From Minisyncoccota bacterium (GTDB lineage: Bacteria; Patescibacteriota; Minisyncoccia; Phycocordibacterales; UBA9973): 64,000 nucleotides of DNA. The notes under the pieces are model-generated. The model was not told where the DNA came from. It made no database searches and worked only from the letters and a program-made list of their open reading frames with translations. Positions 1 through 64,000 of the stretch are shown piece by piece. The translations under genes and the position numbers were made by a program. Numbering within the stretch: position 1 is the first letter of the stretch; the number at the start of each line of letters is the position of its first letter. Location of the stretch: assembly GCA_041666045.1 (NCBI GenBank), contig JBAYHR010000004.1, positions 4,996-68,995 of the forward strand. Direction: 5' to 3'.

Positions 1-107
1 AAACACTATTTTCATTTTTCATACCATTTATTATACAAAATAATTCATAAAAAATACAATATAAATAATATATTGCCTTTTGAGCTATTATATGCAATAA
101 TAGCCAA

Positions 108-350
108 ATGCAATTAGTCGCAAAAATACTGCCTTATGTGCAGATAATCCTTTCAATAGTATTAGTATTAGCAATCTTACTCCAGCAAACTGGCGCAGGT
201 GTTGGTGGCGCATTAGGAGGAGGAAGTGATGGATCTTTCCATCATACACGTAGAGGTTTTGAAAAATTTCTTTTTTACTTATCAATAGTTTGTGGAATTC
301 TTTTTGCCTTGTCTGCTTTTATCGTTATAATAATAAAAGCTAATAGCTAA
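108..350 (+). CDS. secG: SecG-like preprotein translocase subunit (small membrane protein)
   Basis: 80 aa; two hydrophobic helices flank a Gly-rich loop (LLQQTGAGVGGALGGG), as in SecG. Confidence 0.55.
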   Translation: MQLVAKILPYVQIILSIVLVLAILLQQTGAGVGGALGGGSDGSFHHTRRGFEKFLFYLSIVCGILFALSAFIVIIIKANS

Positions 351-389
351 ATTCTACTGTAACTTACATTTAAGTACTTTTTTCTTTTT

Positions 390-2147
390 ATGGAAAATCC
401 ATACAAAAATATACGCAATTTAAAATTGCCATCAAAAAACGAAGTTAGATCGGCTATTTTTTCGTTTTCAAAAAAAGAATGGTTTATATTTTTAGGACTT
501 GCTGTCGTTTTATTTGTAAGCACACTAATAATACTTGAAAGTATTAATAAATCTTTTATGACGGGCGTTCCCATGCGTGGAGGTTCTATTTCTGAAGGAA
601 TCATAGGAACACCACGCTTTATTAATCCAATACTTGCTCTATCTGATGCTGATCAAGATTTGGTATCACTCGTTTATTCAGGTCTTATGAGAAAAAACAC
701 AGATGGCACTTTAATTCCGGATTTAGCCGAAAAATATGAAATGTCAAAAGATGGATTATCTTATACTTTCACTTTAAAAAACAAAATATATTTTCAAAAC
801 AGTAAACCTGTAACAATTGAAGATATTTTATTCACTATAAATGAAGTTAAAGATCCAATAATTAAAAGCCCATATAAAGCAAACTGGGAAGGTGTAAATG
901 TTGAAAAAATTGACGATAAAACTATAAAATTTAATTTGAAACAACCATATGCATCATTTTTAGAAAATACAACGTTTGGCATAATGCCAGCACACATATG
1001 GAATGGTTCCCCTATTGAACTTAATGATGCTAACACAAATCCAATTGGATCCGGACCATTTCAAGTTGCAAATGTAAACAAACAATCATCAGGACTTATT
1101 AATTATTATGATTTAAAATCATTTAAAAAATTTATATTAGGCTACCCTTATCTTAAACAAATAACTTTGCGTTTTTATCCTAATGAAAATGATCTTATTT
1201 CTGCGCTTGAAAAAGGAGAAGTAGACCAAATAAGTTCTATGACTCCAGCTAATACAAAAATTTTAAAAGAAAAAAAATATCGTATAGAATCTTCAGTTCT
1301 ACCGAGGGTATTTGGACTTTTCTTTAATCAAAATCAAGCTCAAATATTTACAGATAAACATATTATAGAAGCTATTGATCAAGCAATAGATAAAGATAAA
1401 ATCGTAAATGAGGTTTTAGAAGGATATGGAGTTGCGATTGATGAACCAATACCACCAAATATGATTGAATACCAAAAACTAAGTACAGAAAATAATTCTT
1501 CACACGAAGAAAAATTAAAAAAAGCACAAGAGATATTAACAAAAGATGGATGGAAGAAAAACTCTGATGGATTTTTAGAAAAAACAATAAGTGATAAAAA
1601 AAAGAAAACTAAATCAACAACAAATATAGAATTTTCTATTTCAACAGGAAATGCTCCAGAACTTTCAAAATCTGCAGAATTGATAAAACAAGATTTAGAA
1701 AGCATAGGAATGAAAGTTGATATAAAAACTTTTGAAATTGGAAACTTAAACCAAGGAGTTATACGACCACGCAAATATGACGCGCTATTATTTGGACAAA
1801 TAATAAATCACGAATCTGATCTATTTGCATTTTGGCATTCATCACAGAGAAATGATCCCGGATTAAATGTTGCTATGTATACAAATTCAAAAGTAGATAA
1901 AATCTTAGAAGATGCATTTACGATAATAGATGAGAAATCTAGAATTAAAAAATATGCTCAATTTGAAGATGAAATTAAAAAAGATATGCCAGCAGTTTTT
2001 TTGTATAGTCCTAATTTTTTATATATAGTATCAAAAAATCTTGGAGGACTTTCTATAAATCATATTACATCTCCTTCAGATAGATTTTTAAATTCATATT
2101 TATGGTATACTCAAAAAGATAATGTTTGGAAAATATTTTCTAAATAA
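390..2147 (+). CDS. ABC transporter substrate-binding protein, family 5 (peptide/nickel type), membrane anchored
   Basis: 585 aa; N-terminal TM anchor; overall similarity to SBP_bac_5 oligopeptide-binding proteins. Confidence 0.6.
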   Translation: MENPYKNIRNLKLPSKNEVRSAIFSFSKKEWFIFLGLAVVLFVSTLIILESINKSFMTGVPMRGGSISEGIIGTPRFINPILALSDADQDLVSLVYSGLMRKNTDGTLIPDLAEKYEMSKDGLSYTFTLKNKIYFQNSKPVTIEDILFTINEVKDPIIKSPYKANWEGVNVEKIDDKTIKFNLKQPYASFLENTTFGIMPAHIWNGSPIELNDANTNPIGSGPFQVANVNKQSSGLINYYDLKSFKKFILGYPYLKQITLRFYPNENDLISALEKGEVDQISSMTPANTKILKEKKYRIESSVLPRVFGLFFNQNQAQIFTDKHIIEAIDQAIDKDKIVNEVLEGYGVAIDEPIPPNMIEYQKLSTENNSSHEEKLKKAQEILTKDGWKKNSDGFLEKTISDKKKKTKSTTNIEFSISTGNAPELSKSAELIKQDLESIGMKVDIKTFEIGNLNQGVIRPRKYDALLFGQIINHESDLFAFWHSSQRNDPGLNVAMYTNSKVDKILEDAFTIIDEKSRIKKYAQFEDEIKKDMPAVFLYSPNFLYIVSKNLGGLSINHITSPSDRFLNSYLWYTQKDNVWKIFSK

Positions 2148-2185
2148 ATTACTCTATTAAAAATAACTAAACTAATTAAAAAAAA

Positions 2186-4111
2186 ATGATAAGAAAAAAA
2201 ACTAGACTATCTTTCAGCTCAGTCAGTATTGAAAATAAAAAAGAAAATAAAACACCTACTAAACCATACAACTCTGGCTATTCTGGTATAGAACATAAAA
2301 GCCAAGAAAAGAAAAAACTTATAAAAAGTTCCACTTACCAGTATTCCAAATTTGGGAAAGGACAAAATAGAAGAGGAAGCCGTCCTTTTAATTCAAATAA
2401 TCAAAATGAAAATAAAATTTCAAATATAGAAGAAGGAAAAATACGTATCATTCCATTAGGTGGAGTAGAAGAAGTTGGAAAAAATATGACAGCCATAGAG
2501 ATTGGCAATGATATTATTGTGATAGATGCTGGTATGCATTTCTCCAACGAAGAAACACCTGGAGTAGATTATGTAATACCAAATACTACTTATCTTGAAG
2601 AACATAAAGATAAGATACGCGGTTTATTTATAACACACGGACACTTAGACCATATCGGCGGTGTACCTGTTGTTTTATCTCGTATTGGAAATCCACCAGT
2701 ATATTCTCGTAATATTTCTGTACTTTTAATGAAAAAACGTCAAGCTGAATTTCCTCATTTACCAGCAATGAAAGCAATAGTTGTAGAAAAAGATGAAACA
2801 ATAACGTGCGGAAAAATAAAAGTTAGATTTTTTGGTGTCACACATACAATACCAGACTCAATGGGTATAATTATAGAAACTAATAACGGATGGATAGTTA
2901 CCCCTGGAGATTATAAATTGGATCAAGTGGACGGCATAGTGTCACAAGAAGAGGAAAAGGAATATTCAATTTTTGACAAAGCAAAAGTTCTTCTTTTAAT
3001 GACTGATTCTACAAATGTTGAAAATGAAGGATTTTCATTGCCTGAAATAAAAGTTCATCAAGGACTTGAAAATTTAATAAAAAAAGTAAATGGTAGAATT
3101 ATAATTGCGGCATTTTCTTCATCTATTACTCGCTTAACTCACATCATTAAAGTTGCAGAAGCATTAGGTAAAAAAATAGCTATAGACGGACGCTCAATGA
3201 AAACAAATATAGACGTAGCAATTGAAGCAAATTATTTTAAACCTAAAAAAGATACGATAATTCCAATTGAAGAAGCAAATAATTACCCTCCAAATAAAAT
3301 GGTAATTCTTATGACTGGGGCTCAAGGTGAAGAATTTGCTGCACTTTCACGCGCTGCAAATAAATCTCACAAAAAATTCGCTATAAAAAAAGGAGATACT
3401 ATAATCCTTTCCGCATCTATCGTTCCAGGAAATGAAAGAGCTGTGCAAAAAATAAAAGATAATTTATCAAGACAAGGTGTAAAAATTATAAGTTTTCGAA
3501 CTCCTGGAGAAGATTTCGTGCACGCAACAGGACACGGAAACAAAGAAGATATTAAGTGGCTACACAGAAAAACTCACCCAAAATTTTTTATCCCAATACA
3601 CGGAAACCATTTTATGCTAGAACTTCATAAAGAACTTGCTATGGATTTAGGAATGTCTGAAGAAAATGTAATTGTTCCTGACAATGGTTCAATTATTGAA
3701 ATATCTCAAGATGGACAAAAAATAATAATGCGTAAGGAAAAAGCGCCTTCAGCCCCAATGATGGTGGATGGACTTGCTGTGAGCGATATCCAAGATGTTG
3801 TTATAAGAGATAGACAAATGCTTGCGCAAGATGGAATGTTCGTGATAATAACATTAGTGGATCAAAATACTGGAAAATTAAAAAAATCTCCAGATCTTAT
3901 TTCACGTGGATTTATATATCTAAAAGAAAATCAAGAACTCTTGCGCCAAGTTAGAATAATTATAAAAAAAGGAGTTGAAGACGCAACCATTAAAATGAAT
4001 CCTATTGATTTTGATTATATAAAAAATAGTTTAGGTGAAACTGTTTCAAAATTTCTATATCAAAAAACTGCAAAAAGGCCTTTAGTTATACCAGTAGTAT
4101 TAAGTGTTTAA
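2186..4111 (+). CDS. rnj: Ribonuclease J (metallo-beta-lactamase/beta-CASP) with K/N-rich N-terminal extension
   Basis: HxHxDH motif (ITHGHLDHIGG); beta-CASP and C-terminal domain layout typical of RNase J; 641 aa. Confidence 0.85.
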   Translation: MIRKKTRLSFSSVSIENKKENKTPTKPYNSGYSGIEHKSQEKKKLIKSSTYQYSKFGKGQNRRGSRPFNSNNQNENKISNIEEGKIRIIPLGGVEEVGKNMTAIEIGNDIIVIDAGMHFSNEETPGVDYVIPNTTYLEEHKDKIRGLFITHGHLDHIGGVPVVLSRIGNPPVYSRNISVLLMKKRQAEFPHLPAMKAIVVEKDETITCGKIKVRFFGVTHTIPDSMGIIIETNNGWIVTPGDYKLDQVDGIVSQEEEKEYSIFDKAKVLLLMTDSTNVENEGFSLPEIKVHQGLENLIKKVNGRIIIAAFSSSITRLTHIIKVAEALGKKIAIDGRSMKTNIDVAIEANYFKPKKDTIIPIEEANNYPPNKMVILMTGAQGEEFAALSRAANKSHKKFAIKKGDTIILSASIVPGNERAVQKIKDNLSRQGVKIISFRTPGEDFVHATGHGNKEDIKWLHRKTHPKFFIPIHGNHFMLELHKELAMDLGMSEENVIVPDNGSIIEISQDGQKIIMRKEKAPSAPMMVDGLAVSDIQDVVIRDRQMLAQDGMFVIITLVDQNTGKLKKSPDLISRGFIYLKENQELLRQVRIIIKKGVEDATIKMNPIDFDYIKNSLGETVSKFLYQKTAKRPLVIPVVLSV

Positions 4112-4129
4112 AATATATATAATATAAAG

Positions 4130-5284
4130 ATGCTAAATCCCAAGAAAACTTTGCGTATACTATATGCGACAACGTTTCTTTTTTCTATTCATATGGCCTT
4201 AACAAGCTATATTAATTCCAGTTTTTTGGGGACTTTTATTAATCCAAAATTTGTTGGCCTAATATATACAATAACTTCTTTAATAGCCATCTTAGCTCTT
4301 CTTGAAATGCCTAAAATACTAAAAAGATTTGGCAACTACCACACTATTTCTTTTTTTTTATTTATCAATATTATTTCTCTTTTTCTTCTTTCAACATTAA
4401 ATAATAAAACATTTATTATTCTAATTTTTATAATTTATTTAAGCACCATTAATCTAATAATAGCTTCTATTGATATTTTTGTTGAAGATTTTTCAGCTAA
4501 AAAAGCCACAGGCAATATTAGAGGAATATTTTTAACAGTTCTTAATTCAGCTTGGGTAATAGCCCAGCTTGCTATGGGATTCTTTGCCAGTAAAATTTCT
4601 TACAATGGATTGTATGCTATCTCTTTCTTTTTTGTTATAGCTGTTTTACTTATTATTCGTTTTAAACTTAAAAAATTTGAAGATCCTATTTATAAAAAAA
4701 TTCCTGTTAAAGAAACTATCTTAAAAATTCTGCAAAATAAACACATAAGCAAAATATATGCTTCAAATTTTCTTTTACAATTTTTTTATGTTTGGATGGT
4801 GATTTATACACCGATTTATCTTAATCAAAATATGGGTTTCGGGTGGAGTAAAATTGGTATTATTTTTACGATAATGCTTTTGCCTTTTGTTATTTTACAA
4901 TTACCACTCGGTAGACTTTCTGATAAAATTGGTGAAAAAAAATTATTAAAATTAGGTTTTATCATAATAATTATTGCTACTGTATCTTTAGCATTTATAA
5001 ATAGTAAAAGCATACTCATTTGGGGAATAATACTTTTTGCAACAAGAGTAGGAGCATCTATTATTGAAGTAATGAACGAAAGTTATTTTTTCAAACAAAT
5101 TACCGCTCGTGACGCTGATATTATAAGCTTTTTCCGTAATGCATCCCCTACTGCCTATATCATAGCTCCACTTATTGCCACACCTTTTTTAATTTTCTTT
5201 CCTTTTAATTCTATATTTATTTTTCTTGGATTAATAATGACATTGGGTTTATATTCAAGCTTCACTCTCAAAGATACAAAATAA
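4130..5284 (+). CDS. MFS family transporter
   Basis: 384 aa with ~12 predicted TM helices and an MFS-like loop (GRLSDKIG). Confidence 0.6.
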   Translation: MLNPKKTLRILYATTFLFSIHMALTSYINSSFLGTFINPKFVGLIYTITSLIAILALLEMPKILKRFGNYHTISFFLFINIISLFLLSTLNNKTFIILIFIIYLSTINLIIASIDIFVEDFSAKKATGNIRGIFLTVLNSAWVIAQLAMGFFASKISYNGLYAISFFFVIAVLLIIRFKLKKFEDPIYKKIPVKETILKILQNKHISKIYASNFLLQFFYVWMVIYTPIYLNQNMGFGWSKIGIIFTIMLLPFVILQLPLGRLSDKIGEKKLLKLGFIIIIIATVSLAFINSKSILIWGIILFATRVGASIIEVMNESYFFKQITARDADIISFFRNASPTAYIIAPLIATPFLIFFPFNSIFIFLGLIMTLGLYSSFTLKDTK

Positions 5285-5287
5285 AAA

Positions 5288-5316
5288 AATCCTTACGTCA
5301 GTAAGGATTTTTTTAT
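5288..5316. terminator. Rho-independent terminator between convergent genes
   Basis: Perfect 9-bp stem aatccttac/gtaaggatt with 4-nt loop, flanked by an A-run and a T-run. Confidence 0.7.
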
Positions 5317-5329
5317 TTTAGATATATAT

Positions 5330-5824
5330 TTATCTAGTAACAGAAATAGTTGCCAAAAGCTCAGCATCAGGAGCAGCTACTGTGATTCTATCATTAGCTG
5401 TTTTTAAAATTGTATATCCAACACCAATATCACCAACAGCCCAAGAAGGATCTTTTGGAATAGCAGTTATATATTTTTCCAAATCAGTTAATACAGAAAG
5501 ATTAGTAAAGGAATTTGCTACACAAGTAGCATCTGCTGTTGCGGGAGTCCAACAAATTTCTCCTACGGCAACACCAATTGCTGGAAGTTCTGTTGGAAGA
5601 ACACCACCATTATCTATGGTATATTGATAAACTGCATTCAAGATAGTATTAACATCACTTCTTCTTTGAGCATTTCTTGATTCAGCTAATTGCTTTGCAG
5701 GATTGATAGCGATAATAACTATTGCTGCTAAAATGGCTATCATTGCAATAACTAACAAAACTTCTAGAAGAGTAAAACCTTTTTGTTGCTTAAACTTATT
5801 TTTGAACAAATTAAACATTTTCAT
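5330..5824 (-). CDS. pilA: Type IV pilin (major pilin candidate), prepilin-type N-terminal cleavage/methylation domain
   Basis: Class III signal KG|FTLLEVLLVIAMIAILAAI with Glu at +5 after the predicted cleavage site; 164 aa. Confidence 0.65.
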   Translation of the reverse strand: MKMFNLFKNKFKQQKGFTLLEVLLVIAMIAILAAIVIIAINPAKQLAESRNAQRRSDVNTILNAVYQYTIDNGGVLPTELPAIGVAVGEICWTPATADATCVANSFTNLSVLTDLEKYITAIPKDPSWAVGDIGVGYTILKTANDRITVAAPDAELLATISVTR

Positions 5825-5942
5825 ATATTTTTTTTTATTAAAAAACTAATAATAAATTATAGACCTTATAATAATATAATGATAACAATCAGATTATCAA
5901 TCTACAAATTTTTTATGGGGATAAAGTGGATAACTCTAATTT

Positions 5943-6350
5943 TTACAAAACTTCTTGCCAAGAAGTTATATTAATTGATGGATTTATTTGATCAATAGTA
6001 ATTAAAATTTTTCGTACAACTGTTCCTACAACACCATCTACATTAATTGTTCTATTTTCTACTCCATTATCAACAACTGTATAAGTGCAAGAATTTGATC
6101 CAACACTAATTGTATTAGTGCCAACAAATGATGTTAAATTTCTGATTTCTTGTAAAGATGCTTCTGCACATAAATTTGCCAATGATTTTGCTTTTGCAGA
6201 TTCCTCAATAACAAAACCTGTTTTTGAAGCGCCAAGACCTAGTAATAAAACGGAACTGGCAATAGCTAAAGCAACTGTGCCAAAAATAAGCACACTAAAC
6301 ATTGTTACAAATCCTTTCTTCTTATTAAAAAATTTTTTATTTTGATTCAT
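5943..6350 (-). CDS. Pilin-like/pseudopilin protein (atypical prepilin N-terminus)
   Basis: KKKGFVTMFSVLIFGTVALAIA hydrophobic N-terminus; probable start at internal Met; located in the pilin gene array. Confidence 0.45.
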   Translation of the reverse strand: MNQNKKFFNKKKGFVTMFSVLIFGTVALAIASSVLLLGLGASKTGFVIEESAKAKSLANLCAEASLQEIRNLTSFVGTNTISVGSNSCTYTVVDNGVENRTINVDGVVGTVVRKILITIDQINPSINITSWQEVL

Positions 6351-6354
6351 AAAA

Positions 6355-6873
6355 TTAATGTCGCAAGCTTGCGCTTCCATAAAAAGTTCGTGAATAATTA
6401 TATTCATTCCTACCGCTTGGATTTATGTGTGACAATGTAAATGAAATGCCAATTGTATTTGGTGTTAGGTTACGTGATAAGTTCTCAAACAAAAGTCCAG
6501 AAGCAATAACTCGCAAATTATTGGTTAAAGACACTGCTGGATTAAGACCTTCTGCAATATTTATCTCATTACCTAATAAAGCAAAAACTGTTGGATCCAA
6601 TGCTGGATTAATAACGCTAAGAGATAACGAAGTATCATTTGTTCCAAATATTGGAAAATTAACACTATTTGCATTACGTATAGTTTGAGTAATTATTTGC
6701 ATTACTTGCATACCCTCTTGATCCACTTCTAATATAGTTTGATTTTTAATTCTGGAATCAAAAAAAGTAGAAAGAGCTATCGATATTACAAGAAGCATTC
6801 CAACAGCCAAACTAATATATAACATAAGCTCTATTAAGGTATACCCATTATTATTTTTAAAGTTTTTTTTCAT
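6355..6873 (-). CDS. Minor pilin / prepilin-type N-terminal domain protein
   Basis: NGYTLIELMLYISLAVGMLLV prepilin peptidase motif (G|YTLIE). Confidence 0.6.
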   Translation of the reverse strand: MKKNFKNNNGYTLIELMLYISLAVGMLLVISIALSTFFDSRIKNQTILEVDQEGMQVMQIITQTIRNANSVNFPIFGTNDTSLSLSVINPALDPTVFALLGNEINIAEGLNPAVSLTNNLRVIASGLLFENLSRNLTPNTIGISFTLSHINPSGRNEYNYSRTFYGSASLRH

Positions 6874-6876
6874 AAA

Positions 6877-7317
6877 TTAAAATGGTTTCCAATTAGTTAA
6901 ATAAGTAGTTAAAACAACGTTGCCATTTCTTTGTAAATTTTGTTGCCATAGAACTGTGGATATTATTAATTTAGTATTCGCATCAACAGTTGAAATATTT
7001 ATAGTTCTGGTAAAAATATCAGTAACATCAGGCAATGCGGAAAAATCCCACTGATTCCCTGCTTTCACAAGACCATAAGGTCCATCTACTAAATTAGTAA
7101 AATTTTCGTCTCTTATGTTTCTAAGTGCTTCAAGCCCTTCTTCGGCAAGAAATACTGCCTGAGTGCGTTTTCCACCTAAACTTGAAGATTCTTCTCCAAT
7201 ACTTAAAACTCCAAGTAATGCGACTATAAACATAGAAAAAATAGCTACAGTAAGCAATACTTCAATTAAACTAAAACCAGAAATTCTTTTATTAATATGT
7301 AAGTATACCTTTTTCAT
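6877..7317 (-). CDS. Minor pilin / prepilin-type N-terminal domain protein
   Basis: SGFSLIEVLLTVAIFSMFIVALL prepilin motif. Confidence 0.6.
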   Translation of the reverse strand: MKKVYLHINKRISGFSLIEVLLTVAIFSMFIVALLGVLSIGEESSSLGGKRTQAVFLAEEGLEALRNIRDENFTNLVDGPYGLVKAGNQWDFSALPDVTDIFTRTINISTVDANTKLIISTVLWQQNLQRNGNVVLTTYLTNWKPF

Positions 7318-7732
7318 TTATTGTTATTGTGCGAGTATTACTAGAAGCTGATAAATTAATAACACCTGTAGTATTTGGTAAACCGTTTAATTTTGAAAAA
7401 ACAATTTCATCTAAACCAGAAGGAGAAATTATTGATAATATATCTGACACTTCATCAAAAGCAGTATCACGAGTGGCAAAGTTTATTCCTTTAAATAAAG
7501 TTATTTGATTATTTAAAATAATAACTCCCCAATTAGAATCTCCATCAACAGCCATGGACAACACTTGCGCTCTTCTTAAATTTTCAACAATTGTATTAAC
7601 TCCCGTATCCATACCATTGCGAATCTGATAATCCTGATAAACCGGCGCAGCTATGCCAAAAATTAAAACAACAATTGCCATTGATAAAACAACTTCAATT
7701 AACGTAAAGCCATTTAAAAATTTTTTATTCAT
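7292..7732 (-). CDS. Minor pilin / prepilin-type N-terminal domain protein
   Basis: NGFTLIEVVLSMAIVVLIFGIAA prepilin motif. Confidence 0.6.
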   Translation of the reverse strand: MNKKFLNGFTLIEVVLSMAIVVLIFGIAAPVYQDYQIRNGMDTGVNTIVENLRRAQVLSMAVDGDSNWGVIILNNQITLFKGINFATRDTAFDEVSDILSIISPSGLDEIVFSKLNGLPNTTGVINLSASSNTRTITINEKGILTY

Positions 7733-7744
7733 AATTTTTTATTT

Positions 7745-8860
7745 TCACCTAATTTGATTATTCATTCCTCCGATTAAACCATAGATTGGCAAAATAACAG
7801 ATAAAGCAACAGATAAAACTCCAAACCATACGAAAATCAAAAGAATTGGCTCAAGCGCAACTGTTAAATTCTTAACTGTGTTATCAGATTTCTTTTCAAA
7901 AACTTCTCCAATATTTTTTAAAACTCCCGACAAATTGCCAGATTGCTCACCTACTATAATCATTTGAGTAATTGCAGATGGAATTAATTTATTTGTATTT
8001 TTAAAAAGCGCAAAAGATTTTTGAAACGAATATCCTTCTTCAATATTATTTTTTAAATTCTCGTATAATTTTTTGTAATTTAAAAGTCTAGTAGAATCAG
8101 AGAGTGCTGAAAGCGAATCGTGAAGCGGTATGCCAGAACTCAAAAGATTCCCTAAAATATAACCAAATCTTGAAATTTCAACTTCTCTAATTAATTTTTT
8201 AACACCTGGAATAGAAAATAAAAATGCCTGACCGATAAATTTTGTCTTTGAATAATAAAAAATAAAAAAAATAATTAAAAATAAAAAAAACAAAAGAATT
8301 GGAACAAAAATCAAACCATAATTTACTAAAAAACTGCTAAGGCTAATAAAAATTTTAGTTATAAGAGGTAATTTAACATTGAGTTGAGTAAAAATAGGCA
8401 CTAATTTAGGTATTACAAACCAAAAAATTCCAACTGCAATTATAAGTGTAATTGATAACACTAAAACAGGATACGCCATTGCACTTTGCAATCTGGACAA
8501 AGATATTTTATCTTTTTGCTGTTGTATTGCTATTGCAGACAAATTAGACCCAAGTTGCCCCGATTGTTCTCCTATTTTTATTAGAGATATTATTGAAGCA
8601 TTAAAAAATTTTGTATTTTTTAATGCTTGCCAAAGTGGCATTCCTTCTTCTACTTCTTCCTTTATATTTAAAATAATATTTTTTGTTTTTCTTGAACGAA
8701 GACCACTAGCTATAATTTCTAAAGATTCACCTATGCCAACACCAGCATTAATAAGCATTGCTAAATTTTCAACAATATAACTTTTTTCTTCACTAGCCGA
8801 GATATTTGGCAAAAAATCAAAATTGATTTTTTTACGATTTATTTTTTTATTTTTTATCAT
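7745..8860 (-). CDS. pilC: Type IV pilus assembly platform protein PilC (GspF family)
   Basis: Two T2SSF-like repeats with polytopic membrane architecture; likely start at internal Met overlapping the pilB stop. Confidence 0.8.
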   Translation of the reverse strand: MIKNKKINRKKINFDFLPNISASEEKSYIVENLAMLINAGVGIGESLEIIASGLRSRKTKNIILNIKEEVEEGMPLWQALKNTKFFNASIISLIKIGEQSGQLGSNLSAIAIQQQKDKISLSRLQSAMAYPVLVLSITLIIAVGIFWFVIPKLVPIFTQLNVKLPLITKIFISLSSFLVNYGLIFVPILLFFLFLIIFFIFYYSKTKFIGQAFLFSIPGVKKLIREVEISRFGYILGNLLSSGIPLHDSLSALSDSTRLLNYKKLYENLKNNIEEGYSFQKSFALFKNTNKLIPSAITQMIIVGEQSGNLSGVLKNIGEVFEKKSDNTVKNLTVALEPILLIFVWFGVLSVALSVILPIYGLIGGMNNQIR

Positions 8861-10661
8861 AAATATTTTGAGTATGAATAGGAGATGCAACTCTTAATAA
8901 TTCTTCAAGCGTGGTTATGCCGGCTTTTACTTTTTCTAAACCATCTTGAAATAAATTTTTTGCGCCTTGTGTTTTTGCCAAATCCCAAATTTGCTTTGCT
9001 GAAGGATTTTTTAAAATAAGATCGTGAACTTCTGGTGTTATATGCAAAAATTCAAAAAGCGCTGTTCTACCTTTATATCCTGTATTATTACAAGACTTAC
9101 AACCTGCACCTTTATATAAAACCATTTCCTTTTCTAAATATTCATCTGTAAAAAATTTATTTATATTATAATTTTTTAATTCATCTTCAACTTTACAATT
9201 ATCACAAATCTTTTGAACTAAACGTTGTGAAATAATCAATTCAAGGGTAGAAGCTAGAAGAAATGGACTAATACCCATATCTATAAACCTTGGTATGGCT
9301 GTCGCAGCATCATTGGAATGAAATGTTGAAAGAAGTAAGTGTCCTGTTAAAGCAGCTCCTATTGCAATTTGAGCAGTATCTTCATCACGTATTTCCCCAA
9401 CTAATATAATATTTGGGTCTTGTCTTACTATAGACTGCAAACCTTTAGCAAAAGTAAGGTTAGTTTGTGGGTTAACTTGAACTTGATTTATACCTGGAAT
9501 TTTATATTCAACTGGATCTTCTATTGTTGTAATATTTACTCCAGAATTATTCAAAACTTTTAATATAGAATAAGCTGTAGTCGTCTTACCAGAACCTGTA
9601 GGCCCTGTTACAACAATCATTCCAAATGGTTTTTTTGACGCCTCTCCAATAATTGCTTGATGATCTTGAGAAAGTCCAATGTCACTAAGTGAAAAACTTC
9701 TAATATTTTCTGAAAGTATACGGACAGCTATTTTTTCACCATCAAGTGTTGGCAATATTGAAACTCTCATATTAATCGTCACATTATTTTTAACATATCG
9801 TATCGCTCCGTCTTGAGCGGAAAAATGCTCATCTGTGCGCAGATATGCTTGTACTTTAATTCTATTTAAAACATTTTCATAATATTTTTTTGCAAAACGT
9901 CCAACTTCTTGCAAAATACCATCAATTCTAAAACGTACAATAACTTCATTCTCTTGCGGTTCAAAATGAATATCAGAACTTAAATATTGCAAAGCATCAT
10001 TAAATATTTCTTCAATTATTTCTGGTGCAATTCCTCTACCAGAATTTATTATTTCAATAAAACGAGCCTTCAGTGATCTATTATAATTTTTAAATGATTT
10101 ATCAATATCTTCTGAAAGAGAATAATATAATTTAATAACTTTTTTAGTTTCAAAAAATTTTTCTAAAACAGATATATGATTTTTCAAATCTTTTGGCACA
10201 TCAGTGGTTATAAAAATATTTTTATTATCTTCTTTTAAAAATACAGCTCTGTATTTCTTGGCAATTTCTTCTGGGATTCTTAATACTTGTTCAGCTGTTG
10301 CTGGATTTGAACTAAGATCAAAATAAGAAACACCGAACCATTCTGCAATAGCTTCTCCTAAAATATTATTGTTGATTAAACCTTTAATTAATAAACATTC
10401 AATGATAGATATATTATTAGCACTAGAAAACTTTTCAGCCTGTTTAATATCTTCTGGAGTAACATATTTTTTACGTAATAAAATATCTTCAACGACAATC
10501 TCGCCTGCTAAATATTCTTTAATTATCTTTTTTTCTATTAGATAATCTAAAATTGATATATTTTTAGATTTTGCCAACTTTTCTGCTTTTTTTAGATCTT
10601 CACTAGTAATATATCTTCTTTGAACTAAAATATTTTTTACGTTTTGATTAGTTGTATCCAT
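8847..10661 (-). CDS. pilB: Type IV pilus assembly ATPase PilB (GspE family)
   Basis: Walker A VVTGPTGSGKTTT, Asp/His boxes, C-terminal CxxC tetracysteine motif, N-terminal GSPII_E-N repeats. Confidence 0.9.
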   Translation of the reverse strand: MDTTNQNVKNILVQRRYITSEDLKKAEKLAKSKNISILDYLIEKKIIKEYLAGEIVVEDILLRKKYVTPEDIKQAEKFSSANNISIIECLLIKGLINNNILGEAIAEWFGVSYFDLSSNPATAEQVLRIPEEIAKKYRAVFLKEDNKNIFITTDVPKDLKNHISVLEKFFETKKVIKLYYSLSEDIDKSFKNYNRSLKARFIEIINSGRGIAPEIIEEIFNDALQYLSSDIHFEPQENEVIVRFRIDGILQEVGRFAKKYYENVLNRIKVQAYLRTDEHFSAQDGAIRYVKNNVTINMRVSILPTLDGEKIAVRILSENIRSFSLSDIGLSQDHQAIIGEASKKPFGMIVVTGPTGSGKTTTAYSILKVLNNSGVNITTIEDPVEYKIPGINQVQVNPQTNLTFAKGLQSIVRQDPNIILVGEIRDEDTAQIAIGAALTGHLLLSTFHSNDAATAIPRFIDMGISPFLLASTLELIISQRLVQKICDNCKVEDELKNYNINKFFTDEYLEKEMVLYKGAGCKSCNNTGYKGRTALFEFLHITPEVHDLILKNPSAKQIWDLAKTQGAKNLFQDGLEKVKAGITTLEELLRVASPIHTQNIYDKK

Positions 10662-10800
10662 ATAAAATAGTGATATTTATAAATGCACCTTATATTTAAG
10701 AGTATCACAAAAAACTCTTACATAATATACATTTATGTGGATATCTTAATATTAAAAATAAAATGCTATAATAAACCTAAACATTCTTAAAAAACTAAAT

Positions 10801-11019
10801 ATGGCAATAGAAAAATCAACTGGTTTAATCGGCACAATTGTTGATAAATCAAAAGCGACTAAATGTCTTAATCAAGTAGTTCCCGCTTATTCGAAAGATT
10901 CATATATGATGAGATTTAGATATGGATATTTAAATAAAAACAGAACAAAAAATAAAAGATATAGAAAAAAATTCAAAAGCAGAATTCGTGATTTTTTTAA
11001 AAAATGGTTTAATTTTTAA
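10801..11019 (+). CDS. Hypothetical small basic (K/R-rich) protein
   Basis: ORF only; 72 aa, highly basic C-terminus. Confidence 0.3.
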   Translation: MAIEKSTGLIGTIVDKSKATKCLNQVVPAYSKDSYMMRFRYGYLNKNRTKNKRYRKKFKSRIRDFFKKWFNF

Positions 11020-11038
11020 TAATTAAAAATCATTAAAT

Positions 11039-11224
11039 ATGGAAACATTAATTAATAAAACCAAACTAACATTTGAAGCCATAAGTGAAACTGAAACAAA
11101 AGCTATAGTTGTACGTGAAGGAAAAACATACACAACAAGAGTATCTCACGCTTCTTCTAACGATATAGCAGAATTTAAAACATGGAAAGAAAAATATCTT
11201 TCAGAAAATAAATTTTTTGTTTAA
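11039..11224 (+). CDS. Hypothetical protein
   Basis: ORF only; followed by a hairpin terminator at 11303-11340. Confidence 0.3.
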   Translation: METLINKTKLTFEAISETETKAIVVREGKTYTTRVSHASSNDIAEFKTWKEKYLSENKFFV

Positions 11225-11340
11225 GTTACCACTATCACAAACATTAAAGCTATATTTTCATATAGCTTTTTTATTTCCTAAAATTTAAAATTACAAAATA
11301 AAAAAGCAGTATTTTTTTAATAAATACTGCTTTTAAAAAA

Positions 11341-11751
11341 TTAAATACTTTGATATTTTTTACTTAACTTAACAAGCCAATCATACACTTCACTCCAAGT
11401 TCTAATATTAGAATTTTCAAATTCTTTTTTCCATATAGAAAAAGTAGAATCAGCTTTTCCTTTTACATGGGAAAAAATAATTTCAGAATTTTCTTTCAAA
11501 TTAAAAAGTCCGCTTGATCCAAGAAGCTGACCTTCTTTAATATATGTCAAAAATCCTCTGTGGCTTCTAGGTACATTAATATTAATCAAATGTCCAAAGG
11601 AGGGATTAAAATTACTAATGTTTAACGCATACATTCCGGGTATTTTGTTAAAACAATCTACCCATTTTTTAATATCCTGTTTTCTTTGTTCAGATGAATC
11701 ATATTCAGATTCATTTTTAATTTCTGGAAGATTCTGCTTTTTATTTTTCAT
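11341..11751 (-). CDS. Hypothetical protein
   Basis: 136-aa ORF with an intrinsic terminator downstream. Confidence 0.4.
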   Translation of the reverse strand: MKNKKQNLPEIKNESEYDSSEQRKQDIKKWVDCFNKIPGMYALNISNFNPSFGHLININVPRSHRGFLTYIKEGQLLGSSGLFNLKENSEIIFSHVKGKADSTFSIWKKEFENSNIRTWSEVYDWLVKLSKKYQSI

Positions 11752-11922
11752 GTTTTTAAAATTTTAAAGAATTATTACTATACACCTTTCTAATTATAGA
11801 CTAACTGAAAATCTTTGACTTGTCAATTGTTTTATACTAAGATTATATTGGATATGTTTGGGGTATTCTCCATTAAACATTAAATTGTAAATCAATTGTT
11901 TAATCTTTAAAAACTAAATATT

Positions 11923-12135
11923 ATGACAGAAGAAAAAAAAGTAAAACTTCAAGAAGATTTCGATAAAAACTATGAGGCTTTAAAGAAATCAATTAATGAA
12001 CCTCAGTCAAAATCAGCCAAAAAACAAAAAAAGGTTTTTGATTTTATTGAGTTCAGTAATACTTTAAATAAATTACCTGAACCACCAACTTCAATAGAAG
12101 ACATCAAGTTCCGCGGTTTTCATTACGAAAGTTAA
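11923..12135 (+). CDS. Hypothetical protein
   Basis: 70-aa ORF followed by a strong terminator. Confidence 0.35.
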   Translation: MTEEKKVKLQEDFDKNYEALKKSINEPQSKSAKKQKKVFDFIEFSNTLNKLPEPPTSIEDIKFRGFHYES

Positions 12136-12156
12136 TCTATTAAATAAAATCTTTTA

Positions 12157-12187
12157 AAAGCTCTTGCAGAACGCAAGAGCTTTTTTA
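12157..12187 (+). terminator. Rho-independent terminator
   Basis: gctcttgc / gcaagagc 8-bp stem followed by T6. Confidence 0.7.
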
Positions 12188-12271
12188 TTTTACTATTTTT
12201 ATCCACATCAAAATTTGACAGACATTTTAGAAAGAATAAAATAAAGAAGTTCGTTTAACAATTTTAAAAAA

Positions 12272-12466
12272 GTGATTGAGGAAACTGGTTAAATTCCAGT
12301 ACAGTGCCGCTACGGTAAGCCCACGACGTTATGTCGGGGACAAGTCCGATTATCAATCATTTTAGCTTGTCCCGTACTGAGCTTTGCTCTAGTACTGGGA
12401 TTAGTCCCGAGCAGGATATTCCTATATTTTTAGGAACTTAAATTCTGCCCAAAGCAGGATTTTTTT
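12272..12466 (+). promoter_or_regulatory. Candidate cobalamin (B12) riboswitch
   Basis: GC-rich structured leader; GGTTAAATTCC...ACAGTGCCGCTACGGTAAGCC resembles the cobalamin riboswitch core (GGTGAAATTCC...GCCACTGTAA); B12-box-like AGTCCCGAGCAGGA; short hairpin plus U-run immediately before the ATG; a DUF4430 gene lies downstream. Confidence 0.5.
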
Positions 12467-12467
12467 T

Positions 12468-12893
12468 ATGACAAGAAGAGAAAAAACAAAAAAACTAATA
12501 TTGATAATATTTTTACTAATAATTTGTTTAGTATTAATTTATATATATAGAACTCCTCAAAAGGAAAGTAAAAAAATAAATGAAATAAGCCCAACTGAAA
12601 CACAAGCAAAAACAATTACCCTTTTAATAAATGACACAAAATACGAAACAGATATAACTGAAAATAGCACAGTCTATAATCTTATGGATAAAATTAAAAC
12701 AGAAAGCAAAATAGATTTTAAAGAAAAAAATTATTCTGGAATGGGAAAATTTATTGAAGAAATAAACGGAGTAAAAAATGATGAAAAATATTGGATTTAT
12801 TATGTGAATGGAGAAAAAGCTACTATTGGTGTTTCAAAATATCAAATCAATTCTGGGGATGTCGTGTCCTGGAAATATGAGAACAGTTATTAA
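12468..12893 (+). CDS. DUF4430 domain protein (transcobalamin-like, B12-associated), membrane anchored
   Basis: C-terminal YWIYYVNGEKATIGVSKYQINSGDVVSWKY is the DUF4430 signature; N-terminal TM anchor. Confidence 0.7.
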   Translation: MTRREKTKKLILIIFLLIICLVLIYIYRTPQKESKKINEISPTETQAKTITLLINDTKYETDITENSTVYNLMDKIKTESKIDFKEKNYSGMGKFIEEINGVKNDEKYWIYYVNGEKATIGVSKYQINSGDVVSWKYENSY

Positions 12894-12922
12894 TAGTTAG
12901 TTAATAGTTATTAAAAAAATAT

Positions 12923-14716
12923 ATGAAAAATATAAAAGAAATTTTATTTATAACAGTTTTATTATTTGCTTCAATTACTTCAACAGCTTTTGCTGATACA
13001 ACAATTATTCTTGATATAGAAACAGATACTGGTTCTATTTATAATCAAAGCATAGACGTAGCTCCATGTGATAGTGATAATGATTCTATAACTCCAGATA
13101 CAACAAGTGCTTACTGTACATTAGTTCAATCAGGAATTGCAAGTGATTGGTCTGGATTATGGATAAATTCTATTAACAATGTTTTAAATAATGATGGTGG
13201 TAATGGTATTTATTGGATGTGGCTTGCAAATTTAAACATAGATAATCCCTATTCTGATTTTACTTGTCACCAAGATGCTCCATCTGGATGTTCAGCTAAA
13301 GAATACATTTTAAATTCTAATGACAAAATATTATTTTACTACAACACAAACCCATTAAATATTTTAATAGATAATTTAAATCCAACGGTTGGAGATACTA
13401 TAACAATAAGTATAAAAGAATTAGGGTTAGATGGATGGACTTCAGTTTGGAATCCTGCAGTTGGAGGAAAAGTAATTATTAATTCAAATACCTATGATCT
13501 TGATTCTAACGGAGCATATTCTTTTTTAATTTCTGATACTACTCCACTTGAAATAAAAGGACGAAAAGATGGTTTTATTGATACATCACTAATAAACATA
13601 ACCCCATCTCCCAAACCAGAACCTCCTCCAGAACCAGAACACCATAGTTCAAGTGGAAGTTATATTTCTCCAACTATTGTTAATATTCCCATAAAACCAA
13701 CTTTTGATATTAAAAAAGCTTTTGATTTTATTATATCACAGCAAAATGAAAACGGATCTTTTGGTGAAGATATTTATACAGATTGGACTGCACTTGCTCT
13801 TGCAACTGACACATTACATCAAGATCAAAAAAACAAAATTATAAAATATCTTTCAGAAAATAAATTAAACGGAGAAAATTTGACTGATTATGAAAGACAT
13901 TCTATGGCACTTATGGCTTTAGGATTAAATCCATATAGTCTAAACGGAGAAAATTATATTGAAAAAATTATTAAAAATTTTGATGGCATACAATTTGGTG
14001 ATTTAAATCAAGATAATGATGATATTTTTGCTTTGATAGTTCTACAAAATGCTGGATATACACGAGATGAAAAAATTATTACAGATACAATAAATTTTAT
14101 TATTTCTAAACAAAAAGAAAATGGGTCTTGGGATGAAAGTATAGATATGACTGGTGCAGGCATAGAAGCATTAGCGAATTTTAAAGAAAATGAACAAGTT
14201 AAAAATGCATTAACAAAAGCTAAAGAATATCTTAAACAAAACCAAAAAGAAAATGGCGGATGGACTAATGTTTCATCTACTGCATGGGCAATACAAGGAA
14301 TTTTAGCTCTTAGTGAAAAAATTGAAGATAAAACTTTAGAATATCTAGCTTTAAATCAAGACATAGATGGTGGAATCAAAAACGAAAATATGCAAAATAA
14401 AATCTGGCAAACAAGTTATGCTTTGACTTCCCTATCTGGAAAAACATGGAATCAAATAATGCAAAAATTTGATAAATTAGAAATTGAAGCTCCAAAAATA
14501 ATTCCAGAAAGAAATCTTGCTTCAAACATAAATTCTTCACACAAAACAGAATTTATTAAAAAAATATCCAAGTTCCAAAAACAAAAAATAAGTGAAAAAA
14601 ACATAGAAGAAACTGTAAAAATTGATGAAAATCAAACAAAAGAAATTGCACCAGAAATACCCAAAAAAGATAATTGGTTCAAAAGATTAATTAAAAAAAT
14701 TTTTAGTATTTTTTAG
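12923..14716 (+). CDS. Secreted protein with prenyltransferase/squalene-hopene-cyclase-like (alpha-alpha toroid) repeats
   Basis: Signal peptide; repeated QxxENGSW/GGW motifs (QQNENGSFGE, KQKENGSWDE, QKENGGWTN); commonly partnered with DUF4430. Confidence 0.55.
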   Translation: MKNIKEILFITVLLFASITSTAFADTTIILDIETDTGSIYNQSIDVAPCDSDNDSITPDTTSAYCTLVQSGIASDWSGLWINSINNVLNNDGGNGIYWMWLANLNIDNPYSDFTCHQDAPSGCSAKEYILNSNDKILFYYNTNPLNILIDNLNPTVGDTITISIKELGLDGWTSVWNPAVGGKVIINSNTYDLDSNGAYSFLISDTTPLEIKGRKDGFIDTSLINITPSPKPEPPPEPEHHSSSGSYISPTIVNIPIKPTFDIKKAFDFIISQQNENGSFGEDIYTDWTALALATDTLHQDQKNKIIKYLSENKLNGENLTDYERHSMALMALGLNPYSLNGENYIEKIIKNFDGIQFGDLNQDNDDIFALIVLQNAGYTRDEKIITDTINFIISKQKENGSWDESIDMTGAGIEALANFKENEQVKNALTKAKEYLKQNQKENGGWTNVSSTAWAIQGILALSEKIEDKTLEYLALNQDIDGGIKNENMQNKIWQTSYALTSLSGKTWNQIMQKFDKLEIEAPKIIPERNLASNINSSHKTEFIKKISKFQKQKISEKNIEETVKIDENQTKEIAPEIPKKDNWFKRLIKKIFSIF

Positions 14717-15327
14717 TTAATATAAAAAAATCCTAATATAACTGCAGTAAGATTAAGGGCTGCATGAGACCACGAAACTAAGAGTAAATTAGGATATTTT
14801 AAGTAGAGCCAAGCAAAGAAAATCCCTGACACAAAAGCAATTGGCAATCCTATCCCTAGGTTTGGATAAATTACATGAATTAATGTAAACAAAAGAGCAT
14901 TTACTAAAATAATAACGTAACTACTTGTAAAAATTTGTTTTAATTTTGGTATTAAAAAAGAACGAAAAGCAAATTCTTGAAAAAAAGAAACCGGCAAGAA
15001 AAATACGAAGGTTTTAATAAAAAAGATTTTTGTATCTATGTCTGGCATATTTATTTTATGATCAAGTAAAAAAAGAAATCCTATTCCAAGGATAGTAAAA
15101 AATAAATAAAAAAGAAAAGCTTTTTTAAAATTATCATGACGCAAACCCATTTCTTCGTGTGTCCAATGCTCATGACGAATAATCCCATAAATAAAAAGAG
15201 AGCTTATTGCAAGCAAAACCATACGCCAATTAGGAGATAATATATTAAAATAAAGCACCAAAACAGGTAAAACAAAAATTAAAAAAATCTGCGTTATTAT
15301 TAATCTTTTTGAAGGTTTATTTTCCAT
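14713..15327 (-). CDS. CPBP family intramembrane metalloprotease (CAAX protease-like)
   Basis: Polytopic; EExxxR-like (HEEMGLRH), FQEFAFRSF and HAALN motifs. Confidence 0.65.
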   Translation of the reverse strand: MENKPSKRLIITQIFLIFVLPVLVLYFNILSPNWRMVLLAISSLFIYGIIRHEHWTHEEMGLRHDNFKKAFLFYLFFTILGIGFLFLLDHKINMPDIDTKIFFIKTFVFFLPVSFFQEFAFRSFLIPKLKQIFTSSYVIILVNALLFTLIHVIYPNLGIGLPIAFVSGIFFAWLYLKYPNLLLVSWSHAALNLTAVILGFFYIN

Positions 15328-15344
15328 TGTTATTTATTTTAACA

Positions 15345-15380
15345 CAAAAACCCCGTCACTTGTAAGTGACGGGGTTTTTA
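15345..15380. terminator. Bidirectional rho-independent terminator
   Basis: ccccgtcact / agtgacgggg 10-bp GC-rich stem flanked by A- and T-runs. Confidence 0.8.
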
Positions 15381-15384
15381 AAAA

Positions 15385-15513
15385 TTATTCTTCTTTTGTT
15401 TTATGTGATTCATGATCACAACTTTCTCCTTCACATTTATGACCTTCATCTTTTTTACAGCAATCCTTTTCATCCTTTCCAGATCCACAATCACACTTTT
15501 TTTCTTCTTCCAT
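15385..15513 (-). CDS. Small Cys/His-rich acidic protein, possible metal-binding peptide (not in ORF track, below 60 aa)
   Basis: Manual translation gives MEEEKKCDCGSGKDEKDCCKKDEGHKCEGESCDHESHKTKEE (42 aa; 8 Cys, 3 His); ATG start and TAA stop; its own terminator immediately downstream. Confidence 0.45.
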   Translation of the reverse strand: MEEEKKCDCGSGKDEKDCCKKDEGHKCEGESCDHESHKTKEE

Positions 15514-15575
15514 AATTTAAATTCATAGATTAATTAATAATATATCTACGACTATTGCACCAATATTGTAGCATA

Positions 15576-16193
15576 TTATTTCTTTTTCCGCCATTCAACA
15601 TTTTTCCCAATATCACGCTCTATTTTATCAGCCAAACGCAATTTTTTAAAAACCTTTTTGGACGCAATATCATAATGTTTTATTTTATCCAACTCTTCAT
15701 CTATTCCCCACAAATCTTTTTCCTCAACTTCCCATCCTTTTTTAAAAATATTTAAATCAAGCGGTTTAGAATATTTACGTAAAGTCTTTACTCCATTATC
15801 CAAAAAATATTCATGAAAATATGACATCACAAGCTCACGTATATTTTTATAAACAGGCTCGCGATAACGCAAAACTCCATGATTTGTTTTAGATAAAGCC
15901 CCCCATAAACCATCTTCCTTAAATAAGTTGATTATGTGATCAAAGTCATGTTTAGTCGTCTTTAAATGCAAAATCAAAGGTTTATGACCATGTAATGAAA
16001 GGATATATGCTCCCAAAAGTGCCCCTTCCATACAATGTGCATTTTTATCTCTCAAAACCCTGATTGGTGACTTTAAAGTCCCAATTCCATCTTCCTCAAA
16101 ATTAAACTTCAAAGTATTCAAAAAATCCTGCACCTTCACTGGTGTATTTAATTTTTTCATTAAAGCTATTTCTTTTTTTGTGAAAGATAACAT
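15576..16193 (-). CDS. Hypothetical protein, possible transglutaminase-like/papain-fold cysteine peptidase
   Basis: NAHCMEGALLGAYIL ... H ... D arrangement suggests a Cys-His-Asp triad; weak. Confidence 0.35.
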   Translation of the reverse strand: MLSFTKKEIALMKKLNTPVKVQDFLNTLKFNFEEDGIGTLKSPIRVLRDKNAHCMEGALLGAYILSLHGHKPLILHLKTTKHDFDHIINLFKEDGLWGALSKTNHGVLRYREPVYKNIRELVMSYFHEYFLDNGVKTLRKYSKPLDLNIFKKGWEVEEKDLWGIDEELDKIKHYDIASKKVFKKLRLADKIERDIGKNVEWRKKK

Positions 16194-16199
16194 TAAAAA

Positions 16200-16661
16200 C
16201 TAATTTTCAAAACATTTATTCTCGCCACCAAATTTTAGACAATTTTTTAAAATTTTCATATTTGCTTCTTGATTAATAACCTTTTCATATAACATTATCT
16301 CATTATTGTCTTTTTCAAGACTAGACCTAATTAAATCTAAATATGAAAGAGCAACAGTAGCTAACATCACTAAAAAGACTATAAAACCTAAATAAACTAG
16401 ATTTTCTGTTTTTTCAATTCTTTTGACAGCCGTTTTAGTGTTTTCTTCAAGTGTAATAAAACTTTGAACTAGATTGTTTTTCTCTACCTCATCAGCAGAA
16501 GAAACAGGCCTAGAGACGCTTGTATCAATATTACCTGTGTTAGTATTAGTGGTAATACTAGCATTAGAAATATAAATAGATTGATCTAATGTATCAAATC
16601 TTTTTTTATAAAAGAAAACAACAGACAAAAACCAATTTTTAAATTTTTTCAACCAAGACAT
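16200..16661 (-). CDS. Hypothetical membrane protein
   Basis: One TM segment; ORF only. Confidence 0.35.
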   Translation of the reverse strand: MSWLKKFKNWFLSVVFFYKKRFDTLDQSIYISNASITTNTNTGNIDTSVSRPVSSADEVEKNNLVQSFITLEENTKTAVKRIEKTENLVYLGFIVFLVMLATVALSYLDLIRSSLEKDNNEIMLYEKVINQEANMKILKNCLKFGGENKCFEN

Positions 16662-17034
16662 AGTGTTTTTCTGAATCAGTTATTGATTCACCATCTACAG
16701 AAACTTTAATCCAATATTTACCAAATACTGGGAAAAGAATATTAATAAAACTACCAACAAAATTAGCTATACCTGTTTCTTTAAATTCTAATTTCTTTTC
16801 AACAAATGCAATCATTTTATTATTATCACTTAAATTAATAATTTCTATTTTTTGTATACAAGAGGTATTTGGAGAACCTATTGTACTTACAGCAACAGAA
16901 AACTGACTATGAACTGCTGGTGTACTTGTAGCTTGTATTTTTTCAAATACACCAATAAATGAACCTTTACCTTTTTGATCTATAAGTACCTGATCACAAA
17001 CTAACATATAATTTAATTTAATATCATTTCCCAT
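16639..17034 (-). CDS. Hypothetical protein
   Basis: ORF only. Confidence 0.35.
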   Translation of the reverse strand: MGNDIKLNYMLVCDQVLIDQKGKGSFIGVFEKIQATSTPAVHSQFSVAVSTIGSPNTSCIQKIEIINLSDNNKMIAFVEKKLEFKETGIANFVGSFINILFPVFGKYWIKVSVDGESITDSEKHYVLVEKI

Positions 17035-17038
17035 ATTT

Positions 17039-17320
17039 TTATTTTTTATCTCCTAAATCTTTTAAATCAGCCATTTGGATTGGGCTTTGTATTTGCGGTG
17101 GTGTCATGTCAATCACCCCAAATTGTTTTTCATAATTTTCTATTTGCTTATTCATCCAAATTGCTATACTTTTCATTGTTTGTGGTGTTGTTGCAAAAGA
17201 ATCCAAATTATTGCCAGAAGTTAAAGCAAAAGAAAAAAGTTCTTTGCCAAAAGCGCCAATTGCTCCATCGCAAAACTTCTTTGGTAATTGATTCATATCT
17301 ACTTTTGTTGGATCTATCAT
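17039..17320 (-). CDS. Hypothetical protein
   Basis: ORF only. Confidence 0.3.
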   Translation of the reverse strand: MIDPTKVDMNQLPKKFCDGAIGAFGKELFSFALTSGNNLDSFATTPQTMKSIAIWMNKQIENYEKQFGVIDMTPPQIQSPIQMADLKDLGDKK

Positions 17321-17448
17321 AGTTTTATATTATTTAAATTTATAATCTTATCGAGCCATTATAGCACACTTTTAGTAATTTTCAAAATCAAAAAACTCTT
17401 ATTTCTTATAAAAACTATCCTTGTAAATTATTTAAAATATATTTTATA

Positions 17449-18141
17449 CTATTCAATCTTGTCTGATTTTTGTAAATTATGTTTCATACAAAGTAATTTA
17501 ACATTACTTGAAGACAAGCTTGTTCCACCTTTTGAAAAAGGTAAATCATGATCAAAATGAAGATTTTTTGAATCACCACACAAAACACACTTTCCTTGAT
17601 CTCTTTTCCAAACTTCTCTTTTAACTTCTGAAGGTATTAATCTAGTATGTTCAAGTTTTATATTTTCTACGCCAGAATTTTCTTCTCGATTAGATAATTT
17701 TAAAATATACCTAAATACATTTCGTTTTCCATCATTAACAACTTTATAATCTATTAAATCAAAATATCCTTTTAACGACCAAGTTCCGGGTAATATTTTT
17801 TCGTAAACTTTAACTAACTCTGGTTTGTTATCTTTTTTATATTTATTAACAGCTTCAATAAAATATCCATTTTGTGTTAGTTTTCCACTTGGTAACTTTT
17901 CTGGTTGATCTTGTTCTTTAGAGTTTTCAGAATAATTTATTGCTAAATCATGACCTTCATATTCAATAGTTATTCTATCACTATGAATTTTATCAGAATA
18001 TGGAGCATTTGATTTTTGAGACATTAAAACAACAGAGTACAAAGGATTCATACGAAAATTCATTCCACGTTGCATAACCTCCTGATTTTCAGCCTCACAC
18101 ATTTCTCTATAGCTTAATATGTCATCTAAAATTTTTCTCAC
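17449..18141 (-). CDS. HNH endonuclease with N-terminal PUA/SRA-like domain (candidate modification-dependent restriction enzyme)
   Basis: C-terminal CVLCG...HFDHDLPFSKGG...N...C..HN HNH motif; N-terminal YSVVLMS...ITIEYEGHD resembles SRA/YDG-type modified-base readers. Confidence 0.6.
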   Translation of the reverse strand: MRKILDDILSYREMCEAENQEVMQRGMNFRMNPLYSVVLMSQKSNAPYSDKIHSDRITIEYEGHDLAINYSENSKEQDQPEKLPSGKLTQNGYFIEAVNKYKKDNKPELVKVYEKILPGTWSLKGYFDLIDYKVVNDGKRNVFRYILKLSNREENSGVENIKLEHTRLIPSEVKREVWKRDQGKCVLCGDSKNLHFDHDLPFSKGGTSLSSSNVKLLCMKHNLQKSDKIE

Positions 18142-18194
18142 AGCTGCAGCATATCATAATCTATAAATTATTGCAGCGAAAATATTCCCAAAGC

Positions 18195-18224
18195 AAAAAA
18201 GAACCTCTTGTGAGGTTCTTTTTT
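18195..18224 (-). terminator. Rho-independent terminator
   Basis: aagaacctc / gaggttctt 9-bp stem with T-run. Confidence 0.7.
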
Positions 18225-18235
18225 GAAAACATTTT

Positions 18236-18418
18236 TTATTTCATTGCTTCTGCGTCTACTTTTGACATAAACTTAAACATATTTCCTCCACAAACAGAAC
18301 ATTGTCCTTTTGCAGAATATCTTCCATTTTTTTCTTCTACTTTTGGATCCTTCATCACTTGCATGGTTGGCTTATTTTCTGCACTTCTACACTTCATACA
18401 CAATGCTTTTAATTCCAT
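18236..18418 (-). CDS. Small zinc-ribbon protein (CxxC...CxxC)
   Basis: 60 aa with CMKC and CSVCGG pairs. Confidence 0.5.
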   Translation of the reverse strand: MELKALCMKCRSAENKPTMQVMKDPKVEEKNGRYSAKGQCSVCGGNMFKFMSKVDAEAMK

Positions 18419-18463
18419 ATATTTTTTTATTTTATTATTAATAATAATTAACTTATAAATAAA

Positions 18464-18859
18464 TTATTCTGTTGTCTTACCGTCAAAATGCTCAGCTTCA
18501 TCTGCCTCTGCGTCAGCTTTAGTATTATGAACAACTCCATCACGATGATTCGCTGGAGCATAAACTGTGTAAAGTTTCATTTTTGTTGCTCCTGTATTTA
18601 TAATATTGTGTTCTGTCCCAGCTGGAACCAAAATAGCAAAACCATCTGAAATATCATGAGACACTCCATCAAGCACTGCTTTACCTTCCCCACTTTCAAC
18701 TCTCAAAAATTGATCAAGATGATGCACTTCAGCACCGATCTCTTCACCAACATTTAAACTCATTAAAACCAATTGGCAATTTTTCGCAGTATAAAGAACT
18801 TTTCTAAAAAGCTCATTATCTAAACTCAACTTCTCAATATTTTCTACAAATCCTTTCAT
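18464..18859 (-). CDS. Cupin domain protein
   Basis: Cupin_2-like core (GAEVHHLDQFLRVESGEG ... AILVPAGTEHNI). Confidence 0.65.
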   Translation of the reverse strand: MKGFVENIEKLSLDNELFRKVLYTAKNCQLVLMSLNVGEEIGAEVHHLDQFLRVESGEGKAVLDGVSHDISDGFAILVPAGTEHNIINTGATKMKLYTVYAPANHRDGVVHNTKADAEADEAEHFDGKTTE

Positions 18860-18908
18860 AATTTTTTAAAGTTAGTTAATAATACTTACTAAGTATAGTA
18901 TACATCAT

Positions 18909-19244
18909 TTAAACTTCTTTTACTTTAATCTCTTTCGGAAAACTATTTAAAGCTTTTGTAGTGGCGCGGATAGAAAATATCACAAATGGTAAAAAGAAAA
19001 AAGAAGGTATCATAATAAGCCAAAATAGAAATTTAACTATTCCATAAGGCCCTGCGATAAGTGATGTATAACCAAAAATAAAAGTTATTATAAGCAATAA
19101 AAGGTTTATAATAAATATAGTTATAGCTGAACCTCTAACCTCTTTAATAAGAAATTTACTACCAAAACTTTTTGGGTCACGAGAAGCTTCTTTTGCGTCT
19201 TTTATTAAAGACGGTATCATAAAAATTTTAAAGATAAGCATCAA
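18909..19244 (-). CDS. Hypothetical membrane protein
   Basis: Three TM helices; ORF only. Confidence 0.4.
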   Translation of the reverse strand: MMLIFKIFMIPSLIKDAKEASRDPKSFGSKFLIKEVRGSAITIFIINLLLLIITFIFGYTSLIAGPYGIVKFLFWLIMIPSFFFLPFVIFSIRATTKALNSFPKEIKVKEV

Positions 19245-19818
19245 GTTGTTTTTGTTTTTTATAAAACCTAGCTACAACTAAAATAGTCATAAGAGCAATA
19301 AAAGTAATAAGAGATAACATAGGAAAAGAAATATATCCGCCAAATTCATCTACAAGTCTCTGCACACAAGACACTCCTGATGGATCACAAGATTCTGTGT
19401 TAGCTTGAAAGTAATAAATAAAATTCTGATAAATGGCAACAAAAAAACCAGTAATTAAAAGCGGAAAAGAATAATGCGCTACTTTCCTATCTTTTTTAAT
19501 ATATGCCATTCCAAAAAGAACTACTTGAGAAAATAAAAATATTCTTTGGAACCAACATAATTTGCAAGGCAAAAATCCTATAATTTCAGAATAAATTAAA
19601 GAAAATGCCATCGCAAAAAAAGAAATTATAAAACCAATAATTAAAAAATGCTCTTTAATGAAAGAAAGAAATTTATTTTCTTTAGGACCAAAAAATAAAA
19701 AGATAATAGCAAGCACAGATAAAAACTGTAAAATTATTGAGAAAATTCCAAGTGTAAAATTTAAATAACTTATATAAGTAGGCATAATTATTGTGGTATT
19801 TCTGGTGGTAAAACACAA
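19228..19818 (-). CDS. dsbB: Disulfide bond formation protein B (DsbB/BdbC family)
   Basis: Four TM helices; LPCKLCWFQR CxxC in the first periplasmic loop; second Cys pair CDPSGVSC. Confidence 0.6.
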   Translation of the reverse strand: MCFTTRNTTIIMPTYISYLNFTLGIFSIILQFLSVLAIIFLFFGPKENKFLSFIKEHFLIIGFIISFFAMAFSLIYSEIIGFLPCKLCWFQRIFLFSQVVLFGMAYIKKDRKVAHYSFPLLITGFFVAIYQNFIYYFQANTESCDPSGVSCVQRLVDEFGGYISFPMLSLITFIALMTILVVARFYKKQKQLDAYL

Positions 19819-20180
19819 CCAGTTTTTTCTGCAAGCGTGACTAAAGGAATTTCTCCACTTAAGCGCGTATCATCAGCAAATATCCAAGTTGGATAACCTT
19901 TTATATCTTTTTCTTTGCAAATTTGTGTTTGTTCTTGCGCATCTGGAGTTGAACATTCAACATAAGAAAGTAATTTTTCCGATGAACCGAAAAGCTCTTT
20001 TTGCGCTTTGCAATGTGTACACCAAAAAGCGCCATAAAAAACAGCTCCTTTATCTTTTAAACAAATTGCAAAACTGTCATATTTACTAGATGTTTTTGGT
20101 GCAGAATTTTTAGAAACAATAGTTATAATTGAACCTAAAACCAAAATAATAATTATACTAAAAAAGATTTTTATTTTCAT
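19788..20180 (-). CDS. Thioredoxin-fold thiol-disulfide oxidoreductase (DsbA/BdbD-like), membrane anchored
   Basis: N-terminal TM; FWCTHCKAQ CxxC active site. Confidence 0.6.
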   Translation of the reverse strand: MKIKIFFSIIIILVLGSIITIVSKNSAPKTSSKYDSFAICLKDKGAVFYGAFWCTHCKAQKELFGSSEKLLSYVECSTPDAQEQTQICKEKDIKGYPTWIFADDTRLSGEIPLVTLAEKTGCVLPPEIPQ

Positions 20181-20215
20181 ATACTAAATATAACATAAAT
20201 ATTATTAATAATAAA

Positions 20216-20641
20216 TTATATAAATTCTATCTCAAAAGGATACATACCCATTCCACAAGTGCCCTCAAATGTGCCTACTTTTTGTATTCCTATATCAATA
20301 TCTGTTGTACCAGACATTGGTAAATTTTTAGTTAAATTCATACTAGGAATTCTAAGAATAGAAGAACAATCAAAAGTACCATTGGTGTTAACTCTTAATA
20401 TTGTAGGAATACCAGCTTTCGCAGTACTTTTTATTGGGAAAAATCCACCCTTAGCTTTAACTTCAACAATTTGTTTACCATCTACAATAAAAACATTATT
20501 CACATTCTGCTCTTCTATCACCTTTTTTCCTTTAGGAGAAGAAGATGAAAAGTAAATTGCTCCGCCAACAATTAACCCTGCAACTATAATAGAAATTATT
20601 ATTGACGTATTTGAATTATTTATTTGTTTTGTTTTACTCAT
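20216..20641 (-). CDS. Hypothetical exported/membrane-anchored protein, possibly metal-binding
   Basis: N-terminal TM; Cys/Met-containing C-terminus (TCGMGMYP); located in the copper cluster; start probably at the second Met because the first 10 codons are encoded by a repeat copy. Confidence 0.35.
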   Translation of the reverse strand: MSKTKQINNSNTSIIISIIVAGLIVGGAIYFSSSSPKGKKVIEEQNVNNVFIVDGKQIVEVKAKGGFFPIKSTAKAGIPTILRVNTNGTFDCSSILRIPSMNLTKNLPMSGTTDIDIGIQKVGTFEGTCGMGMYPFEIEFI

Positions 20642-20674
20642 TGATTTTACGAAATCACGTCGCGCAACCATCAG
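20641..20674. repeat. GC-rich repeat, family A copy 3 (GATTTTACGAAATCACGTCGCGCAACCATC)
   Basis: About 85% identical to the copies at 43276-43310 and 43347-43381. Confidence 0.6.
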
Positions 20675-20689
20675 ATTAGCGAAACGCGG

Positions 20690-21745
20690 TTAAAAATTAA
20701 AAATTGGAGGTAAAATATTTATTACAACCAATGCATTAATAAGATTAAAAATTGCAAATAATATTACGACTAATCCGGCTGTCTTAAAGAAAATTCCAGA
20801 CTTTGAACTTTTTTGAATACTGAATGAACTGAAAGAAAGAAGCGCAAGTACTGGGAATGTTCCTAATGCAAATGATAACATAGTGAATGCTCCTTGTGAA
20901 AAATTACCAGTGGAAAGTGTAAAGATCTGCATTGATTGAGTAAAACCACAAGGTAAGAAAAAAGTGGCAACACCCACTAACGCTGGAGTAAGCGTATGAT
21001 TTAGTTTTGAAACACCCATAGCATGCTTGGAAATAAATTTTGGCATTCCAGGTTGAAGTTTTTTTGCCCAATGAAAAATATCAAGCAAATTAATTCCTAA
21101 AATTAACATCACTATCGCAATAATAAAACCTAATATAAATGTCCCAATTGAGCCAAGTTGAAAAGCAGATCCAATAGCGCCAATCACTCCTCCTAAAATA
21201 AAGAAAGAAACTAGTCTACTAATATGGAACATCGCATGTGGTTTTATTTTGCCTGCCCCGTAGGAAGTACTCTTTCCTTCGGGGTCTCCTTCGCGCGCAA
21301 ATGTCGCAGACATAGAAAGCACAAGTCCTCCTACTACAGCCATACAAGAAGAAAGCGATGCAATAATTCCTATAATAAAAGCCGTACCATAAGAAATATT
21401 ATCTGTCGCAATTAAATTTACTAATCCAATTTTTTGTAAAAAAACATAAAACACTACAAAAAAAATCGTTATAGGTATAGCAATTTTAAATTCACTCCAT
21501 TTCACTTCTTTTTTATGTTTATCTACTGCAAGAGTATAACCGTGTTTTACTAAAACTGTATTTAATTCTGTGGCAATATCTTCTGGTAATCTATCTCCGA
21601 AATCTCCAACTACTTCAACTAAATTAGAATTTAAGCTTGCTTTAACTTTTGAAATAAAAGGAAATTCTTTTAATTCACTTTCCGTCATTAATTCACATGA
21701 TTTACAATGCATTCCTTTAATATGAAATTTGTATGTTTTTTCCAT
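20690..21745 (-). CDS. HMA-domain fused to CcdA/DsbD-like polytopic membrane protein
   Basis: N-terminal GMHCKSC heavy-metal-associated motif; conserved Cys residues in separate TM helices (LSSCMAV, FLPCGF). Confidence 0.55.
   Translation of the reverse strand: MEKTYKFHIKGMHCKSCELMTESELKEFPFISKVKASLNSNLVEVVGDFGDRLPEDIATELNTVLVKHGYTLAVDKHKKEVKWSEFKIAIPITIFFVVFYVFLQKIGLVNLIATDNISYGTAFIIGIIASLSSCMAVVGGLVLSMSATFAREGDPEGKSTSYGAGKIKPHAMFHISRLVSFFILGGVIGAIGSAFQLGSIGTFILGFIIAIVMLILGINLLDIFHWAKKLQPGMPKFISKHAMGVSKLNHTLTPALVGVATFFLPCGFTQSMQIFTLSTGNFSQGAFTMLSFALGTFPVLALLSFSSFSIQKSSKSGIFFKTAGLVVILFAIFNLINALVVINILPPIFNF
21256..21284. repeat. GC-rich palindromic element, family B (CCCCGTAGGAAG...CTTCCTTCGGGG), in frame inside a CDS
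   Basis: Imperfect 11-bp inverted arms; near-identical copy at 57307-57335; encodes the loop peptide DPEGKSTSYGAG in the CcdA-like protein. Confidence 0.55.
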
Positions 21746-21750
21746 AAATT

Positions 21751-24084
21751 TTATAATTTCTTTGCCTTAATTCTTAATGAATTTGAAACGACCGATACAC
21801 TAGATAATGCCATGGCCATCCCTGCAAAAATTGGATTAAGTAGCCAACCAAATATTGGATAAAAAATCCCTGTTGCAAGTGGAATACCTATAACGTTGTA
21901 GAAAAATGCCCAAAAAAGATTCTGTCTTATTCCACGCATAGTAATTTTAGACAATTTTATAGCTTTAGCAAGTTTTGAAATGTCTCCGTATAAAAGCGTA
22001 ATTCCTGCAGATTCTATCGCTACATCTGTGCCTGTGCCCATTGCTATACCTACATCAGCTTGTGCAAGCGCTGGAGCATCATTTACGCCATCTCCAGCCA
22101 TAGCGACAATCTTACCTTCTGCTTGTAAAGACTTAATAGTATCTAATTTATCTTCTGGCATTACCTCGGCTAATACTTCATCAATGCCAACTTGTTTTGC
22201 AATATATTCTGCTGTTTGTTTATTATCTCCTGTAAGCATTATAATTTTAACTCCAAGCTTGTGAAGTTCAGCAACTGCCTGCATTGATTCTTTTTTTATA
22301 GAATCTGCAATCATAATAAAACCAAGAACTTTTTCCTTCGTCATTAAAACAACTGGCGTCTTTCCTTCCAATGTAAATTTATCTAATTGCGCTGTATCAA
22401 AAGAAATTTTTAAATCATTTATCAATCCAACACTACCAATAAAATATTCTGTATTATTTATTAATCCTTTTAACCCTCTTCCTTTTATGCTTTCAAAATT
22501 GGAAACTTCTTTTAGTTGAATTTTCTTTTCTTTAGAATAATTTAATATTGCATGAGCAATCGGATGTTCTGATTTATTTTCCAAAGACGCAAGAATAGAA
22601 ATCTGATCTACATCTAAATTTTGTATATCAATAAGTTCTGGTTTACCTTTTGTTATTGTTCCTGTTTTATCTACTACTACAACATTTACCTTATGAAGTT
22701 TTTCCAATGTTGCAGCGTCTTTTATTAAAATTCCTTCTTTTGCTCCTTTACCAACTCCCACAATAATAGCAGTTGGTGTAGCAAGTCCAAGCGCACAAGG
22801 ACAAGCTATCACAAGAACACTAACAAACGAAACAAGACCTAAAGACAAAGCGCTAGATAAGCCAAGCGTGCTTGAACCAAGAAATATCCACAAACCTAAT
22901 GACAAAAATGAAATAACTAAAACAATCGGTACAAAAATTCCTGAAATTTTATCCGCTAATGCTTGAATCGGTGCTTTACTACCTTGCGCTTCTTCAACCA
23001 TTTTTATTATATGTGCAAGCAAAGTCTCAAATCCTACTTTCGTAGCTTTAAAATTAAATGACCCGCTAGTATTTATCGTCCCTGCGGAAACTGTATCATT
23101 TATTTCTTTATGAACTGGCATAGGCTCTCCAGTTATCATTGATTCATCTATATACGAACTCCCTTCCACTACTACTCCATCGACAGCTATCTTAGACCCT
23201 GGTTTAACGACAATAATATCTCCGTGTACAACTTCATTTACAGAAATTTCAACTTCTTGTCCACCTCTTACAACCAAAGCTGTCTTTGCTTGCAAATTTG
23301 AAAGTTGTTCTATAGCATCTCCTGTTTTTAATTTTGATTTAGCTTCTAAATATTTTCCTAAAGTTATAAAAGCAATGACGATAATAGTAATATCAAAATA
23401 AGTTTGATCTACATTTAAAAAATCCTGAAGTTGCGTAGAAAAAAAGGTAATTATCATACTGTATAAGTATGCGACTGAAGTTCCTATTCCTATCAACGTA
23501 TCCATATTTGCTCTACCATAACGCAAAAATCTATACACCCCTAAAAGATATGGCTTACCTACAAAGAACAACATATATGTAGCCATAACTGGCAACATAT
23601 AAACAAAAAGTTTTTTAATTAAAATAGATGGCTCAGATACTAATTCATATTTCATTAAAATATCCCAAACCATTACAAAAAGACTAATTATTGCAAGTGG
23701 TATTGCAGACATTACTTTTAATTTCATACTATTTATTTCAGCAAGTTTATCTTTTTTATTTTGACCTATTCCTGTATGCGCCTTATGTTCATCTTCACTC
23801 ATCCCCATCCCGTTAGAGGCAGAGGGTCGCTGCGAGCCCTCGCGGCCTCTAACGGGACCCATACTCTCTGCAGTCTCAGTAATTAAAGAATACCCTAAGT
23901 GTTCTATGTTTTTAGAAAGATTCTCCACATTAATTTTATTTTCATCAAAAGATAATTTTGCAGATTCATTCCCATAATTCACTTCAGCCGAAATTACTCC
24001 ATCTATTTTCTTAAATGTCTTTTCTATTATTCCTGCGCATGAAGCACAATGCATTCCTTTTATTTTGTAAATATTTTTTATCAT
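21751..24084 (-). CDS. copA: Copper-translocating P1B-type ATPase CopA
   Basis: N-terminal HMA GMHCASCAG; CPC motif; DKTGT; GDGVNDAP; 777 aa. Confidence 0.9.
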   Translation of the reverse strand: MIKNIYKIKGMHCASCAGIIEKTFKKIDGVISAEVNYGNESAKLSFDENKINVENLSKNIEHLGYSLITETAESMGPVRGREGSQRPSASNGMGMSEDEHKAHTGIGQNKKDKLAEINSMKLKVMSAIPLAIISLFVMVWDILMKYELVSEPSILIKKLFVYMLPVMATYMLFFVGKPYLLGVYRFLRYGRANMDTLIGIGTSVAYLYSMIITFFSTQLQDFLNVDQTYFDITIIVIAFITLGKYLEAKSKLKTGDAIEQLSNLQAKTALVVRGGQEVEISVNEVVHGDIIVVKPGSKIAVDGVVVEGSSYIDESMITGEPMPVHKEINDTVSAGTINTSGSFNFKATKVGFETLLAHIIKMVEEAQGSKAPIQALADKISGIFVPIVLVISFLSLGLWIFLGSSTLGLSSALSLGLVSFVSVLVIACPCALGLATPTAIIVGVGKGAKEGILIKDAATLEKLHKVNVVVVDKTGTITKGKPELIDIQNLDVDQISILASLENKSEHPIAHAILNYSKEKKIQLKEVSNFESIKGRGLKGLINNTEYFIGSVGLINDLKISFDTAQLDKFTLEGKTPVVLMTKEKVLGFIMIADSIKKESMQAVAELHKLGVKIIMLTGDNKQTAEYIAKQVGIDEVLAEVMPEDKLDTIKSLQAEGKIVAMAGDGVNDAPALAQADVGIAMGTGTDVAIESAGITLLYGDISKLAKAIKLSKITMRGIRQNLFWAFFYNVIGIPLATGIFYPIFGWLLNPIFAGMAMALSSVSVVSNSLRIKAKKL
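23809..23856. mobile_element. 48-bp GC-rich palindromic mini-element inserted in frame in copA (CCCGTTAGAGGC...GCCTCTAACGGG)
   Basis: About 70% GC in a 30% GC gene; 12-bp terminal inverted repeat related to the MITE family TIR; flanked by CCCCAT/ACCCAT (ATGGGK on the coding strand); encodes PVRGREGSQRPSASNG in the HMA-TM1 linker. Confidence 0.6.
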
Positions 24085-24085
24085 T

Positions 24086-24349
24086 TTATTTTCTCTTAAG
24101 CTGATAAACTTTTAATATTTCTTTTGTGGCTTTAGCTGTTTGCCCTTTTTTAATTTGATTAATTAAACAATGCCCCAAATGTCCTTCCATAAGCATATCT
24201 TCAATATTTGAAAGACCTTGCTTAACAGCAGAAGTTTGAGTAATAACATCTATGCAATATTTGTCATTTTCTATCATATTCAAAAGACCTCTCACCTGCC
24301 CTTCTATTATTTTTAATCTATGCGCAATTTTTTGTTTATTATTTTGCAT
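24086..24349 (-). CDS. csoR: CsoR family copper-sensing transcriptional repressor
   Basis: 87 aa; RLKIIEGQVRGL, YCIDVITQ and HLGHC (Cys-His-Cys ligands) of CsoR/RcnR. Confidence 0.8.
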   Translation of the reverse strand: MQNNKQKIAHRLKIIEGQVRGLLNMIENDKYCIDVITQTSAVKQGLSNIEDMLMEGHLGHCLINQIKKGQTAKATKEILKVYQLKRK

Positions 24350-24358
24350 ACGACAAGT

Positions 24359-24437
24359 ATATACCCCCTAGGGGGTATATGTCAAGCATTTTGTGGAAAA
24401 CTATTATATTAAGTATACGGAGGGTAGCCCTCCATAT
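24359..24437 (-). promoter_or_regulatory. CsoR-type operators upstream of csoR-copA
   Basis: Perfect 22-bp palindrome ATATACCCCCTAGGGGGTATAT (24359-24380) and second imperfect palindrome ATACGGAGGGTAGCCCTCCATAT (24415-24437); both are ATACCC-N-GGGTAT type as in known CsoR boxes. Confidence 0.6.
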
Positions 24438-24449
24438 CAAATGACTATA

Positions 24450-24483
24450 AAAAAAATCCTGAGATAAGTCTCAGGATTTTTTA
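24450..24483 (-). terminator. Rho-independent terminator
   Basis: atcctgaga / tctcaggat 9-bp stem flanked by A6 and T5. Confidence 0.7.
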
Positions 24484-25047
24484 TTAAATTTTTTCCAATT
24501 TAGTAAAAATACTTTTACCATTATTTTTTTGAATAACTAAATCAAATCTACTCAATAATAAAGGAAAAAATATTGCTACCAATAACAACACATAACCAAC
24601 ATTGTTATTGTTTACCAAAAAACAAAAACCAATTCCAGTAATTATTGCCGTTGTTAATATGAATAAAAATGTCTTCCAAAATGATAAACTATGATTATAA
24701 ACAACAGTAGTTGCAACTATACACATAAATACAACTGTAGCTAAAACTGTAACTATAACTGCAATAATAAAATAACTAGAAATAATAATACAAATACTAA
24801 CATAAGCAGCTATAATAAACGCGACAATAGTAGCAGTAATAAATGTAAAATAATCATCATCATAATCAATTACAGCAATAACAAAAGAAATAACAGAAAA
24901 AACAACAGCAATGGCAATAATAATGGCAACGGTGGCAACTTTTGAATCATTTGTGATATTAAAAGTTATCACATAGATACACATAAGCACCAATAATACC
25001 ACAACCATACTTAAGGCTAATTTAAAAATCTTTAAATTTAGTTTCAT
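24484..25047 (-). CDS. Hypothetical polytopic membrane protein
   Basis: Five to six TM helices; ORF only. Confidence 0.4.
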   Translation of the reverse strand: MKLNLKIFKLALSMVVVLLVLMCIYVITFNITNDSKVATVAIIIAIAVVFSVISFVIAVIDYDDDYFTFITATIVAFIIAAYVSICIIISSYFIIAVIVTVLATVVFMCIVATTVVYNHSLSFWKTFLFILTTAIITGIGFCFLVNNNNVGYVLLLVAIFFPLLLSRFDLVIQKNNGKSIFTKLEKI

Positions 25048-25233
25048 TTTAAAATCTCCTATATATTAAGTTAAACAATTATTTCAAAAAACTTTATCTA
25101 ACAAAGAATATCACACTACACTATATTTGTCAATACAACATAAAGTGAATTCAACATTGAAGTGCAACACTTAAGAGTTCAATATAAAAACATATAATCT
25201 AGCTTACTAGGCAAGACCTAGTAAGTCTATAAA

Positions 25234-25767
25234 CTATTTTTTCCCTACCATTATAAAAAATGGGGGTAAATTTCTTGGTTCAAAAAATAATTCTGTTTTA
25301 GAAAAATACTTTCTTAAAACTCTAAGCATCATGGGAGTCGTTTGATAAACAATAAAAAGCCCGTCTTTATTGAGCATATTTGCTGTTTGCTCTACAATCT
25401 TTTCTGTATTTTTTTTACTAATATGAGTGAAAGGAATACCTGAAACAACAATATCTGCTTTTTCTATTGTCTTAATAACATCCAACACGTCCCCTCCCGC
25501 TACCACAAGACGCTCATCTTTAATATTACGAAGATCTTCTAAAAAGTTTTTATTGATTTCAATTGCTGTTATTTTCCCATTCTCTGGCAAATATTTTAAA
25601 ATTCTTTTTGTAACTACCCCATCACCAGCTCCATATTCTACGACTTGCAAATGCTCTTTTTTGAATTGTTTTAATATTTTATCTACAACATATTTTGAAG
25701 ATGGCATTATCATAGCTACTCTCCAGAAATCTGTTAACATTGTTTTTAAAAATTTTAAATTTGGCAT
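25234..25767 (-). CDS. Class I SAM-dependent methyltransferase
   Basis: Motif I VVEYGAGDGVVTKRIL; motif II-like VVAGGDVLD. Confidence 0.6.
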   Translation of the reverse strand: MPNLKFLKTMLTDFWRVAMIMPSSKYVVDKILKQFKKEHLQVVEYGAGDGVVTKRILKYLPENGKITAIEINKNFLEDLRNIKDERLVVAGGDVLDVIKTIEKADIVVSGIPFTHISKKNTEKIVEQTANMLNKDGLFIVYQTTPMMLRVLRKYFSKTELFFEPRNLPPFFIMVGKK

Positions 25768-25793
25768 AATATTTTTAAATTATTAATAAAAAA

Positions 25794-26924
25794 TTATTGA
25801 TATTGAATATAAACCGGTTTTGGATTTAATTCCAAAACATCAGCTGGTTGCATTAATACAGTTCCTGCAGTCTTTATATCATTTTTATAAAATAACTTAA
25901 AACCAGTAAACTGCACAGGCTCTTTTACTATGAATTGATTATAAGTATTTTTCTTTTTAGCTTCTCCTCCCCATCCATCCATATGCATAACTATCTGAAC
26001 TTCTGGTAATGGCTTTATATTTTTATAATTTGTAATCATTTTTTGTGTGTAACGATGCACTACAAGAATTTTAGGAGTTAAATTATTTTCTTTTACAAGT
26101 TTAGTTAAATAATTCGTAGCGTAATTTATATCTTGCGCATCAAAAGTACCCACAACAGTCCCTGGTCTTTTTCCTGTCTTCATTGAAAACTCAGCATCTA
26201 TTCCTAAATGCACTTGTGGCATTTTTAAATATTTTTCAAATATAGGTAGTTCAGCTTGTAAATTACTTAAACCAACTTGAATATCAAGAAAAACAATCGC
26301 ATTTATTTTTTCTGCCATTGCAAGAACTTTATCTATTTCTTTATCTGGCATACGGAATCTATACATTCCACTTTCTCCGGGACTTCCTTGCGCTGTAACA
26401 GCAATATAATGAAGCGCTGGAATTGCAGGAATCGTAGGATCAGCGAGAGTCCATTTTTTTACTTCTCCTTGAAGTTTATTAAGCATTTGAGTTTCTGGAT
26501 ATTCTCCAAGAGCTCCCATTTTTGTAGAATATAAATTCCCATAATAAGCGATAATACGATTGAATGGCAAAATCGCTCCAGCGTTTGGATAGACAGTCTT
26601 CACTGGCCATAAATTTGGTTTGGGTTGTGGTGGAGGAATTACTTGCCCTGTTTTCTCGTCTATTTTAGGTTCAACTATTGGTGGAATAGGATTATTAGCT
26701 AATTTTTCTAAAAGAGAATCATATAAAACTGTATCTAATGGAGGAAGAGTTTCTACTATTGGTTCTTCTATTTCTATATTTTTTTCATAAGCTATTTTTT
26801 CTCCAAAAATAAAACCTACATCAAAAAAAGAAACAATAAACAATAAAACCAATACACAACAAGTTGGTATAAAATAACGATGTTTAACTATTTCCTTAGT
26901 TTTGTCTACAATTTTCTTTTTCAT
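25794..26924 (-). CDS. Hypothetical exported protein (N-terminal TM anchor)
   Basis: 376-aa ORF with a Pro-rich linker; no confident family. Confidence 0.4.
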   Translation of the reverse strand: MKKKIVDKTKEIVKHRYFIPTCCVLVLLFIVSFFDVGFIFGEKIAYEKNIEIEEPIVETLPPLDTVLYDSLLEKLANNPIPPIVEPKIDEKTGQVIPPPQPKPNLWPVKTVYPNAGAILPFNRIIAYYGNLYSTKMGALGEYPETQMLNKLQGEVKKWTLADPTIPAIPALHYIAVTAQGSPGESGMYRFRMPDKEIDKVLAMAEKINAIVFLDIQVGLSNLQAELPIFEKYLKMPQVHLGIDAEFSMKTGKRPGTVVGTFDAQDINYATNYLTKLVKENNLTPKILVVHRYTQKMITNYKNIKPLPEVQIVMHMDGWGGEAKKKNTYNQFIVKEPVQFTGFKLFYKNDIKTAGTVLMQPADVLELNPKPVYIQYQ

Positions 26925-26950
26925 TAATATGAAGTATAACAGAAAAATAA

Positions 26951-26980
26951 AAATTTGATAAATTTGATAAATTTGATAAA
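26951..26980. repeat. Tandem repeat (AATTTGATA) x3.3
   Basis: Direct reading; lies just upstream of tRNA-Gln. Confidence 0.7.
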
Positions 26981-27009
26981 CATCAAATTTTATATTATTG
27001 TATCTATAT

Positions 27010-27083
27010 TGGGAGATCGTCTAATGGTAGGACAATGGTTTCTGGAACCATTTATCTAGGTTCGAATCCTAGTCTCCCAGCCA
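27010..27083 (+). tRNA. tRNA-Gln (anticodon CTG), CCA encoded
   Basis: Manual fold: acceptor TGGGAGA/TCTCCCA, D-stem GTCT/GGAC, anticodon stem ATGGT/ACCAT with loop TTCTGGA, T-arm CTAGG-TTCGAAT-CCTAG, discriminator G, then CCA. Confidence 0.8.
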
Positions 27084-27094
27084 AAAAATAGAAT
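27077..27094 (+). repeat. 18-bp direct repeat CCAGCCAAAAAATAGAAT (copy 1, overlaps tRNA-Gln 3' end)
   Basis: Exact second copy at 30405-30422. Confidence 0.6.
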
Positions 27095-27230
27095 CGCCGT
27101 TTTCGCCAAAATTCGGAGCGTCGCAAAGCGACGCGACTGGGGTTGACTTTTTGACTTCAATATGTTATACTTTATATCAATAAAAGTTATCTGAAAACAC
27201 TAAATATAAACCTTTTAAATCTATAAAACC

Positions 27231-27842
27231 ATGGCAATTAAAGAAACATCCATCGGTGAAACTTTTACCGATGACCAAAAGAGACTGATCGCTCTTTACG
27301 AAAAACAAATCGACGATCAACTATTAAATTATTATGTTGAAGGTAAAAAATTAGATGTTAAACCTGAACCTTACCCAAACTTTCACAAAGTTGGCAAAAA
27401 TCTCGGATATGGTTGCGACGAAAGAGTAGTGAGTGAAATTCTAAGAAAATACAGAGAGGCTGGGTGGTTAATCGAATGGGTATTTAACGAATTCCAAAGG
27501 AGCGGAGATTGGGTTTTTAGGTTAAAGAAGATCGACAGCTTTGCTGACTTTAAGGGAAAAAACTTAAAAATTTCTTTTACCTGCAAAAACCCTAAAATCG
27601 TGGTTACGGAACATGAATTGATTATTCCTATATTAGGAGCATGTAAAACCAAAGTTGTTTCTGAAACTAAGGAAGATCTAGATCTAATTGAGTACGTGAA
27701 CTTTTGTATACCATCTAATTTATATATAACAGATGTTAATATAATAAAATACGTAAGGTATTACAACAAGGATAACCATTGGATGGTCTGTCTTCAAGAC
27801 GAAACCTTTGTTTTAGAAAATTTGAAGGTTGAGATAATTTAA
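27231..27842 (+). CDS. Hypothetical protein (GC ~40%, higher than surroundings)
   Basis: 203-aa ORF; composition differs from flanks. Confidence 0.4.
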   Translation: MAIKETSIGETFTDDQKRLIALYEKQIDDQLLNYYVEGKKLDVKPEPYPNFHKVGKNLGYGCDERVVSEILRKYREAGWLIEWVFNEFQRSGDWVFRLKKIDSFADFKGKNLKISFTCKNPKIVVTEHELIIPILGACKTKVVSETKEDLDLIEYVNFCIPSNLYITDVNIIKYVRYYNKDNHWMVCLQDETFVLENLKVEII

Positions 27843-27966
27843 AAATTTCAACAAATAAAGCACATTGATATATTTTATATTGATGTGCTTTTTATTTATT
27901 AAATAATTACTTGTTTATACTTTCTAAATGTTTTTCAATATTAATAAAAAAACATTCATTTATAAT

Positions 27967-28497
27967 TCACTTATTAAAAGTTTCTGATGCTTCATTAAGC
28001 AAATCGTCTAAAGAATAAGTAATTTTAATATTTTTATTTTTCAAACCAACTTGTATTTCTACATCTCGCTTCCTTGAATAATTTGGATCTACTCCAACTA
28101 AAACAGATGCATTCCTTTCTAGAGCCGAGCCTAACTCAAATAGTACGATAGGATTTTCAGAACCAGGAGAAAACCAAAATAATAAAACTTGGGCTTCTCT
28201 AAGTCTAGAATATTCCCAAGTTATTTGTTCTTTTTCTGCATTTGGATCTTCCCTTGGATAATTTTTTCTTCGTGGATTAAAAACAGTAATATCCAAACCC
28301 TCGGAATCCATTTTTTTTACCATCTCGCTCTGCCAATCAGGACAATTTGTAATTCCCCCAGCAAGGAACAAAGATGGTTTTTCAGCCTTTTCTATACTTG
28401 GTGATTCTATGTATTGAATTGATTTAAAAACTTCCTTGGATAAATCCCCTTCTATTACCTTATTCTTTTTTTTGTCACCCGAAGTTATATTTTCCAT
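27967..28497 (-). CDS. Nucleoside 2-deoxyribosyltransferase-like (Rcl/DNPH1-fold) protein
   Basis: PSLFLAGGITNCPDWQ ... LFELGSA motifs; TTTACA-N17-TATAAT promoter just upstream of the second Met, so start set there. Confidence 0.5.
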   Translation of the reverse strand: MENITSGDKKKNKVIEGDLSKEVFKSIQYIESPSIEKAEKPSLFLAGGITNCPDWQSEMVKKMDSEGLDITVFNPRRKNYPREDPNAEKEQITWEYSRLREAQVLLFWFSPGSENPIVLFELGSALERNASVLVGVDPNYSRKRDVEIQVGLKNKNIKITYSLDDLLNEASETFNK

Positions 28498-28645
28498 TTT
28501 ATAATTATATTCCATTACCAGCTACTTGTAAACTACCCCAAACTTGCTTCACTCATAGGGTTACAGCCGAGGGGAACGATGTTTGAATTAGTATTTTAGG
28601 AAAATAAAAAAGAGAAAATAATTAGAATTATTCTCTCTTTAAATA

Positions 28646-28879
28646 TTATTTTGGTGTTGCAGGTCTTAGACGAAAATTTTCAAACATTTTTTCAATGTCT
28701 TTACGTCTAACTTTTTTACTTTGTCTGATAATCCATCTTTGTATGTATAATCTCTTTAAGGCTTCAGTGAATTCTCCTTTTTTATCAAGTTCATCAATGG
28801 ACTTTTCTTGTACTGGCTCTTCGATTTTAAAAATCAATTTACCTTTAACGATTTTAGTTCTTAACTTACATACTTTCAT
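28646..28879 (-). CDS. Hypothetical small basic protein
   Basis: ORF only. Confidence 0.3.
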   Translation of the reverse strand: MKVCKLRTKIVKGKLIFKIEEPVQEKSIDELDKKGEFTEALKRLYIQRWIIRQSKKVRRKDIEKMFENFRLRPATPK

Positions 28880-28902
28880 ATTATTGATTTTAATTGTGAA
28901 TA

Positions 28903-29445
28903 CTAAATAAATCCTTCTCCATAAATTAAATTCGCTAAATAAATCTGTTTTTCAATTAATAAACTAAACATTGATGAAATTCTAATTGATGGAAAGTTAA
29001 TCCATAGAAAAGCTACAAAAATAATACTCAAAAATAAAAGTAGACTAAAAAACAATGTTACAAAAATTGAAGTAAGTAACACCCCAGCGAGAAGAGCTAA
29101 AAAAGCTATTAAACAAATAAAAAATCCTGGATATTCATTATCCCCTGAAAATAACCAAATTAATGTAAATACAAGTATGCATAAAGTTTGACTTAAAAAA
29201 TATAGAGTAAAAGGATTAATCTCTTTTATTCTATTTTCAATTGAATTTAATAATTTTTTTACTCTTTTATTCTTTAAAATAAGATTTTTTAAAAAAGTAA
29301 TTGACATTAAAAACAACAAGATAGCTGTTCCAGCAATTAGTGGAATAATACTTGGTTGATTTAATAAACGACTTGGAAAATCTAAAGGGAACACTATAGT
29401 AATTGAAATTAAAACAATTACTAAAAAAACAATTATTTTTTTCAT
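28903..29445 (-). CDS. Hypothetical polytopic membrane protein
   Basis: Start moved to the internal Met (MKKIIVFLVIV) because the upstream part of the ORF overlaps a terminator and a repeat. Confidence 0.4.
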   Translation of the reverse strand: MKKIIVFLVIVLISITIVFPLDFPSRLLNQPSIIPLIAGTAILLFLMSITFLKNLILKNKRVKKLLNSIENRIKEINPFTLYFLSQTLCILVFTLIWLFSGDNEYPGFFICLIAFLALLAGVLLTSIFVTLFFSLLLFLSIIFVAFLWINFPSIRISSMFSLLIEKQIYLANLIYGEGFI

Positions 29446-29616
29446 ATTATTAGGTATTAAGTTATTTCGAAAAACTGTTATTTTATAAACAATAACATAA
29501 CTAAGTAAAAAATCAAGAACTTCGAATTTGGAAAGATGTTCGAATAAGTATTTTGGGGAAATAAAAAAACAGCTGGATAAAACCATGCTGTTTTAAAAAA
29601 AAATACCAATAATTCA

Positions 29617-30120
29617 TTAATCAAAATTGTATTTGCTCTTTATTTCTTTTACTTTAGCAGAAAGAAGTTCGTCTTTTTTTTCAACTGCACTAAATTCAGA
29701 ACAAAGTTTATTTGCTAAATCTCTTTCCTGAATTAACCAATCTTTAAACTTTTGGGAAGTTTGATTATCAGTGTACTTTAAGTCAAGAGAATACAGGAAT
29801 GTACTCGAGCTTGCATATAAATATTGCTCCAATAAAATCCATTGACATCTATCTAATGTATCAAGTCTATGTTTAATTTCGGCTTTTACCTGAAAAACAG
29901 ATTTACCCAACAATTTGAATTTGAAATTTTCTTTGCAAATGGAATCAAAATTATTGACTAAATTAGTGTAATAGTTGTACACAAATTTATAATTACGCAA
30001 AGCAACTTCACATTGTTTTTTCCTTATCAACATTGAATCAATAAATTGCTGCTCGGTCATTTGTGCTGAGCAAAAGAAAGATAGTGTCATAAGAGACACA
30101 AGAAACATTAATTTTTTCAT
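29617..30120 (-). CDS. Hypothetical secreted protein
   Basis: Signal peptide MKKLMFLVSLMTLSFFCSAQ. Confidence 0.4.
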   Translation of the reverse strand: MKKLMFLVSLMTLSFFCSAQMTEQQFIDSMLIRKKQCEVALRNYKFVYNYYTNLVNNFDSICKENFKFKLLGKSVFQVKAEIKHRLDTLDRCQWILLEQYLYASSSTFLYSLDLKYTDNQTSQKFKDWLIQERDLANKLCSEFSAVEKKDELLSAKVKEIKSKYNFD

Positions 30121-30404
30121 AATTATTAAATTTAAGGTGAATTTATTCTGTGAATTATCTTAATCCCCATTAAGAAACTAGGATAATCCACCGAACAAAT
30201 ACCAACCCAAACCAATTTCAAAGAATCATATTTGGTTATATGATATAATATTTATAGTTATTTGTCAACAATGCTCCGAACTTTGGATAAAGTTCGAATT
30301 TTTGTCACTTTTACCACTTTTTTAAAGTGCACGAGACGCGTCGAAATAATATTATAAAAATAACCTTACAGGGTAAAGCACTGAAAAGTTCTAACTCGAG
30401 AACG

Positions 30405-30422
30405 CCAGCCAAAAAATAGAAT
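30405..30422 (+). repeat. 18-bp direct repeat CCAGCCAAAAAATAGAAT (copy 2)
   Basis: Exact match to the tRNA-Gln 3' end and flank. Confidence 0.6.
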
Positions 30423-30461
30423 TTGTTCGAATTCATAATTATTTTGTGATATAATTATCCT

Positions 30462-30884
30462 ATGAATGAAAACATGAACACAGGTTCAAATTCAGAAGAA
30501 ATAAAAGGACAACAAGAAAAAGAAAATTCTGAATTTTTAGCGAATTATCTTTTAAGACACCCCGAGCCAGTAATTTCTCCGGAAAGTTTAAGAGAAGCTG
30601 GGACAGAAATTATGGAATTAGAAGAAATGTTTATTTCATTTGAATTAAAACATTCTTTAGAAGAATTAAGTTCAATTATTGACCTTACTCCGGCAGATGC
30701 ACCAAATCATCCCGTACGAGAACCAGCAAAAGTTGCACTTATACCCATTGTTGCATTACTCAACACTTTAAAAAAAGAAACAAATATTTCTACTGAAAAA
30801 CACGAAGAATTAAAAGCAAAATATAAAAGACTATCAAGAGCTGTTGGAATGATAAATAATAATAAGGTTGACCACAATAGGTAA
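30462..30884 (+). CDS. Hypothetical protein
   Basis: ORF only. Confidence 0.35.
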   Translation: MNENMNTGSNSEEIKGQQEKENSEFLANYLLRHPEPVISPESLREAGTEIMELEEMFISFELKHSLEELSSIIDLTPADAPNHPVREPAKVALIPIVALLNTLKKETNISTEKHEELKAKYKRLSRAVGMINNNKVDHNR

Positions 30885-30885
30885 T

Positions 30886-31359
30886 TTAAACTTTATTTTT
30901 TAATGCATCACTAATTTTTGTAAAAATCTCTTTATTATTTTTATCTTCAATTATTTGATTAAAGAAATCACTTTGATCTTTTTCACTCATTTTACCATCT
31001 AAATATTCTTTAATACCTTTTAAAAAATTGAACTCCGCATATGCTTTCGATAAATCTGAATTTGTCTTGTTTATTTCTTCAATCCCCGTAAATTTAGATA
31101 AAACCAAAGCTGATTTAGCAGAAAACAACGCTTCTTTCATTTCTTTAGGATATTTCCCCACAAATTCAAGAAGTTTCTGTATTTCTCTTTTTGTTAAGGA
31201 AAAAATGTTTAACACACCATCTGCACTCTGACGAAGACGCTCTTCATCACTTTTTGTTATTTCAGTATTTTTTGCCTCAAGTTCTCTGCGACGCTCTTCA
31301 TATGGACGATCTTTTTCTTTTTTTATTTTTTCATAATTCCTAAATGTCTCAGTCCACAA
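30886..31359 (-). CDS. Hypothetical protein
   Basis: ORF only. Confidence 0.35.
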   Translation of the reverse strand: MWTETFRNYEKIKKEKDRPYEERRRELEAKNTEITKSDEERLRQSADGVLNIFSLTKREIQKLLEFVGKYPKEMKEALFSAKSALVLSKFTGIEEINKTNSDLSKAYAEFNFLKGIKEYLDGKMSEKDQSDFFNQIIEDKNNKEIFTKISDALKNKV

Positions 31360-31712
31360 GAATAATTTTCTGCAAGTTTTCCAGCATAATGTCTTTCAAT
31401 ATAATCTTTCATTTTAAAATTTTTCTCCATTTCACTCTCTATTTGCTTTTTTTGTTCATCTTTTGCATTTTTATTAATATAAATAAGATATTTTTCAATA
31501 ATATCTGCCAATTGTTTTACTTCTTCTTTTTCTTCTTGATTAGCATTTTGTAAAAAAACAAGTAATTCTTTTTCTGTATTAGAGAAAAATTCTCCAGAAT
31601 GTCGTTGCGCATATAAAAACCAAGCCATTCTTTCATAAAACTCATTTTTATCTTCAAAATTTTCATAACTTTCAAATCTATTCATGCATATATTATAACA
31701 GAAATAAGACAA
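31323..31712 (-). CDS. Hypothetical protein
   Basis: ORF only. Confidence 0.35.
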   Translation of the reverse strand: MSYFCYNICMNRFESYENFEDKNEFYERMAWFLYAQRHSGEFFSNTEKELLVFLQNANQEEKEEVKQLADIIEKYLIYINKNAKDEQKKQIESEMEKNFKMKDYIERHYAGKLAENYSCGLRHLGIMKK

Positions 31713-31724
31713 AACTAAAAAACA

Positions 31725-31756
31725 CTCCTCTTGGAGTGTTTTTTAGTTTTTAATCT
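31725..31756 (-). terminator. Rho-independent terminator downstream of cspA
   Basis: acactcc / ggagtgt stem with T-run. Confidence 0.7.
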
Positions 31757-31763
31757 TTAAAGA

Positions 31764-31967
31764 TTATGCACGTTGTACGTTTACTGCATTTAAACCTTTT
31801 GGAGATTCTTCTGTATCAAATGAGACAGCATCACCTTCTCGCAATTCTTCAAAAGAAACGCCTACGAGAGCATTAGTATGAAAAAATAAATCTTTTTCCA
31901 TACCTTCTGCTGAGATGAAACCAAAACCTTTATCTGATACCATTTTTTTTATTGTACCTGTAGCCAT
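31764..31967 (-). CDS. cspA: Cold-shock protein (CspA family)
   Basis: 67 aa; RNP1-like KGFGFI and FFH motifs. Confidence 0.9.
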   Translation of the reverse strand: MATGTIKKMVSDKGFGFISAEGMEKDLFFHTNALVGVSFEELREGDAVSFDTEESPKGLNAVNVQRA

Positions 31968-32098
31968 GATTTTTTAATTAGTTAATAATAGACAAAATAG
32001 AAAGATAGAAAATCGACTTATTTTTTTAATACTATTTGTTTTTTACACAACCATATTTGCACCAATGTGTCACAATACAGTATTCGATTGATAATAAT

Positions 32099-32350
32099 TT
32101 ACAAAACTTCAGCGTTTTGTGGAAGCCAGTCAATAACTTTCTTTCTGTGTTGATCTAGTGACCATTTATTCTTTCCTTTGAAAAAAGAAGCATGGCTTTC
32201 TTTAAATTTTATAAGTTGCGCTTCTGTCACTTTGGGAAAACTGGAAGGCATATTTTTATTAAAAGACACGAGAAACTCTGCGAGAGTTATATGTATTTCA
32301 TTTTCCTTAGGTCCTAGTGGTCGTTTTTTCAATAGCTTTAATGACTTCAT
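32099..32350 (-). CDS. Hypothetical protein
   Basis: ORF only. Confidence 0.3.
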   Translation of the reverse strand: MKSLKLLKKRPLGPKENEIHITLAEFLVSFNKNMPSSFPKVTEAQLIKFKESHASFFKGKNKWSLDQHRKKVIDWLPQNAEVL

Positions 32351-32403
32351 ACTTGCATGATATCACAATTTCATAAAAAAAGCAACGTTCTGTTAAAATT
32401 CCT

Positions 32404-32667
32404 TTAATCAAACTGCAAGACAATAATCCCTTTTTTTAAGATATCTTCTTTTTGACCAAAAAGATCTAAATCAAATTTCAAAACATAGTTAATATATTTT
32501 TCCATTTTTCTTCCTGTATATTCATTTTTACTTGCATCAAATTCTTCCAATATCAAAAGATCCCCTTCTTTTGCGTCAAATTCAGCTAAACGCAATTCAA
32601 ATTTCTTCTTACCTGACTTGATAAGTTCAAAATATTCTGGAGGAATTTTTTTTGTTATTATTGCCAT
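32404..32667 (-). CDS. DUF3850 / ASCH-like domain protein
   Basis: PEYFELIKSGKKKFELR ... EYTGR pattern typical of DUF3850. Confidence 0.45.
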   Translation of the reverse strand: MAIITKKIPPEYFELIKSGKKKFELRLAEFDAKEGDLLILEEFDASKNEYTGRKMEKYINYVLKFDLDLFGQKEDILKKGIIVLQFD

Positions 32668-32783
32668 CCCAGTACTAAAATTTTAAATTTTTATTAATAA
32701 TTTTCATTTCTTTTTTCTTTCTAATTATACTTATCATAATAACATTTACTTAAAAATTTAGTACGGGACAAGTCTTATAATTA

Positions 32784-34439
32784 TTACTTTTTCTTTTTAC
32801 CAACGCAAGCTTTTATAAAAGCTGAAAATAATGGATGTGGAGAAAGTGGACGAGCTAAAAATTCTGGATGAAATTGACTACCTACAAAAAATGGATGTTT
32901 ATTTTTTGGCAATTCAGCTATTTCCATTAAATGCCCTTCTGGTGAACGTCCTGAAAATACAAATCCTTTTGCTTCAAGCTCTCCAATAAATGCTGGATTA
33001 ACTTCGTAACGATGACGATGACGCTCTATTATTTCTTTTTTACCATAAGCATTGCGAGCTATCGTTCCATCACGAAGAATTGCCTTATAAGCACCAAGAC
33101 GCATGCTTCCTCCGTAAGAATTATTTTTTAAATGCTCTTTCTGAGATTCCATAATATCAATAACTATATTTTTTGAATCTGGATTTACTTCCCTAGTATT
33201 TGCATCCTTAAGATGCAAAACATTTCGCGCATATTCTATAACCATCATTTGCATTCCATAACACAAACCAAAATAAGGAATTTTATTTTCACGCGCAAAC
33301 TTTACAGATGAAATTATTCCTTCAACTCCACGAGAACCGAAACCTCCCGGCACAACTATGCCATCATATTTTTTAAGCTCCTTTAATTTGCTAGAATTTT
33401 TTTCAAAATCAACTGAATTTACCCAAGAAATTAACGGTTTTTTGTTTTGCATATAAGCAGAAAATTTTATCGCTTCAATCACTGAAAGATACGAATCGGA
33501 CAAAATAAAATCTCCTGTCTCAAAATATTTGCCAATCATTGCTATCTTTAAAGTATCCTTGCAATCGTGAGTTTTCTTTGCAAAATTTTTCCACTTACCC
33601 CAAGCTTTTTCATCTGCTTTTCGGCAAACAACTCCAAGTATTTCACAAAGTTTATTTGAAAGTTTTTCTTTTTCAAAATTAAGAGGTATATCATAAATAC
33701 TTTTCACATCAGGAGCTGAAATAATTCTATCAGGAATAAAATTACAAAGAAAAGAAAGTTTCTCTTTTCTTTTATCATCAAGACTAGTTGCCCCTCTTGC
33801 AATTAAAAAATCTGGCTGAATACCTGATGCATTAAGAGTTCTTACCGCATTTTGAGTAGGTTTTGTTTTCATCTCACCAATAGTATATGGTGTTGGCAAA
33901 TAAGAAACCATTACAAAAATAACATCTTTGGGAAATTCTATCTTCATCATTCTGGCAGCTTCTAAAAAGAGCATATTTTGATATTCACCGACAGTTCCAC
34001 CAATTTCAATTATAACAACATCAGCTTTGCTATTTTTTTGCGCAGTTTTAATTCTACGAATAACTTCAAGCGGAATATCTGGAACAACTTCCACATTCTT
34101 GCCTTTATATTCAAGATTTCTTTCTTTTTCTATAACAGTCTGATAAACCAAACCAGTAGTCATATAATTTATGCGAGTCAAATCAATATCTAAAAATCTT
34201 TCATAATTACCCATATCTTGATCTGTTTCATTTCCATCTTTCAAAACAAAAACTTCCCCATGTTCTGTTGGGTTCATAGTTCCAGCATCAACATTTATAT
34301 ATGGATCAATCTTTATTGAAGTTACTGAAAGACCGCGATTTTTTAAAATTAAACCAATAGAAGATGAAGTAATACCCTTTCCTACTCCAGAAATAACTCC
34401 CCCAACTACAAATATGTATTTGCAATTATCTTTTTTCAT
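32784..34439 (-). CDS. pyrG: CTP synthase
   Basis: GVISGVGKGITSSSIG; glutamine amidotransferase GLCYGMQ; 551 aa. Confidence 0.95.
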   Translation of the reverse strand: MKKDNCKYIFVVGGVISGVGKGITSSSIGLILKNRGLSVTSIKIDPYINVDAGTMNPTEHGEVFVLKDGNETDQDMGNYERFLDIDLTRINYMTTGLVYQTVIEKERNLEYKGKNVEVVPDIPLEVIRRIKTAQKNSKADVVIIEIGGTVGEYQNMLFLEAARMMKIEFPKDVIFVMVSYLPTPYTIGEMKTKPTQNAVRTLNASGIQPDFLIARGATSLDDKRKEKLSFLCNFIPDRIISAPDVKSIYDIPLNFEKEKLSNKLCEILGVVCRKADEKAWGKWKNFAKKTHDCKDTLKIAMIGKYFETGDFILSDSYLSVIEAIKFSAYMQNKKPLISWVNSVDFEKNSSKLKELKKYDGIVVPGGFGSRGVEGIISSVKFARENKIPYFGLCYGMQMMVIEYARNVLHLKDANTREVNPDSKNIVIDIMESQKEHLKNNSYGGSMRLGAYKAILRDGTIARNAYGKKEIIERHRHRYEVNPAFIGELEAKGFVFSGRSPEGHLMEIAELPKNKHPFFVGSQFHPEFLARPLSPHPLFSAFIKACVGKKKK

Positions 34440-34453
34440 AAAAATCTATGATC

Positions 34454-35413
34454 TTATTTATTTAAATATCTTCTAACTGCAAGGAAAGAAGAAAGCATTC
34501 CTAACATAACTCCTGATAATAAAACTATTCCCGAGATTTGAAAAAAATTTGAAAGATAATAATCGTATAAGTTAAGACCTAGAAAATCTGTCATATTATT
34601 GCCAAGCCAAATTGTTACAGGCAAATATAAAATTAATGTTATCGCTGTGGCAATAAAACCATAAATTGCGCCTTCAATGACAAAAGGTCCGCGAACTTGC
34701 ATTTTACTTGCGCCAACAAGACGCATTATGCCTATCTCTTCTCTAGAAATAAAAATGGCAAGACGAATAGTATTGAAAGTAATAACTAAAGAAATAATTA
34801 TTAAAATAAAAGTAATAATAAATCCTAATTTTTGAGAACCAGCAATAATTGAATTTAATCTATCTATAACTAATTTATTTTGATGATAATTTACTTTATC
34901 TATTATAGATGCAGAACCAAGCACAAGCGCATTATCAGACTTCATAAAATTTGCAATAGTCTCATATTGAGAAACTTCTTTTGCTTTTACATTAAGATAT
35001 CCTCCTAAAGGATTGTCTTTTATTTCATCAAGAGCTTGAATCGTAGGATAATCATTTGAGTGACGTTCACGGAAAAGTTTAAGCGCTTCTTCATCCGAAG
35101 TATAAGAAACTTGAGCTACTTCTGGTAATTTTTCAAGAGATGCTTTTAAAGCTAAAATTTTATCTTCTGAAGAACCAACATTAAAATAAATTGTCACATC
35201 AACTTTATTTTTAATCTGATCTAAAGAAGAATACAATACCGCGTGTAAAAATATTATTGTTGCTATAACAGATAAAGTGATAGTTGTGACCAAAACAGCC
35301 GCCCATGAAATAATCCCATTTCTTTTAAAATTCACAAAACCTGATTTTATAATTCTTCTTAATCCAGTCATCCCATTAAAAATTTTAATTAATAAGCTTA
35401 ATCTTCTAACCAA
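34454..35413 (-). CDS. ftsX: Cell division permease FtsX
   Basis: FtsX topology with four TM helices; adjacent to ftsE. Confidence 0.8.
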   Translation of the reverse strand: MVRRLSLLIKIFNGMTGLRRIIKSGFVNFKRNGIISWAAVLVTTITLSVIATIIFLHAVLYSSLDQIKNKVDVTIYFNVGSSEDKILALKASLEKLPEVAQVSYTSDEEALKLFRERHSNDYPTIQALDEIKDNPLGGYLNVKAKEVSQYETIANFMKSDNALVLGSASIIDKVNYHQNKLVIDRLNSIIAGSQKLGFIITFILIIISLVITFNTIRLAIFISREEIGIMRLVGASKMQVRGPFVIEGAIYGFIATAITLILYLPVTIWLGNNMTDFLGLNLYDYYLSNFFQISGIVLLSGVMLGMLSSFLAVRRYLNK

Positions 35414-35447
35414 GTCCCATGAATTTTTAACGGGACAAGTATGTTAA

Positions 35448-36128
35448 TTATATAATATATTTACCATCTTTGTCATCACGAATAATTTTTCCTTTTTCCA
35501 TAGTAACAACCCTTTTACCAATTGAATCAATAACACCACGATTATGCGTAGTTAAAATAATCGTCGTGCCTAAATCATTTATTTTCTTTAAAATTTGAAT
35601 AACTTCATAAGTATTGACTGGGTCTAAATTGCCAGTTGGTTCATCGGCAATAATAAGCTCCGGTTGATTAATAATAGCACGCGCTATAGCAAGCCTTTGT
35701 TGTTCACCTCCAGACATTTGATGGGGAAAATGAGAAATTCTGTTCCCCAAATCAACAAGTTCTAAAACATGAGGCACATCTGTTGCTATTTCTTCTCTAG
35801 TTTTTCCTACAGCCTCCATTGCAAAAGCAATATTTTCATACGCTGTCTTATTAGAAAGTAATTTAAAATCTTGAAATACTGCGCCAATACGACGACGAAG
35901 CTTTGTTAAATCCTTACTTTTTAACTTATGCACATTAACAGATTCAAAAAAAACGCTTCCATTGCTTGGACGCTCATCTGCCATAATCATTTTAACAAGA
36001 GTTGTCTTGCCTGCGCCAGAATGCCCAACAATAGATACGAATTCACCAGCAGTTACCGTCAAGCTAACATCGTCCATCGCTATTGAATCTCTATTATAAA
36101 TTTTTGAAACATTATTAAAATAAATCAC
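35448..36128 (-). CDS. ftsE: Cell division ATP-binding protein FtsE
   Basis: Walker A GHSGAGKTTL, ABC signature LSGGEQQR, Walker B IIADEPT; GTG start after an AAGGA RBS. Confidence 0.9.
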   Translation of the reverse strand: MIYFNNVSKIYNRDSIAMDDVSLTVTAGEFVSIVGHSGAGKTTLVKMIMADERPSNGSVFFESVNVHKLKSKDLTKLRRRIGAVFQDFKLLSNKTAYENIAFAMEAVGKTREEIATDVPHVLELVDLGNRISHFPHQMSGGEQQRLAIARAIINQPELIIADEPTGNLDPVNTYEVIQILKKINDLGTTIILTTHNRGVIDSIGKRVVTMEKGKIIRDDKDGKYII

Positions 36129-36140
36129 ATCCTTAGTTTA

Positions 36141-36169
36141 TCACAAATTCCTTTCTGCTTCAATAAACA
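36141..36169 (-). repeat. 29-bp direct repeat TCACAAATTCCTTTCTGCTTCAATAAACA (copy at RT 3' end)
   Basis: Identical to 39904-39932 at the prfB 3' end; encodes FIEAERNL plus TGA on the minus strand. Confidence 0.85.
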
Positions 36170-37163
36170 TACTAAGTTTATACCCATTCCCATGCCCCAG
36201 CATCCCCAAATACGAAGCAATGGTATTAGGTTTTTGATTATTCTTTAAATTCCTAAACATCCTTTTCTTTGTGCTATTTCGTAATACTCTGTGTTTAGGA
36301 AAATGTACCCAGCCTAAGAAATCCACACCTGAATAAATAGTTTTAATAAAAACTTTATCTGGATGCATAGTTAATTTTAATTCATTTTCTAAAAACTCTT
36401 TCATTTGTTCTAAAATATTTTCCAAATAATTTTTGTCTTGCGATAATATAACAAAATCATCAGCGTATCTTATATAATATTTCACTTTCAATTTATGTTT
36501 TACAAATTGATCAAATTCATTCATATAGATATTTACAAGGAGTTGAGAAGTTAAATTACCCAAAGGCAAACCTTTTGAAAGTGACACAAACTCTGCCATG
36601 GCAGAGTTTGTGTCACTTGTATAAAAACTATCTATAATATTATCTAAAAGCCAAATGATATCTTTATCTTTTATAAATTTTACTAAAATACTTTTTAAAA
36701 TATTATGATCAATACTCGCAAAGAATTTTTTAATATCACATTTTAAAACCCAACAGGTTTTTGAATTATTTTTACTAACTTTGCGAAAATAATCCCTAAA
36801 CTTATTCATTCCCTTATGAGTACCTTTCCATTTACGGCAAGAATATGAATCACTGATAAATTTTGAATCAAAGAAAAAATACATTTTTTGATAAAGAGCG
36901 TGATGCAATATCCTGTCACAAACAATGGCTTTATGTATATCACGAGGTTTTGGATCAGAAATTTTAAAAGCATAATATCCTGAATGTTTATAATTTTTTG
37001 TTTTTAAATCATTGTGAAGTTTTAATAAATTTTCCATTAAATTTCTTTGCCAAATTTGAACATCTTTTTTATTTGATTTTTCGCTCCTAAAATTTTTCCA
37101 CGCCAAAAGTAAATTTTCCAAAGATATGATATCATTGTAACTATGAATAAAAGTTTTTATCAT
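36141..37163 (-). CDS. Diversity-generating retroelement reverse transcriptase
   Basis: RT motifs including YIRYADDFVIL (YxDD) and the DGR-specific LGxxxSQ (LPLGNLTSQ); 340 aa; the last 8 codons are shared with prfB. Confidence 0.85.
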   Translation of the reverse strand: MIKTFIHSYNDIISLENLLLAWKNFRSEKSNKKDVQIWQRNLMENLLKLHNDLKTKNYKHSGYYAFKISDPKPRDIHKAIVCDRILHHALYQKMYFFFDSKFISDSYSCRKWKGTHKGMNKFRDYFRKVSKNNSKTCWVLKCDIKKFFASIDHNILKSILVKFIKDKDIIWLLDNIIDSFYTSDTNSAMAEFVSLSKGLPLGNLTSQLLVNIYMNEFDQFVKHKLKVKYYIRYADDFVILSQDKNYLENILEQMKEFLENELKLTMHPDKVFIKTIYSGVDFLGWVHFPKHRVLRNSTKKRMFRNLKNNQKPNTIASYLGMLGHGNGYKLSMFIEAERNL

Positions 37164-37176
37164 TCTTCTGATATTA

Positions 37177-37187
37177 CCCCCCCCCCC
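37177..37187. repeat. C11 homopolymer in the 31-bp divergent RT/avd intergenic region
   Basis: Direct reading; striking in a ~30% GC genome. Confidence 0.8.
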
Positions 37188-37194
37188 GACGATT

Positions 37195-37545
37195 TTGCCA
37201 GTTATGCAAAGGGTAAAAACTGTGTATATCCTATGGTTTGAATATTATAAAAAATTAGAAAAAACACACAAATACACGCTTGGTCAAAAAATTGATAATT
37301 TATTTATAGAAATAATAGAAGCCGTATCAATTGCCACATTTTTAGATAAAACAGAAAAACAACCCTGGATAAGACTTGCAATACGGAAATTAGATACAAT
37401 AAAAATACTTTTAATGATACTTTGGGAAACAAAATCTCTTGATAATAAAAAATATATAAACATTTCCAAACCAATAGATGAAATAGGCAGAATGCTCGGT
37501 GGTTGGAATGGACAGCTTACAAAACAAAACTCTCCCAATAAATAG
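37195..37545 (+). CDS. avd: DGR accessory variability determinant (Avd, four-helix-bundle protein)
   Basis: 116 aa basic protein; C-terminal IDEIGRMLGGWNGQL matches the Avd/TIGR02436 EVGRILGSWI region; helical pattern. Confidence 0.7.
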   Translation: MPVMQRVKTVYILWFEYYKKLEKTHKYTLGQKIDNLFIEIIEAVSIATFLDKTEKQPWIRLAIRKLDTIKILLMILWETKSLDNKKYINISKPIDEIGRMLGGWNGQLTKQNSPNK

Positions 37546-37563
37546 GGAGAGAAATGAAAAGAG

Positions 37564-37696
37564 TTGCGAGAGAGAAAAACAAAGCGATTGTTGCCACTCC
37601 ACTTGTTGTCTAAATTCCCATTATTGTTGTTAAGCCACAACCCATCGTTATTGCATTCCACATTGAAAATCCTAGGATTGCCATCGCGATCAGTAT
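37564..37696 (-). repeat. DGR template repeat (TR)
   Basis: 133-bp direct repeat of the VR; differs from the VR only at positions that are A on the sense (minus) strand. Confidence 0.85.
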
Positions 37697-38005
37697 ATAT
37701 AAACTATCATCTATGCCACCACCCTTAGAATGCTCTCCGGGTTGAATTTTATTTAGTATCTAAAATACTTCAATAGTTTATACCAAGTAATTTCATTTTT
37801 TAATGAAGTGTCTGCACACATTACACTATTTTTAATCTTAATTAAAAATATTCTGAATGCATGGATACTGGATTCGGTAGTGAAAAACCTTAATCTTTCA
37901 CATATTCACCTACTACCATTTTTATTTTATCATACTTTTTTTAAAAAAATTCAAAGTTCAAAAATCAAAGAGTCAAAAGAATTCTAAATTGCAAAATCCT
38001 AAGTT

Positions 38006-39859
38006 CTAATTCTTGCGAGAGAGAAAAACAAAGCGATAGTTGCCACTCCACCTGTCGCCTAAATTCCCATCATAGCTGTCAAGCCACAACCCATCGCCAT
38101 AGCATTCCACACCGAAAATCCTAGGACCGCCATCGCGATCAGCAATAGAATCCATCGCAATTCTTAACCATTCTCCCATAAGTTGATCTTTATAATTAAG
38201 TCTAAGCTCTGGACCAACTTGTGGTGGACATAATTCTAAACCAAGTTTTTTTGCTTTATTGTATATTTCTTTTAAAGTAGCTCCATTTGGAAAACCGAGT
38301 TGTTCTATTGAAAATGAAACTAGATTAATTTTTTCTTTTTGTTTTAATGGCTCTATTTTATTTAACATATCTTGAGCATAAGAATATATTTTCATTCCTT
38401 GTACTTTTATTTCTTTTGTATATTCTTCTGATGTTTTAGTTGTAAGTTCTATATTTTTTCTAAATATTTTCTTTTCAGGAAATGATTCATATAAATATTC
38501 AATATTTTTTGGAATCTTTTTTGCAATTTCCGGATTCCATTCTCCTATATATGCTTTAGTATTTTCGTTTATTTCATCTTTATTATATGCAATCTGTTCT
38601 GAATTGCATTCAAAAATAATTGATGCATCTTCTTTGATATTTCTTTGTTTTCTTAATTCTAAAATTCGTGGATCTTTTTCATAACCAAAACTTGAAATAG
38701 AATCATTCATCTCATATAGAAAAACTAAATCTTGTTTGGTAAATTGTTCATTCTTTTCTTGTTTTTTAACAAGCTCAGTCACTTTTTTCATATCATTTGA
38801 TTTTTTATCAAATTTTTCTCCACCCGGCAAAGAATGATATTTTTCTTGTGCAGTATCTATCAAAACAGGTTCTAATTCTTGTCGGTGATTCACTCCACGC
38901 ACTTCTGCTATTTCATCTCCTTGCATTCTAATTGCAATTCTGGGCTCAGAATAATTACCAGCTGTTCCTTTAGTGTAATAAACATAAAAATCACCACCTT
39001 GCAGATGACTTGGCGCGCTTCCTTCGGCTGTACACCAGCCTGTGCCTTTGCCACGAAGTGCATTTTCTAAAATATGATAATCAGAACCTTGATCATATTT
39101 TACCCATTCACCTTTTAATGATTCACGATTTAATGTTCCAGCTGTTTCTATTTGAGCAAAAGTGTAAAGTTTTACAAAATCTTTCTTTTCTATCATCTTT
39201 TCTAAATCAGCTCTTTTTTGTTTTTGATCTTCCCCTGTGAATTCTTGGCTACCGATACCAGTAGTTAGCATTCTGTAAACAAAACCAAGCGCTTCGGAAT
39301 TTATTTCTGGAAATGGAGCAATTGTATAATCTGTGCGTTTACTATACTCTCCTTTTTCTTTATTAAGAGTTCCCATTTTAGACAAATTGCGAACAATAAA
39401 ATACCGAAACCAAGTCGGATATTCTGCATCGTTTTGTTTTAAGTAATCAAGCCAGCCATTTAATGATTTTACTTGAATTTCTCTTTTTTCTTTAGCAAGA
39501 TTTTCATAACCTTTTATTAGCTCATCATTATCTTCCAACTTCATTATTTCATTGCTTCTGCCTTGTTCTATTGCAATTCTTTTTTCTGATTCATAAAGAC
39601 CAACAGCGATTTTTGTAAGTGTATCTTCATCTTTAGTGTCTATGGCTAAATCTTTTATTATTTTATTTTTTAGTAATTCCCAACCTCGCTCGTCTTCCAC
39701 TATTTTATCAAGACGATCTAAATACGCTTCTATTCTTTCATCACGAGAATGCGGAGCAAATTTTCTTTCTGGATCTTTTTTAGCTTTTTCTACTGCTCGA
39801 ACAACCGGTTTTGAACCCGGTAAATCTGAATATTTTTGTTCAAGAAAATTCTTTTTCAT
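38006..39859 (-). CDS. DGR target protein with C-terminal variable (CLec/FGE-like) region
   Basis: 617 aa, no signal peptide; C-terminus ...GVECYGDGLWLDSYDGNLGDRWSGNYRFVFLSRKN is encoded by the VR. Confidence 0.8.
   Translation of the reverse strand: MKKNFLEQKYSDLPGSKPVVRAVEKAKKDPERKFAPHSRDERIEAYLDRLDKIVEDERGWELLKNKIIKDLAIDTKDEDTLTKIAVGLYESEKRIAIEQGRSNEIMKLEDNDELIKGYENLAKEKREIQVKSLNGWLDYLKQNDAEYPTWFRYFIVRNLSKMGTLNKEKGEYSKRTDYTIAPFPEINSEALGFVYRMLTTGIGSQEFTGEDQKQKRADLEKMIEKKDFVKLYTFAQIETAGTLNRESLKGEWVKYDQGSDYHILENALRGKGTGWCTAEGSAPSHLQGGDFYVYYTKGTAGNYSEPRIAIRMQGDEIAEVRGVNHRQELEPVLIDTAQEKYHSLPGGEKFDKKSNDMKKVTELVKKQEKNEQFTKQDLVFLYEMNDSISSFGYEKDPRILELRKQRNIKEDASIIFECNSEQIAYNKDEINENTKAYIGEWNPEIAKKIPKNIEYLYESFPEKKIFRKNIELTTKTSEEYTKEIKVQGMKIYSYAQDMLNKIEPLKQKEKINLVSFSIEQLGFPNGATLKEIYNKAKKLGLELCPPQVGPELRLNYKDQLMGEWLRIAMDSIADRDGGPRIFGVECYGDGLWLDSYDGNLGDRWSGNYRFVFLSRKN
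38013..38145 (-). repeat. DGR variable repeat (VR) at the 3' end of the target gene
   Basis: About 17 substitutions relative to the TR, all at TR adenines (13 A->G, 4 A->T in coding sense); the 3'-terminal ~30 nt are identical (IMH-like). Confidence 0.85.
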
Positions 39860-39903
39860 ATTTTTATATTACCATATAATTTATAAAAATCCAGCGTTTA
39901 AAA

Positions 39904-39932
39904 TCACAAATTCCTTTCTGCTTCAATAAACA
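39904..39932 (-). repeat. 29-bp direct repeat (copy at prfB 3' end)
   Basis: Identical to 36141-36169. Confidence 0.85.
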
Positions 39933-40791
39933 AATCCAAATCTCCTTCTAAAACTTCATCAACATTTGAAGTTTCAACTAGAGTCCTATGATCCTTAACC
40001 ATTTTATATGGATGAAGCACATAAGAACGAATTTGACTTCCCCATTCTATTTCTGTGCCTTTGGAAATCTTCATACTTTCTTCTATGCTCTTTTTTTCTT
40101 CTTGCGCCTTTTTAAAAATCTTTGCCCGGAGAATATTCATGGCTTGCTCACGATTTTGTTCCTGAGAACGTTCTCCTGAAGCGTGAACAGAAATATTTGT
40201 AGGAATATGTACTATGCGTACTGCTGTTTCCCTTTTATTTACATTTTGTCCGCCTGGTCCTCCAGCACGAGCAAATTCTATTTTTAAATCAGCTGGAGGT
40301 ATTATAAAATCTTTCTCTTCTAATTTTGAAAATTTTGGCAAAACTTCAATTAAAGAAAAAGAAGTATGCCTTAACTTTTTTGCATTAAAAGGAGAAATCC
40401 TAACCAAACGATGCACCCCACTTTCATTTTTCAAATTCCCATAAACCCCCTTACCATCTATTTCAAAAGAAACATTTCTATATCCGCCATGATCATTTTT
40501 GTGTTCGTGTATAAAAGAAATGTTCCAACCTTTTTTATCAGCATACTTCATATACATATCCAAAAGCATTTTAGAAAAATCTTCCGCGTCATCTCCTCCT
40601 GCGCCAGAAATTATAGTCAAAATAGCATTACCTTTATCATATTTACCAAAACCTTGTTTCTTATTTTTTAAATCTTCTAATTCTTTTAGAGTTGTCTGCG
40701 CTTTATTTTTATCAGCCCAAAAGTTAGGACTTAACATTTCTTCCTCCAATTCTTTTATTTTTTGTTCTATTTTATTTTTTTCTTCATCCAT
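39904..40791 (-). CDS. prfB: Peptide chain release factor 2 (short N-terminus, no programmed frameshift detected)
   Basis: SPF tripeptide, GGQ ([15 protein letters not shown]), [11 protein letters not shown]; 295 aa; a terminator lies directly upstream, so no frame-0 leader exon. Confidence 0.8.
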
Positions 40792-40827
40792 ATATAGATT
40801 ATAACTAATTTTAATAGATATAAAAAC

Positions 40828-40860
40828 AACTCAGAAAAGACAAAGCTTCTCTGAGTTATT
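40828..40860 (-). terminator. Rho-independent terminator
   Basis: aactcagaaaag / cttctctgagtt stem (1 mismatch) with T-rich tail on the minus strand. Confidence 0.55.
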
Positions 40861-40900
40861 AAATTCTACTTATGAATTAGTGACACAGTTAGAGTTGGTT

Positions 40901-41617
40901 TTAAATAAAAGAAACACACGGATAATTTTTTGCAAAAAAATTATCACTAAGTTCTAGTAATCTTTTTTTTCTGCTTAAATACCCTTCGCCAAGGGTAGTA
41001 AACATTAAAGGAATTGACGAATGCAGGTTAAAGTGTTTATCGGCAATTCGCTGTTGGTAAATAAGATTTTTATTTTTTATTCCTTTCAGTTGGAGTGGCA
41101 TTATGCCACTATTCCACTCTACCTGAAAATCAATACCAATATGATCATACTGATAATCGCATGTTAAATTTTTAAAACTAACACAAGATTTATTATTTGA
41201 CTTAAAAAGTGGCAAAAATTTCATATAATCATATTCTATTTCTATGCCAAAATATGCATTCTTTATTGAATTTATTAATAAATCTTTTAAATGATTTTTA
41301 GAAACAGAAGGTAAAATAATTCTGTTAAAATCATTTATATAAATCCCAAGAAATTTATTTTTTAATGAAAATCTAAAAAATAATTTCAAGTATTTTGTTT
41401 CAGCGAAAAAGATTTTATATAAGATAATAAATTCATTATCATGTATAGGCTTGCATTTTTTTACAAAAAAAATCATTTTATCATGATATAATTCTTTAAA
41501 AATTTCTGAAATTGGCAACATTTGCACATTTTCTACACTCTTTTTTATAAGAGGAAATTTGTGTTCCTTTAAGATTATCATTAAAGGTGGAACATAAAAA
41601 TCTTTATTTTTTTTCAT
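40901..41617 (-). CDS. Hypothetical protein
   Basis: 238-aa ORF. Confidence 0.35.
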   Translation of the reverse strand: MKKNKDFYVPPLMIILKEHKFPLIKKSVENVQMLPISEIFKELYHDKMIFFVKKCKPIHDNEFIILYKIFFAETKYLKLFFRFSLKNKFLGIYINDFNRIILPSVSKNHLKDLLINSIKNAYFGIEIEYDYMKFLPLFKSNNKSCVSFKNLTCDYQYDHIGIDFQVEWNSGIMPLQLKGIKNKNLIYQQRIADKHFNLHSSIPLMFTTLGEGYLSRKKRLLELSDNFFAKNYPCVSFI

Positions 41618-41779
41618 ATATTATAGTTTTTTAAATTTACAGGTTTATTAGACTATAACAATTTTATAAGTTTCTGTCAAATTTTTAACGCCACTATTTT
41701 TTTATATCTTCTGCAAGTCTAATATTATAACTAATTTTAGTATAAAAAAATAAAGCCGTTTGTTATAAAACATTCGACT

Positions 41780-42037
41780 TTATTTAAAGCAAAACAAATA
41801 TTCTCTCTTACCTTCTTTTTCTAGGGTATGCCATTCTCCTGAAAAATTTAAGATAGGATACTTTTTTTTAAGTTCATCTCCCATTTCCCAAATAACATCT
41901 GTATCAATATAAATTCCCTTATCAATTATTGGGATGCGAACACATTTATTTTCTTTATCTAAAAAACTTTTTTCTATATCCCAACGCTCTTCTTTAAATG
42001 TTTCTTTTTTTATTTGATTTAATTTTCCTTCTTTCAT
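41780..42037 (-). CDS. Hypothetical protein
   Basis: 85-aa ORF. Confidence 0.3.
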   Translation of the reverse strand: MKEGKLNQIKKETFKEERWDIEKSFLDKENKCVRIPIIDKGIYIDTDVIWEMGDELKKKYPILNFSGEWHTLEKEGKREYLFCFK

Positions 42038-42119
42038 AATAAGAAATTTAAATTATTTAACAACTATATTATCTATTTTTATACTATCATTATAAATAAA
42101 AAAATCAAAAAATACTTTG

Positions 42120-42192
42120 AGCCATCCCCGAGGATCGAACTCGGGACCCCGTCTTTACGAAAGACGTGCTCTACCAACTGAGCTAGGATGGC
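42120..42192 (-). tRNA. tRNA-Thr (anticodon CGT)
   Basis: Manual fold of the reverse complement: acceptor GCCATCC/GGATGGC, anticodon stem CGTCT/AGACG with loop TTCGTAA, T-arm CCGAG-TTCGATC-CTCGG; no encoded CCA. Confidence 0.8.
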
Positions 42193-42367
42193 AAAACTGA
42201 GTGGTTTTATGATTCCGCTAGAACCTACTTTACCAAAAATCCAATAGAAACGCCAAATCTAAAATTTGAGCTATATTTTTGTCGTCGGGCATAAATTAAT
42301 TATATCAGAAATTAAAATATATCTGATATCTTTTTTATTCTACAAAGAAAATGATATACTAAATCAT

Positions 42368-43237
42368 ATGTGGCAAAAACTTTCTAACATATTAAAATCT
42401 TCTTTCAGTGTAATCTCAATTATTATTGTGCTAGTTGTTTGGTCTACCGTTTCATATTTAGGAATATCTTTTGGTAAAGAATTTTTTTCTAATGCTGACA
42501 CTTCTAGTGTTGAGGAATCATCTGAAAATGAAGATTGTAATGTTTATGGAATAAATATTCATGGTGATGTTGTCACATACCATAGTAATGACGCTTATAA
42601 TGATCAAGATAAATTAATCCTTGACCAAACTTCTGCTGATGAAGTGGAGTGGGCTATAGACAAAGCCGAAAATACAGACACAGTAAAAGCTATTCTTATA
42701 GAAATAGATTCAAGTGGTGGCTATGGTGAAGCAGGAGAAGAAATGATGCGAGTTTTCAAAGAATCTCAAAAACCAGTAGTAGCCTTTATTCGCGGTCAGG
42801 GTTTGTCGGCAGCCTATTTAGCGGCAACGGGAGCAGAAACTATTTTTGCATCTAAATTCTCTGATGTTGGAAGTATTGGTATCACTATGTCCTATTTACA
42901 AAATACAGAAAAGAATAAAAAGGACGGGTTGACTTATATAGATCTAAGTTCAGGAATATATAAAGATTCCGGTAGTCCAAATCGTCCAATAACTGATGCT
43001 GAAAAACAAATTTTTATGCGAGATGTTAAAATAGCTCACGAATATTTTGTAAATCTTGTAGCACAAAATCGTAATTTAGATATTGAAAAAGTAAAAGCCT
43101 TAGCCGATGGCTCTAGTGTGATGGGTGAACAAGCTCTCAAAAATGGTCTGATAGATAAAATTGGATTATTCCCAGATGTAGAAAATTTCCTCACAGAAAA
43201 AATAGGTGCTCCGATTACAGTTTGTTGGCAGAATTAG
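42368..43237 (+). CDS. sppA: Signal peptide peptidase SppA (S49 family), membrane anchored
   Basis: N-terminal TM; ClpP/crotonase-like core with Ser-Lys dyad region (GLSAAYLAATGAETIFAS...SIGI). Confidence 0.7.
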   Translation: MWQKLSNILKSSFSVISIIIVLVVWSTVSYLGISFGKEFFSNADTSSVEESSENEDCNVYGINIHGDVVTYHSNDAYNDQDKLILDQTSADEVEWAIDKAENTDTVKAILIEIDSSGGYGEAGEEMMRVFKESQKPVVAFIRGQGLSAAYLAATGAETIFASKFSDVGSIGITMSYLQNTEKNKKDGLTYIDLSSGIYKDSGSPNRPITDAEKQIFMRDVKIAHEYFVNLVAQNRNLDIEKVKALADGSSVMGEQALKNGLIDKIGLFPDVENFLTEKIGAPITVCWQN

Positions 43238-43275
43238 AAAGTGATTTTTATAACTCTTGCCAAAGTTTGATTTAG

Positions 43276-43310
43276 CGAAATCATGTCGCGCAACCGTCCT
43301 TATAGCGCGA
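43276..43310. repeat. GC-rich repeat, family A copy 1 (TTTGATTTAGCGAAATCATGTCGCGCAACCGTCC)
   Basis: Near-identical copy 71 bp downstream and a third copy at 20641. Confidence 0.6.
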
Positions 43311-43346
43311 CCTGTTCGTCAACATCTAGTCCAGTTGTCTGATTTT

Positions 43347-43381
43347 GCGAAATCATGCCGCGCAATCGTCCATCAAAGCGT
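43347..43381. repeat. GC-rich repeat, family A copy 2
   Basis: About 90% identical to copy 1. Confidence 0.6.
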
Positions 43382-43397
43382 GGCCCTTGCTAAGCAA

Positions 43398-43426
43398 GGA
43401 CGGTCCTTGCTATCCAAATGATTTTT
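43398..43426. repeat. 29-bp direct repeat TGCTAAGCAAGGACGGTCCTTGCTATCCA (candidate att, copy 1)
   Basis: Exact second copy at 48410-48438; contains the 19-bp palindrome AGCAAGGACGGTCCTTGCT. Confidence 0.7.
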
Positions 43427-43545
43427 TATCCACAGCCCAATTTATAATCATTGCACTTTTACTATTAAAAAACATAAAAATATATCATCAAAATAATTTT
43501 AAAGACGCTATTAAGATGCATAACTCTTTTTAAAAACCTAGACTT

Positions 43546-44019
43546 ATGCTATATTGTAAACTACCTAAAAGTATGACTATAGAAGATATAAAACCAGACG
43601 AAGAACCAACATCTCCACAAGAAACAGGAGAAGTAAAATCCCCCGAAGGTAAAGCCCCTTGGTCTTCTTTAAACTCAATAATTCAAGAGCAAGATATAAA
43701 AAGTGTAAAAGATTTTAAATTAGTTAGTAAAATGTTGCTTGGAGAAATTAATCGTTTAATAAAAGAGGTTGGGCAGTTAAACTCTCTTACAGAAGATTAT
43801 AACAAAAAAAATACTGAATTAGCAGTCTTAAAAGAACGACTAGGGGCTTTCAATGTTAGATCATTTTTATTTTCCATAGGAGGTTTATTGGGTGGTGTCG
43901 CTTTTATACCAAATTTATCAACTAGTCAAGAAATTGGAGTAGTTTTGTTGTGTGTTATATGTTTTATGATAGCTATGTTAAACCCCGATTGGTTAAATAA
44001 TTTGTTTGGTAAAAAATAA
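43546..44019 (+). CDS. Hypothetical protein with C-terminal TM segment
   Basis: ORF only. Confidence 0.35.
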   Translation: MLYCKLPKSMTIEDIKPDEEPTSPQETGEVKSPEGKAPWSSLNSIIQEQDIKSVKDFKLVSKMLLGEINRLIKEVGQLNSLTEDYNKKNTELAVLKERLGAFNVRSFLFSIGGLLGGVAFIPNLSTSQEIGVVLLCVICFMIAMLNPDWLNNLFGKK

Positions 44020-44386
44020 TTTTATGAAATTAAAAATAACAAGAATTATAGATGTTGGAAATAAAGAAAAGGAACGAATTGTCCTTAAGGCTTTAGATGA
44101 TGTTAATGTTGGTAGCTATGTAATTTTTAAATCTAAAAAAATTGGAGAAACAATGGTATCTAATATAATCCCTTACACTTTTTGGTTTAAAGACCAACAG
44201 GTTAAAAAGAATGATTTGGTTGTAGTTTATACAAAAACAGGAATACCTAAATCTATTTTGAATGCTACTGGAAATACTTCACACTTTTTTTATTGGAATC
44301 AAAATAATTTTATATTAAATAACGATAATGATGCTATTGTTTTATTGAATGTTAATGAATGGAATTTAAAATTCGTAAAAGAATAA
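44006..44386 (+). CDS. Hypothetical protein
   Basis: ORF only. Confidence 0.35.
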   Translation: MVKNNFMKLKITRIIDVGNKEKERIVLKALDDVNVGSYVIFKSKKIGETMVSNIIPYTFWFKDQQVKKNDLVVVYTKTGIPKSILNATGNTSHFFYWNQNNFILNNDNDAIVLLNVNEWNLKFVKE

Positions 44387-44475
44387 TAATACCTAGTAAC
44401 AATTTTTAAAGTAAAAAAATGAACTACTTTGATGAAATGTAATTATAGTTATGACACTTAAAAGAGAAAAAGACC

Positions 44476-47400
44476 TTAAATTTCAAGTTTAATGTTACCA
44501 ACAATTTTTTCTTTACCTTCGTCGTCTTCTATCCATTCTGAATATCCAATCCTGAAAAAATTCCACCCTGCGCTTTCTAAAACTTGCTGTCTTTGTATAT
44601 CACTTTCCACATAAATACCATAAGCTTCGTCTATATTATCTTTAAAATGAGTAGGACCATCACATTCAATTGCTAGCTGATTACCATTCTTTAAATTTGT
44701 AATAACAAAGTCAATTTTAAAACCACAACTTTCTACTTGATTTTGAATTGTATACCCCCTACCAAGTTTCTTTTTTAATAAATAATAAAATTCTTCTTCA
44801 AAGAAACTATCAAATTTTTTAAGGGCTAATTTAGAAGCTGAAACCTCTCCGTTATCTCTAACATATTCCAAGTATTTCTTTATCCATATACCATTAGGAA
44901 TTTTCTCAATAGGTAAACTTAAAATACAATGAACTTGTAATCTTGCTCGTGAAAATGCAACGTTCACTCTACCAGCATTTATGTCAGCTTTTATATCTCC
45001 AGTTTCCCCAGTTAATGGAATATACTGCCTTTTTTGAGAAGGGTCTCTAATTACAAAAGAGTAGATTATAATATCTTTTTCGTCTCCCTGTATACCTTCA
45101 ATCACCGCAATTTTTAGCTTTTCGCTTTCTTTAATCCTATTATCTTCAAAAACCTTTCTAATTAGTTCTGCTTGGTCATTAAAAAAAGTTAATACCGCAA
45201 ATGTTTTTCCCTCGTATTTCGGATCATCAACCATTTCTTGATATAGTTCAAAAGCTTTTATAGCTTCAGCTCTATTAGTATTATCACTTATTTCTCCTAC
45301 ACCATTATTTTGAATGTTATGAAGAACCATTATTCGGTTTGTATCTTGGTAGGTTAGATATTTATTATTTAAAGCTATCAAACGTTTACCTTTTGGTTCA
45401 TAAAAGTATTTATTACTAAAACCTATCAACTCCATTGGAGAACGATAATGATATTGGAGTATTTTAGGTATACCAAATCTTGTTTTTGCAATATCTAAAA
45501 CTGATTGAACGGCTGTTCCAGTTGGTTTTATTTGTAAACTTTCAGGAACTTTGAAACGACTAGCAAGTTGGTCAAAGGCATTGTTTGATTTAAACATTAC
45601 GGTGCTATCCCTCATTTGTTCAGGGTCACCTACAAATATAGATTTCTTGGCTCTATACATTGAAGGAATTGTGTAAGCGATATTACATTGAGAAGCTTCG
45701 TCAAACACTACATAATCAAATAAATTTGCCACCAAAGGAATAAGCCGACTAGCGTCGTCTAAATCCATAATCCAAACAGGAACTACATTTAATATGGTCT
45801 CAAAGTTATTTGGGTCGCTCTTTAGTTTATCAAAAGTTTTAAATGCTTTTTTTGATTTTTTAAATGCTTTTTGTAATTCTTGAAGTTTTCTGTATATCTT
45901 AACCTGTGAGACATTTCTCTTGATATTATCTTCTATAATTGCCGACAAATACTGTGAAATAATTTCTTTTCTTGTAATATAATTTTTGCTGGTTACTTCC
46001 TTTTTGAGTTTAGTAATTTCATCAACTAAATTTTTTTGGTCGTGATTTAGCGTAATACGGTCTGATAATTTTACTACTAGTTCAGTAGCTGTTATAGATT
46101 TTTCTTTCAAGAATTTAAATAATTCGGAAAGGTTCTCCCTTGATAAATCTAAATTATCTTCTATTTCTTTAAGAGAAATTTCTAGCTTTTCGTTTTCAAT
46201 GGTTGCTTCCCAATAACTACAAAATCGAAGTAGCTGTTCTAGTTCTTGTGTAGCAATATGGCGAGATATGTCTTTCCCAAGAATAGAATTTATTTCTTCA
46301 TAGATTTCTTTTGGTAATTTGGTTAAATGTGATTTAAGTCGGATCTTTCGGCTCAAATTATTTATGTATCTTCCTAGATTAAATGACCTATCAAAGCCAG
46401 TTTTTTTAACGTCAAGAAGAACGGTTTTAACCAAATCTGAAAAAGCAAAATCAGAAAATAAACCTCTATCAAGATTGTATTTTCTTGAAATCGCTTCCAA
46501 GCTCTCAATTAAGGTATTGTTTTCTGATATTCTTTTTTGTGTTTTTATATATGAACTATGTAATTCTTCAGTAAGGTTTGTTAAAATCTTTTCTTCATTC
46601 AATTCAGGAAGTTCTTGCAAAAAATCATACTCACACTTTTTTTCTTCAAGTTCATACACATTTCTTTCAAGTGCGATAGACCTGTCTCTTTTACTTAAAC
46701 TTTCGTCGGTGGTTTGAGTAAATTCTCCTAAATTTGAATTGTCTTTTATGTTATTTTTTTGAGCGCCGTAAGTATCCAAAGAAGCTAATTGAGACGATAT
46801 TGTGTCACTTTCTTCGTCATTTAATTGCTGAAATTTTACGCTAGGTATGTAGCCAAAAAGTAAAGGCACTTCCAGCGTTTTCAATTTGTCTTTTACAACA
46901 CGCAGGGCTTGTGGCTTTTGACTTACAAATAATACTTTATTCTTATTAACTGCTAAATGTGAAATTATATTGGAAATAGTTTCCGATTTTCCTGTTCCGG
47001 GCGGTCCTTGAATTATGGAAGCTTTATTGCCCAAAAGAGAGGTTGTTGCTCTTTGGAATTTATCGTATGGGAATGGAAAATATAAAGCTTTTTCTTCGCA
47101 AACATCAGAATTGATATTTAAACCTTCTTCTGAAAACCAGCCAGATAGAGAAGTATTTTCTAAAAGTTCTTCTTTTTCTCTTGAAAGTTTTGTTAGGTCT
47201 TCAACTAAAAAGAAATTTGCTCTTGGTGCTAATGTTAATCTCAATTCTTCAAGTGTGAAAGATTTTTCATTGAAAGTTGCTTCGGTTAGTTTCAGCTTTG
47301 CTTTTAAAATATGCCATAAATCTAAAAAAGCTTTTTCGGAAGTAATGGGAATAGAGAACGCTTCCTCGCTTTCCATTTTTACATAATCATTTAAAAATTC

Positions 47401-48009
47401 GTAAACTAAATCTTCTTTTTTATATGTTCTAAAGATTTCATAGAGTGGGGGTAAATTTAAACGAACTTCAAAATCAACTGGTGTAATTGAGTATCTGTCT
47501 GTATTATTTTTATCCTTTTCTTTATCAACCCTCACTGGTAGTGAAAATAAATAAAATTGTTTTAACACTAATTTTGCTTCAGCATTTTCAATAAGCTTTA
47601 GTTGTATATTTTCTTCAACTTCTTCCTCGTTTTCTATTATTGGTTCTTCTAAAACTTCAAAGTCAAACTTACCGAAGCGAAGAATTGTTTCTTTCGTGAA
47701 GGAGTCATTTTTTGCCTTATTGTATATTTCGTCTATCTGCAATGCGAGAGCTTTTTCTGCTTTATACTGCTCTGCAATTTCTTCAGTAATATCCTTTGGG
47801 TCGGTATTATAATAACAATCCAAGTTAACAATTTCACTCAAATTGCCGTCAGTATCTCCATTGATAAGATTTGTTAAAGAAAAGTATTTTTGCGGTAATT
47901 TAATGTCTAGTGATGTCCCCCTATTAAAACCTGTCGGCCTAGTTAAACTTAAATATCCCAAACAGTATTTAATATAAGAATTTAAGGAAAATTCCATAAG
48001 TAAACTCAA
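44476..48009 (-). CDS. Large SF1 helicase (AAA_11/AAA_12, Upf1/DNA2-like) fused to a C-terminal DUF559/Vsr-like endonuclease domain
   Basis: Walker A IIQGPPGTGKSETI, Walker B VVFDEASQ, C-terminal ...FKIDFVITNLKNGNQLAIECDGPTHF restriction-endonuclease-like domain; 1177 aa. Confidence 0.7.
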   Translation of the reverse strand: MSLLMEFSLNSYIKYCLGYLSLTRPTGFNRGTSLDIKLPQKYFSLTNLINGDTDGNLSEIVNLDCYYNTDPKDITEEIAEQYKAEKALALQIDEIYNKAKNDSFTKETILRFGKFDFEVLEEPIIENEEEVEENIQLKLIENAEAKLVLKQFYLFSLPVRVDKEKDKNNTDRYSITPVDFEVRLNLPPLYEIFRTYKKEDLVYEFLNDYVKMESEEAFSIPITSEKAFLDLWHILKAKLKLTEATFNEKSFTLEELRLTLAPRANFFLVEDLTKLSREKEELLENTSLSGWFSEEGLNINSDVCEEKALYFPFPYDKFQRATTSLLGNKASIIQGPPGTGKSETISNIISHLAVNKNKVLFVSQKPQALRVVKDKLKTLEVPLLFGYIPSVKFQQLNDEESDTISSQLASLDTYGAQKNNIKDNSNLGEFTQTTDESLSKRDRSIALERNVYELEEKKCEYDFLQELPELNEEKILTNLTEELHSSYIKTQKRISENNTLIESLEAISRKYNLDRGLFSDFAFSDLVKTVLLDVKKTGFDRSFNLGRYINNLSRKIRLKSHLTKLPKEIYEEINSILGKDISRHIATQELEQLLRFCSYWEATIENEKLEISLKEIEDNLDLSRENLSELFKFLKEKSITATELVVKLSDRITLNHDQKNLVDEITKLKKEVTSKNYITRKEIISQYLSAIIEDNIKRNVSQVKIYRKLQELQKAFKKSKKAFKTFDKLKSDPNNFETILNVVPVWIMDLDDASRLIPLVANLFDYVVFDEASQCNIAYTIPSMYRAKKSIFVGDPEQMRDSTVMFKSNNAFDQLASRFKVPESLQIKPTGTAVQSVLDIAKTRFGIPKILQYHYRSPMELIGFSNKYFYEPKGKRLIALNNKYLTYQDTNRIMVLHNIQNNGVGEISDNTNRAEAIKAFELYQEMVDDPKYEGKTFAVLTFFNDQAELIRKVFEDNRIKESEKLKIAVIEGIQGDEKDIIIYSFVIRDPSQKRQYIPLTGETGDIKADINAGRVNVAFSRARLQVHCILSLPIEKIPNGIWIKKYLEYVRDNGEVSASKLALKKFDSFFEEEFYYLLKKKLGRGYTIQNQVESCGFKIDFVITNLKNGNQLAIECDGPTHFKDNIDEAYGIYVESDIQRQQVLESAGWNFFRIGYSEWIEDDEGKEKIVGNIKLEI

Positions 48010-48054
48010 TTATAGCAAAATAAATGAATAAATAATAGTGTTGTGTAATTACAA

Positions 48055-48387
48055 TTATGCAACATTAAACTTCTCAAAAACCTGAAATACGTCCACTGTT
48101 TTCTTCCTAATATCAATCTCGTCGTCATATACGATAAGCATTTCAAGCGAAGAATGTCGGCTAAACTTTCTTACGTCTCTGACATCAAGTTTTTTGAGCA
48201 AGGCAGTAATGAAGAAGTGGCGAAATCCGTGAACTCCTTTTTCAATCCCAACTTCTTTACACAAAGAACCTAGCTGGCGTTTTATTGTCATTGTGGTTAT
48301 CCTTTCACTTTTTCTATTTCCCATACTTTTAAACAAAGCTCCACTTCCGACTTTATTAGTTTTTATGTATTCTCTCAAAACATTCAC
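48055..48387 (-). pseudogene. Truncated tyrosine recombinase/integrase (C-terminal catalytic fragment only)
   Basis: HGFRHFFITALL (box II HxxR) and SRHSSLEMLIVY (catalytic Tyr region); the usual N-terminal ~250 aa are absent. Confidence 0.6.
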
Positions 48388-48409
48388 AGTTTGCGGTGCT
48401 AAATAAATA

Positions 48410-48438
48410 TGCTAAGCAAGGACGGTCCTTGCTATCCA
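48410..48438. repeat. 29-bp direct repeat (candidate att, copy 2)
   Basis: Exact match to 43398-43426. Confidence 0.7.
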
Positions 48439-48512
48439 GAGATTGAACCGGAGACCTCGTTTCCGCCAGAGGCGGACAAGCTTACCAAGAAATGCGGCAT
48501 TTATCCCGTAAG
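48439..48512 (-). other. Partial duplicate of the tRNA-Thr(GGT) 3' half (anticodon loop to T-arm) with a 19-nt insertion after the anticodon loop
   Basis: TTCTTGGTAAG[CTTGTCCGCCTCTGGCGGA]AACGAGGTC matches the tRNA segment TTCTTGGTAAGAACGAGGTC; there is not enough 5' sequence for a complete tRNA. Confidence 0.5.
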
Positions 48513-48585
48513 AGCCGACAATCAGATTTGCACTGATGACCTCGTTCTTACCAAGAACGTGCTCTACTACCTGAGCTATGTCGGC
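48513..48585 (-). tRNA. tRNA-Thr (anticodon GGT) with atypical T-loop (TGCAAAT)
   Basis: Manual fold: acceptor GCCGACA/TGTCGGC, D-arm GCTC-AGGTAGT-AGAGC, anticodon stem CGTTC/GAACG with loop TTGGTAA, T-stem ATCAG/CTGAT; positions 55 and 57 are non-canonical. Confidence 0.7.
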
Positions 48586-48659
48586 TCTTATGGGACCAAC
48601 TATTCTTACAAAATCATATTAGTTTATTTCTGATAATTTTGCAAAAATATTAAAAAATA

Positions 48660-48733
48660 CAGTTAGAAAATTTTCGAGCTGGTCTGGCCCCAAACCGAGG
48701 ACCCGAGAAAATTTTGCTAACTGTATTTTTTTT
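48660..48733. terminator. Long inverted repeat (~18-bp stem, GC-rich 25-nt loop) with T-runs on both sides; bidirectional terminator or small structured RNA
   Basis: cagttagaaaattttcgag ... ccgagaaaattttgctaactg. Confidence 0.45.
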
Positions 48734-48740
48734 GTTTAAA

Positions 48741-49019
48741 TTACATACTTTTTTGTTTAAAACATTTATTCCAAAAATATGCCATAAACCAGCCAAAAAT
48801 ATAACCTACAACAAAAGTCATAATAATTAGTTCTAATGCTTTCATTAAATTAAAAGGCATTATAACTATTGGCATAGTAATCATATGAAGGTTAAGAACA
48901 AAATTCATAAACATTTGCGCAATACCTAAAGCTACTAAAACACTCCATAATAAATGCATAAAAGCTATTAAAAAACCAAATGTTAAAGCTGTCTTACTTT
49001 TACTTATACTCATATCCAT
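48741..49019 (-). CDS. Hypothetical small membrane protein
   Basis: 92 aa with three TM helices. Confidence 0.35.
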   Translation of the reverse strand: MDMSISKSKTALTFGFLIAFMHLLWSVLVALGIAQMFMNFVLNLHMITMPIVIMPFNLMKALELIIMTFVVGYIFGWFMAYFWNKCFKQKSM

Positions 49020-49160
49020 AAAAATATTTTTAAAATTTCAATAATAATGATAATGATATAAGGACAAGACCTTCCTTATATATCTATATTTAGATTATAC
49101 ACTCTTAAAAACTTCTGTCGTTAAATATGGGGATAAATCATAAACACCAACATTACAAAA

Positions 49161-49757
49161 CTATAAATTATAAATTTTTTTGAATTTATTATTTATGATT
49201 TGCCAATTTAAATTCTGAAAAAACGCTTCAATATATGATTTTTTATCAGAGTTGAAATCAATAAAATACGCATGCTCATACATATCCAAAACCAAAATTG
49301 GTGCAACGCCCCAAACAGCATACAAGTTGTGAGCATCCAGTAAAAAGTTTTTTAATTTTCCATCATTAAAATCATAACCCAAAACTACCCAACCCCGACT
49401 ACATAAACCTAAAGCCTTAAATTCTTCCAGCCATTTTTCAAAAGAATCAAAATTTTTTTCAATGGCTTTAATAATCTCACCCGTTATTTCTCCTTTTCCG
49501 CCAAGAATATCAAAATAGGCTTCATGCAAAATGATAGCATTAGCTATAAAACTTTCTTCTACTTTTAATTCTCTTAAATCAGAAAAAGATGCATTCGCCA
49601 AAGACTTATCAGCTTTCTTTAATTTTTCTTGTATTTCCTGCCACTTTTTAACATAACCATCGTAAAGTTTATCATGATGAATAGTGATAGTCTTTTCAGA
49701 AATTCCAACTAATAGATTTTGAAAAGACAACTTTTTTGTTTCTGTATAATTTTTCAT
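49161..49757 (-). CDS. sodA: Fe/Mn superoxide dismutase
   Basis: C-terminal LDMYEHAYFIDF motif (DVWEHAYY-like); 198 aa. Confidence 0.8.
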   Translation of the reverse strand: MKNYTETKKLSFQNLLVGISEKTITIHHDKLYDGYVKKWQEIQEKLKKADKSLANASFSDLRELKVEESFIANAIILHEAYFDILGGKGEITGEIIKAIEKNFDSFEKWLEEFKALGLCSRGWVVLGYDFNDGKLKNFLLDAHNLYAVWGVAPILVLDMYEHAYFIDFNSDKKSYIEAFFQNLNWQIINNKFKKIYNL

Positions 49758-49797
49758 ATATTAATTATAACATATTGTAAAATATGCCTAATCTTGC

Positions 49798-49871
49798 GCG
49801 ACCGACCGGATTTGAACCGGCAACCTCCCGCGTGACAGGCGGGTGCTCTAACCAGTTGAGCTACGATCGCA
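49798..49871 (-). tRNA. tRNA-Asp (anticodon GTC)
   Basis: Manual fold: acceptor GCGATCG/CGGTCGC, anticodon stem CCCGC/GCGGG with loop CTGTCAC, T-arm GCCGG-TTCAAAT-CCGGT. Confidence 0.8.
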
Positions 49872-50063
49872 TTATTAATACATAAACAGATATTTTATTT
49901 TACCACACAATCGTTCCGCCTAGGCGGGTGCTCGCTATAGTCTGGTCTGAGTTGAGCTACGATCGCATTATTAATACATAAACAGATATTTTATTTTACC
50001 ACACAATCGTTCCGCCTAGGCGGGTGCTCGCTATAGTCTGGTCTGAGTTGAGCTACGATCGCA
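49872..50063 (-). repeat. Tandem duplication, 2 x 96 bp, each unit carrying a tRNA-Asp 5'-fragment (acceptor plus D-arm) fused to unrelated sequence
   Basis: Units 49872-49967 and 49968-50063 are identical; each ends with GCGATCGTAGCTCAAC (the tRNA-Asp 5' end) but lacks a foldable 3' half. Confidence 0.8.
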
Positions 50064-50110
50064 GATATTTATTAAATTAACATAAAACAGAAAAAATATC
50101 TATTTTACTG

Positions 50111-50184
50111 TGTCGACGGGTGGAGTTGAACCACCGACCTTGGCTTTATGAGTGCCATGCTCTAACCACCTGAGCTACGTCGAC
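50111..50184 (-). tRNA. tRNA-Met or tRNA-Ile2 (anticodon CAT), elongator type
   Basis: G1-C72 paired; anticodon loop CTCATAA; T-arm GGTGG-TTCAACT-CCACC. Confidence 0.7.
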
Positions 50185-50279
50185 ATAGTTGTCAGAATAT
50201 CATATTTTAATATTTTTTCAAATTCCTTTGCAAAAAATCTTATTTTGTAATACAATGCAAAATACGTTGTGTTTTATAT

Positions 50280-50350
50280 AGCGGGGTAGAGAAGAGGCAT
50301 CTCGTAAGGCTCATAACCTTAAGACCCACGTTCGATTCGTGGCCCCGCAA
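50280..50350 (+). tRNA. tRNA-Met (anticodon CAT) with 1:72 mismatch (A:A) and A73, possible initiator
   Basis: U8, A14, G18G19; anticodon stem TAAGG/CCTTA with loop CTCATAA; T-arm CCACG-TTCGATT-CGTGG. Confidence 0.65.
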
Positions 50351-50360
50351 CAATAATAAA

Positions 50361-50993
50361 TTAAATAAATCCAAATTCACGGAAAACTTGCTCATATAAA
50401 GCAACTACCCTTTTTGCTTCCCTACTTGTAAGTTCAAATTGTAAACCTTCATGCGCTATTCTGTTTCTTACAATATGGGCTTCCCAAGCATCATCAACAC
50501 TGCGAAACCTATCTCTATCAATCATTTTTAATTTTTCTCCCAGATTCTCTCCCTTATATCCAAGTTGATCCAGCAACGCTTCAAGCATAGAATCTGCTTC
50601 TATTATTGCAACTTTCCAATCAGCTGAATTTTCTGAAAAAAGATGATCTAATACTCCTTCCCATCTTTTATTTTTTTGTCCTTCTCCTTTATTCATCAAT
50701 GCCTTTTCTTTTTCAGCTTGCTTTTGTGCGTATAATGCAATTTGTTGATGTAAAAATTCTTTTTCTTTTTTTCTTATTTCAAATATGCGAATAGCGCAAT
50801 AAATAATTATAATAAGAAAAAATAATGCAAGAAAAAAAAGTATAAATTTTAAAATACCTACAAATTCAGCATTAAAAAGATTACGAAAAAAATTAAGAAT
50901 TTGATTGAATAAATATTCCAAATTCAAAAAAGTTGGATCAAAAAGTTTATTTTGAGTAGCTGTATTTAAATTTAATGATTGTGATAAATCCAT
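50361..50993 (-). CDS. Membrane-anchored HEPN-like (DUF4145-type) protein
   Basis: N-terminal TM; C-terminal helical domain with RNRIAHE (Rx4H HEPN motif). Confidence 0.45.
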   Translation of the reverse strand: MDLSQSLNLNTATQNKLFDPTFLNLEYLFNQILNFFRNLFNAEFVGILKFILFFLALFFLIIIIYCAIRIFEIRKKEKEFLHQQIALYAQKQAEKEKALMNKGEGQKNKRWEGVLDHLFSENSADWKVAIIEADSMLEALLDQLGYKGENLGEKLKMIDRDRFRSVDDAWEAHIVRNRIAHEGLQFELTSREAKRVVALYEQVFREFGFI

Positions 50994-51111
50994 CCCGTTA
51001 GAAATAGGAAATCTTTAGATTTCCGTAGTTAATTTATTAATAATAATTTCTATGCACTTCATAATTTATATATCCCACGAAACACAACTTAACTTTTTGA
51101 TTTCTAACGGG
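50994..51111. mobile_element. MITE-like element, copy 1 (118 bp; TIR CCCGTTAGAAAT; TSD ATCCAT)
   Basis: Terminal inverted repeats, internal palindrome GGAAATCTTTAGATTTCC, flanked by a 6-bp direct repeat; sits between the gatA stop and the downstream gene start. Confidence 0.75.
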
Positions 51112-51118
51112 ATCCATA

Positions 51119-52516
51119 TTATATATTTTCTCTTAAATCCTTTTCAATAGCAAATAATGACTCATCAGAAAATGCTGGACCAGTAAATTGTATCCCAAAT
51201 GGCAAACCATTTTCTGAAAAACCAGAAGGTATTGAAATTGAAGGAATCCCAGCAATATTTGCTGGTACAGTAAAAATATCAGATAAATACATTTGCAAAG
51301 GATCTTTCTTTTCTCCAAATTTAAAAGCTGATGTAGGAGTGGTAGGTGTAACAACAAAATCAACTTCTTTAAAAATATTTTTAAATTCTTCTTCTATGGC
51401 ATAACGAACTTTCCAAGCTTTATTATAATAAGCATCATAATATCCATGAGATAAAACGTAAGTTCCCAAGATTATTCTTCTTCTAGTTTCCGCTCCAAAG
51501 CCAACTGACCTGCTTTTTTTATATGTTTCAAATAAAGTATCTCCATCTTTTCGCAATCCATATCGCACTCCATCTAATCTGGATAAATTGGTAGAAACTT
51601 CTGCAGGCATAATAATATAATATACTGCCAAAGAATATTTTGAATATGGCAAATCTATATCAATTATTTCATAACCTTTATCTTTTAATTTTTGAATTGA
51701 TTCTTCAAAATTTTGTAAAACTTCTTTATCTACTCCTTCTTTTAACCAATCACGCGGAATGCCAATTTTTTTGCCTCTTGATTTAGAAATCAAACCAATA
51801 CTAGTAGAATCCATTTCATCTTTTCCAGAGATAACATTAAAAATTATTTGCGAATCTTCTGAATTCTTTGCAAATGGACCTATTTGATCTAAAGAAGAAG
51901 CCATAGCCATAACTCCAGAACGCGAAACAATGCCATAAGTAGGTTTCATTCCAACTATTCCGCAAAAACTTGCTGGTTGACGTATAGAACCTCCTGTATC
52001 AGATCCTAAAGCGCCAAGAGCCATACCAGATGCCACAGCAACAGCAGAACCGCCAGAAGACCCGCCGGGTACGCGTGAAATATCAAATGGATTTTTAACA
52101 GAACCAAAAGCAGAATTTTCAGTTGAACTTCCCATTGCAAATTCATCCATATTCGTCCTACCTATTAAAACTGCGCCAGATTCTTTTAATTTTTTAATTA
52201 CAAAAGCGTCATAGCTCGCAGTATAATTTTCTAACATTTTAGAACCTGCGCTTACTTTTTTTCCAGTTATTAAAATATTATCTTTGATTGCAATTGGTAT
52301 ACCTGTTAAATTGGTTCCCTTGCCAGATTTTATAATTTCATCCGCTTTTTTTGCTTGATCTAAAGCATCAGAAAAAACTTCAAGAAATGCATTTAATTCT
52401 TTATTTTTTTCTTCTATATTTTTTAAACAAGCTGAGACTAATTCTACAGAAGTTAATTCTCCAGAATTCATCATTTCCCCTGCTTTTTTAATAGTTAAAT
52501 TTTTTACATCAAGCAT
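51119..52516 (-). CDS. gatA: Glutamyl/aspartyl-tRNA amidotransferase subunit A
   Basis: Amidase signature GGSSGGSAVAVASG; 465 aa. Confidence 0.95.
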   Translation of the reverse strand: MLDVKNLTIKKAGEMMNSGELTSVELVSACLKNIEEKNKELNAFLEVFSDALDQAKKADEIIKSGKGTNLTGIPIAIKDNILITGKKVSAGSKMLENYTASYDAFVIKKLKESGAVLIGRTNMDEFAMGSSTENSAFGSVKNPFDISRVPGGSSGGSAVAVASGMALGALGSDTGGSIRQPASFCGIVGMKPTYGIVSRSGVMAMASSLDQIGPFAKNSEDSQIIFNVISGKDEMDSTSIGLISKSRGKKIGIPRDWLKEGVDKEVLQNFEESIQKLKDKGYEIIDIDLPYSKYSLAVYYIIMPAEVSTNLSRLDGVRYGLRKDGDTLFETYKKSRSVGFGAETRRRIILGTYVLSHGYYDAYYNKAWKVRYAIEEEFKNIFKEVDFVVTPTTPTSAFKFGEKKDPLQMYLSDIFTVPANIAGIPSISIPSGFSENGLPFGIQFTGPAFSDESLFAIEKDLRENI

Positions 52517-52526
52517 ATAAATAAAA

Positions 52527-52799
52527 TTACATAATCTTTTTTACTTTAATAAAACCATCCTGCGAATCTGGAAATTGATTAATTATTAATTCACTAGAAA
52601 AAACCGAAGAAATCGGCACATCTTCTCGCCAAACATTTTTATTTTCATATTCTATATTTACATCTTTTACCTCAATAGATTCTATTTGCTTCACATAACC
52701 TAAAATACCATCTAAATCTTTTAATAAAGTTTCCTTTTCTGTATCTGAAATCTCTATTTTAGCAAGCTCTGCAAGCTTTTCTACATCTTTAATTTCCAT
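52527..52799 (-). CDS. gatC: Glutamyl/aspartyl-tRNA amidotransferase subunit C
   Basis: 90 aa; position directly upstream of gatA. Confidence 0.75.
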   Translation of the reverse strand: MEIKDVEKLAELAKIEISDTEKETLLKDLDGILGYVKQIESIEVKDVNIEYENKNVWREDVPISSVFSSELIINQFPDSQDGFIKVKKIM

Positions 52800-52916
52800 C
52801 CCGTTTAGAAACAGGTCGCGGTCTATTTCAAAAAATAAACTACTCCTGTCTTACTTATTTAAATAATAATACAACACAATACCCCCTTAAAAACTGCGAC
52901 CGCGGTTTCTAACGGG
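52800..52916. mobile_element. MITE-like element, copy 2 (117 bp; same TIR; TSD TCCAT)
   Basis: CCCGTTTAGAAAC...GTTTCTAACGGG with extended GC-rich inverted arms AGGTCGCGGT/ACCGCGACC; lies between the htpX stop and the gatC start. Confidence 0.75.
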
Positions 52917-52943
52917 ATCCATTATTAGATTATAGCAAAAATT

Positions 52944-53822
52944 CTATCTTCCTAAAAGAGCCTTTACTCTAGCTTCCATTGGTGGATGAGTTGAAAATAA
53001 ATTAGATATTTTTTTAACTCCAAAAGGATTAGAAATAAACAAATGCGCTGTCGCTGTATTTGCACTTGCCATAGGTCGAGAATAATTTGAAATTTTTGTA
53101 AGAGCATTCGCTAAACCTTCTGGATAACGAGTAAGTAGTGCGCCTGATGCATCTGCTAAAAATTCTCTTTTGCGAGAAATTGCCAATTGAATAAGTACAG
53201 CAAAAATCGGCGCAAGAATAGACAAAACTATACCTACAACTAACATTAATCCGCCACCTCTATCATTATCTCTATTTCCACCACCAAAAAACATTGAACG
53301 CAAAAACATATCTGCAACAATAGAAATAAAACCAACTAAAACCACCACAACTGTCGAAAGTAAAATATCTCTATTTCCTATGTGAGAAAGTTCGTGGGAA
53401 ATAACTCCTTCTAATTCATTTTTGTTTAATATCTGCAAAAGCCCCGTGGTCACAGCCACAACTGCATGCTCTTTATTTCTTCCAGTTGCAAAAGCATTTG
53501 GAGAAACATCATTTATGATACAAAGTTTTGGCATAGGCAAACCTGCTGTGATAGAAAGATTTTCAACAATATTCCATAATTCTGGATTTTCTTCTTTTTT
53601 TATTTGTCGTGCCTTATTAAGTTTTAATGCAATTTTATCAGAATACCAATAACTCATCACATTCATCCCAATACTAAAAATTACAAAGAAATATAAAATA
53701 TTTGGATTTCTATAATATTGAGAAAAGAAAAATCCAATACTAATAACTATCACAAAAAACGCGCTCATCAAAAGCCAAGTCTTTGTAACATTTCTTGATT
53801 GATGTGTATATAACGTCGCCAT
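52944..53822 (-). CDS. htpX: Zinc metalloprotease HtpX (M48)
   Basis: HELSHI zinc motif; four TM helices. Confidence 0.85.
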   Translation of the reverse strand: MATLYTHQSRNVTKTWLLMSAFFVIVISIGFFFSQYYRNPNILYFFVIFSIGMNVMSYWYSDKIALKLNKARQIKKEENPELWNIVENLSITAGLPMPKLCIINDVSPNAFATGRNKEHAVVAVTTGLLQILNKNELEGVISHELSHIGNRDILLSTVVVVLVGFISIVADMFLRSMFFGGGNRDNDRGGGLMLVVGIVLSILAPIFAVLIQLAISRKREFLADASGALLTRYPEGLANALTKISNYSRPMASANTATAHLFISNPFGVKKISNLFSTHPPMEARVKALLGR

Positions 53823-53826
53823 TTAT

Positions 53827-54393
53827 TTATTGTATAACAACAGGAATCAAGATAGATTTATCATTTTCAGGAAGACCTGAAGCATTATCGTTATGTAATT
53901 CAATATAACCAGGACCAGCAACTAAACCAGTGAAATCTAAAGTTGTATTAAATGTCACAGGATCTATCGTCATCCAAGCGCTTGTAGCTGTACCATAAGT
54001 AGTTCTTAACACACTTTTACTAGAATCAAGAATTCTCACAATAATATTTCCTTCAAAAAAGTATCCTCCTCTTACTGAACCATTAGCTTGCACTACTCCA
54101 GTAACGATTGAACCTACTGGTATTGAAAAAGAAACTAAATCACTTTTATTTCCCAAAACACTTACATTTGCAATAGGTTTAGTAGAAGTACTTGGTTTAT
54201 TAGGAGTATTAGTATTTACAGTGTCTTGATTAATATTTACACTATCATCTGTAATAATTACATTATCTTCTGCTGTAGGAATTGAAACATCATTTACTAC
54301 TGGTTCTGTAGTTTTTTTATTTAAAAAATAAACAGTTCCTCCTAATGCCACCACTACCACTATCACTAACAATAATTTTCCAAAATTTGTCAT
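53827..54393 (-). CDS. Hypothetical membrane-anchored extracellular protein
   Basis: N-terminal TM; Thr/Asn-rich linker. Confidence 0.35.
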   Translation of the reverse strand: MTNFGKLLLVIVVVVALGGTVYFLNKKTTEPVVNDVSIPTAEDNVIITDDSVNINQDTVNTNTPNKPSTSTKPIANVSVLGNKSDLVSFSIPVGSIVTGVVQANGSVRGGYFFEGNIIVRILDSSKSVLRTTYGTATSAWMTIDPVTFNTTLDFTGLVAGPGYIELHNDNASGLPENDKSILIPVVIQ

Positions 54394-54416
54394 AATATTT
54401 TTTAAGTTATTAATAA

Positions 54417-54968
54417 TTAAAATTTAACTTCAACTGGATTTTGAGCAACATCATTATCTGGCAGATCAAAGAATTCCATTTTAGAAAACTTAAATGTATT
54501 AGCTATCACATTTGATGGGAAACTTTGGATACTAATATTTAGATCACGAACATTTGTATTATAAAATCTTCGCGCAGCTTGAATCTTATTTTCTGTATCA
54601 GAAAGTTCTGATTGTAAACCTAAAAAGTTTTGATTTGCCTTTAAATCTGGATAAGCTTCTGCTATAGCAAAAATTGATTTCAAAGCGCCTGTAAGCATAT
54701 TTTCAGCTTCTGCGTGACCTTTTGTAGGCCCTTGCGCTCCCATAGCCATAGATCTTGCTTTAGTAACATTCTCAAATGCAGAAGATTCATGAGTCGCATA
54801 ACCCTTCACAGCATTTACTAAATTAGGAATCAAATCATATCTTCTTTTTAATTGAACTTCAATGTCAGCCCAAGCTTCTTGTGCTCTATTTCTAAGAGAA
54901 ATAAAACGATTAAACGCATAAACCACCCATAAAATCACTACCCCTAAAATTATCCAAAGATACATCAT
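54417..54968 (-). CDS. lemA: LemA family protein
   Basis: N-terminal TM; LemA-like RRYDLIPNLV motif. Confidence 0.75.
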   Translation of the reverse strand: MMYLWIILGVVILWVVYAFNRFISLRNRAQEAWADIEVQLKRRYDLIPNLVNAVKGYATHESSAFENVTKARSMAMGAQGPTKGHAEAENMLTGALKSIFAIAEAYPDLKANQNFLGLQSELSDTENKIQAARRFYNTNVRDLNISIQSFPSNVIANTFKFSKMEFFDLPDNDVAQNPVEVKF

Positions 54969-55013
54969 ATATTTATTAAAATTAAGTTAATAATAACTAT
55001 TAAAAAATTGAAA

Positions 55014-55910
55014 TTATTTTTTCTTTGCTTGCCACTCTTCCATTAAAACTAAAAGAGGCGAAGCCAAGAAGATAGATGAATATGTTCCAAAGAACATTCC
55101 AGCTGTAAGCATCAAAGCAAAATATTTTGTAGATGTAGGACCAAAGAAAACGAGAGATAACAATACTAATATAACAGTTAAAGATGTACAGATAGATCGC
55201 ACGTATGATTGTTCTAAACTTTTACCAACTGTTTCATTAAAAGTAGTTTCAACTCTGTTTTTTAAATTTTCTCTTATTCTGTCAAAAATAACAATAGTAT
55301 CAGAAACTGAAAGTCCTAAGATAGTAAGTACCGCCACAACAAACAAAGTATCTAACTCTGCTCCATAGTAATGTGAAAGCATTGAAAAAAGTCCAACAGG
55401 AATAATAACATCATGCAATAGAGATATAACAGCCATGAAACCATATTTCCAAGAAGAAACAGGCTTAGAAACTTTTCTGAAAGCATAAGCGATGAAAAAT
55501 ATAATAGCGAGTGATACTAATATGATAGCTATGATAGCTTTCTTTGTAAGTTCACGTCCAACTGAAGGTCCGATAGAATTAAAACTCTTTTCTTCTAAAG
55601 CGCTCTTCCCATCTTGAGAAAGTGTCTTCAAAATTAATCCATGTTCAGCTTCATTTAAATCACGAGACTTTACAATATAACCCATATCTCCTGTAGGTTG
55701 TAATAAAATGGAACCAAAATTTAAAGCTTCTAGTGAAGCGCTTAAGTCAGTTTGTAATGGTCTTGCATCCTTATAAACTACTTCAGTCAAAGCTCCTCCT
55801 TTAAAATCAATACCAACTTTTAATCCAAATACAGAAATTGAAACAATTGAAAGTATGACTAGTACAATTGAGATTCCGATAAATATTTTTTTGTTTTTTA
55901 TTATAAACAT
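55014..55910 (-). CDS. secF: Protein translocase subunit SecF
   Basis: Six-TM SecF fold; position downstream of secD. Confidence 0.85.
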   Translation of the reverse strand: MFIIKNKKIFIGISIVLVILSIVSISVFGLKVGIDFKGGALTEVVYKDARPLQTDLSASLEALNFGSILLQPTGDMGYIVKSRDLNEAEHGLILKTLSQDGKSALEEKSFNSIGPSVGRELTKKAIIAIILVSLAIIFFIAYAFRKVSKPVSSWKYGFMAVISLLHDVIIPVGLFSMLSHYYGAELDTLFVVAVLTILGLSVSDTIVIFDRIRENLKNRVETTFNETVGKSLEQSYVRSICTSLTVILVLLSLVFFGPTSTKYFALMLTAGMFFGTYSSIFLASPLLVLMEEWQAKKK

Positions 55911-55927
55911 TGATTTTATTTTACTTA

Positions 55928-57289
55928 TTATTTTGATAAGCCTGAACTAAATAAAAATCTTGCTAACTTACTTTCTCCAATAAAACTAATTGCTGAAAGG
56001 AAAATTCTTGTGATAGTAATAGCAGAAAGCATTGATACCAATACACCCATACCAAGAGTCAAAGCAAAACCTTTAATCAGTGATGTACCAAACCAGAAAA
56101 GGATAATAGCAGTTATGATACTTGAGGTATTTGAATCACGGATAGAAAACCAAGCGCGAGAGAATCCAGCAGAAACAGAATCTGCAATGGTTCTTCCAGA
56201 ACGTAATTCTTCTTTTACACGTTCAAAAATAAGAACGTTTGCATCCACTGCAATACCTATTGAAATAATAAAACCGGCAATGCCTGCAGCAGTCAGAGTA
56301 ACTGGTAAAAGTTTGAATAAAGTTAACATAATAACAATATAAATACATAAAGAAAGTACTGCTATTAATCCTGGTAATCTGTACCAAAGTATTAAAAACA
56401 ATGCTATAAATAAAAATCCAATTATTGCAGCTTTTACTCCAGAATTCATGGCATTATCTCCTAAACTTGCTCCGATAGTTTGTTTTGAAAGTAATGTTAT
56501 AGGTACAGGAAGAGCGCCAGAGTTTAACCTGCCAACTAATTGTTTTGCTTCTGTCGGTGTAAAATTTCCTGAAATTTGAGCAGTACCGCCTGTTATTTCT
56601 TCACGAACAACTGGAGTAGAAATTGGTGCCCCATCTAGATATATTGCAACAATTTTTCCAACATTATCTTTTGTTATTTGCGCAAACAATTCTGTTCCCT
56701 TATCATCAAATTGTAAACCTACTTTTGGTTCACGAGTATTTTGATCAAATTCTAAAGTTGCTTTCTTTAAATATCTACCAGTTAATTCTGTATCAACAAA
56801 TTGTTGACTTACATCTACAGTTGCTTTTCCATCTTTATCTACAGTTAATTGTTGAGGTTGATCTTTTGGTGCTTCAATTTTAAATTCCAAAAGTGGAGTC
56901 TGTCCGATCATAGCTGTAGCTTTTTCAACATCAGTAATACCTGGAAGATCAACAATAAGCTTCTCTTCCCCTCCTGAAACGAAACCTCCTTCTTGAATCT
57001 GCACTACTGGTTCAGAAACTCCAAAAAGATTAACTCTGCGTTCTATAACATCACGAAGAGCGTTCATTGAATTTGAAACTTCACCAGCTTTTATTGCTGA
57101 AACATCTGCTTTGTAAATCAAATGACTTCCCCCAGAAAGGTCTAATCCCAAACGAAATGGAGTCTTCTTAAAAAATGAACTTTGATTTTCAAAATTTGAA
57201 TTTAATTTAGGTTCAGATTTAAATACAAAAAAAGCAATACCAATTCCTAATAACAATATAATAATAGCTAATATCCTTTTTTTAATCAT
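55928..57289 (-). CDS. secD: Protein translocase subunit SecD
   Basis: SecD periplasmic and TM domains; start set at the internal Met (MIKKRILAII) because the upstream ORF extension is encoded by a family B repeat element. Confidence 0.85.
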   Translation of the reverse strand: MIKKRILAIIILLLGIGIAFFVFKSEPKLNSNFENQSSFFKKTPFRLGLDLSGGSHLIYKADVSAIKAGEVSNSMNALRDVIERRVNLFGVSEPVVQIQEGGFVSGGEEKLIVDLPGITDVEKATAMIGQTPLLEFKIEAPKDQPQQLTVDKDGKATVDVSQQFVDTELTGRYLKKATLEFDQNTREPKVGLQFDDKGTELFAQITKDNVGKIVAIYLDGAPISTPVVREEITGGTAQISGNFTPTEAKQLVGRLNSGALPVPITLLSKQTIGASLGDNAMNSGVKAAIIGFLFIALFLILWYRLPGLIAVLSLCIYIVIMLTLFKLLPVTLTAAGIAGFIISIGIAVDANVLIFERVKEELRSGRTIADSVSAGFSRAWFSIRDSNTSSIITAIILFWFGTSLIKGFALTLGMGVLVSMLSAITITRIFLSAISFIGESKLARFLFSSGLSK

Positions 57290-57306
57290 ATTAATTCTTT
57301 TCCATG

Positions 57307-57335
57307 CCCCGTAGGAAGCTATGCTTTCCTTCGGG
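57307..57335. repeat. GC-rich palindromic element, family B copy 2 (CCCCGTAGGAAGCTATGCTTTCCTTCGGG) in the secD leader
   Basis: About 85% identical to 21256-21284. Confidence 0.55.
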
Positions 57336-57468
57336 ATTCCACATAAATATGAGACTATTCTATACGTTTTCAAAAAAATATGCAATAGTTGCATAAATAT
57401 CGTTCTATATGAATAAATATTATAATTTATATGAATTAAAAAAGCCCCAAATAAAATTATTCAGAGCT

Positions 57469-58089
57469 TTAGTAGTTTGTTAAATTTTGCAAAATAATCC
57501 ATTTTAGATCATCTGAGGTTTCAATATCAATATTAATAGGAATTTTAAAAGTGAGAACTTCAACACTTTTTGGAACATATCGTCTTATTCCACGAAAATT
57601 TATTTCATTAATAAATTTACTTAAAGATGTTTCTATTACACCATTCTCCTTATTAGCAGCATGAATAACAGTTTTATTTTCTGTTGCAATCCCAACATGA
57701 CCAACTCCATCCACAGGATTACTAATATAATAATCGATATAACCAGAAATAAAAACTAAATCACCAGCCATAATTTCTTTAATATCAACAATCTCACCCA
57801 GTTCACGTTGTTGAATAGATCTTCTTGGCAACCAAATACCACGTTGAGCATATAAATATTTCATAAAACTAGAACAGTCTAAAACTGCTGGAGCTTCAAA
57901 AATTCTTACACCACGTCTATATTGTGATTTACCAACACACTGTTTAGCTAATTCAAGAATATCTACTTCAATTTTTTCAAAACCTTTTCTATTTAATATT
58001 TCTAAGGCTTCCTTATGCGAAATAGGTAAATTAAATGAATCAAACATAACAGCACAACGACTTTCTGTAGCTTTATATTCAAATTCCAT
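57469..58089 (-). CDS. NlpC/P60 family peptidase-like protein (no signal peptide)
   Basis: DCSSFMKYLYAQRGIWLPR (catalytic Cys context) ... GHVGIA (His). Confidence 0.6.
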   Translation of the reverse strand: MEFEYKATESRCAVMFDSFNLPISHKEALEILNRKGFEKIEVDILELAKQCVGKSQYRRGVRIFEAPAVLDCSSFMKYLYAQRGIWLPRRSIQQRELGEIVDIKEIMAGDLVFISGYIDYYISNPVDGVGHVGIATENKTVIHAANKENGVIETSLSKFINEINFRGIRRYVPKSVEVLTFKIPINIDIETSDDLKWIILQNLTNY

Positions 58090-58492
58090 TTTTCCTTCTT
58101 TTAATTGTTATTGAACCTTGTAAAAGACAACACAGAGTGGAATTCAAAAAATCTTTTGGAAAATTATCCCCTCTATGCAAAGAAAGCGTTGGAAAAACAT
58201 AAACTTCTTTTATTGGATCATTTGTAATTTGGCTTAAAAAATACATCATTTGTTGGTCATTCGTTTCTCCTACTAATGGAGTAAAAAATTTTCTTATTGC
58301 TGTTAATTCATCTACTGAAAAAAACAAACAAGCATCTACTATGGTAGCGTGTTTATTTTTATTTTTTCTTTTTTCAATGCTTACAGATTTCTTAATTATG
58401 TGTTCAAGCATTTCTAAAAAAGAAATTTTTCCTGTAAATTCTTCAAATTCAATAAGCCTTGAAGAACCTTTTCCGTTTAATTTTAAAACCAT
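58079..58492 (-). CDS. Hypothetical protein
   Basis: ORF only. Confidence 0.3.
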   Translation of the reverse strand: MVLKLNGKGSSRLIEFEEFTGKISFLEMLEHIIKKSVSIEKRKNKNKHATIVDACLFFSVDELTAIRKFFTPLVGETNDQQMMYFLSQITNDPIKEVYVFPTLSLHRGDNFPKDFLNSTLCCLLQGSITIKRRKNGI

Positions 58493-58613
58493 ATTACCTC
58501 CTTTTTTAATGAACTTTTATATCTTTAAAATACCAAACTAAAATTATCTTGTCAAGATATATTAAAAAAATTAATGATTTGCCTTAATTTCATATTTTTA
58601 ATAGAATTAACAT

Positions 58614-59336
58614 ATGGAAAATAATAAAAGTTATGTAGTGTTTGGTTTTATTTTAGGTCTCTCTATTATTATAAGCGCAGGGTTAGGATCTTTTACTTTT
58701 TATAAACTCCGTTCAATGGATTATATTTCAACAACTGGTTCTGCAAAAAAAGCAGTGACTTCAGATAAAGTAAAGTGGACTTCAAGTATCACTCGTCCTG
58801 TAAAAGTTTCAACTATTAAAGATGGTTATGTAAAAATGGATGCAGATTTAAAAGAAGTAAAAACTTTCTTGGCTTCAAACGGAATTGCATTAGAATCAAT
58901 AGATATCTCCCCTGTCTTTATGAATGAAGTTTATGACAACAATCCTGGACAAGAGAAAAATTATAATTTAGTTCAAAACATTGAAGTTCAATCTGAAGAT
59001 GTCCAAAAAATTTCTGAATTATCAAAAAATACAAGTTCTCTAATCATAAGCAAGGGAGTTATCTTTTCTACAAACTCTGTTGAATATTATTATTCAAAAC
59101 TTCCACTTGTTCGCGTAGAACTTTTAGCAAATGCAGTCGGTGATGCAAAAGCTCGCGCAGAACAATTAGCTATTGCAGGAGGAAAGAAAATCGGTGTATT
59201 AAAATCTGCTTCAAGTGGAGTAGTGCAAGTAATGGCTCCTAACTCTGTAGAAGTTTCTGATTATGGAATGTATGACACTTCAAAAATAAATAAAGAAATA
59301 ATGGTCACGGTAAAAGCAAGTTTTGAAATAAATTAG
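58614..59336 (+). CDS. SIMPL/DUF541-like membrane-anchored protein
   Basis: N-terminal TM; overall SIMPL-like pattern (weak). Confidence 0.45.
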   Translation: MENNKSYVVFGFILGLSIIISAGLGSFTFYKLRSMDYISTTGSAKKAVTSDKVKWTSSITRPVKVSTIKDGYVKMDADLKEVKTFLASNGIALESIDISPVFMNEVYDNNPGQEKNYNLVQNIEVQSEDVQKISELSKNTSSLIISKGVIFSTNSVEYYYSKLPLVRVELLANAVGDAKARAEQLAIAGGKKIGVLKSASSGVVQVMAPNSVEVSDYGMYDTSKINKEIMVTVKASFEIN

Positions 59337-59406
59337 CAATTTAAAAACTCAGTAATAAAACTTTTCGCCTGCGGGCACTGGCTTCGTCTTGTCCGCCAGA
59401 AAAGAT

Positions 59407-59964
59407 TTATTGCTGAGTTTTTTGTTTATTTAACTTCTTATATAAAAATCTGACTAAATAAGCAGTTAAAATTCCCAAAATAAAACCTCCTAAAATATCA
59501 ATTGGGAAATGCACTCCTGCGACAATACGAGCTACTCCAATTAATAATGCAAAAAATATAAATAAATAACCAATTTTTTTGTGACTGAAAAATATAGCAA
59601 AAGCTAAAGCCATATAGAATGTCGCATGACCAGACGGAAAAGCAAAACCTGTTTCCGGAATAAGACTTGATACATTTTGAAATTCTACAAATGGTCTAGG
59701 TGTATGAATTAACAATTTTAAAACTTGTGAAATACACCAAGCAAAAATTCCAGAGAAAAAAACCAAAACAATTTCCTTCCATCTTTTTGCAAAAACTTTA
59801 AAAGGATTTTTTGAAAGTAAAACATCATGGTGAAAAAGTAAAAATATTCCCGCCAAAAAAATTACAATATAAGGAAAAGTATGTGCTATAAAAACAACAA
59901 ATTTATCGAAAAATTCTGATCTATGAGCTAAATTATAAAAAAAGAAAAAAATTGTATTATTCAT
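59407..59964 (-). CDS. PAP2 family phosphatase (undecaprenyl-diphosphatase-like)
   Basis: KxxxxxxRP-like, PSGH (FPSGHATF), and SRxxxxxHxxxD-like (RIVAGVHFPID) motifs. Confidence 0.75.
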   Translation of the reverse strand: MNNTIFFFFYNLAHRSEFFDKFVVFIAHTFPYIVIFLAGIFLLFHHDVLLSKNPFKVFAKRWKEIVLVFFSGIFAWCISQVLKLLIHTPRPFVEFQNVSSLIPETGFAFPSGHATFYMALAFAIFFSHKKIGYLFIFFALLIGVARIVAGVHFPIDILGGFILGILTAYLVRFLYKKLNKQKTQQ

Positions 59965-60081
59965 CCCGTTAGAAATAGGAAATCTTTAGATTTCCGTAGT
60001 TAATTTATTAATAATGACTTCTATATACTTCATAATTGTTTATCTTACAAAACACAACTTAACTTTTTAATTTCTAACGGG
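59965..60081. mobile_element. MITE-like element, copy 3 (117 bp; TSD ATTCAT); supplies the last codons and stop of folD
   Basis: About 90% identical to copy 1; flanked by a 6-bp direct repeat; the folD reading frame ends NESR-TAG inside the element TIR. Confidence 0.75.
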
Positions 60082-60964
60082 ATTCATTGTATGTTTGTTT
60101 TAAATTATTTTTTGCTACATTTACTACATTTTTCAATAACATAGCTACAGCCACAGGCCCCACTCCCCCAGGCACAGGCGAAACAAAACTCGCAACATCT
60201 TTCACTGAATCCAAATCAACATCTCCAACGATAGCACCATTTTCTTCAGAAGTTCCAGCATCTATTATCACAACTCCGCTCTTGACCATATCACCTGTAA
60301 TATATTTTCCATTCCCCATTCCAGAAATTATTATATCAGCTTGTTTTATAAGATCTTCTTTATTCTCCCCGCCTGCATCGCTATGCGAAGCATTGCGGGC
60401 AGGTGTTTTGCGAGTAATCACTTTTGGATTCAACCCACGAAATTTAAGAAGTGCCGTAACGGGTTTTCCCACTAATTCACCTTGACCTAAAACAACTATT
60501 TTTTTACTTTTTAAATCTAAATTCAAAGAATCTAAAATCTCCATACAAGAAAGCGGAGCTGGCAGACCTAAATCTATTTTTCCACCATAAAATTCTTTAC
60601 TCCTCTCTTCTCCTAAACAATCAACATCAAGACTAGGATCAATCGCATCTAAAATCTTTTTTTTATCTAAAGATTCTGGAAGTGGAAGTTGAATAATTAT
60701 TCCACACATATTTGGCATTTTATTTAAAATTTTTATTTCTTCCACAAGCTCATTGGTAGATATAGTTGAAGGAAAAATAGCATCATGGAAACTAATGCCG
60801 ACAGATTCTGCTGTACGCTTTTTCATACGCACATATTGAGTTGAAGCTAAATCATCACCAATAAGCACATCGCAAAAAATAGGCTTAAACGATAAAGAAG
60901 CCACATCTTTTTTTAATTTAGATAAAATTTCATCGCGTATTTTTCTCCCGTTAATTATTTTCAT
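60074..60964 (-). CDS. folD: Bifunctional methylenetetrahydrofolate dehydrogenase/cyclohydrolase FolD (with 13-aa GC-rich insertion)
   Basis: FolD core motifs (YVRMKKR, GGVGP); 296 aa; insertion PARNASHSDAGGE relative to canonical FolD. Confidence 0.9.
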   Translation of the reverse strand: MKIINGRKIRDEILSKLKKDVASLSFKPIFCDVLIGDDLASTQYVRMKKRTAESVGISFHDAIFPSTISTNELVEEIKILNKMPNMCGIIIQLPLPESLDKKKILDAIDPSLDVDCLGEERSKEFYGGKIDLGLPAPLSCMEILDSLNLDLKSKKIVVLGQGELVGKPVTALLKFRGLNPKVITRKTPARNASHSDAGGENKEDLIKQADIIISGMGNGKYITGDMVKSGVVIIDAGTSEENGAIVGDVDLDSVKDVASFVSPVPGGVGPVAVAMLLKNVVNVAKNNLKQTYNESR

Positions 60965-62094
60965 ACTCCTAAAAATTCATTTTTTAAATCATCTCTATGC
61001 ACTGATCTTGCATAACTGCGCATACTCATTAAAATGCCTAATCCTGCAAATTCAGTCAAAAGATGCGAACCGCCATAACTCATAAAAGGTAAAGTTATTC
61101 CGGTCACAGGCATAAGTCCTAAATTCATTCCTATATTTATGAGTATATGACTCATTAAATAAATAGCAATGCCCATGCCAAAAAGCATTTCAAAATTAGA
61201 CGCGCCAATAGACGCAGTACTAAGCACTCTCCAAATCACAAGACCAAAAAGCAAAAAAATTAAAAGCGAACCTATAAAACCCCATTCTTCTGAAAAGGCC
61301 GCGAAAATAAAATCTGTTTGATTTTCTGGCAAAAATTTCAAACGTGACTGTGTACCAAAACCTAAACCCTTCCCTAAAACTTGCCCAGACCCAACAGCAA
61401 TAGTAGATTGAAGCGCATTATATCCAGAACCGTGAATATCAGCGAGTGGATTAAGAAAATTTACAATACGGGCCTTTTGATAAGGAGCGAAAGCAAAAAG
61501 CCAAAGTAAAGAAAACATTACAGCTCCAGATAAAAAAACTAAAAGTAAATGTGTTTTAGAAATTCCTGAGACAAGAACCATACCAAGCCATATAAGAAAA
61601 ATAATCATTGCTGATCCAAAGTCTGGTTGAAGTAAAACTAAAACAAAAGGAATTAATGCGTAAAGCCCGGAAATAAAAATGTGTTTTATGTTTTTGATTT
61701 CAACGTGCCTGCGAGAAAAATATTTTGCCAAAATAAGCACCAATACAAGCTTCATCATATCTGCTGGCTGAAAAGAAAATCCTCCAAAATCAAACCAGCT
61801 TTTTGCTCCGTGTGAAATATGCCCCAAAACAAAAAGAATCAAAAGCATTCCAGAAAATAATAATAAAAGAAAAATTAATACATCAGTACGCTTTAAAAAA
61901 CGAAAATCAATAAAAGAAAAAATTAAAAAAACAGCAAAAGACACAACTACCCAAATAATTTGTTTATTAAAAAAACTTGCATTACCTTCAATAGATGCAA
62001 ATGATTTCATTGTTACAAGTCCAAAAAAAATTATAGGAACAATAAAAAGAACCAAAAGCCAATCTATTCTTTTAAAAAAATCTCTTACTTCCAT
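60961..62094 (-). CDS. ftsW: SEDS family peptidoglycan glycosyltransferase (FtsW/RodA)
   Basis: Ten-TM SEDS architecture; conserved C-terminal region (PFMSYGGSHLL). Confidence 0.8.
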   Translation of the reverse strand: MEVRDFFKRIDWLLVLFIVPIIFFGLVTMKSFASIEGNASFFNKQIIWVVVSFAVFLIFSFIDFRFLKRTDVLIFLLLLFSGMLLILFVLGHISHGAKSWFDFGGFSFQPADMMKLVLVLILAKYFSRRHVEIKNIKHIFISGLYALIPFVLVLLQPDFGSAMIIFLIWLGMVLVSGISKTHLLLVFLSGAVMFSLLWLFAFAPYQKARIVNFLNPLADIHGSGYNALQSTIAVGSGQVLGKGLGFGTQSRLKFLPENQTDFIFAAFSEEWGFIGSLLIFLLFGLVIWRVLSTASIGASNFEMLFGMGIAIYLMSHILINIGMNLGLMPVTGITLPFMSYGGSHLLTEFAGLGILMSMRSYARSVHRDDLKNEFLGV

Positions 62095-62098
62095 ATAT

Positions 62099-62881
62099 CT
62101 ATTTTAATTTTACAGAAAAAATATTATACATAGGAATTATTTCCTCAGAAATAATATTTTTAAAAAATGGTTCCGGCCAAGTAAATGTAATTTCTTTACT
62201 CTCTTCTCCAAATAAAGTATCTAAATACGTGCGACTTGAATTCACCACATTTCCTTCTTCATCATATAAAATAACAACGACATTTACTTCTGGAATCTGA
62301 AATAATGAACTATTTTTTAAAGTAGCAGAAAGTATAGGACTTGTGGTTTCATTATTTAATTTTATATTTGAAACCAAAACCTTAAGTTGATCTATTTTAT
62401 CTTGTGAAACTTGAATCCAAACAGGTATCTCTGTAAATTCAAAACTTGTATATACAGGAATAGAATTGCCAATATCTATCGCTGGTTCAAAAACAGCAAA
62501 TTTACCAGATGGTGGAACATAAGTTGTGCCTTCCCTTTTGCCTATATATACATTGTCTTTATCAGCAAAACGAAATCTATAACTTATTTTATTTATTGCA
62601 ATATTTTTATTGTGATTTTCCAAATATGCAACTGCATTATAACGTCCATCAACAACTTTAAAAATACGAGACCAAAGAATTGAAATTTGATCTACTTGAA
62701 AAATACAAGCTTTAGGACAAGATCCTCCGCAATCTATTCCTGTCTCATCTCCATTTTGTTTATTATCTACGCAAGTCGGCGCCTTATTTAAACGTGGATA
62801 AATTATTATAAATCCAAACACAAAAATAAAAACAATCAAAATTGCTAAATAAAAAAGCTGTCTCCTAAAAGCCCATGTCAT
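62099..62881 (-). CDS. Hypothetical membrane-anchored protein
   Basis: N-terminal TM; Cys-rich segment (CVDNKQNGDETGIDCGGSCPKAC). Confidence 0.35.
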   Translation of the reverse strand: MTWAFRRQLFYLAILIVFIFVFGFIIIYPRLNKAPTCVDNKQNGDETGIDCGGSCPKACIFQVDQISILWSRIFKVVDGRYNAVAYLENHNKNIAINKISYRFRFADKDNVYIGKREGTTYVPPSGKFAVFEPAIDIGNSIPVYTSFEFTEIPVWIQVSQDKIDQLKVLVSNIKLNNETTSPILSATLKNSSLFQIPEVNVVVILYDEEGNVVNSSRTYLDTLFGEESKEITFTWPEPFFKNIISEEIIPMYNIFSVKLK

Positions 62882-62943
62882 ATAAAAATATTATAACATA
62901 TTAATTTAATCTATTTAGTAAAACTGAATTCGGGAAATAATAT

Positions 62944-63357
62944 TTGACAAAAGATTGCTTATGCTTTATAATAGAAATAAATAACAGTTCTAAAACAAAT
63001 TTAAATAAAATAATTATGGAAAACAAAACTATCTTTATTATTGTTAATCAAAACAAAAATCTGATTGATAAATTACTTAAAATTGCACACGACAATGATT
63101 TCCAAATTTTAGGAAACACTGTAACTTTTGTAAAAGGAGCGACGCTTCAACAAAAAATTGATTCAACGTGTGATTATCTTCTAGGATACAGTTCAAAACT
63201 ATTAAAATTTGATAAAACAGAAGAAGACGAATATGAAATTGATTTTTTAAGATTTCTTCCAGAAAATTGGAGGAATAAAAAAATTTTAAATGGAAATAAA
63301 AAAAAAGAATTAGACCAAGCAATAACTTGGATAAAAGCAAAAAAATCGCCCCAATAG
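62944..63357 (+). CDS. Hypothetical protein
   Basis: 137-aa ORF followed by a terminator. Confidence 0.35.
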   Translation: MTKDCLCFIIEINNSSKTNLNKIIMENKTIFIIVNQNKNLIDKLLKIAHDNDFQILGNTVTFVKGATLQQKIDSTCDYLLGYSSKLLKFDKTEEDEYEIDFLRFLPENWRNKKILNGNKKKELDQAITWIKAKKSPQ

Positions 63358-63370
63358 GCGATTTTTTTTA
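63343..63370 (+). terminator. Rho-independent terminator
   Basis: atcgcc / ggcgat stem with T8. Confidence 0.7.
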
Positions 63371-63615
63371 ATTTATAAAAATTGCGGTGTTTGCTGGACA
63401 AAGTTCGAAACTATTTCGAGCTAAATCCAAATGATTAAAGTTAATGTGTACGCTCGACGATTTTCTTAATTTTAATATCTCCACTACGCTCGACTAACCT
63501 GTTCCGTACCAAGCTTGGCTTTGGTTCGGGATGTGCTAATTCAAAAGTGGACTTAAGAAAATGGAAACGAATTTTAAATGAAAAACATTATTACGAATTA
63601 TTTAATTTCTTCTAT

Positions 63616-63975
63616 TTAAATTTTTCTACTATCATAGGCCCAGTGCAGAACAGCCTGCCTTTGAGCAGGGCGACAAGACAAATCTTTCGCTCGGCAATTC
63701 TTTCTGATCTGTGATATGTGCCGGCTGATGGCTTTCCAGCGCTTGATCTGTCGTTCATCTTCGTTCGGAAGCCGTCTGCCCATGTAATAACGACAATACC
63801 ACTGAAACCAGCCACGAGGGTCGTGCTCTTCATTGATCCAGCCTTTCTTAATCCAGACTTTGAGTGGCTGGCTGGCATGTTTATGGAAAAAGTTGAGCGT
63901 GTCATCGTGATGTTCGGGCGAAAGCTTAGCTCGTATAAACCAACTTTTAGGAAACTCTTTCTTGCAGTCGGTCAT
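63616..63975 (-). CDS. Hypothetical protein in a compositionally foreign (~50% GC) segment
   Basis: Complete 119-aa ORF (MTDCKKEFPKSWF...); GC and codon usage are unlike the rest of the window. Confidence 0.4.
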   Translation of the reverse strand: MTDCKKEFPKSWFIRAKLSPEHHDDTLNFFHKHASQPLKVWIKKGWINEEHDPRGWFQWYCRYYMGRRLPNEDERQIKRWKAISRHISQIRKNCRAKDLSCRPAQRQAVLHWAYDSRKI

Positions 63976-64000
63976 ATACTTGCCACCAAAGACACCGAGC

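What the first reader, a model, noticed from the sequence alone, without database searches (positions are those of the whole stretch)
27010..30422. An 18-bp direct repeat of the tRNA-Gln 3' end delimits a 3.3-kb segment with a foreign-looking gene set
CCAGCCAAAAAATAGAAT (27077-27094: the last 7 nt of tRNA-Gln including CCA, plus 11 nt of flank) recurs exactly at 30405-30422. The interval encodes a higher-GC hypothetical protein (27231-27842), a nucleoside 2-deoxyribosyltransferase-like protein, a secreted protein with a Bacteroidetes-like signal peptide (FFCSAQ), and small and membrane proteins. No integrase is present, so this would be a degraded or satellite island. Two intergenic regions inside it share a conserved ~35-bp block (28569-28605 and 29533-29567, GATGTTYGAATWAGTATTTTRGGRAAATAAAAAA) next to terminator hairpins, which suggests duplicated regulatory modules.
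Basis: partly seen in the sequence, partly recalled or inferred. Interest (0 to 1): 0.5.

Follow-up and report, generated by a model that had tools for sequence, protein, structure and literature searches.

The report
Integrase-less islet at a tRNA-Gln gene
A 3.3-kb block of accessory genes sits just after a glutamine tRNA gene in an uncultured, small-genome bacterium (Paceibacterota) and is bracketed by an exact 18-base copy of the tRNA's end, which is the usual scar of a mobile element that has lost its own insertion enzyme; this is an ordinary kind of genomic island in a little-studied lineage.

Summary
tRNA-Gln(CTG) lies at 27010-27083. The 18-mer CCAGCCAAAAAATAGAAT occurs only at 27077-27094 and 30405-30422 (0.02 matches expected by chance). 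None of the other five tRNAs in the window has a comparable repeat.

The window comes from a Candidatus Paceibacterota (CPR) genome. The interval sits in a variable slot between tRNA-Gln and pyrG. That gap ranges from 6 bp to 6.2 kb in 13 relatives.

Close relatives lack the interval. One distant relative (L057) has the same repeat architecture, ending at the same TAGAAT, but carries different cargo.

The 48 bases right of the first repeat (27095-27142) are 96% identical in genomes whose tRNA-Gln is only 80-89% identical. They are absent from a genome with an identical tRNA. That end therefore moves horizontally.

No recombinase is encoded in the interval, and composition is not unusual.

Best reading (confidence about 0.6): an integrase-less, CIME-like or decayed islet inserted by site-specific recombination at the tRNA-Gln 3' end. 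No intact relative with an integrase, no circular junction and no exact empty site was found. It is a new member of a known kind, of modest interest.

The parts
27010..27083 (+). tRNA-Gln(CTG) with encoded CCA; integration target
   Evidence: ARAGORN; Rfam RF00005 64.2 bits. An identical gene is found in relative L004, and 96-97% identical genes in L057 and L016.
27077..27094 (+). Left copy of the 18-bp direct repeat (attL core): last 7 nt of the tRNA plus 11 nt of trailer
   Evidence: two exact copies, 0.02 expected by chance. The trailer A[A/G]AAATAGAA also follows tRNA-Gln in L016, L095 and L096, which lack the element arm, so the trailer is native target sequence.
27095..27142 (+). Conserved, horizontally mobile element-side arm (CGCCGTTTTCGCCAAAATTCGGAGCGTCGCAAAGCGACGCGACTGGGG; 52% GC measured over 27084-27142); includes a perfect hairpin at 27118-27134
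   Evidence: Near-identical arms follow tRNA-Gln in L098, L099 and L057. The 57 nt after CCA are 96% identical where the tRNA is 80-89% identical, and 51% identical where the tRNA is 100% identical. Three assemblies break inside or just after it. No significant RNA fold (z -0.44) and no Rfam match.
27106..27123 (+). Left copy of the inverted subterminal motif CCAAAATTCGGAGCGTCG
   Evidence: the only other match in the window (3 mismatches) is at 30269-30286 on the - strand; 0.00 expected. TTCGGAGC and CGACGCG each occur once forward (27112, 27129) and once reverse (30273, 30337) in the 64 kb.
27143..27171 (+). Inward-facing promoter-like site (TTGACT-17-TATACT with TG) for the 203-aa gene
   Evidence: 10 of 12 matches. 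This is a consensus match only.
27231..27842 (+). 203-aa protein of unknown function, in the tRNA-proximal position
27857..27891 (+). Hairpin terminator between the convergent 203-aa and 182-aa genes
   Evidence: 16-pair stem followed by a T run, z -3.9.
27967..28515 (-). Nucleoside 2-deoxyribosyltransferase-like protein (182 aa; the start is probably the second ATG, giving 176 aa)
   Evidence: PF15891 E 1.4e-19; phrog_30579 E 8.6e-14; tblastn homologs at up to 45% identity in huge phages.
28573..28611 (+). Conserved 39-nt intergenic block, copy 1
   Evidence: D3 (87% identity); (only two copies in the window). Its high-coordinate end overlaps by 3 nt the terminator hairpin at 28609-28640.
28646..28879 (-). 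77-aa basic protein of unknown function
   Evidence: ORF; no family hit.
28903..29445 (-). Membrane protein of about 180 aa (the ORF is open up to 29586)
   Evidence: ORF and hydrophobic sequence; no family hit.
29530..29568 (+). Conserved 39-nt intergenic block, copy 2
   Evidence: D3. Its high-coordinate end overlaps by 3 nt the terminator hairpin at 29566-29594.
29617..30120 (-). 167-aa protein with an N-terminal signal peptide
   Evidence: ORF (MKKLMFLVSLMTLSFFCSAQ...); no family hit.
30240..30268 (-). Inward-facing promoter-like site (TTGACA-17-TATCAT) for the minus-strand gene string
   Evidence: 11 of 12 matches. This is a consensus match only.
30269..30296 (-). Right, inverted copy of the subterminal motif (CCAAAGTTCGGAGCATTG, 30269-30286), partly overlapping the hairpin at 30277-30296
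   Evidence: hairpin (z -2.4 on the - strand).
30405..30422 (+). Right copy of the 18-bp direct repeat (attR core)
   Evidence: There is no tRNA-like signal around it (Rfam E-value scan; ARAGORN).
30462..30884 (+). First gene beyond the islet (140 aa). It is not part of the element but marks the native flank.
   Evidence: A 73% identical homolog lies between tRNA-Gln and the 376-aa gene in L041, with only one DUF218 gene in place of the islet.

Best explanation
The 3.3-kb interval (27095-30404) is a small genomic islet that entered the chromosome of a Paceibacterota (CPR) bacterium by site-specific recombination at the 3' end of tRNA-Gln(CTG). The two 18-bp repeats are the attL and attR cores. 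The incoming DNA carried its own copy of the tRNA end plus trailer, so the tRNA stayed intact. The 48 nt right of attL are the element's own arm. The islet encodes no recombinase. It is therefore either a fossil or an element that can move only if an integrase is supplied in trans (CIME-like). Its cargo is two inward-facing transcription units: a 203-aa unknown protein, and a string made of secreted protein, membrane protein, 77-aa protein and nucleoside-deoxyribosyltransferase-like protein. Shown here: the repeat, its significance, absence of the interval from relatives, the horizontal behaviour of the left arm, and the lack of a recombinase. Inferred: that a tyrosine-type integrase made the junctions, and that the islet is or was mobilisable.
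For: 1. The 18-bp repeat includes tRNA bases, is unique in the window and is non-random. None of the other five tRNAs shows such a repeat.

2. Synteny. The frame pyrG ... tRNA-Gln ... 376-aa gene is conserved in 13 relatives, but the tRNA-to-pyrG gap runs from 6 bp to 6218 bp. The window's gap is 5704 bp. L007 (flank protein 86% identical) has only DoxX in the gap. L004 (87% identical flank, identical tRNA) diverges immediately after CCA.

3. A distant genome, L057, has CTCCCAGCCAAGAAATAGAAT at the tRNA end and CTCCCAGCCAAGTTTTAGAAT 2.1 kb downstream. Both repeats end at the same TAGAAT as in the window. The same arm follows the left copy, but the cargo is a single 599-aa gene.

4. The arm is decoupled from the tRNA. 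Against L098 the tRNA is 80% identical and the trailer 96%. Against L099 the figures are 89% and 96%. Against L004 they are 100% and 51%, and against L016 97% and 53%.

5. L016, L095 and L096 carry the native trailer AAAAATAGAA followed by unrelated sequence. They look like unoccupied targets.

6. Contigs from three assemblies end within or just after the arm, as expected for a sequence shared between different contexts in one community.

7. The same window holds a truncated tyrosine-integrase gene next to tRNA-Thr. Integrase-borne tRNA insertion followed by decay therefore does happen in this genome.
Against: - No integrase-bearing relative of the islet, no attP or circular junction, and no exact empty site (tRNA + AAAAATAGAAT + TTGTTCGAATTC...) was found. 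Four viral-contig scans gave nothing relevant.
- The element-side sequence left of attR is not clearly conserved between the window and L057.
- Composition is indistinguishable from the host, so either the event is old or the donor was a close relative.
- The inverted subterminal motifs lie 12 nt from the left repeat and 119 nt from the right repeat. They do not fit the usual layout of integrase core sites.
Confidence: 0.6

Rival explanations
1. The islet was inserted by a non-integrase route, through homing or transposition with target duplication. The tRNA-Gln 3' end would be a hotspot for small cassettes that duplicate the target, and the inverted motifs would be cassette ends.
For: In relatives L065 and L025 a roughly 340-nt insert encoding a small GIY-YIG protein is flanked by direct repeats of the tRNA-Gln 3' end: 30 nt identified by k-mer search (about 68 nt by eye) in L065, and 18 nt in L025. 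The L025 insert has 23-nt terminal inverted repeats that abut those direct repeats. The window islet has inverted motifs near both ends that are unique in the 64 kb.
Against: The window islet has no GIY-YIG gene, transposase or other nuclease. Its inverted motifs are subterminal, asymmetric (12 nt against 119 nt from the repeats) and in reversed order at the two ends. Each sits just upstream of an inward promoter-like site, which fits a regulatory site as well as an element end. An 18-bp target duplication would be unusually long for a transposase.
Confidence: 0.15
2. The 48-nt arm and trailer are a native functional sequence downstream of tRNA-Gln (a processing, termination or operator site). 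The second 18-mer would be the remnant of a decayed tandem tRNA-Gln copy. The interval would then be ordinary variable chromosome, not a mobile unit.
For: The trailer A[A/G]AAATAGAA follows tRNA-Gln of both isoacceptors in several genomes. Degenerate versions of the arm occur in L097 and L073 and, after the second repeat, in L057. The motif also precedes a promoter at the other end of the islet.
Against: The arm is more conserved than the tRNA across species, yet it is missing from genomes with the same tRNA, which is the opposite of vertical inheritance. There is no tRNA-like signal upstream of the second 18-mer. The arm has no significant fold.
Confidence: 0.15
3. The repeat is a coincidence or a local slip-duplication with no mechanistic meaning.
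For: The 11 trailer bases are A-rich and of low complexity. Composition of the interval is host-like.
Against: Shuffles expect 0.02 matches. Seven of the 18 bases are the GC-rich tRNA end. The repeat boundaries recur in L057.
Confidence: 0.05

Closest known systems
CIMEs (cis-mobilizable elements): decayed ICE/IME remnants that keep attL and attR but have lost their integration and transfer genes (definition in PMC5704250; catalogued in ICEberg 2.0, PMC6323972)
   Same: Flanked by direct repeats that include the 3' end of the target gene. No recombinase or transfer genes. Small accessory cargo. Sits at a site where other elements can accrete.
   Different: No parental ICE or IME with the same att site is known, and conjugation genes are not evident in this lineage. 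Neither derivation from such an element nor mobilisation in cis has been shown. The host is a CPR bacterium, not a Firmicute.
Tycheposons and the tRNA-seeded genomic islands of Prochlorococcus (bioRxiv 10.1101/2020.12.28.424599)
   Same: A streamlined genome. Flexible genes concentrated next to particular tRNA genes. Partial-tRNA repeats flank cargo modules. Different cargo appears at the same tRNA in different strains.
   Different: Tycheposons are defined by a lineage-specific tyrosine (rarely serine) recombinase and replication hallmark genes. Neither is present here. Size is 3.3 kb against roughly 10-20 kb.
Classical tRNA-linked genomic islands and prophage remnants with the crossover at the extreme 3' end of the tRNA (established knowledge; not tested against a database here)
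   Same: The att core spans the acceptor 3' strand, CCA and a few bases of trailer, and the tRNA is kept intact.
   Different: There is no integrase next to the tRNA, no compositional bias and no phage genes. Only the NDT-like gene has phage homologs.

Membership tests
tRNA-integrated genomic island (classical definition) | Inserted at the 3' end of a tRNA gene and flanked by direct repeats that include tRNA bases | tested here: met
   the control with the other five tRNAs is.
tRNA-integrated genomic island (classical definition) | Absent from close relatives (variable presence) | tested here: met
   L007 and L004 lack it. The tRNA-to-pyrG gap is 6-6218 bp in 13 relatives.
tRNA-integrated genomic island (classical definition) | Encodes an integrase or recombinase | tested here: not met
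   No hit in Pfam, PHROGs, NCBIfam or PADLOC. The fold of the 203-aa protein is not recombinase-like.
tRNA-integrated genomic island (classical definition) | Atypical base or oligonucleotide composition | tested here: not met
   GC is 28.7% against 30.0%; k=3 z 0.67; k=4 z 1.4.
tRNA-integrated genomic island (classical definition) | An exact empty site (attB) observable in a conspecific genome | tested here: inconclusive
   The metagenome scan for the tRNA end plus trailer gave 5 loci, none with the window's right flank. L016, L095 and L096 show the native trailer followed by other sequence.
CIME (cis-mobilizable element) | Retains attL and attR but lacks integration and transfer genes | tested here: met
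CIME (cis-mobilizable element) | Derived from, or sharing att sites with, an integrase-bearing ICE or IME | tested here: inconclusive
   The shared arm was found in L057, L098 and L099. L057 carries no integrase, and the L098 and L099 contigs end 59 and 126 nt after the tRNA.
CIME (cis-mobilizable element) | Excision or mobilisation when an integrase is supplied | not testable with these tools
   This needs read-level junction detection or an experiment.
Tycheposon | Site-specific tyrosine or serine recombinase plus replication hallmark genes | tested here: not met
Tycheposon | Located at a tRNA gene, flanked by partial tRNA, inside a variable island | tested here: met
Insertion sequence / transposon (TIR plus TSD) | Terminal inverted repeats abutting the target duplication, and a transposase | tested here: not met
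   The inverted motifs lie 12 and 119 nt from the repeats and in reversed order at the two ends. No transposase was found.
Integron cassette array / CALIN | attC sites with RYYYAAC ... GTTRRRY cores after each cassette | tested here: not met
   Read directly from the sequence: the intergenic hairpins are AT-rich terminators without these cores. No IntI was found.
Prophage or phage satellite | Capsid, terminase, replication or interference genes; similarity to phage DNA | tested here: not met
   PHROGs gave one significant hit of unknown function, to the NDT-like protein (all other matches had E-values above 0.03). No DNA match to 50,697 phage records. The att and arm sequences are absent from IMG/VR.

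The most novel reading that the evidence does not exclude
The 48-57-nt arm marks a so-far undescribed family of very small, integrase-less cargo cassettes in Paceibacterota. They would be inserted at, and perhaps exchanged between, tRNA-Gln genes (both CUG and UUG isoacceptors) by a recombinase acting in trans. The hairpin-plus-TTCGGAGC motif would serve as the recognition or regulatory site at both cassette ends. This would be a tycheposon-like 'plug-in' system for gene flux in CPR bacteria, which otherwise have few known routes of horizontal transfer.
Probability: 0.2. Interest if true: 0.6.

Novelty: new member of a known kind. Interest (0 to 1): 0.33.

Why it matters
CPR/Patescibacteria have tiny genomes and few recognised mobile elements, so how they gain and lose accessory genes is poorly documented. 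This locus gives a concrete, sequence-defined insertion hotspot (tRNA-Gln next to pyrG). It also gives a short conserved arm that can serve as a search handle to find the complete element and its recombinase in metagenomes. On its own, an integrase-less islet at a tRNA gene is a familiar object. A specialist would not find it surprising.

Tried and rejected
- **Blocks as decayed att sites (tandem accretion).** An alignment scan with the tRNA 3' 45-mer did not rank the 39-nt blocks among the top 40 places in the window. Rejected.
- **attR as a tRNA-Gln pseudogene.** No ARAGORN call and no Rfam signal, even at E-value up to 10. Rejected.
- **The arm as a structured RNA.** Fold z-score is -0.44 and there is no Rfam family. 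Not supported.
- **Defence island.** No PADLOC hit.
- **Phage or plasmid origin of the DNA.** No blastn match. Only the NDT-like protein has phage homologs.
- **attP in viral contigs.** The two 18-mer hits (L013, L014) have unrelated flanks and look like chance matches. Arm patterns gave nothing.
- **Extending L099 through its neighbouring protein.** I used the last homolog search and one look-up for this, only to learn that the 40-kb contig ends 126 nt after the tRNA.
- **Wasted look-ups.** Two look-ups failed on TTG-start ORFs that are not on record.
- **Local alignment of the left end against the reverse-complemented right end.** AT-rich noise dominated. Only the short GC-containing motifs are significant.
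Full report
**Source and context**

The window is part of ENA contig ERZ27249449:k141_645408 (70,981 bp; window base 1 is record base 5053). The products of both genes flanking the tRNA are each also recorded from NCBI with a longest contig of 111,511 bp, where they are named 'MAG: Candidatus Paceibacterota bacterium'. GC is about 30% throughout. The genes around the finding are ordinary chromosomal genes. They include a copper ATPase with CsoR, a methyltransferase, a 376-aa protein with more than 8000 homologs that are mostly Paceibacterota/Nomurabacteria, then tRNA-Gln, and 5.7 kb further on pyrG (CTP synthase), ftsX and ftsE.

**The observation**

- tRNA-Gln(CTG) is at 27010-27083 with an encoded CCA.
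- The 18-mer CCAGCCAAAAAATAGAAT is present exactly twice, at 27077-27094 and 30405-30422, in the same orientation. No third copy appears even with 2 mismatches allowed. Shuffles expect 0.02 matches.
- An extension upstream to 35 nt at 77% adds almost nothing to an alignment score. I treat the repeat as 18 bp.
- As a control, I looked for repeats of the 3' end of all six tRNAs in the window. Only tRNA-Gln has one that includes tRNA bases.
- The second copy is not a tRNA pseudogene.
- The 39-nt intergenic block (28573-28611 and 29530-29568, 87% identity) is real and confined to the interval. On the transcribed minus strand each copy starts with the U-tract of a strong AT-rich hairpin.

**Is the interval an insertion?**

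I fetched the neighbourhood of homologs of the 376-aa flank protein.

- In 13 relatives that carry all three markers, the order pyrG ... tRNA-Gln ... 376-aa gene is kept. The tRNA-to-pyrG gap ranges over 6, 538, 584, 691, 1439, 1821, 1967, 1979, 2008, 4051, 4303, 4402 and 6218 bp. The window's gap is 5704 bp.
- L007 (flank protein 86% identical) has only a DoxX gene in the gap. It also has a quite different tRNA-Gln allele.
- L004 (87% identical flank protein, tRNA 100% identical) diverges immediately after CCA and carries other genes.
- None of the five islet proteins is encoded in the roughly 100 fetched loci. The exception is the 203-aa protein, whose homologs lie in unrelated, tRNA-less contexts.
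- The first gene after the right repeat (140 aa) has a 73% identical homolog in L041. There it sits between a tRNA-Gln and the 376-aa gene, with a single DUF218 gene where the islet would be.

The interval is variable.

**A second instance and a mobile arm**

L057 is a Nomurabacteria MAG from Lake Baikal whose flank protein is 61% identical. It has CTCCCAGCCAAGAAATAGAAT at the tRNA end (L057 7684-7704, minus strand) and CTCCCAGCCAAGTTTTAGAAT 2.1 kb downstream (5565-5585). That is 18 of 21 bases matching, and both copies end at the same TAGAAT as in the window. The cargo there is a single 599-aa gene.

Right of the left repeat, L057 and the window share CGCCGTTTTC[A/G]CCAAAATTCGGAGCGTCG. A metagenome scan for the tRNA end plus trailer returned five loci.

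- L098 and L099 carry the arm through ...GCAAAGCGACGCGAC[G]GGGG.
- L097 has a degenerate version, as does L073 from the genome scan.
- L095 and L096, together with L016, have the trailer AAAAATAGAA followed by unrelated sequence.

Pairwise identities to the window show that the arm does not travel with the tRNA:

| Locus | tRNA identity | Identity of the 57 nt after CCA |
|---|---|---|
| L098 | 80% | 96% |
| L099 | 89% | 96% |
| L004 | 100% | 51% |
| L016 | 97% | 53% |

A non-coding stretch that is better conserved than the adjacent tRNA across species, yet missing where the tRNA is identical, is best explained by horizontal spread. This is what the element-side arm of an attL would look like, with the crossover falling in the shared acceptor end plus trailer.

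Three assemblies also break there. L098 ends 59 nt after CCA. The 40-kb L099/L100 contig ends 126 nt after CCA. The Logan contig L003 begins at window 27108, which is one k-mer (31 nt) before the base (27139) at which the window and the L098/L099 versions of the arm differ. That last point is my inference from the coordinates.

**Anatomy of the islet**

Reading inward from the left, the features are:

- the repeat, then the arm (27095-27142), which includes a perfect 7-bp hairpin at 27118-27134;
- a promoter-like site (27143-27171) and the 203-aa gene.

Reading inward from the right, the features are:

- the repeat, then 119 nt, then an inverted and diverged copy of the arm motif (30269-30286, overlapping a hairpin at 30277-30296);
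- a promoter-like site (30268-30240) and the minus-strand gene string: 167-aa secreted protein, membrane protein, 77-aa protein and NDT-like protein.

TTCGGAGC and CGACGCG each occur once in forward orientation (left end) and once in reverse orientation (right end) in the whole 64 kb. The two ends are therefore related in inverted orientation. The motifs are subterminal, asymmetric and in reversed order, and both precede inward promoters. They could be recombinase or accessory-protein sites, or operator or insulator sites. I cannot tell which.

**What it is not**

- It encodes no recombinase, transposase, nuclease, phage structural gene or known defence gene.
- The composition test is negative.
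- There is no DNA similarity to phage or plasmid records. The att and arm sequences are absent from IMG/VR.
- The NDT-like protein does have homologs in very large phages, at up to 45% identity, so part of the cargo belongs to the phage/accessory gene pool.

**Mechanism**

The best-supported account is integrase-mediated, site-specific insertion at the extreme 3' end of tRNA-Gln, followed by loss of the integrase or reliance on one supplied in trans. Supporting context is that the same window contains a truncated tyrosine-integrase gene at 48055-48387, which matches Pfam PF00589 positions 77-166 of 172, immediately downstream of tRNA-Thr(GGT). This genome has therefore hosted, and degraded, such elements.

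The main rival is a non-integrase cassette mechanism. In L065 and L025 a roughly 340-nt insert encoding a small GIY-YIG protein is flanked by direct repeats of the tRNA-Gln 3' end, and the L025 insert has 23-nt terminal inverted repeats. The tRNA-Gln 3' end is thus a general insertion hotspot in this clade. Five of about 32 species-level loci with the tRNA show such duplications. More than one mechanism may operate there.

**Comparison with known systems and verdict**

Functionally the islet matches the definition of a CIME: attL and attR are retained and the integration and transfer genes are lost (PMC5704250). Ecologically it resembles the tRNA-seeded islands built by tycheposons in Prochlorococcus (bioRxiv 10.1101/2020.12.28.424599). 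It fails the defining recombinase criterion of tycheposons, and no parent element is known.

I rate it a new member of a known kind, of modest interest. Its main value is the 48-nt arm as a handle to find the complete element in CPR metagenomes.

Noticed in passing
window 36141-39859 (RT 36141-37163 -, Avd-like 37284-37661 -, repeats 37564-37693 and 38013-38142, 617-aa ORF 38006-39859 -): A diversity-generating retroelement. An RVT_1 reverse transcriptase and a bAvd gene lie next to a 130-nt repeat pair of 88% identity. One copy falls in the 3' end of the 617-aa ORF and is the likely variable repeat; the other is the template repeat.
   Followed up: partly
window 48055-48387 (-), tRNA-Thr(GGT) 48512-48585 (-), helicase 44476-48009 (-): A truncated tyrosine-integrase gene (110 aa, only Pfam PF00589 positions 77-166 of 172) lies directly downstream of tRNA-Thr. 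It is followed by a 1177-aa AAA_11/AAA_12 helicase with a MTES_1575/DUF559 nuclease domain. This looks like a decayed integrated element at a second tRNA. No 3'-end repeat was found for it. A tRNA-like fragment seems to lie between the tRNA and the integrase remnant (my reading).
   Followed up: partly
L065 708-1087 and L025 2304-2697 (both minus strand relative to the locus): In two Nomurabacteria/Paceibacterota genomes a roughly 340-nt insert encoding a small GIY-YIG protein sits right after tRNA-Gln. It is flanked by direct repeats of the tRNA 3' end: 30 nt exact by k-mer search and about 68 nt by eye in L065, and 18 nt in L025. The L025 insert also has 23-nt terminal inverted repeats (CTTCGGCAAGCTCA.../...TGAGCTTGCCGAAAG). 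This looks like a miniature mobile cassette.
   Followed up: partly
L007 4627-4698 versus window 27010-27083: Two genomes whose flank proteins are 86% identical carry very different tRNA-Gln(CTG) alleles at the same position. One has acceptor TGGGAGA with encoded CCA; the other has TACGGGT without CCA. The upstream promoter region stays similar right up to the first base of the tRNA.
   Followed up: no
L097 about 3925-4540: About 600 nt of GC-rich, non-coding sequence follow tRNA-Gln(UUG) in a metagenome contig. It has terminator-like ends and no Rfam match at gathering threshold. It may be an unannotated structured RNA.
   Followed up: no
L098 (contig end), L099/L100 (contig start), L003 (contig start = window 27108), L006 (contig end inside tRNA-Gln): Four independent assemblies break within or just after tRNA-Gln and its conserved trailer. 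This suggests the sequence is shared among co-occurring strains with different flanks.
   Followed up: partly
L004 about 9770-9800 (minus strand) versus window 28573-28611: The relative L004 has a sequence resembling the 39-nt islet block (GTTCAAATTAGTATTATGGAGAAAAAAAC) next to a hairpin just downstream of its tRNA-Gln. It also has an 86-aa ORF 43% identical to the N-terminal half of the 203-aa islet protein, 1.6 kb away. Its tRNA-adjacent region may be a diverged variant of the same islet.
   Followed up: no

What the first reader, a model, noticed from the sequence alone, without database searches (positions are those of the whole stretch)
36141..39859. Complete diversity-generating retroelement with adenine-specific TR/VR divergence
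The RT carries YxDD and the DGR-diagnostic LGxxxSQ motif. An Avd-like four-helix protein is present. A 133-bp template repeat (37564-37696) is directly repeated at the 3' end of a 617-aa target gene (38013-38145). The two copies differ at ~17 positions, and every difference falls on a TR adenine in the sense strand (13 A->G, 4 A->T). The 3'-terminal ~30 nt are identical, as expected for an IMH region. This is the signature of active mutagenic homing into the C-terminal ...GLWLDSYDGNLGDRWSGNYRFVF region, which is Asn-codon rich in the TR (NNNNGNLDNKWSGNN). The target has no signal peptide.
Basis: partly seen in the sequence, partly recalled or inferred. Interest (0 to 1): 0.8.

Follow-up and report, generated by a model that had tools for sequence, protein, structure and literature searches.

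The report
Complete CPR-type diversity-generating retroelement cassette
This is a genuine, complete diversity-generating retroelement of the kind already known from ultra-small Patescibacteria. It rewrites the tail of one cytoplasmic protein, and it also shows a large conserved RNA domain, a purine tract between its two enzyme genes and a clean insertion footprint that I could not find described.

Summary
TR (37564-37696) and VR (38013-38145) are 133-nt direct repeats on the minus strand with 17 mismatches, all at TR adenines (13 A>G, 4 A>T; p about 7e-11), and all at codon positions 1 or 2.

The RT is closest to the Bordetella phage DGR RT. An Avd is present but lies on the opposite strand. 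The 617-aa target belongs to a large Patescibacteria family with a hypervariable last ~45 residues.

This is the known CPR "TR-(avd)-RT" (B3) DGR architecture, so the locus is a new member of a known kind. Current activity is inferred, not shown.

Four further features emerged across about 45 related loci.
- A promoter-driven, ~220-nt structured RNA domain lies directly 5' of TR. 46 of 53 pairs covary, and there is no Rfam match.
- A homopurine tract (G7-14 or (GA)5-22; G11 here) always fills the avd-RT gap.
- A phased CTTTG array follows the VR.
- The whole 3.7-kb cassette is an insertion between prfB and ftsE. It is flanked by a perfect 30-bp target-site duplication, and sister genomes show the empty site.

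The parts
39903..39932 (.). Left copy of the exact 30-nt direct repeat. It is the native 3' end of prfB (...FIEAERNL*). The cassette begins immediately after it on the minus strand.
   Evidence: D3, 100% identity. Junction alignment with empty sites.
38006..39859 (-). Target (variable protein) gene, 617 aa, with no Pfam, NCBIfam or PHROG family. It has a conserved ~570-aa N-terminal region and a hypervariable C-terminal ~45 aa.
   Evidence: AF2 model with pLDDT 86.5.
38013..38145 (-). Variable repeat (VR), the last 45 codons of the target.
37940..38005 (-). Array of about 7 TT(A/T)GA / CTTNG motifs phased about 10-11 nt apart, immediately 3' of the target stop codon. It is conserved at this position in most homologous loci. 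Candidate cis element at the VR 3' flank; function unknown.
   Evidence: inspection across about 70 loci. Not statistically tested.
37924..37932 (-). Extended -10 promoter (TG-n-TAAAAT) of the DGR RNA. It is conserved as TGnTAnnnT in the aligned loci. The predicted start is near 37917.
   Evidence: Alignment A3 columns about 207-220. The start site is inferred.
37697..37917 (-). Structured 5' domain of the DGR RNA.
- P1: 37901-37892 with 37889-37880.
- P2a: 37863-37856 with 37822-37815.
- P2b: 37850-37840 with 37837-37827.
- A-rich strand: 37803-37789.
- Invariant ACUUGGU: 37788-37782.
- P3: 37783-37772 with 37708-37697, abutting the TR 5' end.
- P4: 37768-37765 with 37759-37756.
- P5: 37742-37738 with 37725-37721.
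   Evidence: 94.4% of cells paired; 46 of 53 pairs with compensatory change; CM hit of 98 bits. No Rfam family.
37564..37696 (-). Template repeat (TR).
37522..37563 (-). Post-TR segment. A U-rich strand (37563-37552) is complementary to the A-rich strand of the 5' domain. It is followed by a covarying hairpin (37551-37530) and a U-run, which resembles an intrinsic terminator or an Avd-binding stem-loop. The segment overlaps the avd stop codon on the other strand.
   Evidence: helix 7; the only terminator-like site in 36000-40000.
37195..37545 (+). avd (accessory variability determinant), convergent with the TR RNA and divergent from RT. The likely start is the ATG at 37204, as called on the public contig.
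37177..37187 (.). Homopurine/homopyrimidine tract (G11 on the RT-sense strand, C11 on the plus strand) in the gap between the avd and RT start codons. It is the only G/C run of 7 or more in the 64-kb window.
36141..37163 (-). DGR reverse transcriptase, 340 aa. The native C-terminal tail is replaced by eight prfB-derived residues (FIEAERNL).
36579..36618 (.). Perfect 20+20-nt palindrome inside the RT ORF. It encodes an insertion (…SDTNSAMAEFVSL…) in a length-variable loop before the LGxxxSQ motif.
   Evidence: I3. RT alignment.
36140..36169 (.). Right copy of the 30-nt direct repeat (the duplicated target site). It supplies the last 8 codons and the stop of the RT ORF and is followed 12 nt later by ftsE.

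Best explanation
This is a complete chromosomal diversity-generating retroelement of the Patescibacteria (CPR) lineage, with the TR-(avd)-RT ('B3') architecture, in a Candidatus Paceibacterota genome.

Proposed mechanism:
1. A dedicated non-coding RNA is transcribed on the minus strand from its own extended -10 promoter.
2. The RNA consists of a ~220-nt multi-helix 5' domain, the 133-nt TR and a 3' hairpin with a U-run.
3. The RT, with Avd, reverse-transcribes the TR and misincorporates opposite template adenines.
4. The cDNA replaces the VR, which is the last 45 codons of a 617-aa cytoplasmic protein. This recodes up to 25 codons (13 of them AAY) on an otherwise fixed scaffold that is probably C-type-lectin-like.

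Shown here:
- all components and their family assignments;
- the exclusively adenine-directed TR/VR differences;
- lineage-wide conservation of the architecture;
- covariation in the RNA.

Inferred:
- that the element is active now;
- that helix P3, which abuts the TR 5' end, acts as the stop for cDNA synthesis;
- that the pairing between the A-rich strand of the 5' domain and the U-rich segment just 3' of TR positions the priming site. On this reading the scaffold that lies 3' of TR in the Bordetella phage element (Sp) is supplied here mainly from the 5' side.

The whole 3,733-bp cassette is a recent insertion between prfB and ftsE with a 30-bp target-site duplication.
For: - TR/VR: 17 of 17 mismatches at TR-A, all at codon positions 1 or 2, p = 7e-11.
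- RT: best solved relative is bRT 8ub7 at 5.6e-34, with the LGxxxSQ motif aligned.
- Avd: Pfam bAvd above its cutoff, plus NCBIfam DivGenRetAVD (below cutoff) and a PHROG Avd family.
- Target family: more than 1,700 relatives, found in 418 species genomes, with variation concentrated in the last ~45 residues.
- Architecture: about 30 loci share target-TR-(avd)-RT and about 10 have the inverted module upstream.
- Adenine bias across loci: 709 of 766 TR/VR mismatches at A in 36 loci.
- RNA: 94.4% of cells paired against 37-47% in slid controls, 46 of 53 pairs with compensatory changes, 0 of 500 shuffles as good.
- Covariance model: it finds the domain next to the TR in 47 matches (E<=0.01) across 83 sources, and also in a DGR with a different target.
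- Single-sequence folding: the MFE of the window's domain reproduces P1-P5.
- Long-range A-rich/U-rich duplex: 7-10 bp with three covarying variants.
- Literature: the B3 architecture and a CPR-restricted DGR clade are described (PMC5758913; PMC8144416).
- Insertion: empty sites and junctions are shown.
Against: - There is no direct evidence of current activity. The only other contig with this RT is 100% identical over 11 kb, and reads could not be mapped.
- The RT has lost its native C-terminal tail. That tail is variable in homologues, so the loss may be tolerated. The RT also carries a palindromic insertion in a loop.
- There is no GC-rich IMH or inverted repeat downstream of the VR.
- The functional roles proposed for the 5' RNA domain and the long-range duplex are inference. 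The duplex strands are low-complexity sequence.
- The 3' hairpin could be a terminator, an Avd-binding stem-loop, or both.
Confidence: 0.9

Rival explanations
1. It is a fossil DGR. The cassette was functional when it, or its ancestor, last rewrote the VR, but it is now inactive, for example because of the truncated RT tail or the palindromic insertion in the RT. The A-only pattern would then be a frozen record.
For: - The RT C-terminal tail is replaced by prfB-derived residues, and a perfect 40-nt palindrome sits in an RT loop.
- No VR variation is available for this strain.
- Many related loci keep the target and TR without any RT or Avd nearby.
Against: - There is not one non-adenine TR/VR difference in 133 nt, and the two 30-nt flanking repeats are still identical, so little time has passed since the last homing and since insertion.
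- All ORFs are intact.
- The RT catalytic YADD and LGxxxSQ motifs are intact.
- RT tails and the insertion loop vary in length among homologues, so both changes may be tolerated.
Confidence: 0.25
2. The TR and VR are an ordinary segmental duplication that has drifted, next to an unrelated RT such as a group II intron, retron or defence RT.
For: NCBIfam's best RT hit is the group II intron RT model at 3.4e-43, but at 148 bits it is far below that model's 300-bit cutoff. NCBIfam returned no DGR-RT family among its hits for this protein.
Against: - All 17 differences fall on the 30% of positions that are A in one copy (p = 7e-11).
- The same bias is seen in 36 homologous loci.
- The RT is much closer to bRT than to group II or retron RTs.
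- A bona fide Avd is adjacent.
- No intron or retron RNA family was found.
Confidence: 0.01
3. The conserved region upstream of TR is not part of the DGR RNA. It would be an independent regulatory element, such as a 3' UTR or terminator region of the target gene or a separate small RNA, that merely co-travels with the TR.
For: - Transcript ends were not measured.
- The region lies between the target stop codon and the TR in most loci.
Against: - In about 10 loci the RT-avd-TR module is inverted and lies upstream of the target, yet the domain stays attached to the TR 5' side and not to the target 3' end.
- It also accompanies a DGR with a different target.
- Helix P3 ends one nucleotide before the TR boundary.
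- A conserved extended -10 element precedes it, and a hairpin with a U-run follows the TR.
Confidence: 0.1

Closest known systems
CPR/DPANN DGRs with architecture B3, TR-(avd)-RT (Wu et al. 2018, PMC5758913; Paul et al. 2017, not held here). Equivalent to DGR clade 2, Patescibacteria, of Roux et al. 2021 (PMC8144416).
   Same: - Order and orientation TR-(avd)-RT.
- Cellular, chromosomal location in a Patescibacteria genome.
- Target without a recognisable domain, signal peptide or TM segment.
- Adenine-specific TR/VR differences at AAY codons.
   Different: Nothing at the level of architecture, so this is a member. The 5' structured RNA domain, the purine tract between avd and RT, the phased motif array after the VR and the flanking target-site duplication are not mentioned in the accessible papers. 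Text searches found nothing. I could not read Paul et al. 2017.
Bordetella phage BPP-1 DGR (mtd-avd-TR-brt), including the bRT-Avd-RNA structure (PDB 8ub7 series; Handa et al. preprint 10.1101/2023.10.23.563531).
   Same: - The RT is homologous (5.6e-34).
- An Avd is present.
- The TR is about 130 nt and the VR lies at the 3' end of the target.
- A-to-N mutagenesis.
- An RNA element that pairs sequences flanking the TR, and a stem-loop just 3' of the TR.
   Different: - In BPP-1, avd is co-oriented and upstream of the TR. The essential RNA scaffold (Sp, about 140 nt) lies 3' of the TR, and only about 20 nt upstream are needed.
- Here avd is inverted and occupies the TR-RT interval. The conserved structured RNA (about 220 nt) lies 5' of the TR, with only about 40 nt conserved 3' of it.
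- The target is cytoplasmic, not a phage tail fibre.
- There is no GC-rich IMH and no cruciform after the VR.
DGR variable proteins with a C-type-lectin/FGE-like fold (Treponema TvpA, PDB 2y3c).
Simple-sequence-repeat promoter switches between or upstream of genes (Bordetella fim poly-C, Neisseria porA/opc poly-G, H. influenzae hifA/hifB TA repeats; from general knowledge).
   Same: A homopolymer or dinucleotide tract sits in a very short divergent intergenic region. In G-tract loci it lies between a -35-like TGG(C/T)AA and a -10-like TAATAT, with spacers of 11-18 nt. Tract length differs between loci.
   Different: No length polymorphism was seen among near-identical strains: G9 in 9 of 9 contigs and G10 in 5 of 5. 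(GA)n tracts of up to 44 nt cannot be promoter spacers. Switching is therefore unproven.

Membership tests
Diversity-generating retroelement (DGR) | Reverse transcriptase of the DGR clade, with catalytic YxDD and the (I/L)GxxxSQ motif | tested here: met
   YADD and GLPLGNLTSQ are present. The best PDB relative is bRT 8ub7 at 5.6e-34, against 1.4e-17 for the best group II RT. phrog_1423 matches at 3.6e-104. No RT phylogeny was built.
Diversity-generating retroelement (DGR) | TR/VR repeat pair whose differences fall at TR adenines | tested here: met
   17 of 17 mismatches at TR-A (13 A>G, 4 A>T), p = 7.2e-11.
Diversity-generating retroelement (DGR) | VR inside an ORF, usually at its 3' end, with template adenines at codon positions 1-2 (AAY codons) | tested here: met
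   The VR is the last 45 codons of the 617-aa ORF. All mismatches are at codon positions 1 or 2, and the TR has 13 AAY codons.
Diversity-generating retroelement (DGR) | Accessory protein Avd (common, not universal) | tested here: met
   Pfam bAvd 43.7 bits (cutoff 40), E = 4.3e-11. NCBIfam DivGenRetAVD 1.3e-16, below its 80-bit cutoff. PHROG 'Avd protein of DGR' 3.4e-13.
Diversity-generating retroelement (DGR) | Variable residues displayed on a C-type-lectin (or Ig) fold | tested here: inconclusive
Diversity-generating retroelement (DGR) | IMH/IMH* at the 3' ends of VR and TR, and a GC-rich inverted repeat after the VR (as in BPP-1; found in only about 34% of DGRs per PMC5758913) | tested here: not met
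   The last 25 nt of TR and VR are identical, and the sequences then diverge. There is no GC-rich block and no inverted repeat downstream of the VR. A phased CTTTG/TTAGA array is present instead. This feature is not required for membership.
Diversity-generating retroelement (DGR) | Ongoing diversification (VR heterogeneity within a population) | not testable with these tools
   The only other contig carrying this RT is identical over 11 kb. An exact-pattern scan of JGI metagenome contigs found nothing. No read data were available.
CPR DGR architecture B3 (TR-(avd)-RT) | [quoted passage not shown] | tested here: met
   TR 37696->37564 (-), avd 37195-37545 (+), RT 37163->36141 (-). The same arrangement is seen in about 40 homologous loci. 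The definition is taken from PMC5758913.
DGR clade 2 of Roux et al. 2021 (Patescibacteria) | RT groups phylogenetically with the CPR-restricted clade | not tested
   The host is a Candidatus Paceibacterota MAG, and all close RT relatives are from Patescibacteria. No tree with the reference clades was built.
Rfam RT-associated RNA motifs (RT-1 to RT-19, including RT-10 of BPP-1) | Match to the covariance model | tested here: not met
   No Rfam family reached the gathering threshold in the window. No RT-associated motif appeared at E<=10 in 37100-38200.

The most novel reading that the evidence does not exclude
The CPR B3 DGR lineage works with a re-arranged RNA. The protein-binding and priming scaffold is a separately promoted, ~220-nt structured domain on the 5' side of the TR, where the Bordetella element has its scaffold (Sp) on the 3' side.

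The element is also a self-contained mobile cassette. It lands just 3' of housekeeping genes and creates long target-site duplications of variable length (about 15-64 bp). That footprint fits a staggered-break or target-primed (possibly RT-mediated) insertion better than a classical transposase.

A conserved homopurine tract between avd and RT gates expression of the machinery.
Probability: 0.3. Interest if true: 0.75.

Novelty: new member of a known kind. Interest (0 to 1): 0.5.

Why it matters
As a DGR in a CPR bacterium, the locus is ordinary. Thousands are catalogued, and this architecture is the CPR norm.

Its value is as a clean reference example for three questions about this lineage.

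1. How is cDNA synthesis primed and terminated when avd occupies the place of the Sp RNA? The strongly covarying 5' domain, whose closing helix abuts the TR, gives concrete mutants to test.
2. How is a potentially dangerous mutator regulated? An invariant purine tract sits between avd and RT.
3. How do DGR cassettes move? Here the filled site, with a perfect 30-bp duplication, can be compared with empty sites in sister genomes.

The target family (617 aa, cytoplasmic, in at least 418 species genomes) is also one of the most widespread uncharacterised proteins of Patescibacteria that is subject to programmed hypervariation.

Tried and rejected
- VR population heterogeneity. Looking up the exact RT protein gave only a 100% identical contig. 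An exact 29-nt pattern scan of the JGI metagenome contigs found nothing. Activity therefore stays inferred.
- Phase variation of the G or GA tract. I tested it by comparing contigs that encode identical RTs. Tract length was constant: G9 in 9 of 9, G10 in 5 of 5 and G10 in 2 of 2. Several short contigs break at the tract, which could reflect either heterogeneity or sequencing difficulty. Unproven.
- Known RNA families for the TR-flanking RNA: none found.
- The AFDB Foldseek library was unavailable.
- Paul et al. 2017 (PMC5436926) is not held, so prior description of the extra features cannot be excluded.
- My first TR detector (blastn) missed some diverged TRs. The covariance model later showed the RNA domain in loci I had scored as 'no TR'.


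Full report
**1. The observation**

- A 340-aa RT ORF on the minus strand (36141-37163).
- A 116-aa ORF on the plus strand (37195-37545).
- A 617-aa ORF on the minus strand (38006-39859).
- A 130-133-nt direct repeat (37564-37696 and 38013-38145, D1).

In the sense (minus) orientation, the 133-nt copies differ at 17 positions. All 17 are A in the upstream-of-RT copy (the TR): 13 are G and 4 are T in the copy inside the 617-aa ORF (the VR). With 40 A in 133 nt, the chance that 17 random differences all hit A is 7.2e-11. All 17 lie at codon positions 1 or 2. The last 25 nt of the two copies are identical. The TR carries 13 AAY codons in the VR frame, giving a theoretical repertoire of about 5e22 peptides. 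The window has no second VR.

**2. Identity of the parts**

*RT.* The RT matches Pfam RVT_1 at 1e-24. Among solved structures it is closest to the Bordetella phage DGR RT (8ub7, 5.6e-34), with GIPIGSLTSQ aligned to GLPLGNLTSQ. The best group II intron RT scores only 1.4e-17. It also hits the phage RT family phrog_1423 at 3.6e-104.

*Avd.* The plus-strand ORF passes the Pfam bAvd threshold (43.7 bits against a cutoff of 40). It also hits NCBIfam DivGenRetAVD (1.3e-16, below that model's cutoff) and the PHROG Avd family.

*Target.* The target has no hit in Pfam, NCBIfam, PHROGs or PDB sequences. It has more than 1,700 relatives, all from Patescibacteria. One is a 100% identical protein from a Candidatus Paceibacterota MAG. 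Relatives occur in 418 species-representative genomes. In a 22-sequence alignment the first ~570 residues are well conserved, while the last ~45 are hypervariable on a fixed scaffold (DRDG.P..F.V....G.WL....G.L...W....RFVFR.RK).

*Target structure.* An AF2 model (mean pLDDT 86.5, above 90 in the C-terminal domain) gives only weak structural matches. The recurrent ones for the C-terminal domain are C-type-lectin/FGE-like:
- lectin CRDs at the top of the Foldseek list, but with E > 0.4.

The rest of the protein has no informative match.

**3. The lineage**

I fetched 80 homologous loci and analysed them by script.
- About 30 loci have the same order as the window, target-TR-(avd)-RT, with avd on the opposite strand.
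- About 10 loci have the RT-avd-TR module inverted and upstream of the target.
- In 36 loci with a detected TR, 709 of 766 TR/VR mismatches (93%) are at TR adenines.

The inverted avd is therefore a lineage character. It is already described: Wu et al. define architecture B3 as TR-(avd)-RT and report it in 90% of CPR DGRs (PMC5758913). Roux et al. describe a cellular DGR clade restricted to Patescibacteria whose targets lack recognisable domains (PMC8144416). The window's element is a member of this known kind.

**4. A structured RNA domain 5' of the TR**

*Conservation.* The distance from the target stop codon to the TR is nearly constant, 292-378 nt. This non-coding stretch is conserved. It begins with a conserved extended -10 element (TGnTAnnnT; window 37932-37924).

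*Covariation.* RNAalifold on 37 sequences predicts 60 pairs, 47 of them with compensatory changes. For the 53 pairs in seven helices:
- 94.4% of cells are paired, against 37-47% when partners are slid by 1-3 columns;
- 46 pairs show double changes;
- 0 of 500 shuffles reach the observed values.

*Helices in window coordinates.*
- P1: 37901-37892 with 37889-37880.
- P2a: 37863-37856 with 37822-37815.
- P2b: 37850-37840 with 37837-37827.
- Invariant ACUUGGU: 37788-37782.
- P3: a long-range helix, 37783-37772 with 37708-37697. It encloses P4 and P5, and its 3' strand ends one nucleotide before the TR.

The window's own MFE structure reproduces these helices (z = -2.6).

*After the TR.* A covarying hairpin with a U-run follows (37551-37530). 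It is the only terminator-like site in 36000-40000.

*Possible long-range pairing.* The A-rich strand before ACUUGGU is complementary to the U-rich segment just 3' of the TR. The duplex is 7-10 bp in most loci, with three co-varying versions:
- AAAUGAAG with CUUCAUUU;
- AAAAGAAAA with UUUUCUUUU;
- AAAUAAAAA with UUUUUAUUU.

Own-class duplexes are more stable than cross-class ones. This pairing involves low-complexity sequence, so I treat it as a candidate.

*Distribution.* A covariance model of the junction part found 47 matches (E<=0.01) across 83 sources, always next to a TR and only once in the window. It also hits a DGR with a different, smaller target. It does not hit the empty-site loci. 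No Rfam family matches.

*Comparison with the Bordetella phage element.* There the essential scaffold (Sp) lies 3' of the TR. The published cross-taxon survey examined only 40 nt upstream of the TR (Handa et al. preprint). In B3 elements the TR-RT interval is taken by antisense avd. I therefore infer that the 5' domain supplies scaffold functions, with P3 as the stop at the TR 5' end and the A-rich/U-rich duplex near the initiation site. This is inference and is directly testable.

**5. The avd-RT gap**

In every locus, the 13-52 nt between the divergent avd and RT starts is filled by a homopurine tract on the RT-sense strand: G7-G14, or (GA)5-(GA)22. The window has G11 (C11 on the plus strand at 37177-37187), which is the only G/C run of 7 or more in 64 kb. 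Almost all of the 38 such tracts in 1.09 Mb of loci lie in the avd-RT gap (by my reading of the list).

In G-tract loci the run lies between TGG(C/T)AA and TAATAT, with spacers of 11-18 nt (18 in the window). That resembles a phase-variable promoter.

However, contigs encoding identical RTs from different samples show no length variation: G9 in 9 of 9, G10 in 5 of 5 and G10 in 2 of 2. Several short contigs do end at the tract. Switching is therefore unproven. A strand-specific RNA signal, or a homopurine/homopyrimidine (triplex-prone) element at a divergent promoter, are alternatives. I found no paper linking DGRs with such tracts.

**6. The cassette is an insertion with a 30-bp target-site duplication**

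An exact 30-nt direct repeat brackets the element (39903-39932 and 36140-36169, D3). The first copy is the native 3' end of prfB. The second supplies the last eight codons of the RT ORF, whose own tail (8-40 variable residues in homologues) is missing.

Sister genomes with 92%-identical PrfB and the same synteny have ftsE starting 12 nt after prfB. The junction alignment shows that the window equals the empty site plus 3,733 bp plus a duplication of the 30 nt immediately 5' of the insertion point.

Other evidence that cassettes move:
- Another relative has an unrelated ORF inserted at the same junction.
- In L073 the prfB-ftsE interval holds a 40%-identical target with its RNA and TR but no avd or RT.
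- The closest target homologues (83-85% identical) sit after ndk or between alaS and ftsA.
- Exact flanking repeats occur around cassettes in other loci. Their lengths in nt are L004 21, L006 21, L030 64, L039 16, L053 15, L065 42 and L078 23+47. The L078 pair is part of an imperfect ~100-nt copy of the trmD 3' end.

The variable length of these repeats argues against a fixed-stagger transposase. The cassette encodes no integrase. The mechanism is unknown.

**7. Other observations**
- A phased array of CTTTG/TTAGA motifs follows the VR in most loci.
- Many genomes keep the target plus RNA/TR without RT or Avd nearby. These presumably rely on machinery supplied in trans.

**8. Verdict**

The element is a complete DGR of the known CPR B3 type, so it is a new member of a known kind. 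Activity is likely but not shown.

The lineage-wide features found here are well supported as observations:
- the 5' structured RNA domain;
- the purine tract in the avd-RT gap;
- the phased array after the VR;
- the target-site duplication with matching empty sites.

To my knowledge they are undescribed, with the caveat that Paul et al. 2017 could not be read. Their functional meaning is inferred.

Noticed in passing
window 36140-36169 and 39903-39932; loci L088-L091 (empty sites): An exact 30-nt direct repeat brackets the whole DGR. Sister genomes with 92%-identical PrfB have prfB followed directly by ftsE. The 3.7-kb cassette is therefore an insertion with a true 30-bp target-site duplication, and the RT ORF ends in duplicated prfB codons.
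   Followed up: yes
window 37177-37187; the avd-RT gap in about 33 loci (e.g. L034 3091-3132, L046 7161-7174): The gap between the divergent avd and RT starts always contains a homopurine tract, G7-14 or (GA)5-22. Tract length differs between loci but not between near-identical strains. Several short public contigs end exactly at the tract.
   Followed up: partly
window 37940-38005 (minus strand); the same position in most of L001-L080: An array of 5-8 CTT(T/A/G)G(A/G) motifs spaced about 10-11 nt apart lies directly after the target stop codon. It is present whether the TR is downstream, upstream or not found.
   Followed up: partly
window 36579-36618: A perfect 20+20-nt palindrome centred on CCATGG lies inside the RT ORF. 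It encodes an insertion in a loop that varies in length among homologous RTs.
   Followed up: partly
L073 7078-11331; L083/L084 6001-8500; L005, L007, L036, L059, L076: These loci have the target gene with the 5' RNA domain and a TR showing A-only mismatches, but no avd or RT within 8 kb. L073 has this at the same prfB-ftsE site as the window. This suggests the RT-Avd machinery is supplied in trans, or that it was lost recently.
   Followed up: partly
L030 3971-4034/6105-6168; L065 7779-7820/10168-10209; L078 2663-2761/4695-4793: Target-only cassettes are flanked by long duplications (42-64 nt exact, about 100 nt imperfect) of the 3' end of the upstream host gene, which is trmD in L078. The target gene itself seems to move as a unit.
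   Followed up: partly
L086/L087 5282-5848: An unrelated 188-aa ORF on the opposite strand occupies the same prfB-ftsE junction in another close relative. This points to an insertion hot spot.
   Followed up: no
L046 8001-9842 and 11370-13211: One locus holds two copies of the target gene with identical VRs (190 nt, 0 mismatches) and two C14 tracts. This looks like a recent duplication of part of the cassette.
   Followed up: no
L092/L096 (RT P0294): The same 5' RNA domain (83 bits) precedes the TR of a related DGR whose neighbouring ORFs are much smaller (206 and 386 aa) than the 617-aa family. The RNA therefore goes with the RT-Avd module and not with the target.
   Followed up: partly

Follow-up and report, generated by a model that had tools for sequence, protein, structure and literature searches.

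The chromosomal DGRs of CPR bacteria are very abundant, and DGRs are treated in the literature as domesticated elements with lost mobility that are carried by phages, plasmids and conjugative elements. The DGR reverse transcriptase (RT) with Avd intrinsically misincorporates at about 50% of adenines and is processive only on the template repeat (TR) RNA (PMC6182149). Here, a stretch of 64,000 nucleotides (the window) from a tiny uncultured bacterium was analysed, in which a complete DGR lies between prfB and ftsE. The cassette measures 3.73 kb and is of the canonical, compact Paceibacterota (CPR) type, and what is new is its insertion scar, namely a perfect host-derived 30-bp duplication and an RT that is completed by the neighbouring gene. 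No description of a DGR insertion with a host-derived flanking duplication was found in the literature searched. All the data used are metagenome assemblies.

Organization of the DGR cassette between prfB and ftsE

The gene for release factor 2 (RF2), prfB, is found at 39904–40791 on the minus strand and encodes a protein of 295 aa with the Pfam domains PCRF and RF-1. It is followed on the same strand by a junction and leader of 43 nt (39860–39902), in which no promoter-like or terminator-like sites were detected on scanning. About 28 nt of it forms the cassette leader and is homologous to that of the related cassette L014; the first 15 nt, TTTAAACGCTGGATT (39888–39902, minus strand), may be filler or a degenerate copy of the ftsE spacer described below. 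The DGR target gene (38006–39859, minus strand; 617 aa) has no Pfam domain, is about 80% identical at the nucleotide level to the 617-aa target of cassette L003, and carries the variable repeat (VR; 38013–38142, minus strand) at its C-terminus. The TR (37564–37693, minus strand) is a 130-nt repeat with 88% identity to the VR, and every mismatch in the TR/VR core replaces an A of the TR by G or T in the VR. A consensus scan placed a terminator-like hairpin with a T-run (37530–37551, minus strand) just downstream of the TR and inside the 3′ end of the oppositely oriented accessory gene avd. This gene (37195–37545, plus strand; 116 aa; Pfam bAvd, 43.7 bits against a cutoff of 40) is antisense to the TR and RT, as it also is in the cassettes checked directly (L002, L086 and L025/L103).

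The RT (36141–37163, minus strand; 340 aa; Pfam RVT_1, E 1e-24) has at least 8000 close homologues, of which the named ones come from Paceibacterota and Nomurabacteria MAGs, and homologues were seen within TR/VR cassettes. Beyond it are a 12-nt spacer, TAAACTAAGGAT (36129–36140, minus strand), that carries the ribosome-binding site of ftsE, then ftsE itself with a GTG start (35448–36128, minus strand; Pfam ABC_tran), ftsX (34454–35413; Pfam FtsX and FtsX_ECD) and pyrG. An RVT_1 RT, a TR/VR pair with adenine mismatches, an Avd and a VR at the target 3′ end were thus all found, and the ORF, repeat and Pfam checks agreed with an earlier note on this DNA that the bracketed interval holds exactly the RT, avd, the TR and the target with its VR. 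The GC content of the cassette equals that of its flanks, which fits a related donor.

The cassette is bracketed by a perfect direct repeat at 36140–36169 and 39903–39932, with a spacing of 3763 bp. The earlier note had described it as a perfect repeat of 29 bp; the perfect match and the two copies stood, and the true length was found to be 30 bp. The 29-mer (36141–36169 and 39904–39932) occurs exactly twice in the window, was not matched in 100 shuffles, and had no third copy in the window when up to 3 mismatches were allowed. On the minus (coding) strand, the repeat reads TG TTT ATT GAA GCA GAA AGG AAT TTG TGA T, with eight codons for FIEAERNL ahead of the stop TGA. Both RF2 and the RT terminate in it in the same frame and take their last 8 codons and stop from it. 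The same type of ending (...F[IVL]EAE[KR]NL) was present across 120 homologues, and this is the genuine conserved C-terminus of RF2, as had been claimed. The prfB-side (left) copy (39903–39932, minus strand) completes RF2 and is colinear with the prfB 3′ ends of relatives, and the RT-side (right) copy (36140–36169, minus strand) is contiguous with the ancestral prfB-ftsE junction.

Conservation among the RT homologues ends at ...GHGNGYK[LI] and is followed by unrelated short tails. A native tail common to L003 (IQREIQ..) and L014 (IREEIK..) is absent from the window RT, which loses it after ...GYKLSM and then reads into host sequence. Because this native tail is missing, the RT ending is an RF2 tail grafted onto a 3′-truncated RT, in line with the graft proposed earlier.

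The empty prfB-ftsE site in relatives

Seven contigs of DGR-free relatives (L006–L010, L012 and L013), with RF2 proteins 88–93% identical to that of the window, were found to read prfB-TGA-12 nt-GTG ftsE, the prfB 3′ end being present once in each, which is the arrangement that had been predicted for relatives lacking the DGR. The junction is ...TGA TAAACTAAAAAG GTG ftsE in L006–L010 and L013 and TGA TAAGATTAGTGT GTG ftsE in L012, and the prfB-ftsE-ftsX synteny was seen in L006–L010. The window matches this empty junction colinearly in its RT-side repeat copy and the adjoining TAAACTAAGGAT GTG, and the spacer is of equal length. Therefore, the DGR is an insertion with target duplication, and the ancestors of the window lineage had prfB-12 nt-ftsE. 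The comparison established the insertion with its polarity and boundaries, as well as the 30-bp duplication at the prfB 3′ end. The earlier claim of a mobile cassette inserted with duplication thus held for the insertion as a unit and for the duplication, and mobility applies only in that sense of unit insertion.

Recombination between 30-bp direct repeats would restore an exact empty site, so empty sites alone do not have the power to give polarity, and the DGR with its repeat might instead be ancestral to the clade and have been lost from the relatives by precise repeat recombination. This course of events appears quite improbable, as the site is empty in seven of seven contigs across that range of RF2 identity and with three different junction sequences, and the repeat is still identical at 30/30 positions though the window and L006 differ at 4 of these sites. 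Such a loss also presupposes that the repeat arose at an insertion. In addition, the closest cassettes are found at other loci: L003, about 80% identical in nucleotides between the target ATG (39860 in the window) and RT codon ~331 (36174), adjoins ndk, and L002, 75% identical across TR-avd-RT, lies between tsaE and polA. The best related cassette is about 80% identical to that of the window, and as no closer donor copy was found, we infer the junction chemistry (microhomology and filler).

Flanking repeats in other cassettes and the route of insertion

In a survey of 57 canonical related Paceibacterota cassettes, the region of the RT stop was matched against the 350 nt upstream of the target. 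The longest matches were 30 bp in the window, 39 bp in L086 and 16 bp in L025, against a null maximum of 12 in 399 null comparisons. A flanking repeat was absent in 54 of the 57 cassettes, and therefore the signature is short-lived or not general; the two further flanked cassettes suggest a recurring process and not a one-off. In all three, the repeats are host-derived and end at the RT 3′ end, and host sequence supplies the RT stop codon wholly or partly.

The 16-bp repeat of L025 encodes IKALG, the genuine C-terminus of pgk, and the right copy doubles as the C-terminal coding sequence of HIT, a convergent gene. This structure was seen in at least five of the 11 contigs that carry the L025 RT, and these five stem from different samples and assemblies, with Logan among the sources. 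The L025 cassette begins 8 nt upstream of its own TTGACA-17-TATAAT promoter, so the promoter was carried along. Its tail EEKIK(A) agrees with the consensus of the native tails and with the P0057 tail EGKIKA-stop (AAAATAAAAGCATAG versus AAAATCAAAGCG); part of this repeat of only 16 bp may be native to the RT, and the sequence at the RT-side junction points to a possible microhomology. The 39-bp repeat of L086 forms a strong hairpin (−18.3 kcal/mol) and could represent two members of a dispersed palindromic family, not a duplication. DGR-free synteny was found in relatives for both loci (comEC/SOD in L103 and pgk-...-HIT in L109).

An assembly artefact, in which the cassette was threaded into the chromosome via a common short k-mer, was considered because the source is a MEGAHIT k141 contig and the repeats of 30 and 39 bp are close to the default MEGAHIT k of 29 and 39. 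The final k of 141 is far above the repeat length, so the junction k-mers must exist in the reads. The RT with the RF2 tail was recovered on 2 contigs (ENA and JGI/NCBI), 3 contigs carry the ftsE protein in an identical gene neighbourhood, the RF2 and RT ORFs each need their own repeat copy for a proper end, and the analogous L025 case recurs across samples and assemblies. Together these make an artefact extremely unlikely.

No integrase or transposase domain was found in the cassette or in 20 mid-size window ORFs (27 window ORFs scanned), and there are no terminal inverted repeats at the cassette ends, the best inverted match between them being 6–8 nt. The window, L086 and L025 have no repeat or end sequences in common, the prfB, comEC and pgk repeats being unrelated; their duplications vary in length (16, 30 and 39 bp) and their cassette ends differ. 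These results bear on site-specific integration, in which the 30-mer would be attL/attR produced by a tyrosine or serine recombinase acting in trans, as in integrase-less elements that rely on the recombinase of another element or in those that use the host Xer system, and the element would target the 3′ end of an essential gene and rebuild it. A repeat that restores the C-terminus at a conserved gene 3′ end is typical of integrative elements, and DGR-carrying conjugative elements of Bacteroides are flanked by repeats at tRNA-Lys (10.1101/2024.11.15.621889). We nevertheless regard this origin as very unlikely, given the lack of an integrase among the ORFs scanned and the three unrelated repeats, lengths and target genes. 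Furthermore, the 30-mer belongs to ordinary coding sequence, with 4 differences in the nearest relatives. It does not form a dif-like palindrome, and only weak folding was obtained for the reconstructed site.

In the three flanked cassettes, truncation of the RT falls +4, +9 and +28 nt past the YKL codons, and every right end is at most about 30 nt from the point where the conserved RT domain stops, which hints at a non-random right end and against plain random breakage. In the three flanked cases as well as in L002 and L003, the cassette points in the same direction as the host gene upstream of it. Such features could also be expected of self-retrotransposition, in which a transcript would be reverse-transcribed at a chromosomal nick or free 3′ end in a target-primed, LINE-like manner starting from the RT 3′ tail, with a staggered second-strand break giving variable target duplications. 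The varying duplications are a classical mark of target-primed reverse transcription, the right end is always in the RT 3′ tail with an RT stop from host DNA, the co-orientation is as described, and transposase and terminal inverted repeats are both lacking. However, the adenine misincorporation occurs on any template and processive synthesis extends over about 100 nt of TR RNA (PMC6182149), so that a 3.7-kb copy would be wrecked. Indirect evidence against such copying is that substitutions confined to the window lineage (A 65, T 51, G 59 and C 50) are without adenine bias and that the L025 insert includes its own promoter. No endonuclease domain was found in the 340-aa RT, where RVT_1 is the sole domain. 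Self-retrotransposition is thus considered improbable. The same holds for the broader proposal, to which we give little credence, that CPR DGR cassettes are still semi-autonomous mobile elements whose insertion at free 3′ ends is driven by a cDNA intermediate or by the cassette RT working faithfully or in an end-joining mode. If it were true, insertion near gene termini would leave long variable duplications and an RT reading into host DNA, and target-primed non-LTR-type retrotransposition would have its first counterpart in bacteria, overturning the view of lost mobility.

Among the mechanisms that the earlier note had left open, site-specific integration and copying by the own RT (cDNA) are disfavoured by these tests, and DNA-level recombination is the one we infer. 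The reading preferred here, with moderate confidence, is a non-site-specific illegitimate recombination of the DGR unit at the DNA level, probably assisted by microhomology, with 16–39 bp duplicated. The cassette entered the prfB 3′ end as one DNA unit, probably without the part of an element-encoded transposase or integrase and without being copied by its own adenine-mutagenic RT. The left copy preserves RF2, and the right copy, still attached to the native ftsE leader, now gives the last 8 codons and stop to an RT whose own tail was cut off. A DGR-bearing DNA fragment could have been captured at a staggered break and the remaining gap filled. Alternatively, replication could have switched template away from the chromosome and returned to it a few tens of bp further upstream. 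On either route, the joining was probably aided by short microhomology at the RT-side junction. Selection may also have shaped the outcome, as survivors in very compact genomes appear to keep the duplicated sequence that both neighbours need. In the window this would be the prfB C-terminus together with the upstream context of ftsE, in L025 the overlap of the convergent pgk and HIT genes, and in L086 the comEC end with a bidirectional terminator hairpin.

The insertion has placed a hypermutation cassette inside an essential operon (prfB-ftsEX), where the target gene is now likely co-transcribed with prfB, and ftsEX, now likely behind the RT, is probably expressed from there. The locus provides a before and after at the nucleotide level: the site is seen both empty and filled, the duplication is exact, and the truncated RT continues into codons of the host. 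It offers a rare look at the movement of supposedly immobile cassettes, and cellular DGR movement becomes concretely testable.

Comparison with known systems

Insertion sequences such as IS1634 produce long variable target-site repeats. The locus resembles the target-site duplications of transposable elements in having host direct repeats around the insert and an empty site in relatives, but no transposase was found in the cassette or the ORFs scanned, the cassette has no terminal inverted repeats, its ends are imprecise, and its duplication length is not fixed. With attL/attR integrative elements such as those at Bacteroides tRNA-Lys (10.1101/2024.11.15.621889), it shares a repeat at a gene 3′ end and a C-terminus kept by one copy; it differs from them in that no integrase was found, the three unrelated repeats have no common core, and the cargo consists of the four DGR parts only. 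Non-LTR target-primed elements are similar in being RT-encoding units with variable duplications and one end at the RT gene 3′ end. Unlike these retrotransposons, the cassette has no endonuclease, there is no adenine-biased divergence, and a promoter lies inside the L025 insert.

The diversification machinery itself does not differ from that of the described CPR-type DGRs (the CPR set of Wu et al. 2018, PMC5758913; clade 2 of Roux et al., 10.1101/2020.04.01.020958), with which the window shares the RVT_1 RT, Avd, a compact chromosomal cassette, adenine-only TR/VR mismatches and the VR at the target C-terminus. It is distinct from them in its host-derived 30-bp flanking duplication and in an RT tail and stop taken from the neighbouring gene. 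Microhomology-mediated illegitimate recombination or end joining and template-switch insertion-duplications, a group that includes the end joining carried out by group II intron-like RTs (10.1101/2022.03.14.484287), have no record for DGR cassettes or CPR bacteria, and the match proposed here is a putative one; the locus is nevertheless like them in being non-site-specific, with imprecise ends and variable duplication length, and in the possible microhomology at the L025 RT-side junction and the possible 15-nt filler in the window.

Anatomy of the repeat-flanked DGR locus

The 29-mer that the earlier note had described as bracketing the DGR was found exactly twice, at 36141-36169 and 39904-39932, and none of 100 shuffles gave a match; a third copy with up to 3 mismatches was not found in the window. 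The direct repeat is perfect as described, but its true length is 30 bp and not 29 bp (36140-36169 on the RT side and 39903-39932 on the prfB side, with a spacing of 3763 bp). On the minus strand it reads TG TTT ATT GAA GCA GAA AGG AAT TTG TGA T and terminates both RF2 and the RT in one frame, in agreement with the shared ends noted earlier for these two proteins. Because 120 RF2 homologues end in F[IVL]EAE[KR]NL, the ending encoded by the repeat is native to RF2. The conservation among RT homologues stops at ...GHGNGYK[LI], beyond which only short unrelated tails were seen.

All the genes of this locus are on the minus strand except avd. In coding order, prfB (40791-39904) comes first and is followed by the left repeat copy, a 43-nt leader and the target gene (39859-38006), which encodes 617 aa without a Pfam domain and carries the VR at 38142-38013. 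The TR (37693-37564, minus strand) is directly followed on its own strand by a terminator-like hairpin with a T-run (37551-37530) located inside the 3' end of avd (bAvd; 37195-37545, plus strand). The RT gene (RVT_1; 37163-36141, minus strand) ends in the right repeat copy, and a 12-nt spacer separates this copy from the GTG start of ftsE at 36128, after which come ftsX and pyrG. Every mismatch in the TR/VR core is a TR-A to VR-G/T change, and therefore this is a canonical DGR. The avd gene is antisense to TR and RT, and the same orientation was seen in the directly checked cassettes L002, L086 and L025/L103. The prfB gene is of the short type (295 aa) and has an upstream hairpin of its own, and no sign of a programmed frameshift was found upstream of it. 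The composition check did not indicate atypical GC content in the cassette, and the search for known RNA families in the region returned only the neighbouring tRNA and sub-threshold noise on a palindrome in the RT gene.

This palindrome, a perfect 40-bp element (20+20 nt, without spacer) at 36579-36618 in the RT ORF, is translated as ..SDTNSAMAEFVSL.. and immediately precedes the GLPLGN motif. A hairpin is present at the matching position in L003, L014, L015, L022, L024, L025, L036, L044, L055, L057, L058 and L067, and many homologous RT genes have a perfect hairpin with a different sequence at this same loop. A stem of at least 8 bp was detected there in 14 of 79 cases versus 13 of 814 control windows of the same genes. 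As only the structure is conserved, and not the sequence, the palindrome may function as a hairpin in DNA or RNA, or mark a hotspot where palindromes insert.

Empty site in relatives and breakpoints of the insert

Contigs with RF2 88-93% identical to that of the window, which belongs to a Candidatus Paceibacterota MAG, were used as relatives for the empty site. The junction in L006-L010 and L013 reads prfB ...TTATTTGTTGAGGCTGAAAGGAATTTATGA TAAACTAAAAAG GTG-ftsE, and that in L012 reads ...TGA TAAGATTAGTGT GTG-ftsE. The RT-side repeat of the window followed by TAAACTAAGGAT and GTG-ftsE is colinear with these prfB-ftsE junctions, as is the prfB-side repeat with the prfB ends of the relatives. Therefore, the ancestral state was prfB-12 nt-ftsE, and the 3763 bp represent an insert that came with duplication of 30 bp; the earlier proposal of an insertion with duplication is thus supported at the nucleotide level by DGR-free relatives. 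The 30 bp of the window differ from L006 at 4 positions and the two window copies are nonetheless identical, and therefore the duplication is much younger than that split. An empty allele in the same species was not found, as the exact ftsE protein occurs only on DGR-bearing contigs, and only 3 loci, all more distant, were returned when metagenomes were scanned with a degenerate pattern of the prfB end. L004 and L005 carry another insert at prfB|ftsE (5244-6006), which has an oppositely oriented ORF for a 188-aa membrane protein and comes without duplication of the prfB end, and in L011 (1-68) prfB is followed by unrelated sequence until the contig ends after 68 nt. The prfB|ftsE junction may be a recurrent insertion point.

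The nearest RTs (76-80% aa identity) sit in different gene neighbourhoods, with the order ndk|617-aa target-TR-avd-RT in L003 and tsaE|222-aa target-TR-avd-RT|polA in L002. L003 matches the window at ~80% nt between position 39860, one base upstream of the target ATG, and RT codon ~331 (36174), L002 matches it at 75% over TR-avd-RT, and GGGTATAAA (GYK) is the point where similarity ends in all the comparisons. L003 and L014 have a common native RT tail (IQREIQ.. / IREEIK..), which is missing in the window. The missing native tail and the end of similarity at GYK place the right breakpoint inside the RT ORF, and the window RT now takes codons and its stop from the host. On the left side, homology to L014 covers ~28 nt upstream of the target ATG, and for the 15 nt beside the left repeat (TTTAAACGCTGGATT) no second copy was found, either in the window or among 111 loci. 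In addition, ATAAACTTAGTATGT (36170-36184, in the RT just before the right repeat) and ATAAACTAAGGATGT (36126-36140, just after it) match at 13 of 15 positions, and TGAT-TTTAAACGCTGGAT after the left repeat is loosely like TGA-TAAACTAAGGAT. These resemblances around the repeats could have arisen by chance, the DNA being AT-rich, or be left from a junction that was longer or templated.

L014 is a 3848-bp contig that is nearly one cassette, starting 52 nt upstream of the target ATG and ending 15 nt downstream of the RT stop; its upstream host ORF terminates within the leader homologous to the cassette leader of the window, and it has no terminal overlap and thus no evidence of a circle. L066 (3260-4615) is a further cassette with its right end within the RT tail; its RT ORF lacks a stop and continues in the same frame into the gene for a response-regulator receiver (..YKIKLKLQN-MTEQLKKTILLVEDD..). 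The RT genes of L015 (7962-8993) and L022 (5350-6381), both from the MAG GL140_5_metabat_390, are 88% identical at the nucleotide level, and their target, TR and avd do not align, which suggests that the RT module was duplicated or exchanged independently of the remaining cassette. Similar GC-rich hairpins were seen upstream of the target in L003 (~7245-7300; CCCACATGTCGGACATGTGGGG) and L086 (4336-4365; CCCCAAATGTCCGATATTTGGGG) in unrelated host contexts, and may be a conserved element of the cassette left end.

Flanking repeats in other cassettes and the mode of insertion

In each of 80 RT loci from GTDB species representatives, taken from an RT family of at least about 8000 homologues, the positions of the RT stop, the TR/VR pair and the start of the target were located, and the RT-stop region (-48 to +30) was compared with 350 nt upstream of the target in 57 canonical cassettes, for which 399 cross-locus or reverse-complement controls gave a maximum of 12. 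Three cassettes stood out, L086 with 39 bp, the window with 30 bp and L025 with 16 bp, and the other 54 had no flanking repeat above this null. No flanking repeat was found in L002 and L003, which have the nearest RTs, or in 9 IMG/VR loci, and flanking repeats were accordingly rejected as a general feature of these cassettes. A 17-mer in L021 and a 12-mer in L064 were also rejected, being within chance expectation and away from the cassette borders.

The 39-bp perfect repeat of L086 spans the stop and the 12 preceding codons of a ComEC-like gene; its second copy begins in the RT stop codon, and a T-run and a convergent SOD gene come after this copy. The repeat folds strongly into a hairpin (-18.3 kcal/mol, z -5.8) and may be a pair of dispersed palindromes. 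The L025 repeat ATCAAAGCGCTTGGGT forms the end of pgk (...GIKALG, the conserved C-terminus) and of the RT (...EEKIKALG*), and its right copy also encodes the C-terminus of a convergent HIT gene. The EEKIK(A) of L025 fits the commonest native tail pattern and the RT tail EGKIKA* from P0057 (AAAATAAAAGCATAG vs AAAATCAAAGCG); this repeat may be partly native to the RT, and the comparison gives a hint of microhomology at the RT-side junction. DGR-free relatives have comEC beside SOD (L103), and pgk, a 71-aa ORF and HIT (L109). In each of the three flanked cassettes, which are the only such cases, host sequence supplies all or part of the RT stop codon, and the right ends lie 4, 9 and 28 nt past the YKL codons.

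The whole analysis is based on assemblies, and an assembler artefact is a caveat, as the repeat lengths are near the MEGAHIT k values 29 and 39. However, the final MEGAHIT k was 141, and the window structure is present on two to three contigs, with the RF2-tailed RT on 2 (ENA and JGI/NCBI) and the ftsE protein on 3 with identical neighbours. Furthermore, the L025 arrangement recurs on contigs of several samples and assemblies made with different assemblers.

No transposase, integrase or endonuclease is encoded in the cassette or in 20 other mid-size ORFs of the window, and neither integrase nor transposase was found in the 27 window ORFs scanned. Terminal inverted repeats and conserved left or right ends were not detected, and neither the three repeats nor the cassette ends are related to one another in sequence, which makes site-specific recombination and classical transposition unlikely. 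A dif-like or att-like core was rejected as the repeats are unrelated, and a hairpin as common target was rejected because strong folding was seen at the L086 site alone, and not at those of the window and L025. It is also unlikely that the DGR's own RT copied the entire unit. The RT-Avd complex errs at about half of the template adenines whatever the template, and its synthesis is processive only when it starts at a privileged site of the TR RNA (PMC6182149), whereas window-lineage-specific changes in a three-way comparison of the window, L003 and L014 (A 65, T 51, G 59, C 50) had no adenine excess. The L025 insert starts 8 nt upstream of a perfect TTGACA-17-TATAAT promoter, and the cassette therefore carried promoter DNA along.

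The most likely, if unproven, mechanism is DNA-level and non-site-specific. Such an illegitimate insertion would duplicate a variable stretch of the target, either by capture at a staggered break and then fill-in, or by a template switch re-entering upstream. The duplication covers the end of prfB together with the upstream context of ftsE in the window, the pgk/HIT overlap to within 1-2 nt in L025, and the comEC end with a bidirectional terminator in L086. The duplicated stretches coincide with sequence that both neighbours apparently need, which suggests strong selection on surviving insertions in compact genomes.

Operon context and comparison with known DGRs

No promoter-like or terminator-like site was found between prfB and the target gene, and ftsE retains its 12-nt spacing, now behind the RT. 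The DGR is probably wired into the prfB-ftsEX operon. The searchable literature yielded no report of host-derived flanking duplications on DGR cassettes. In the literature searched, DGRs are described as domesticated elements that are no longer mobile themselves and are carried by phages, plasmids or conjugative elements, and the mobility of DGRs targeting bacterial proteins has been little explored. The diversification machinery of the window is ordinary and of the same kind as that of CPR-type DGRs.
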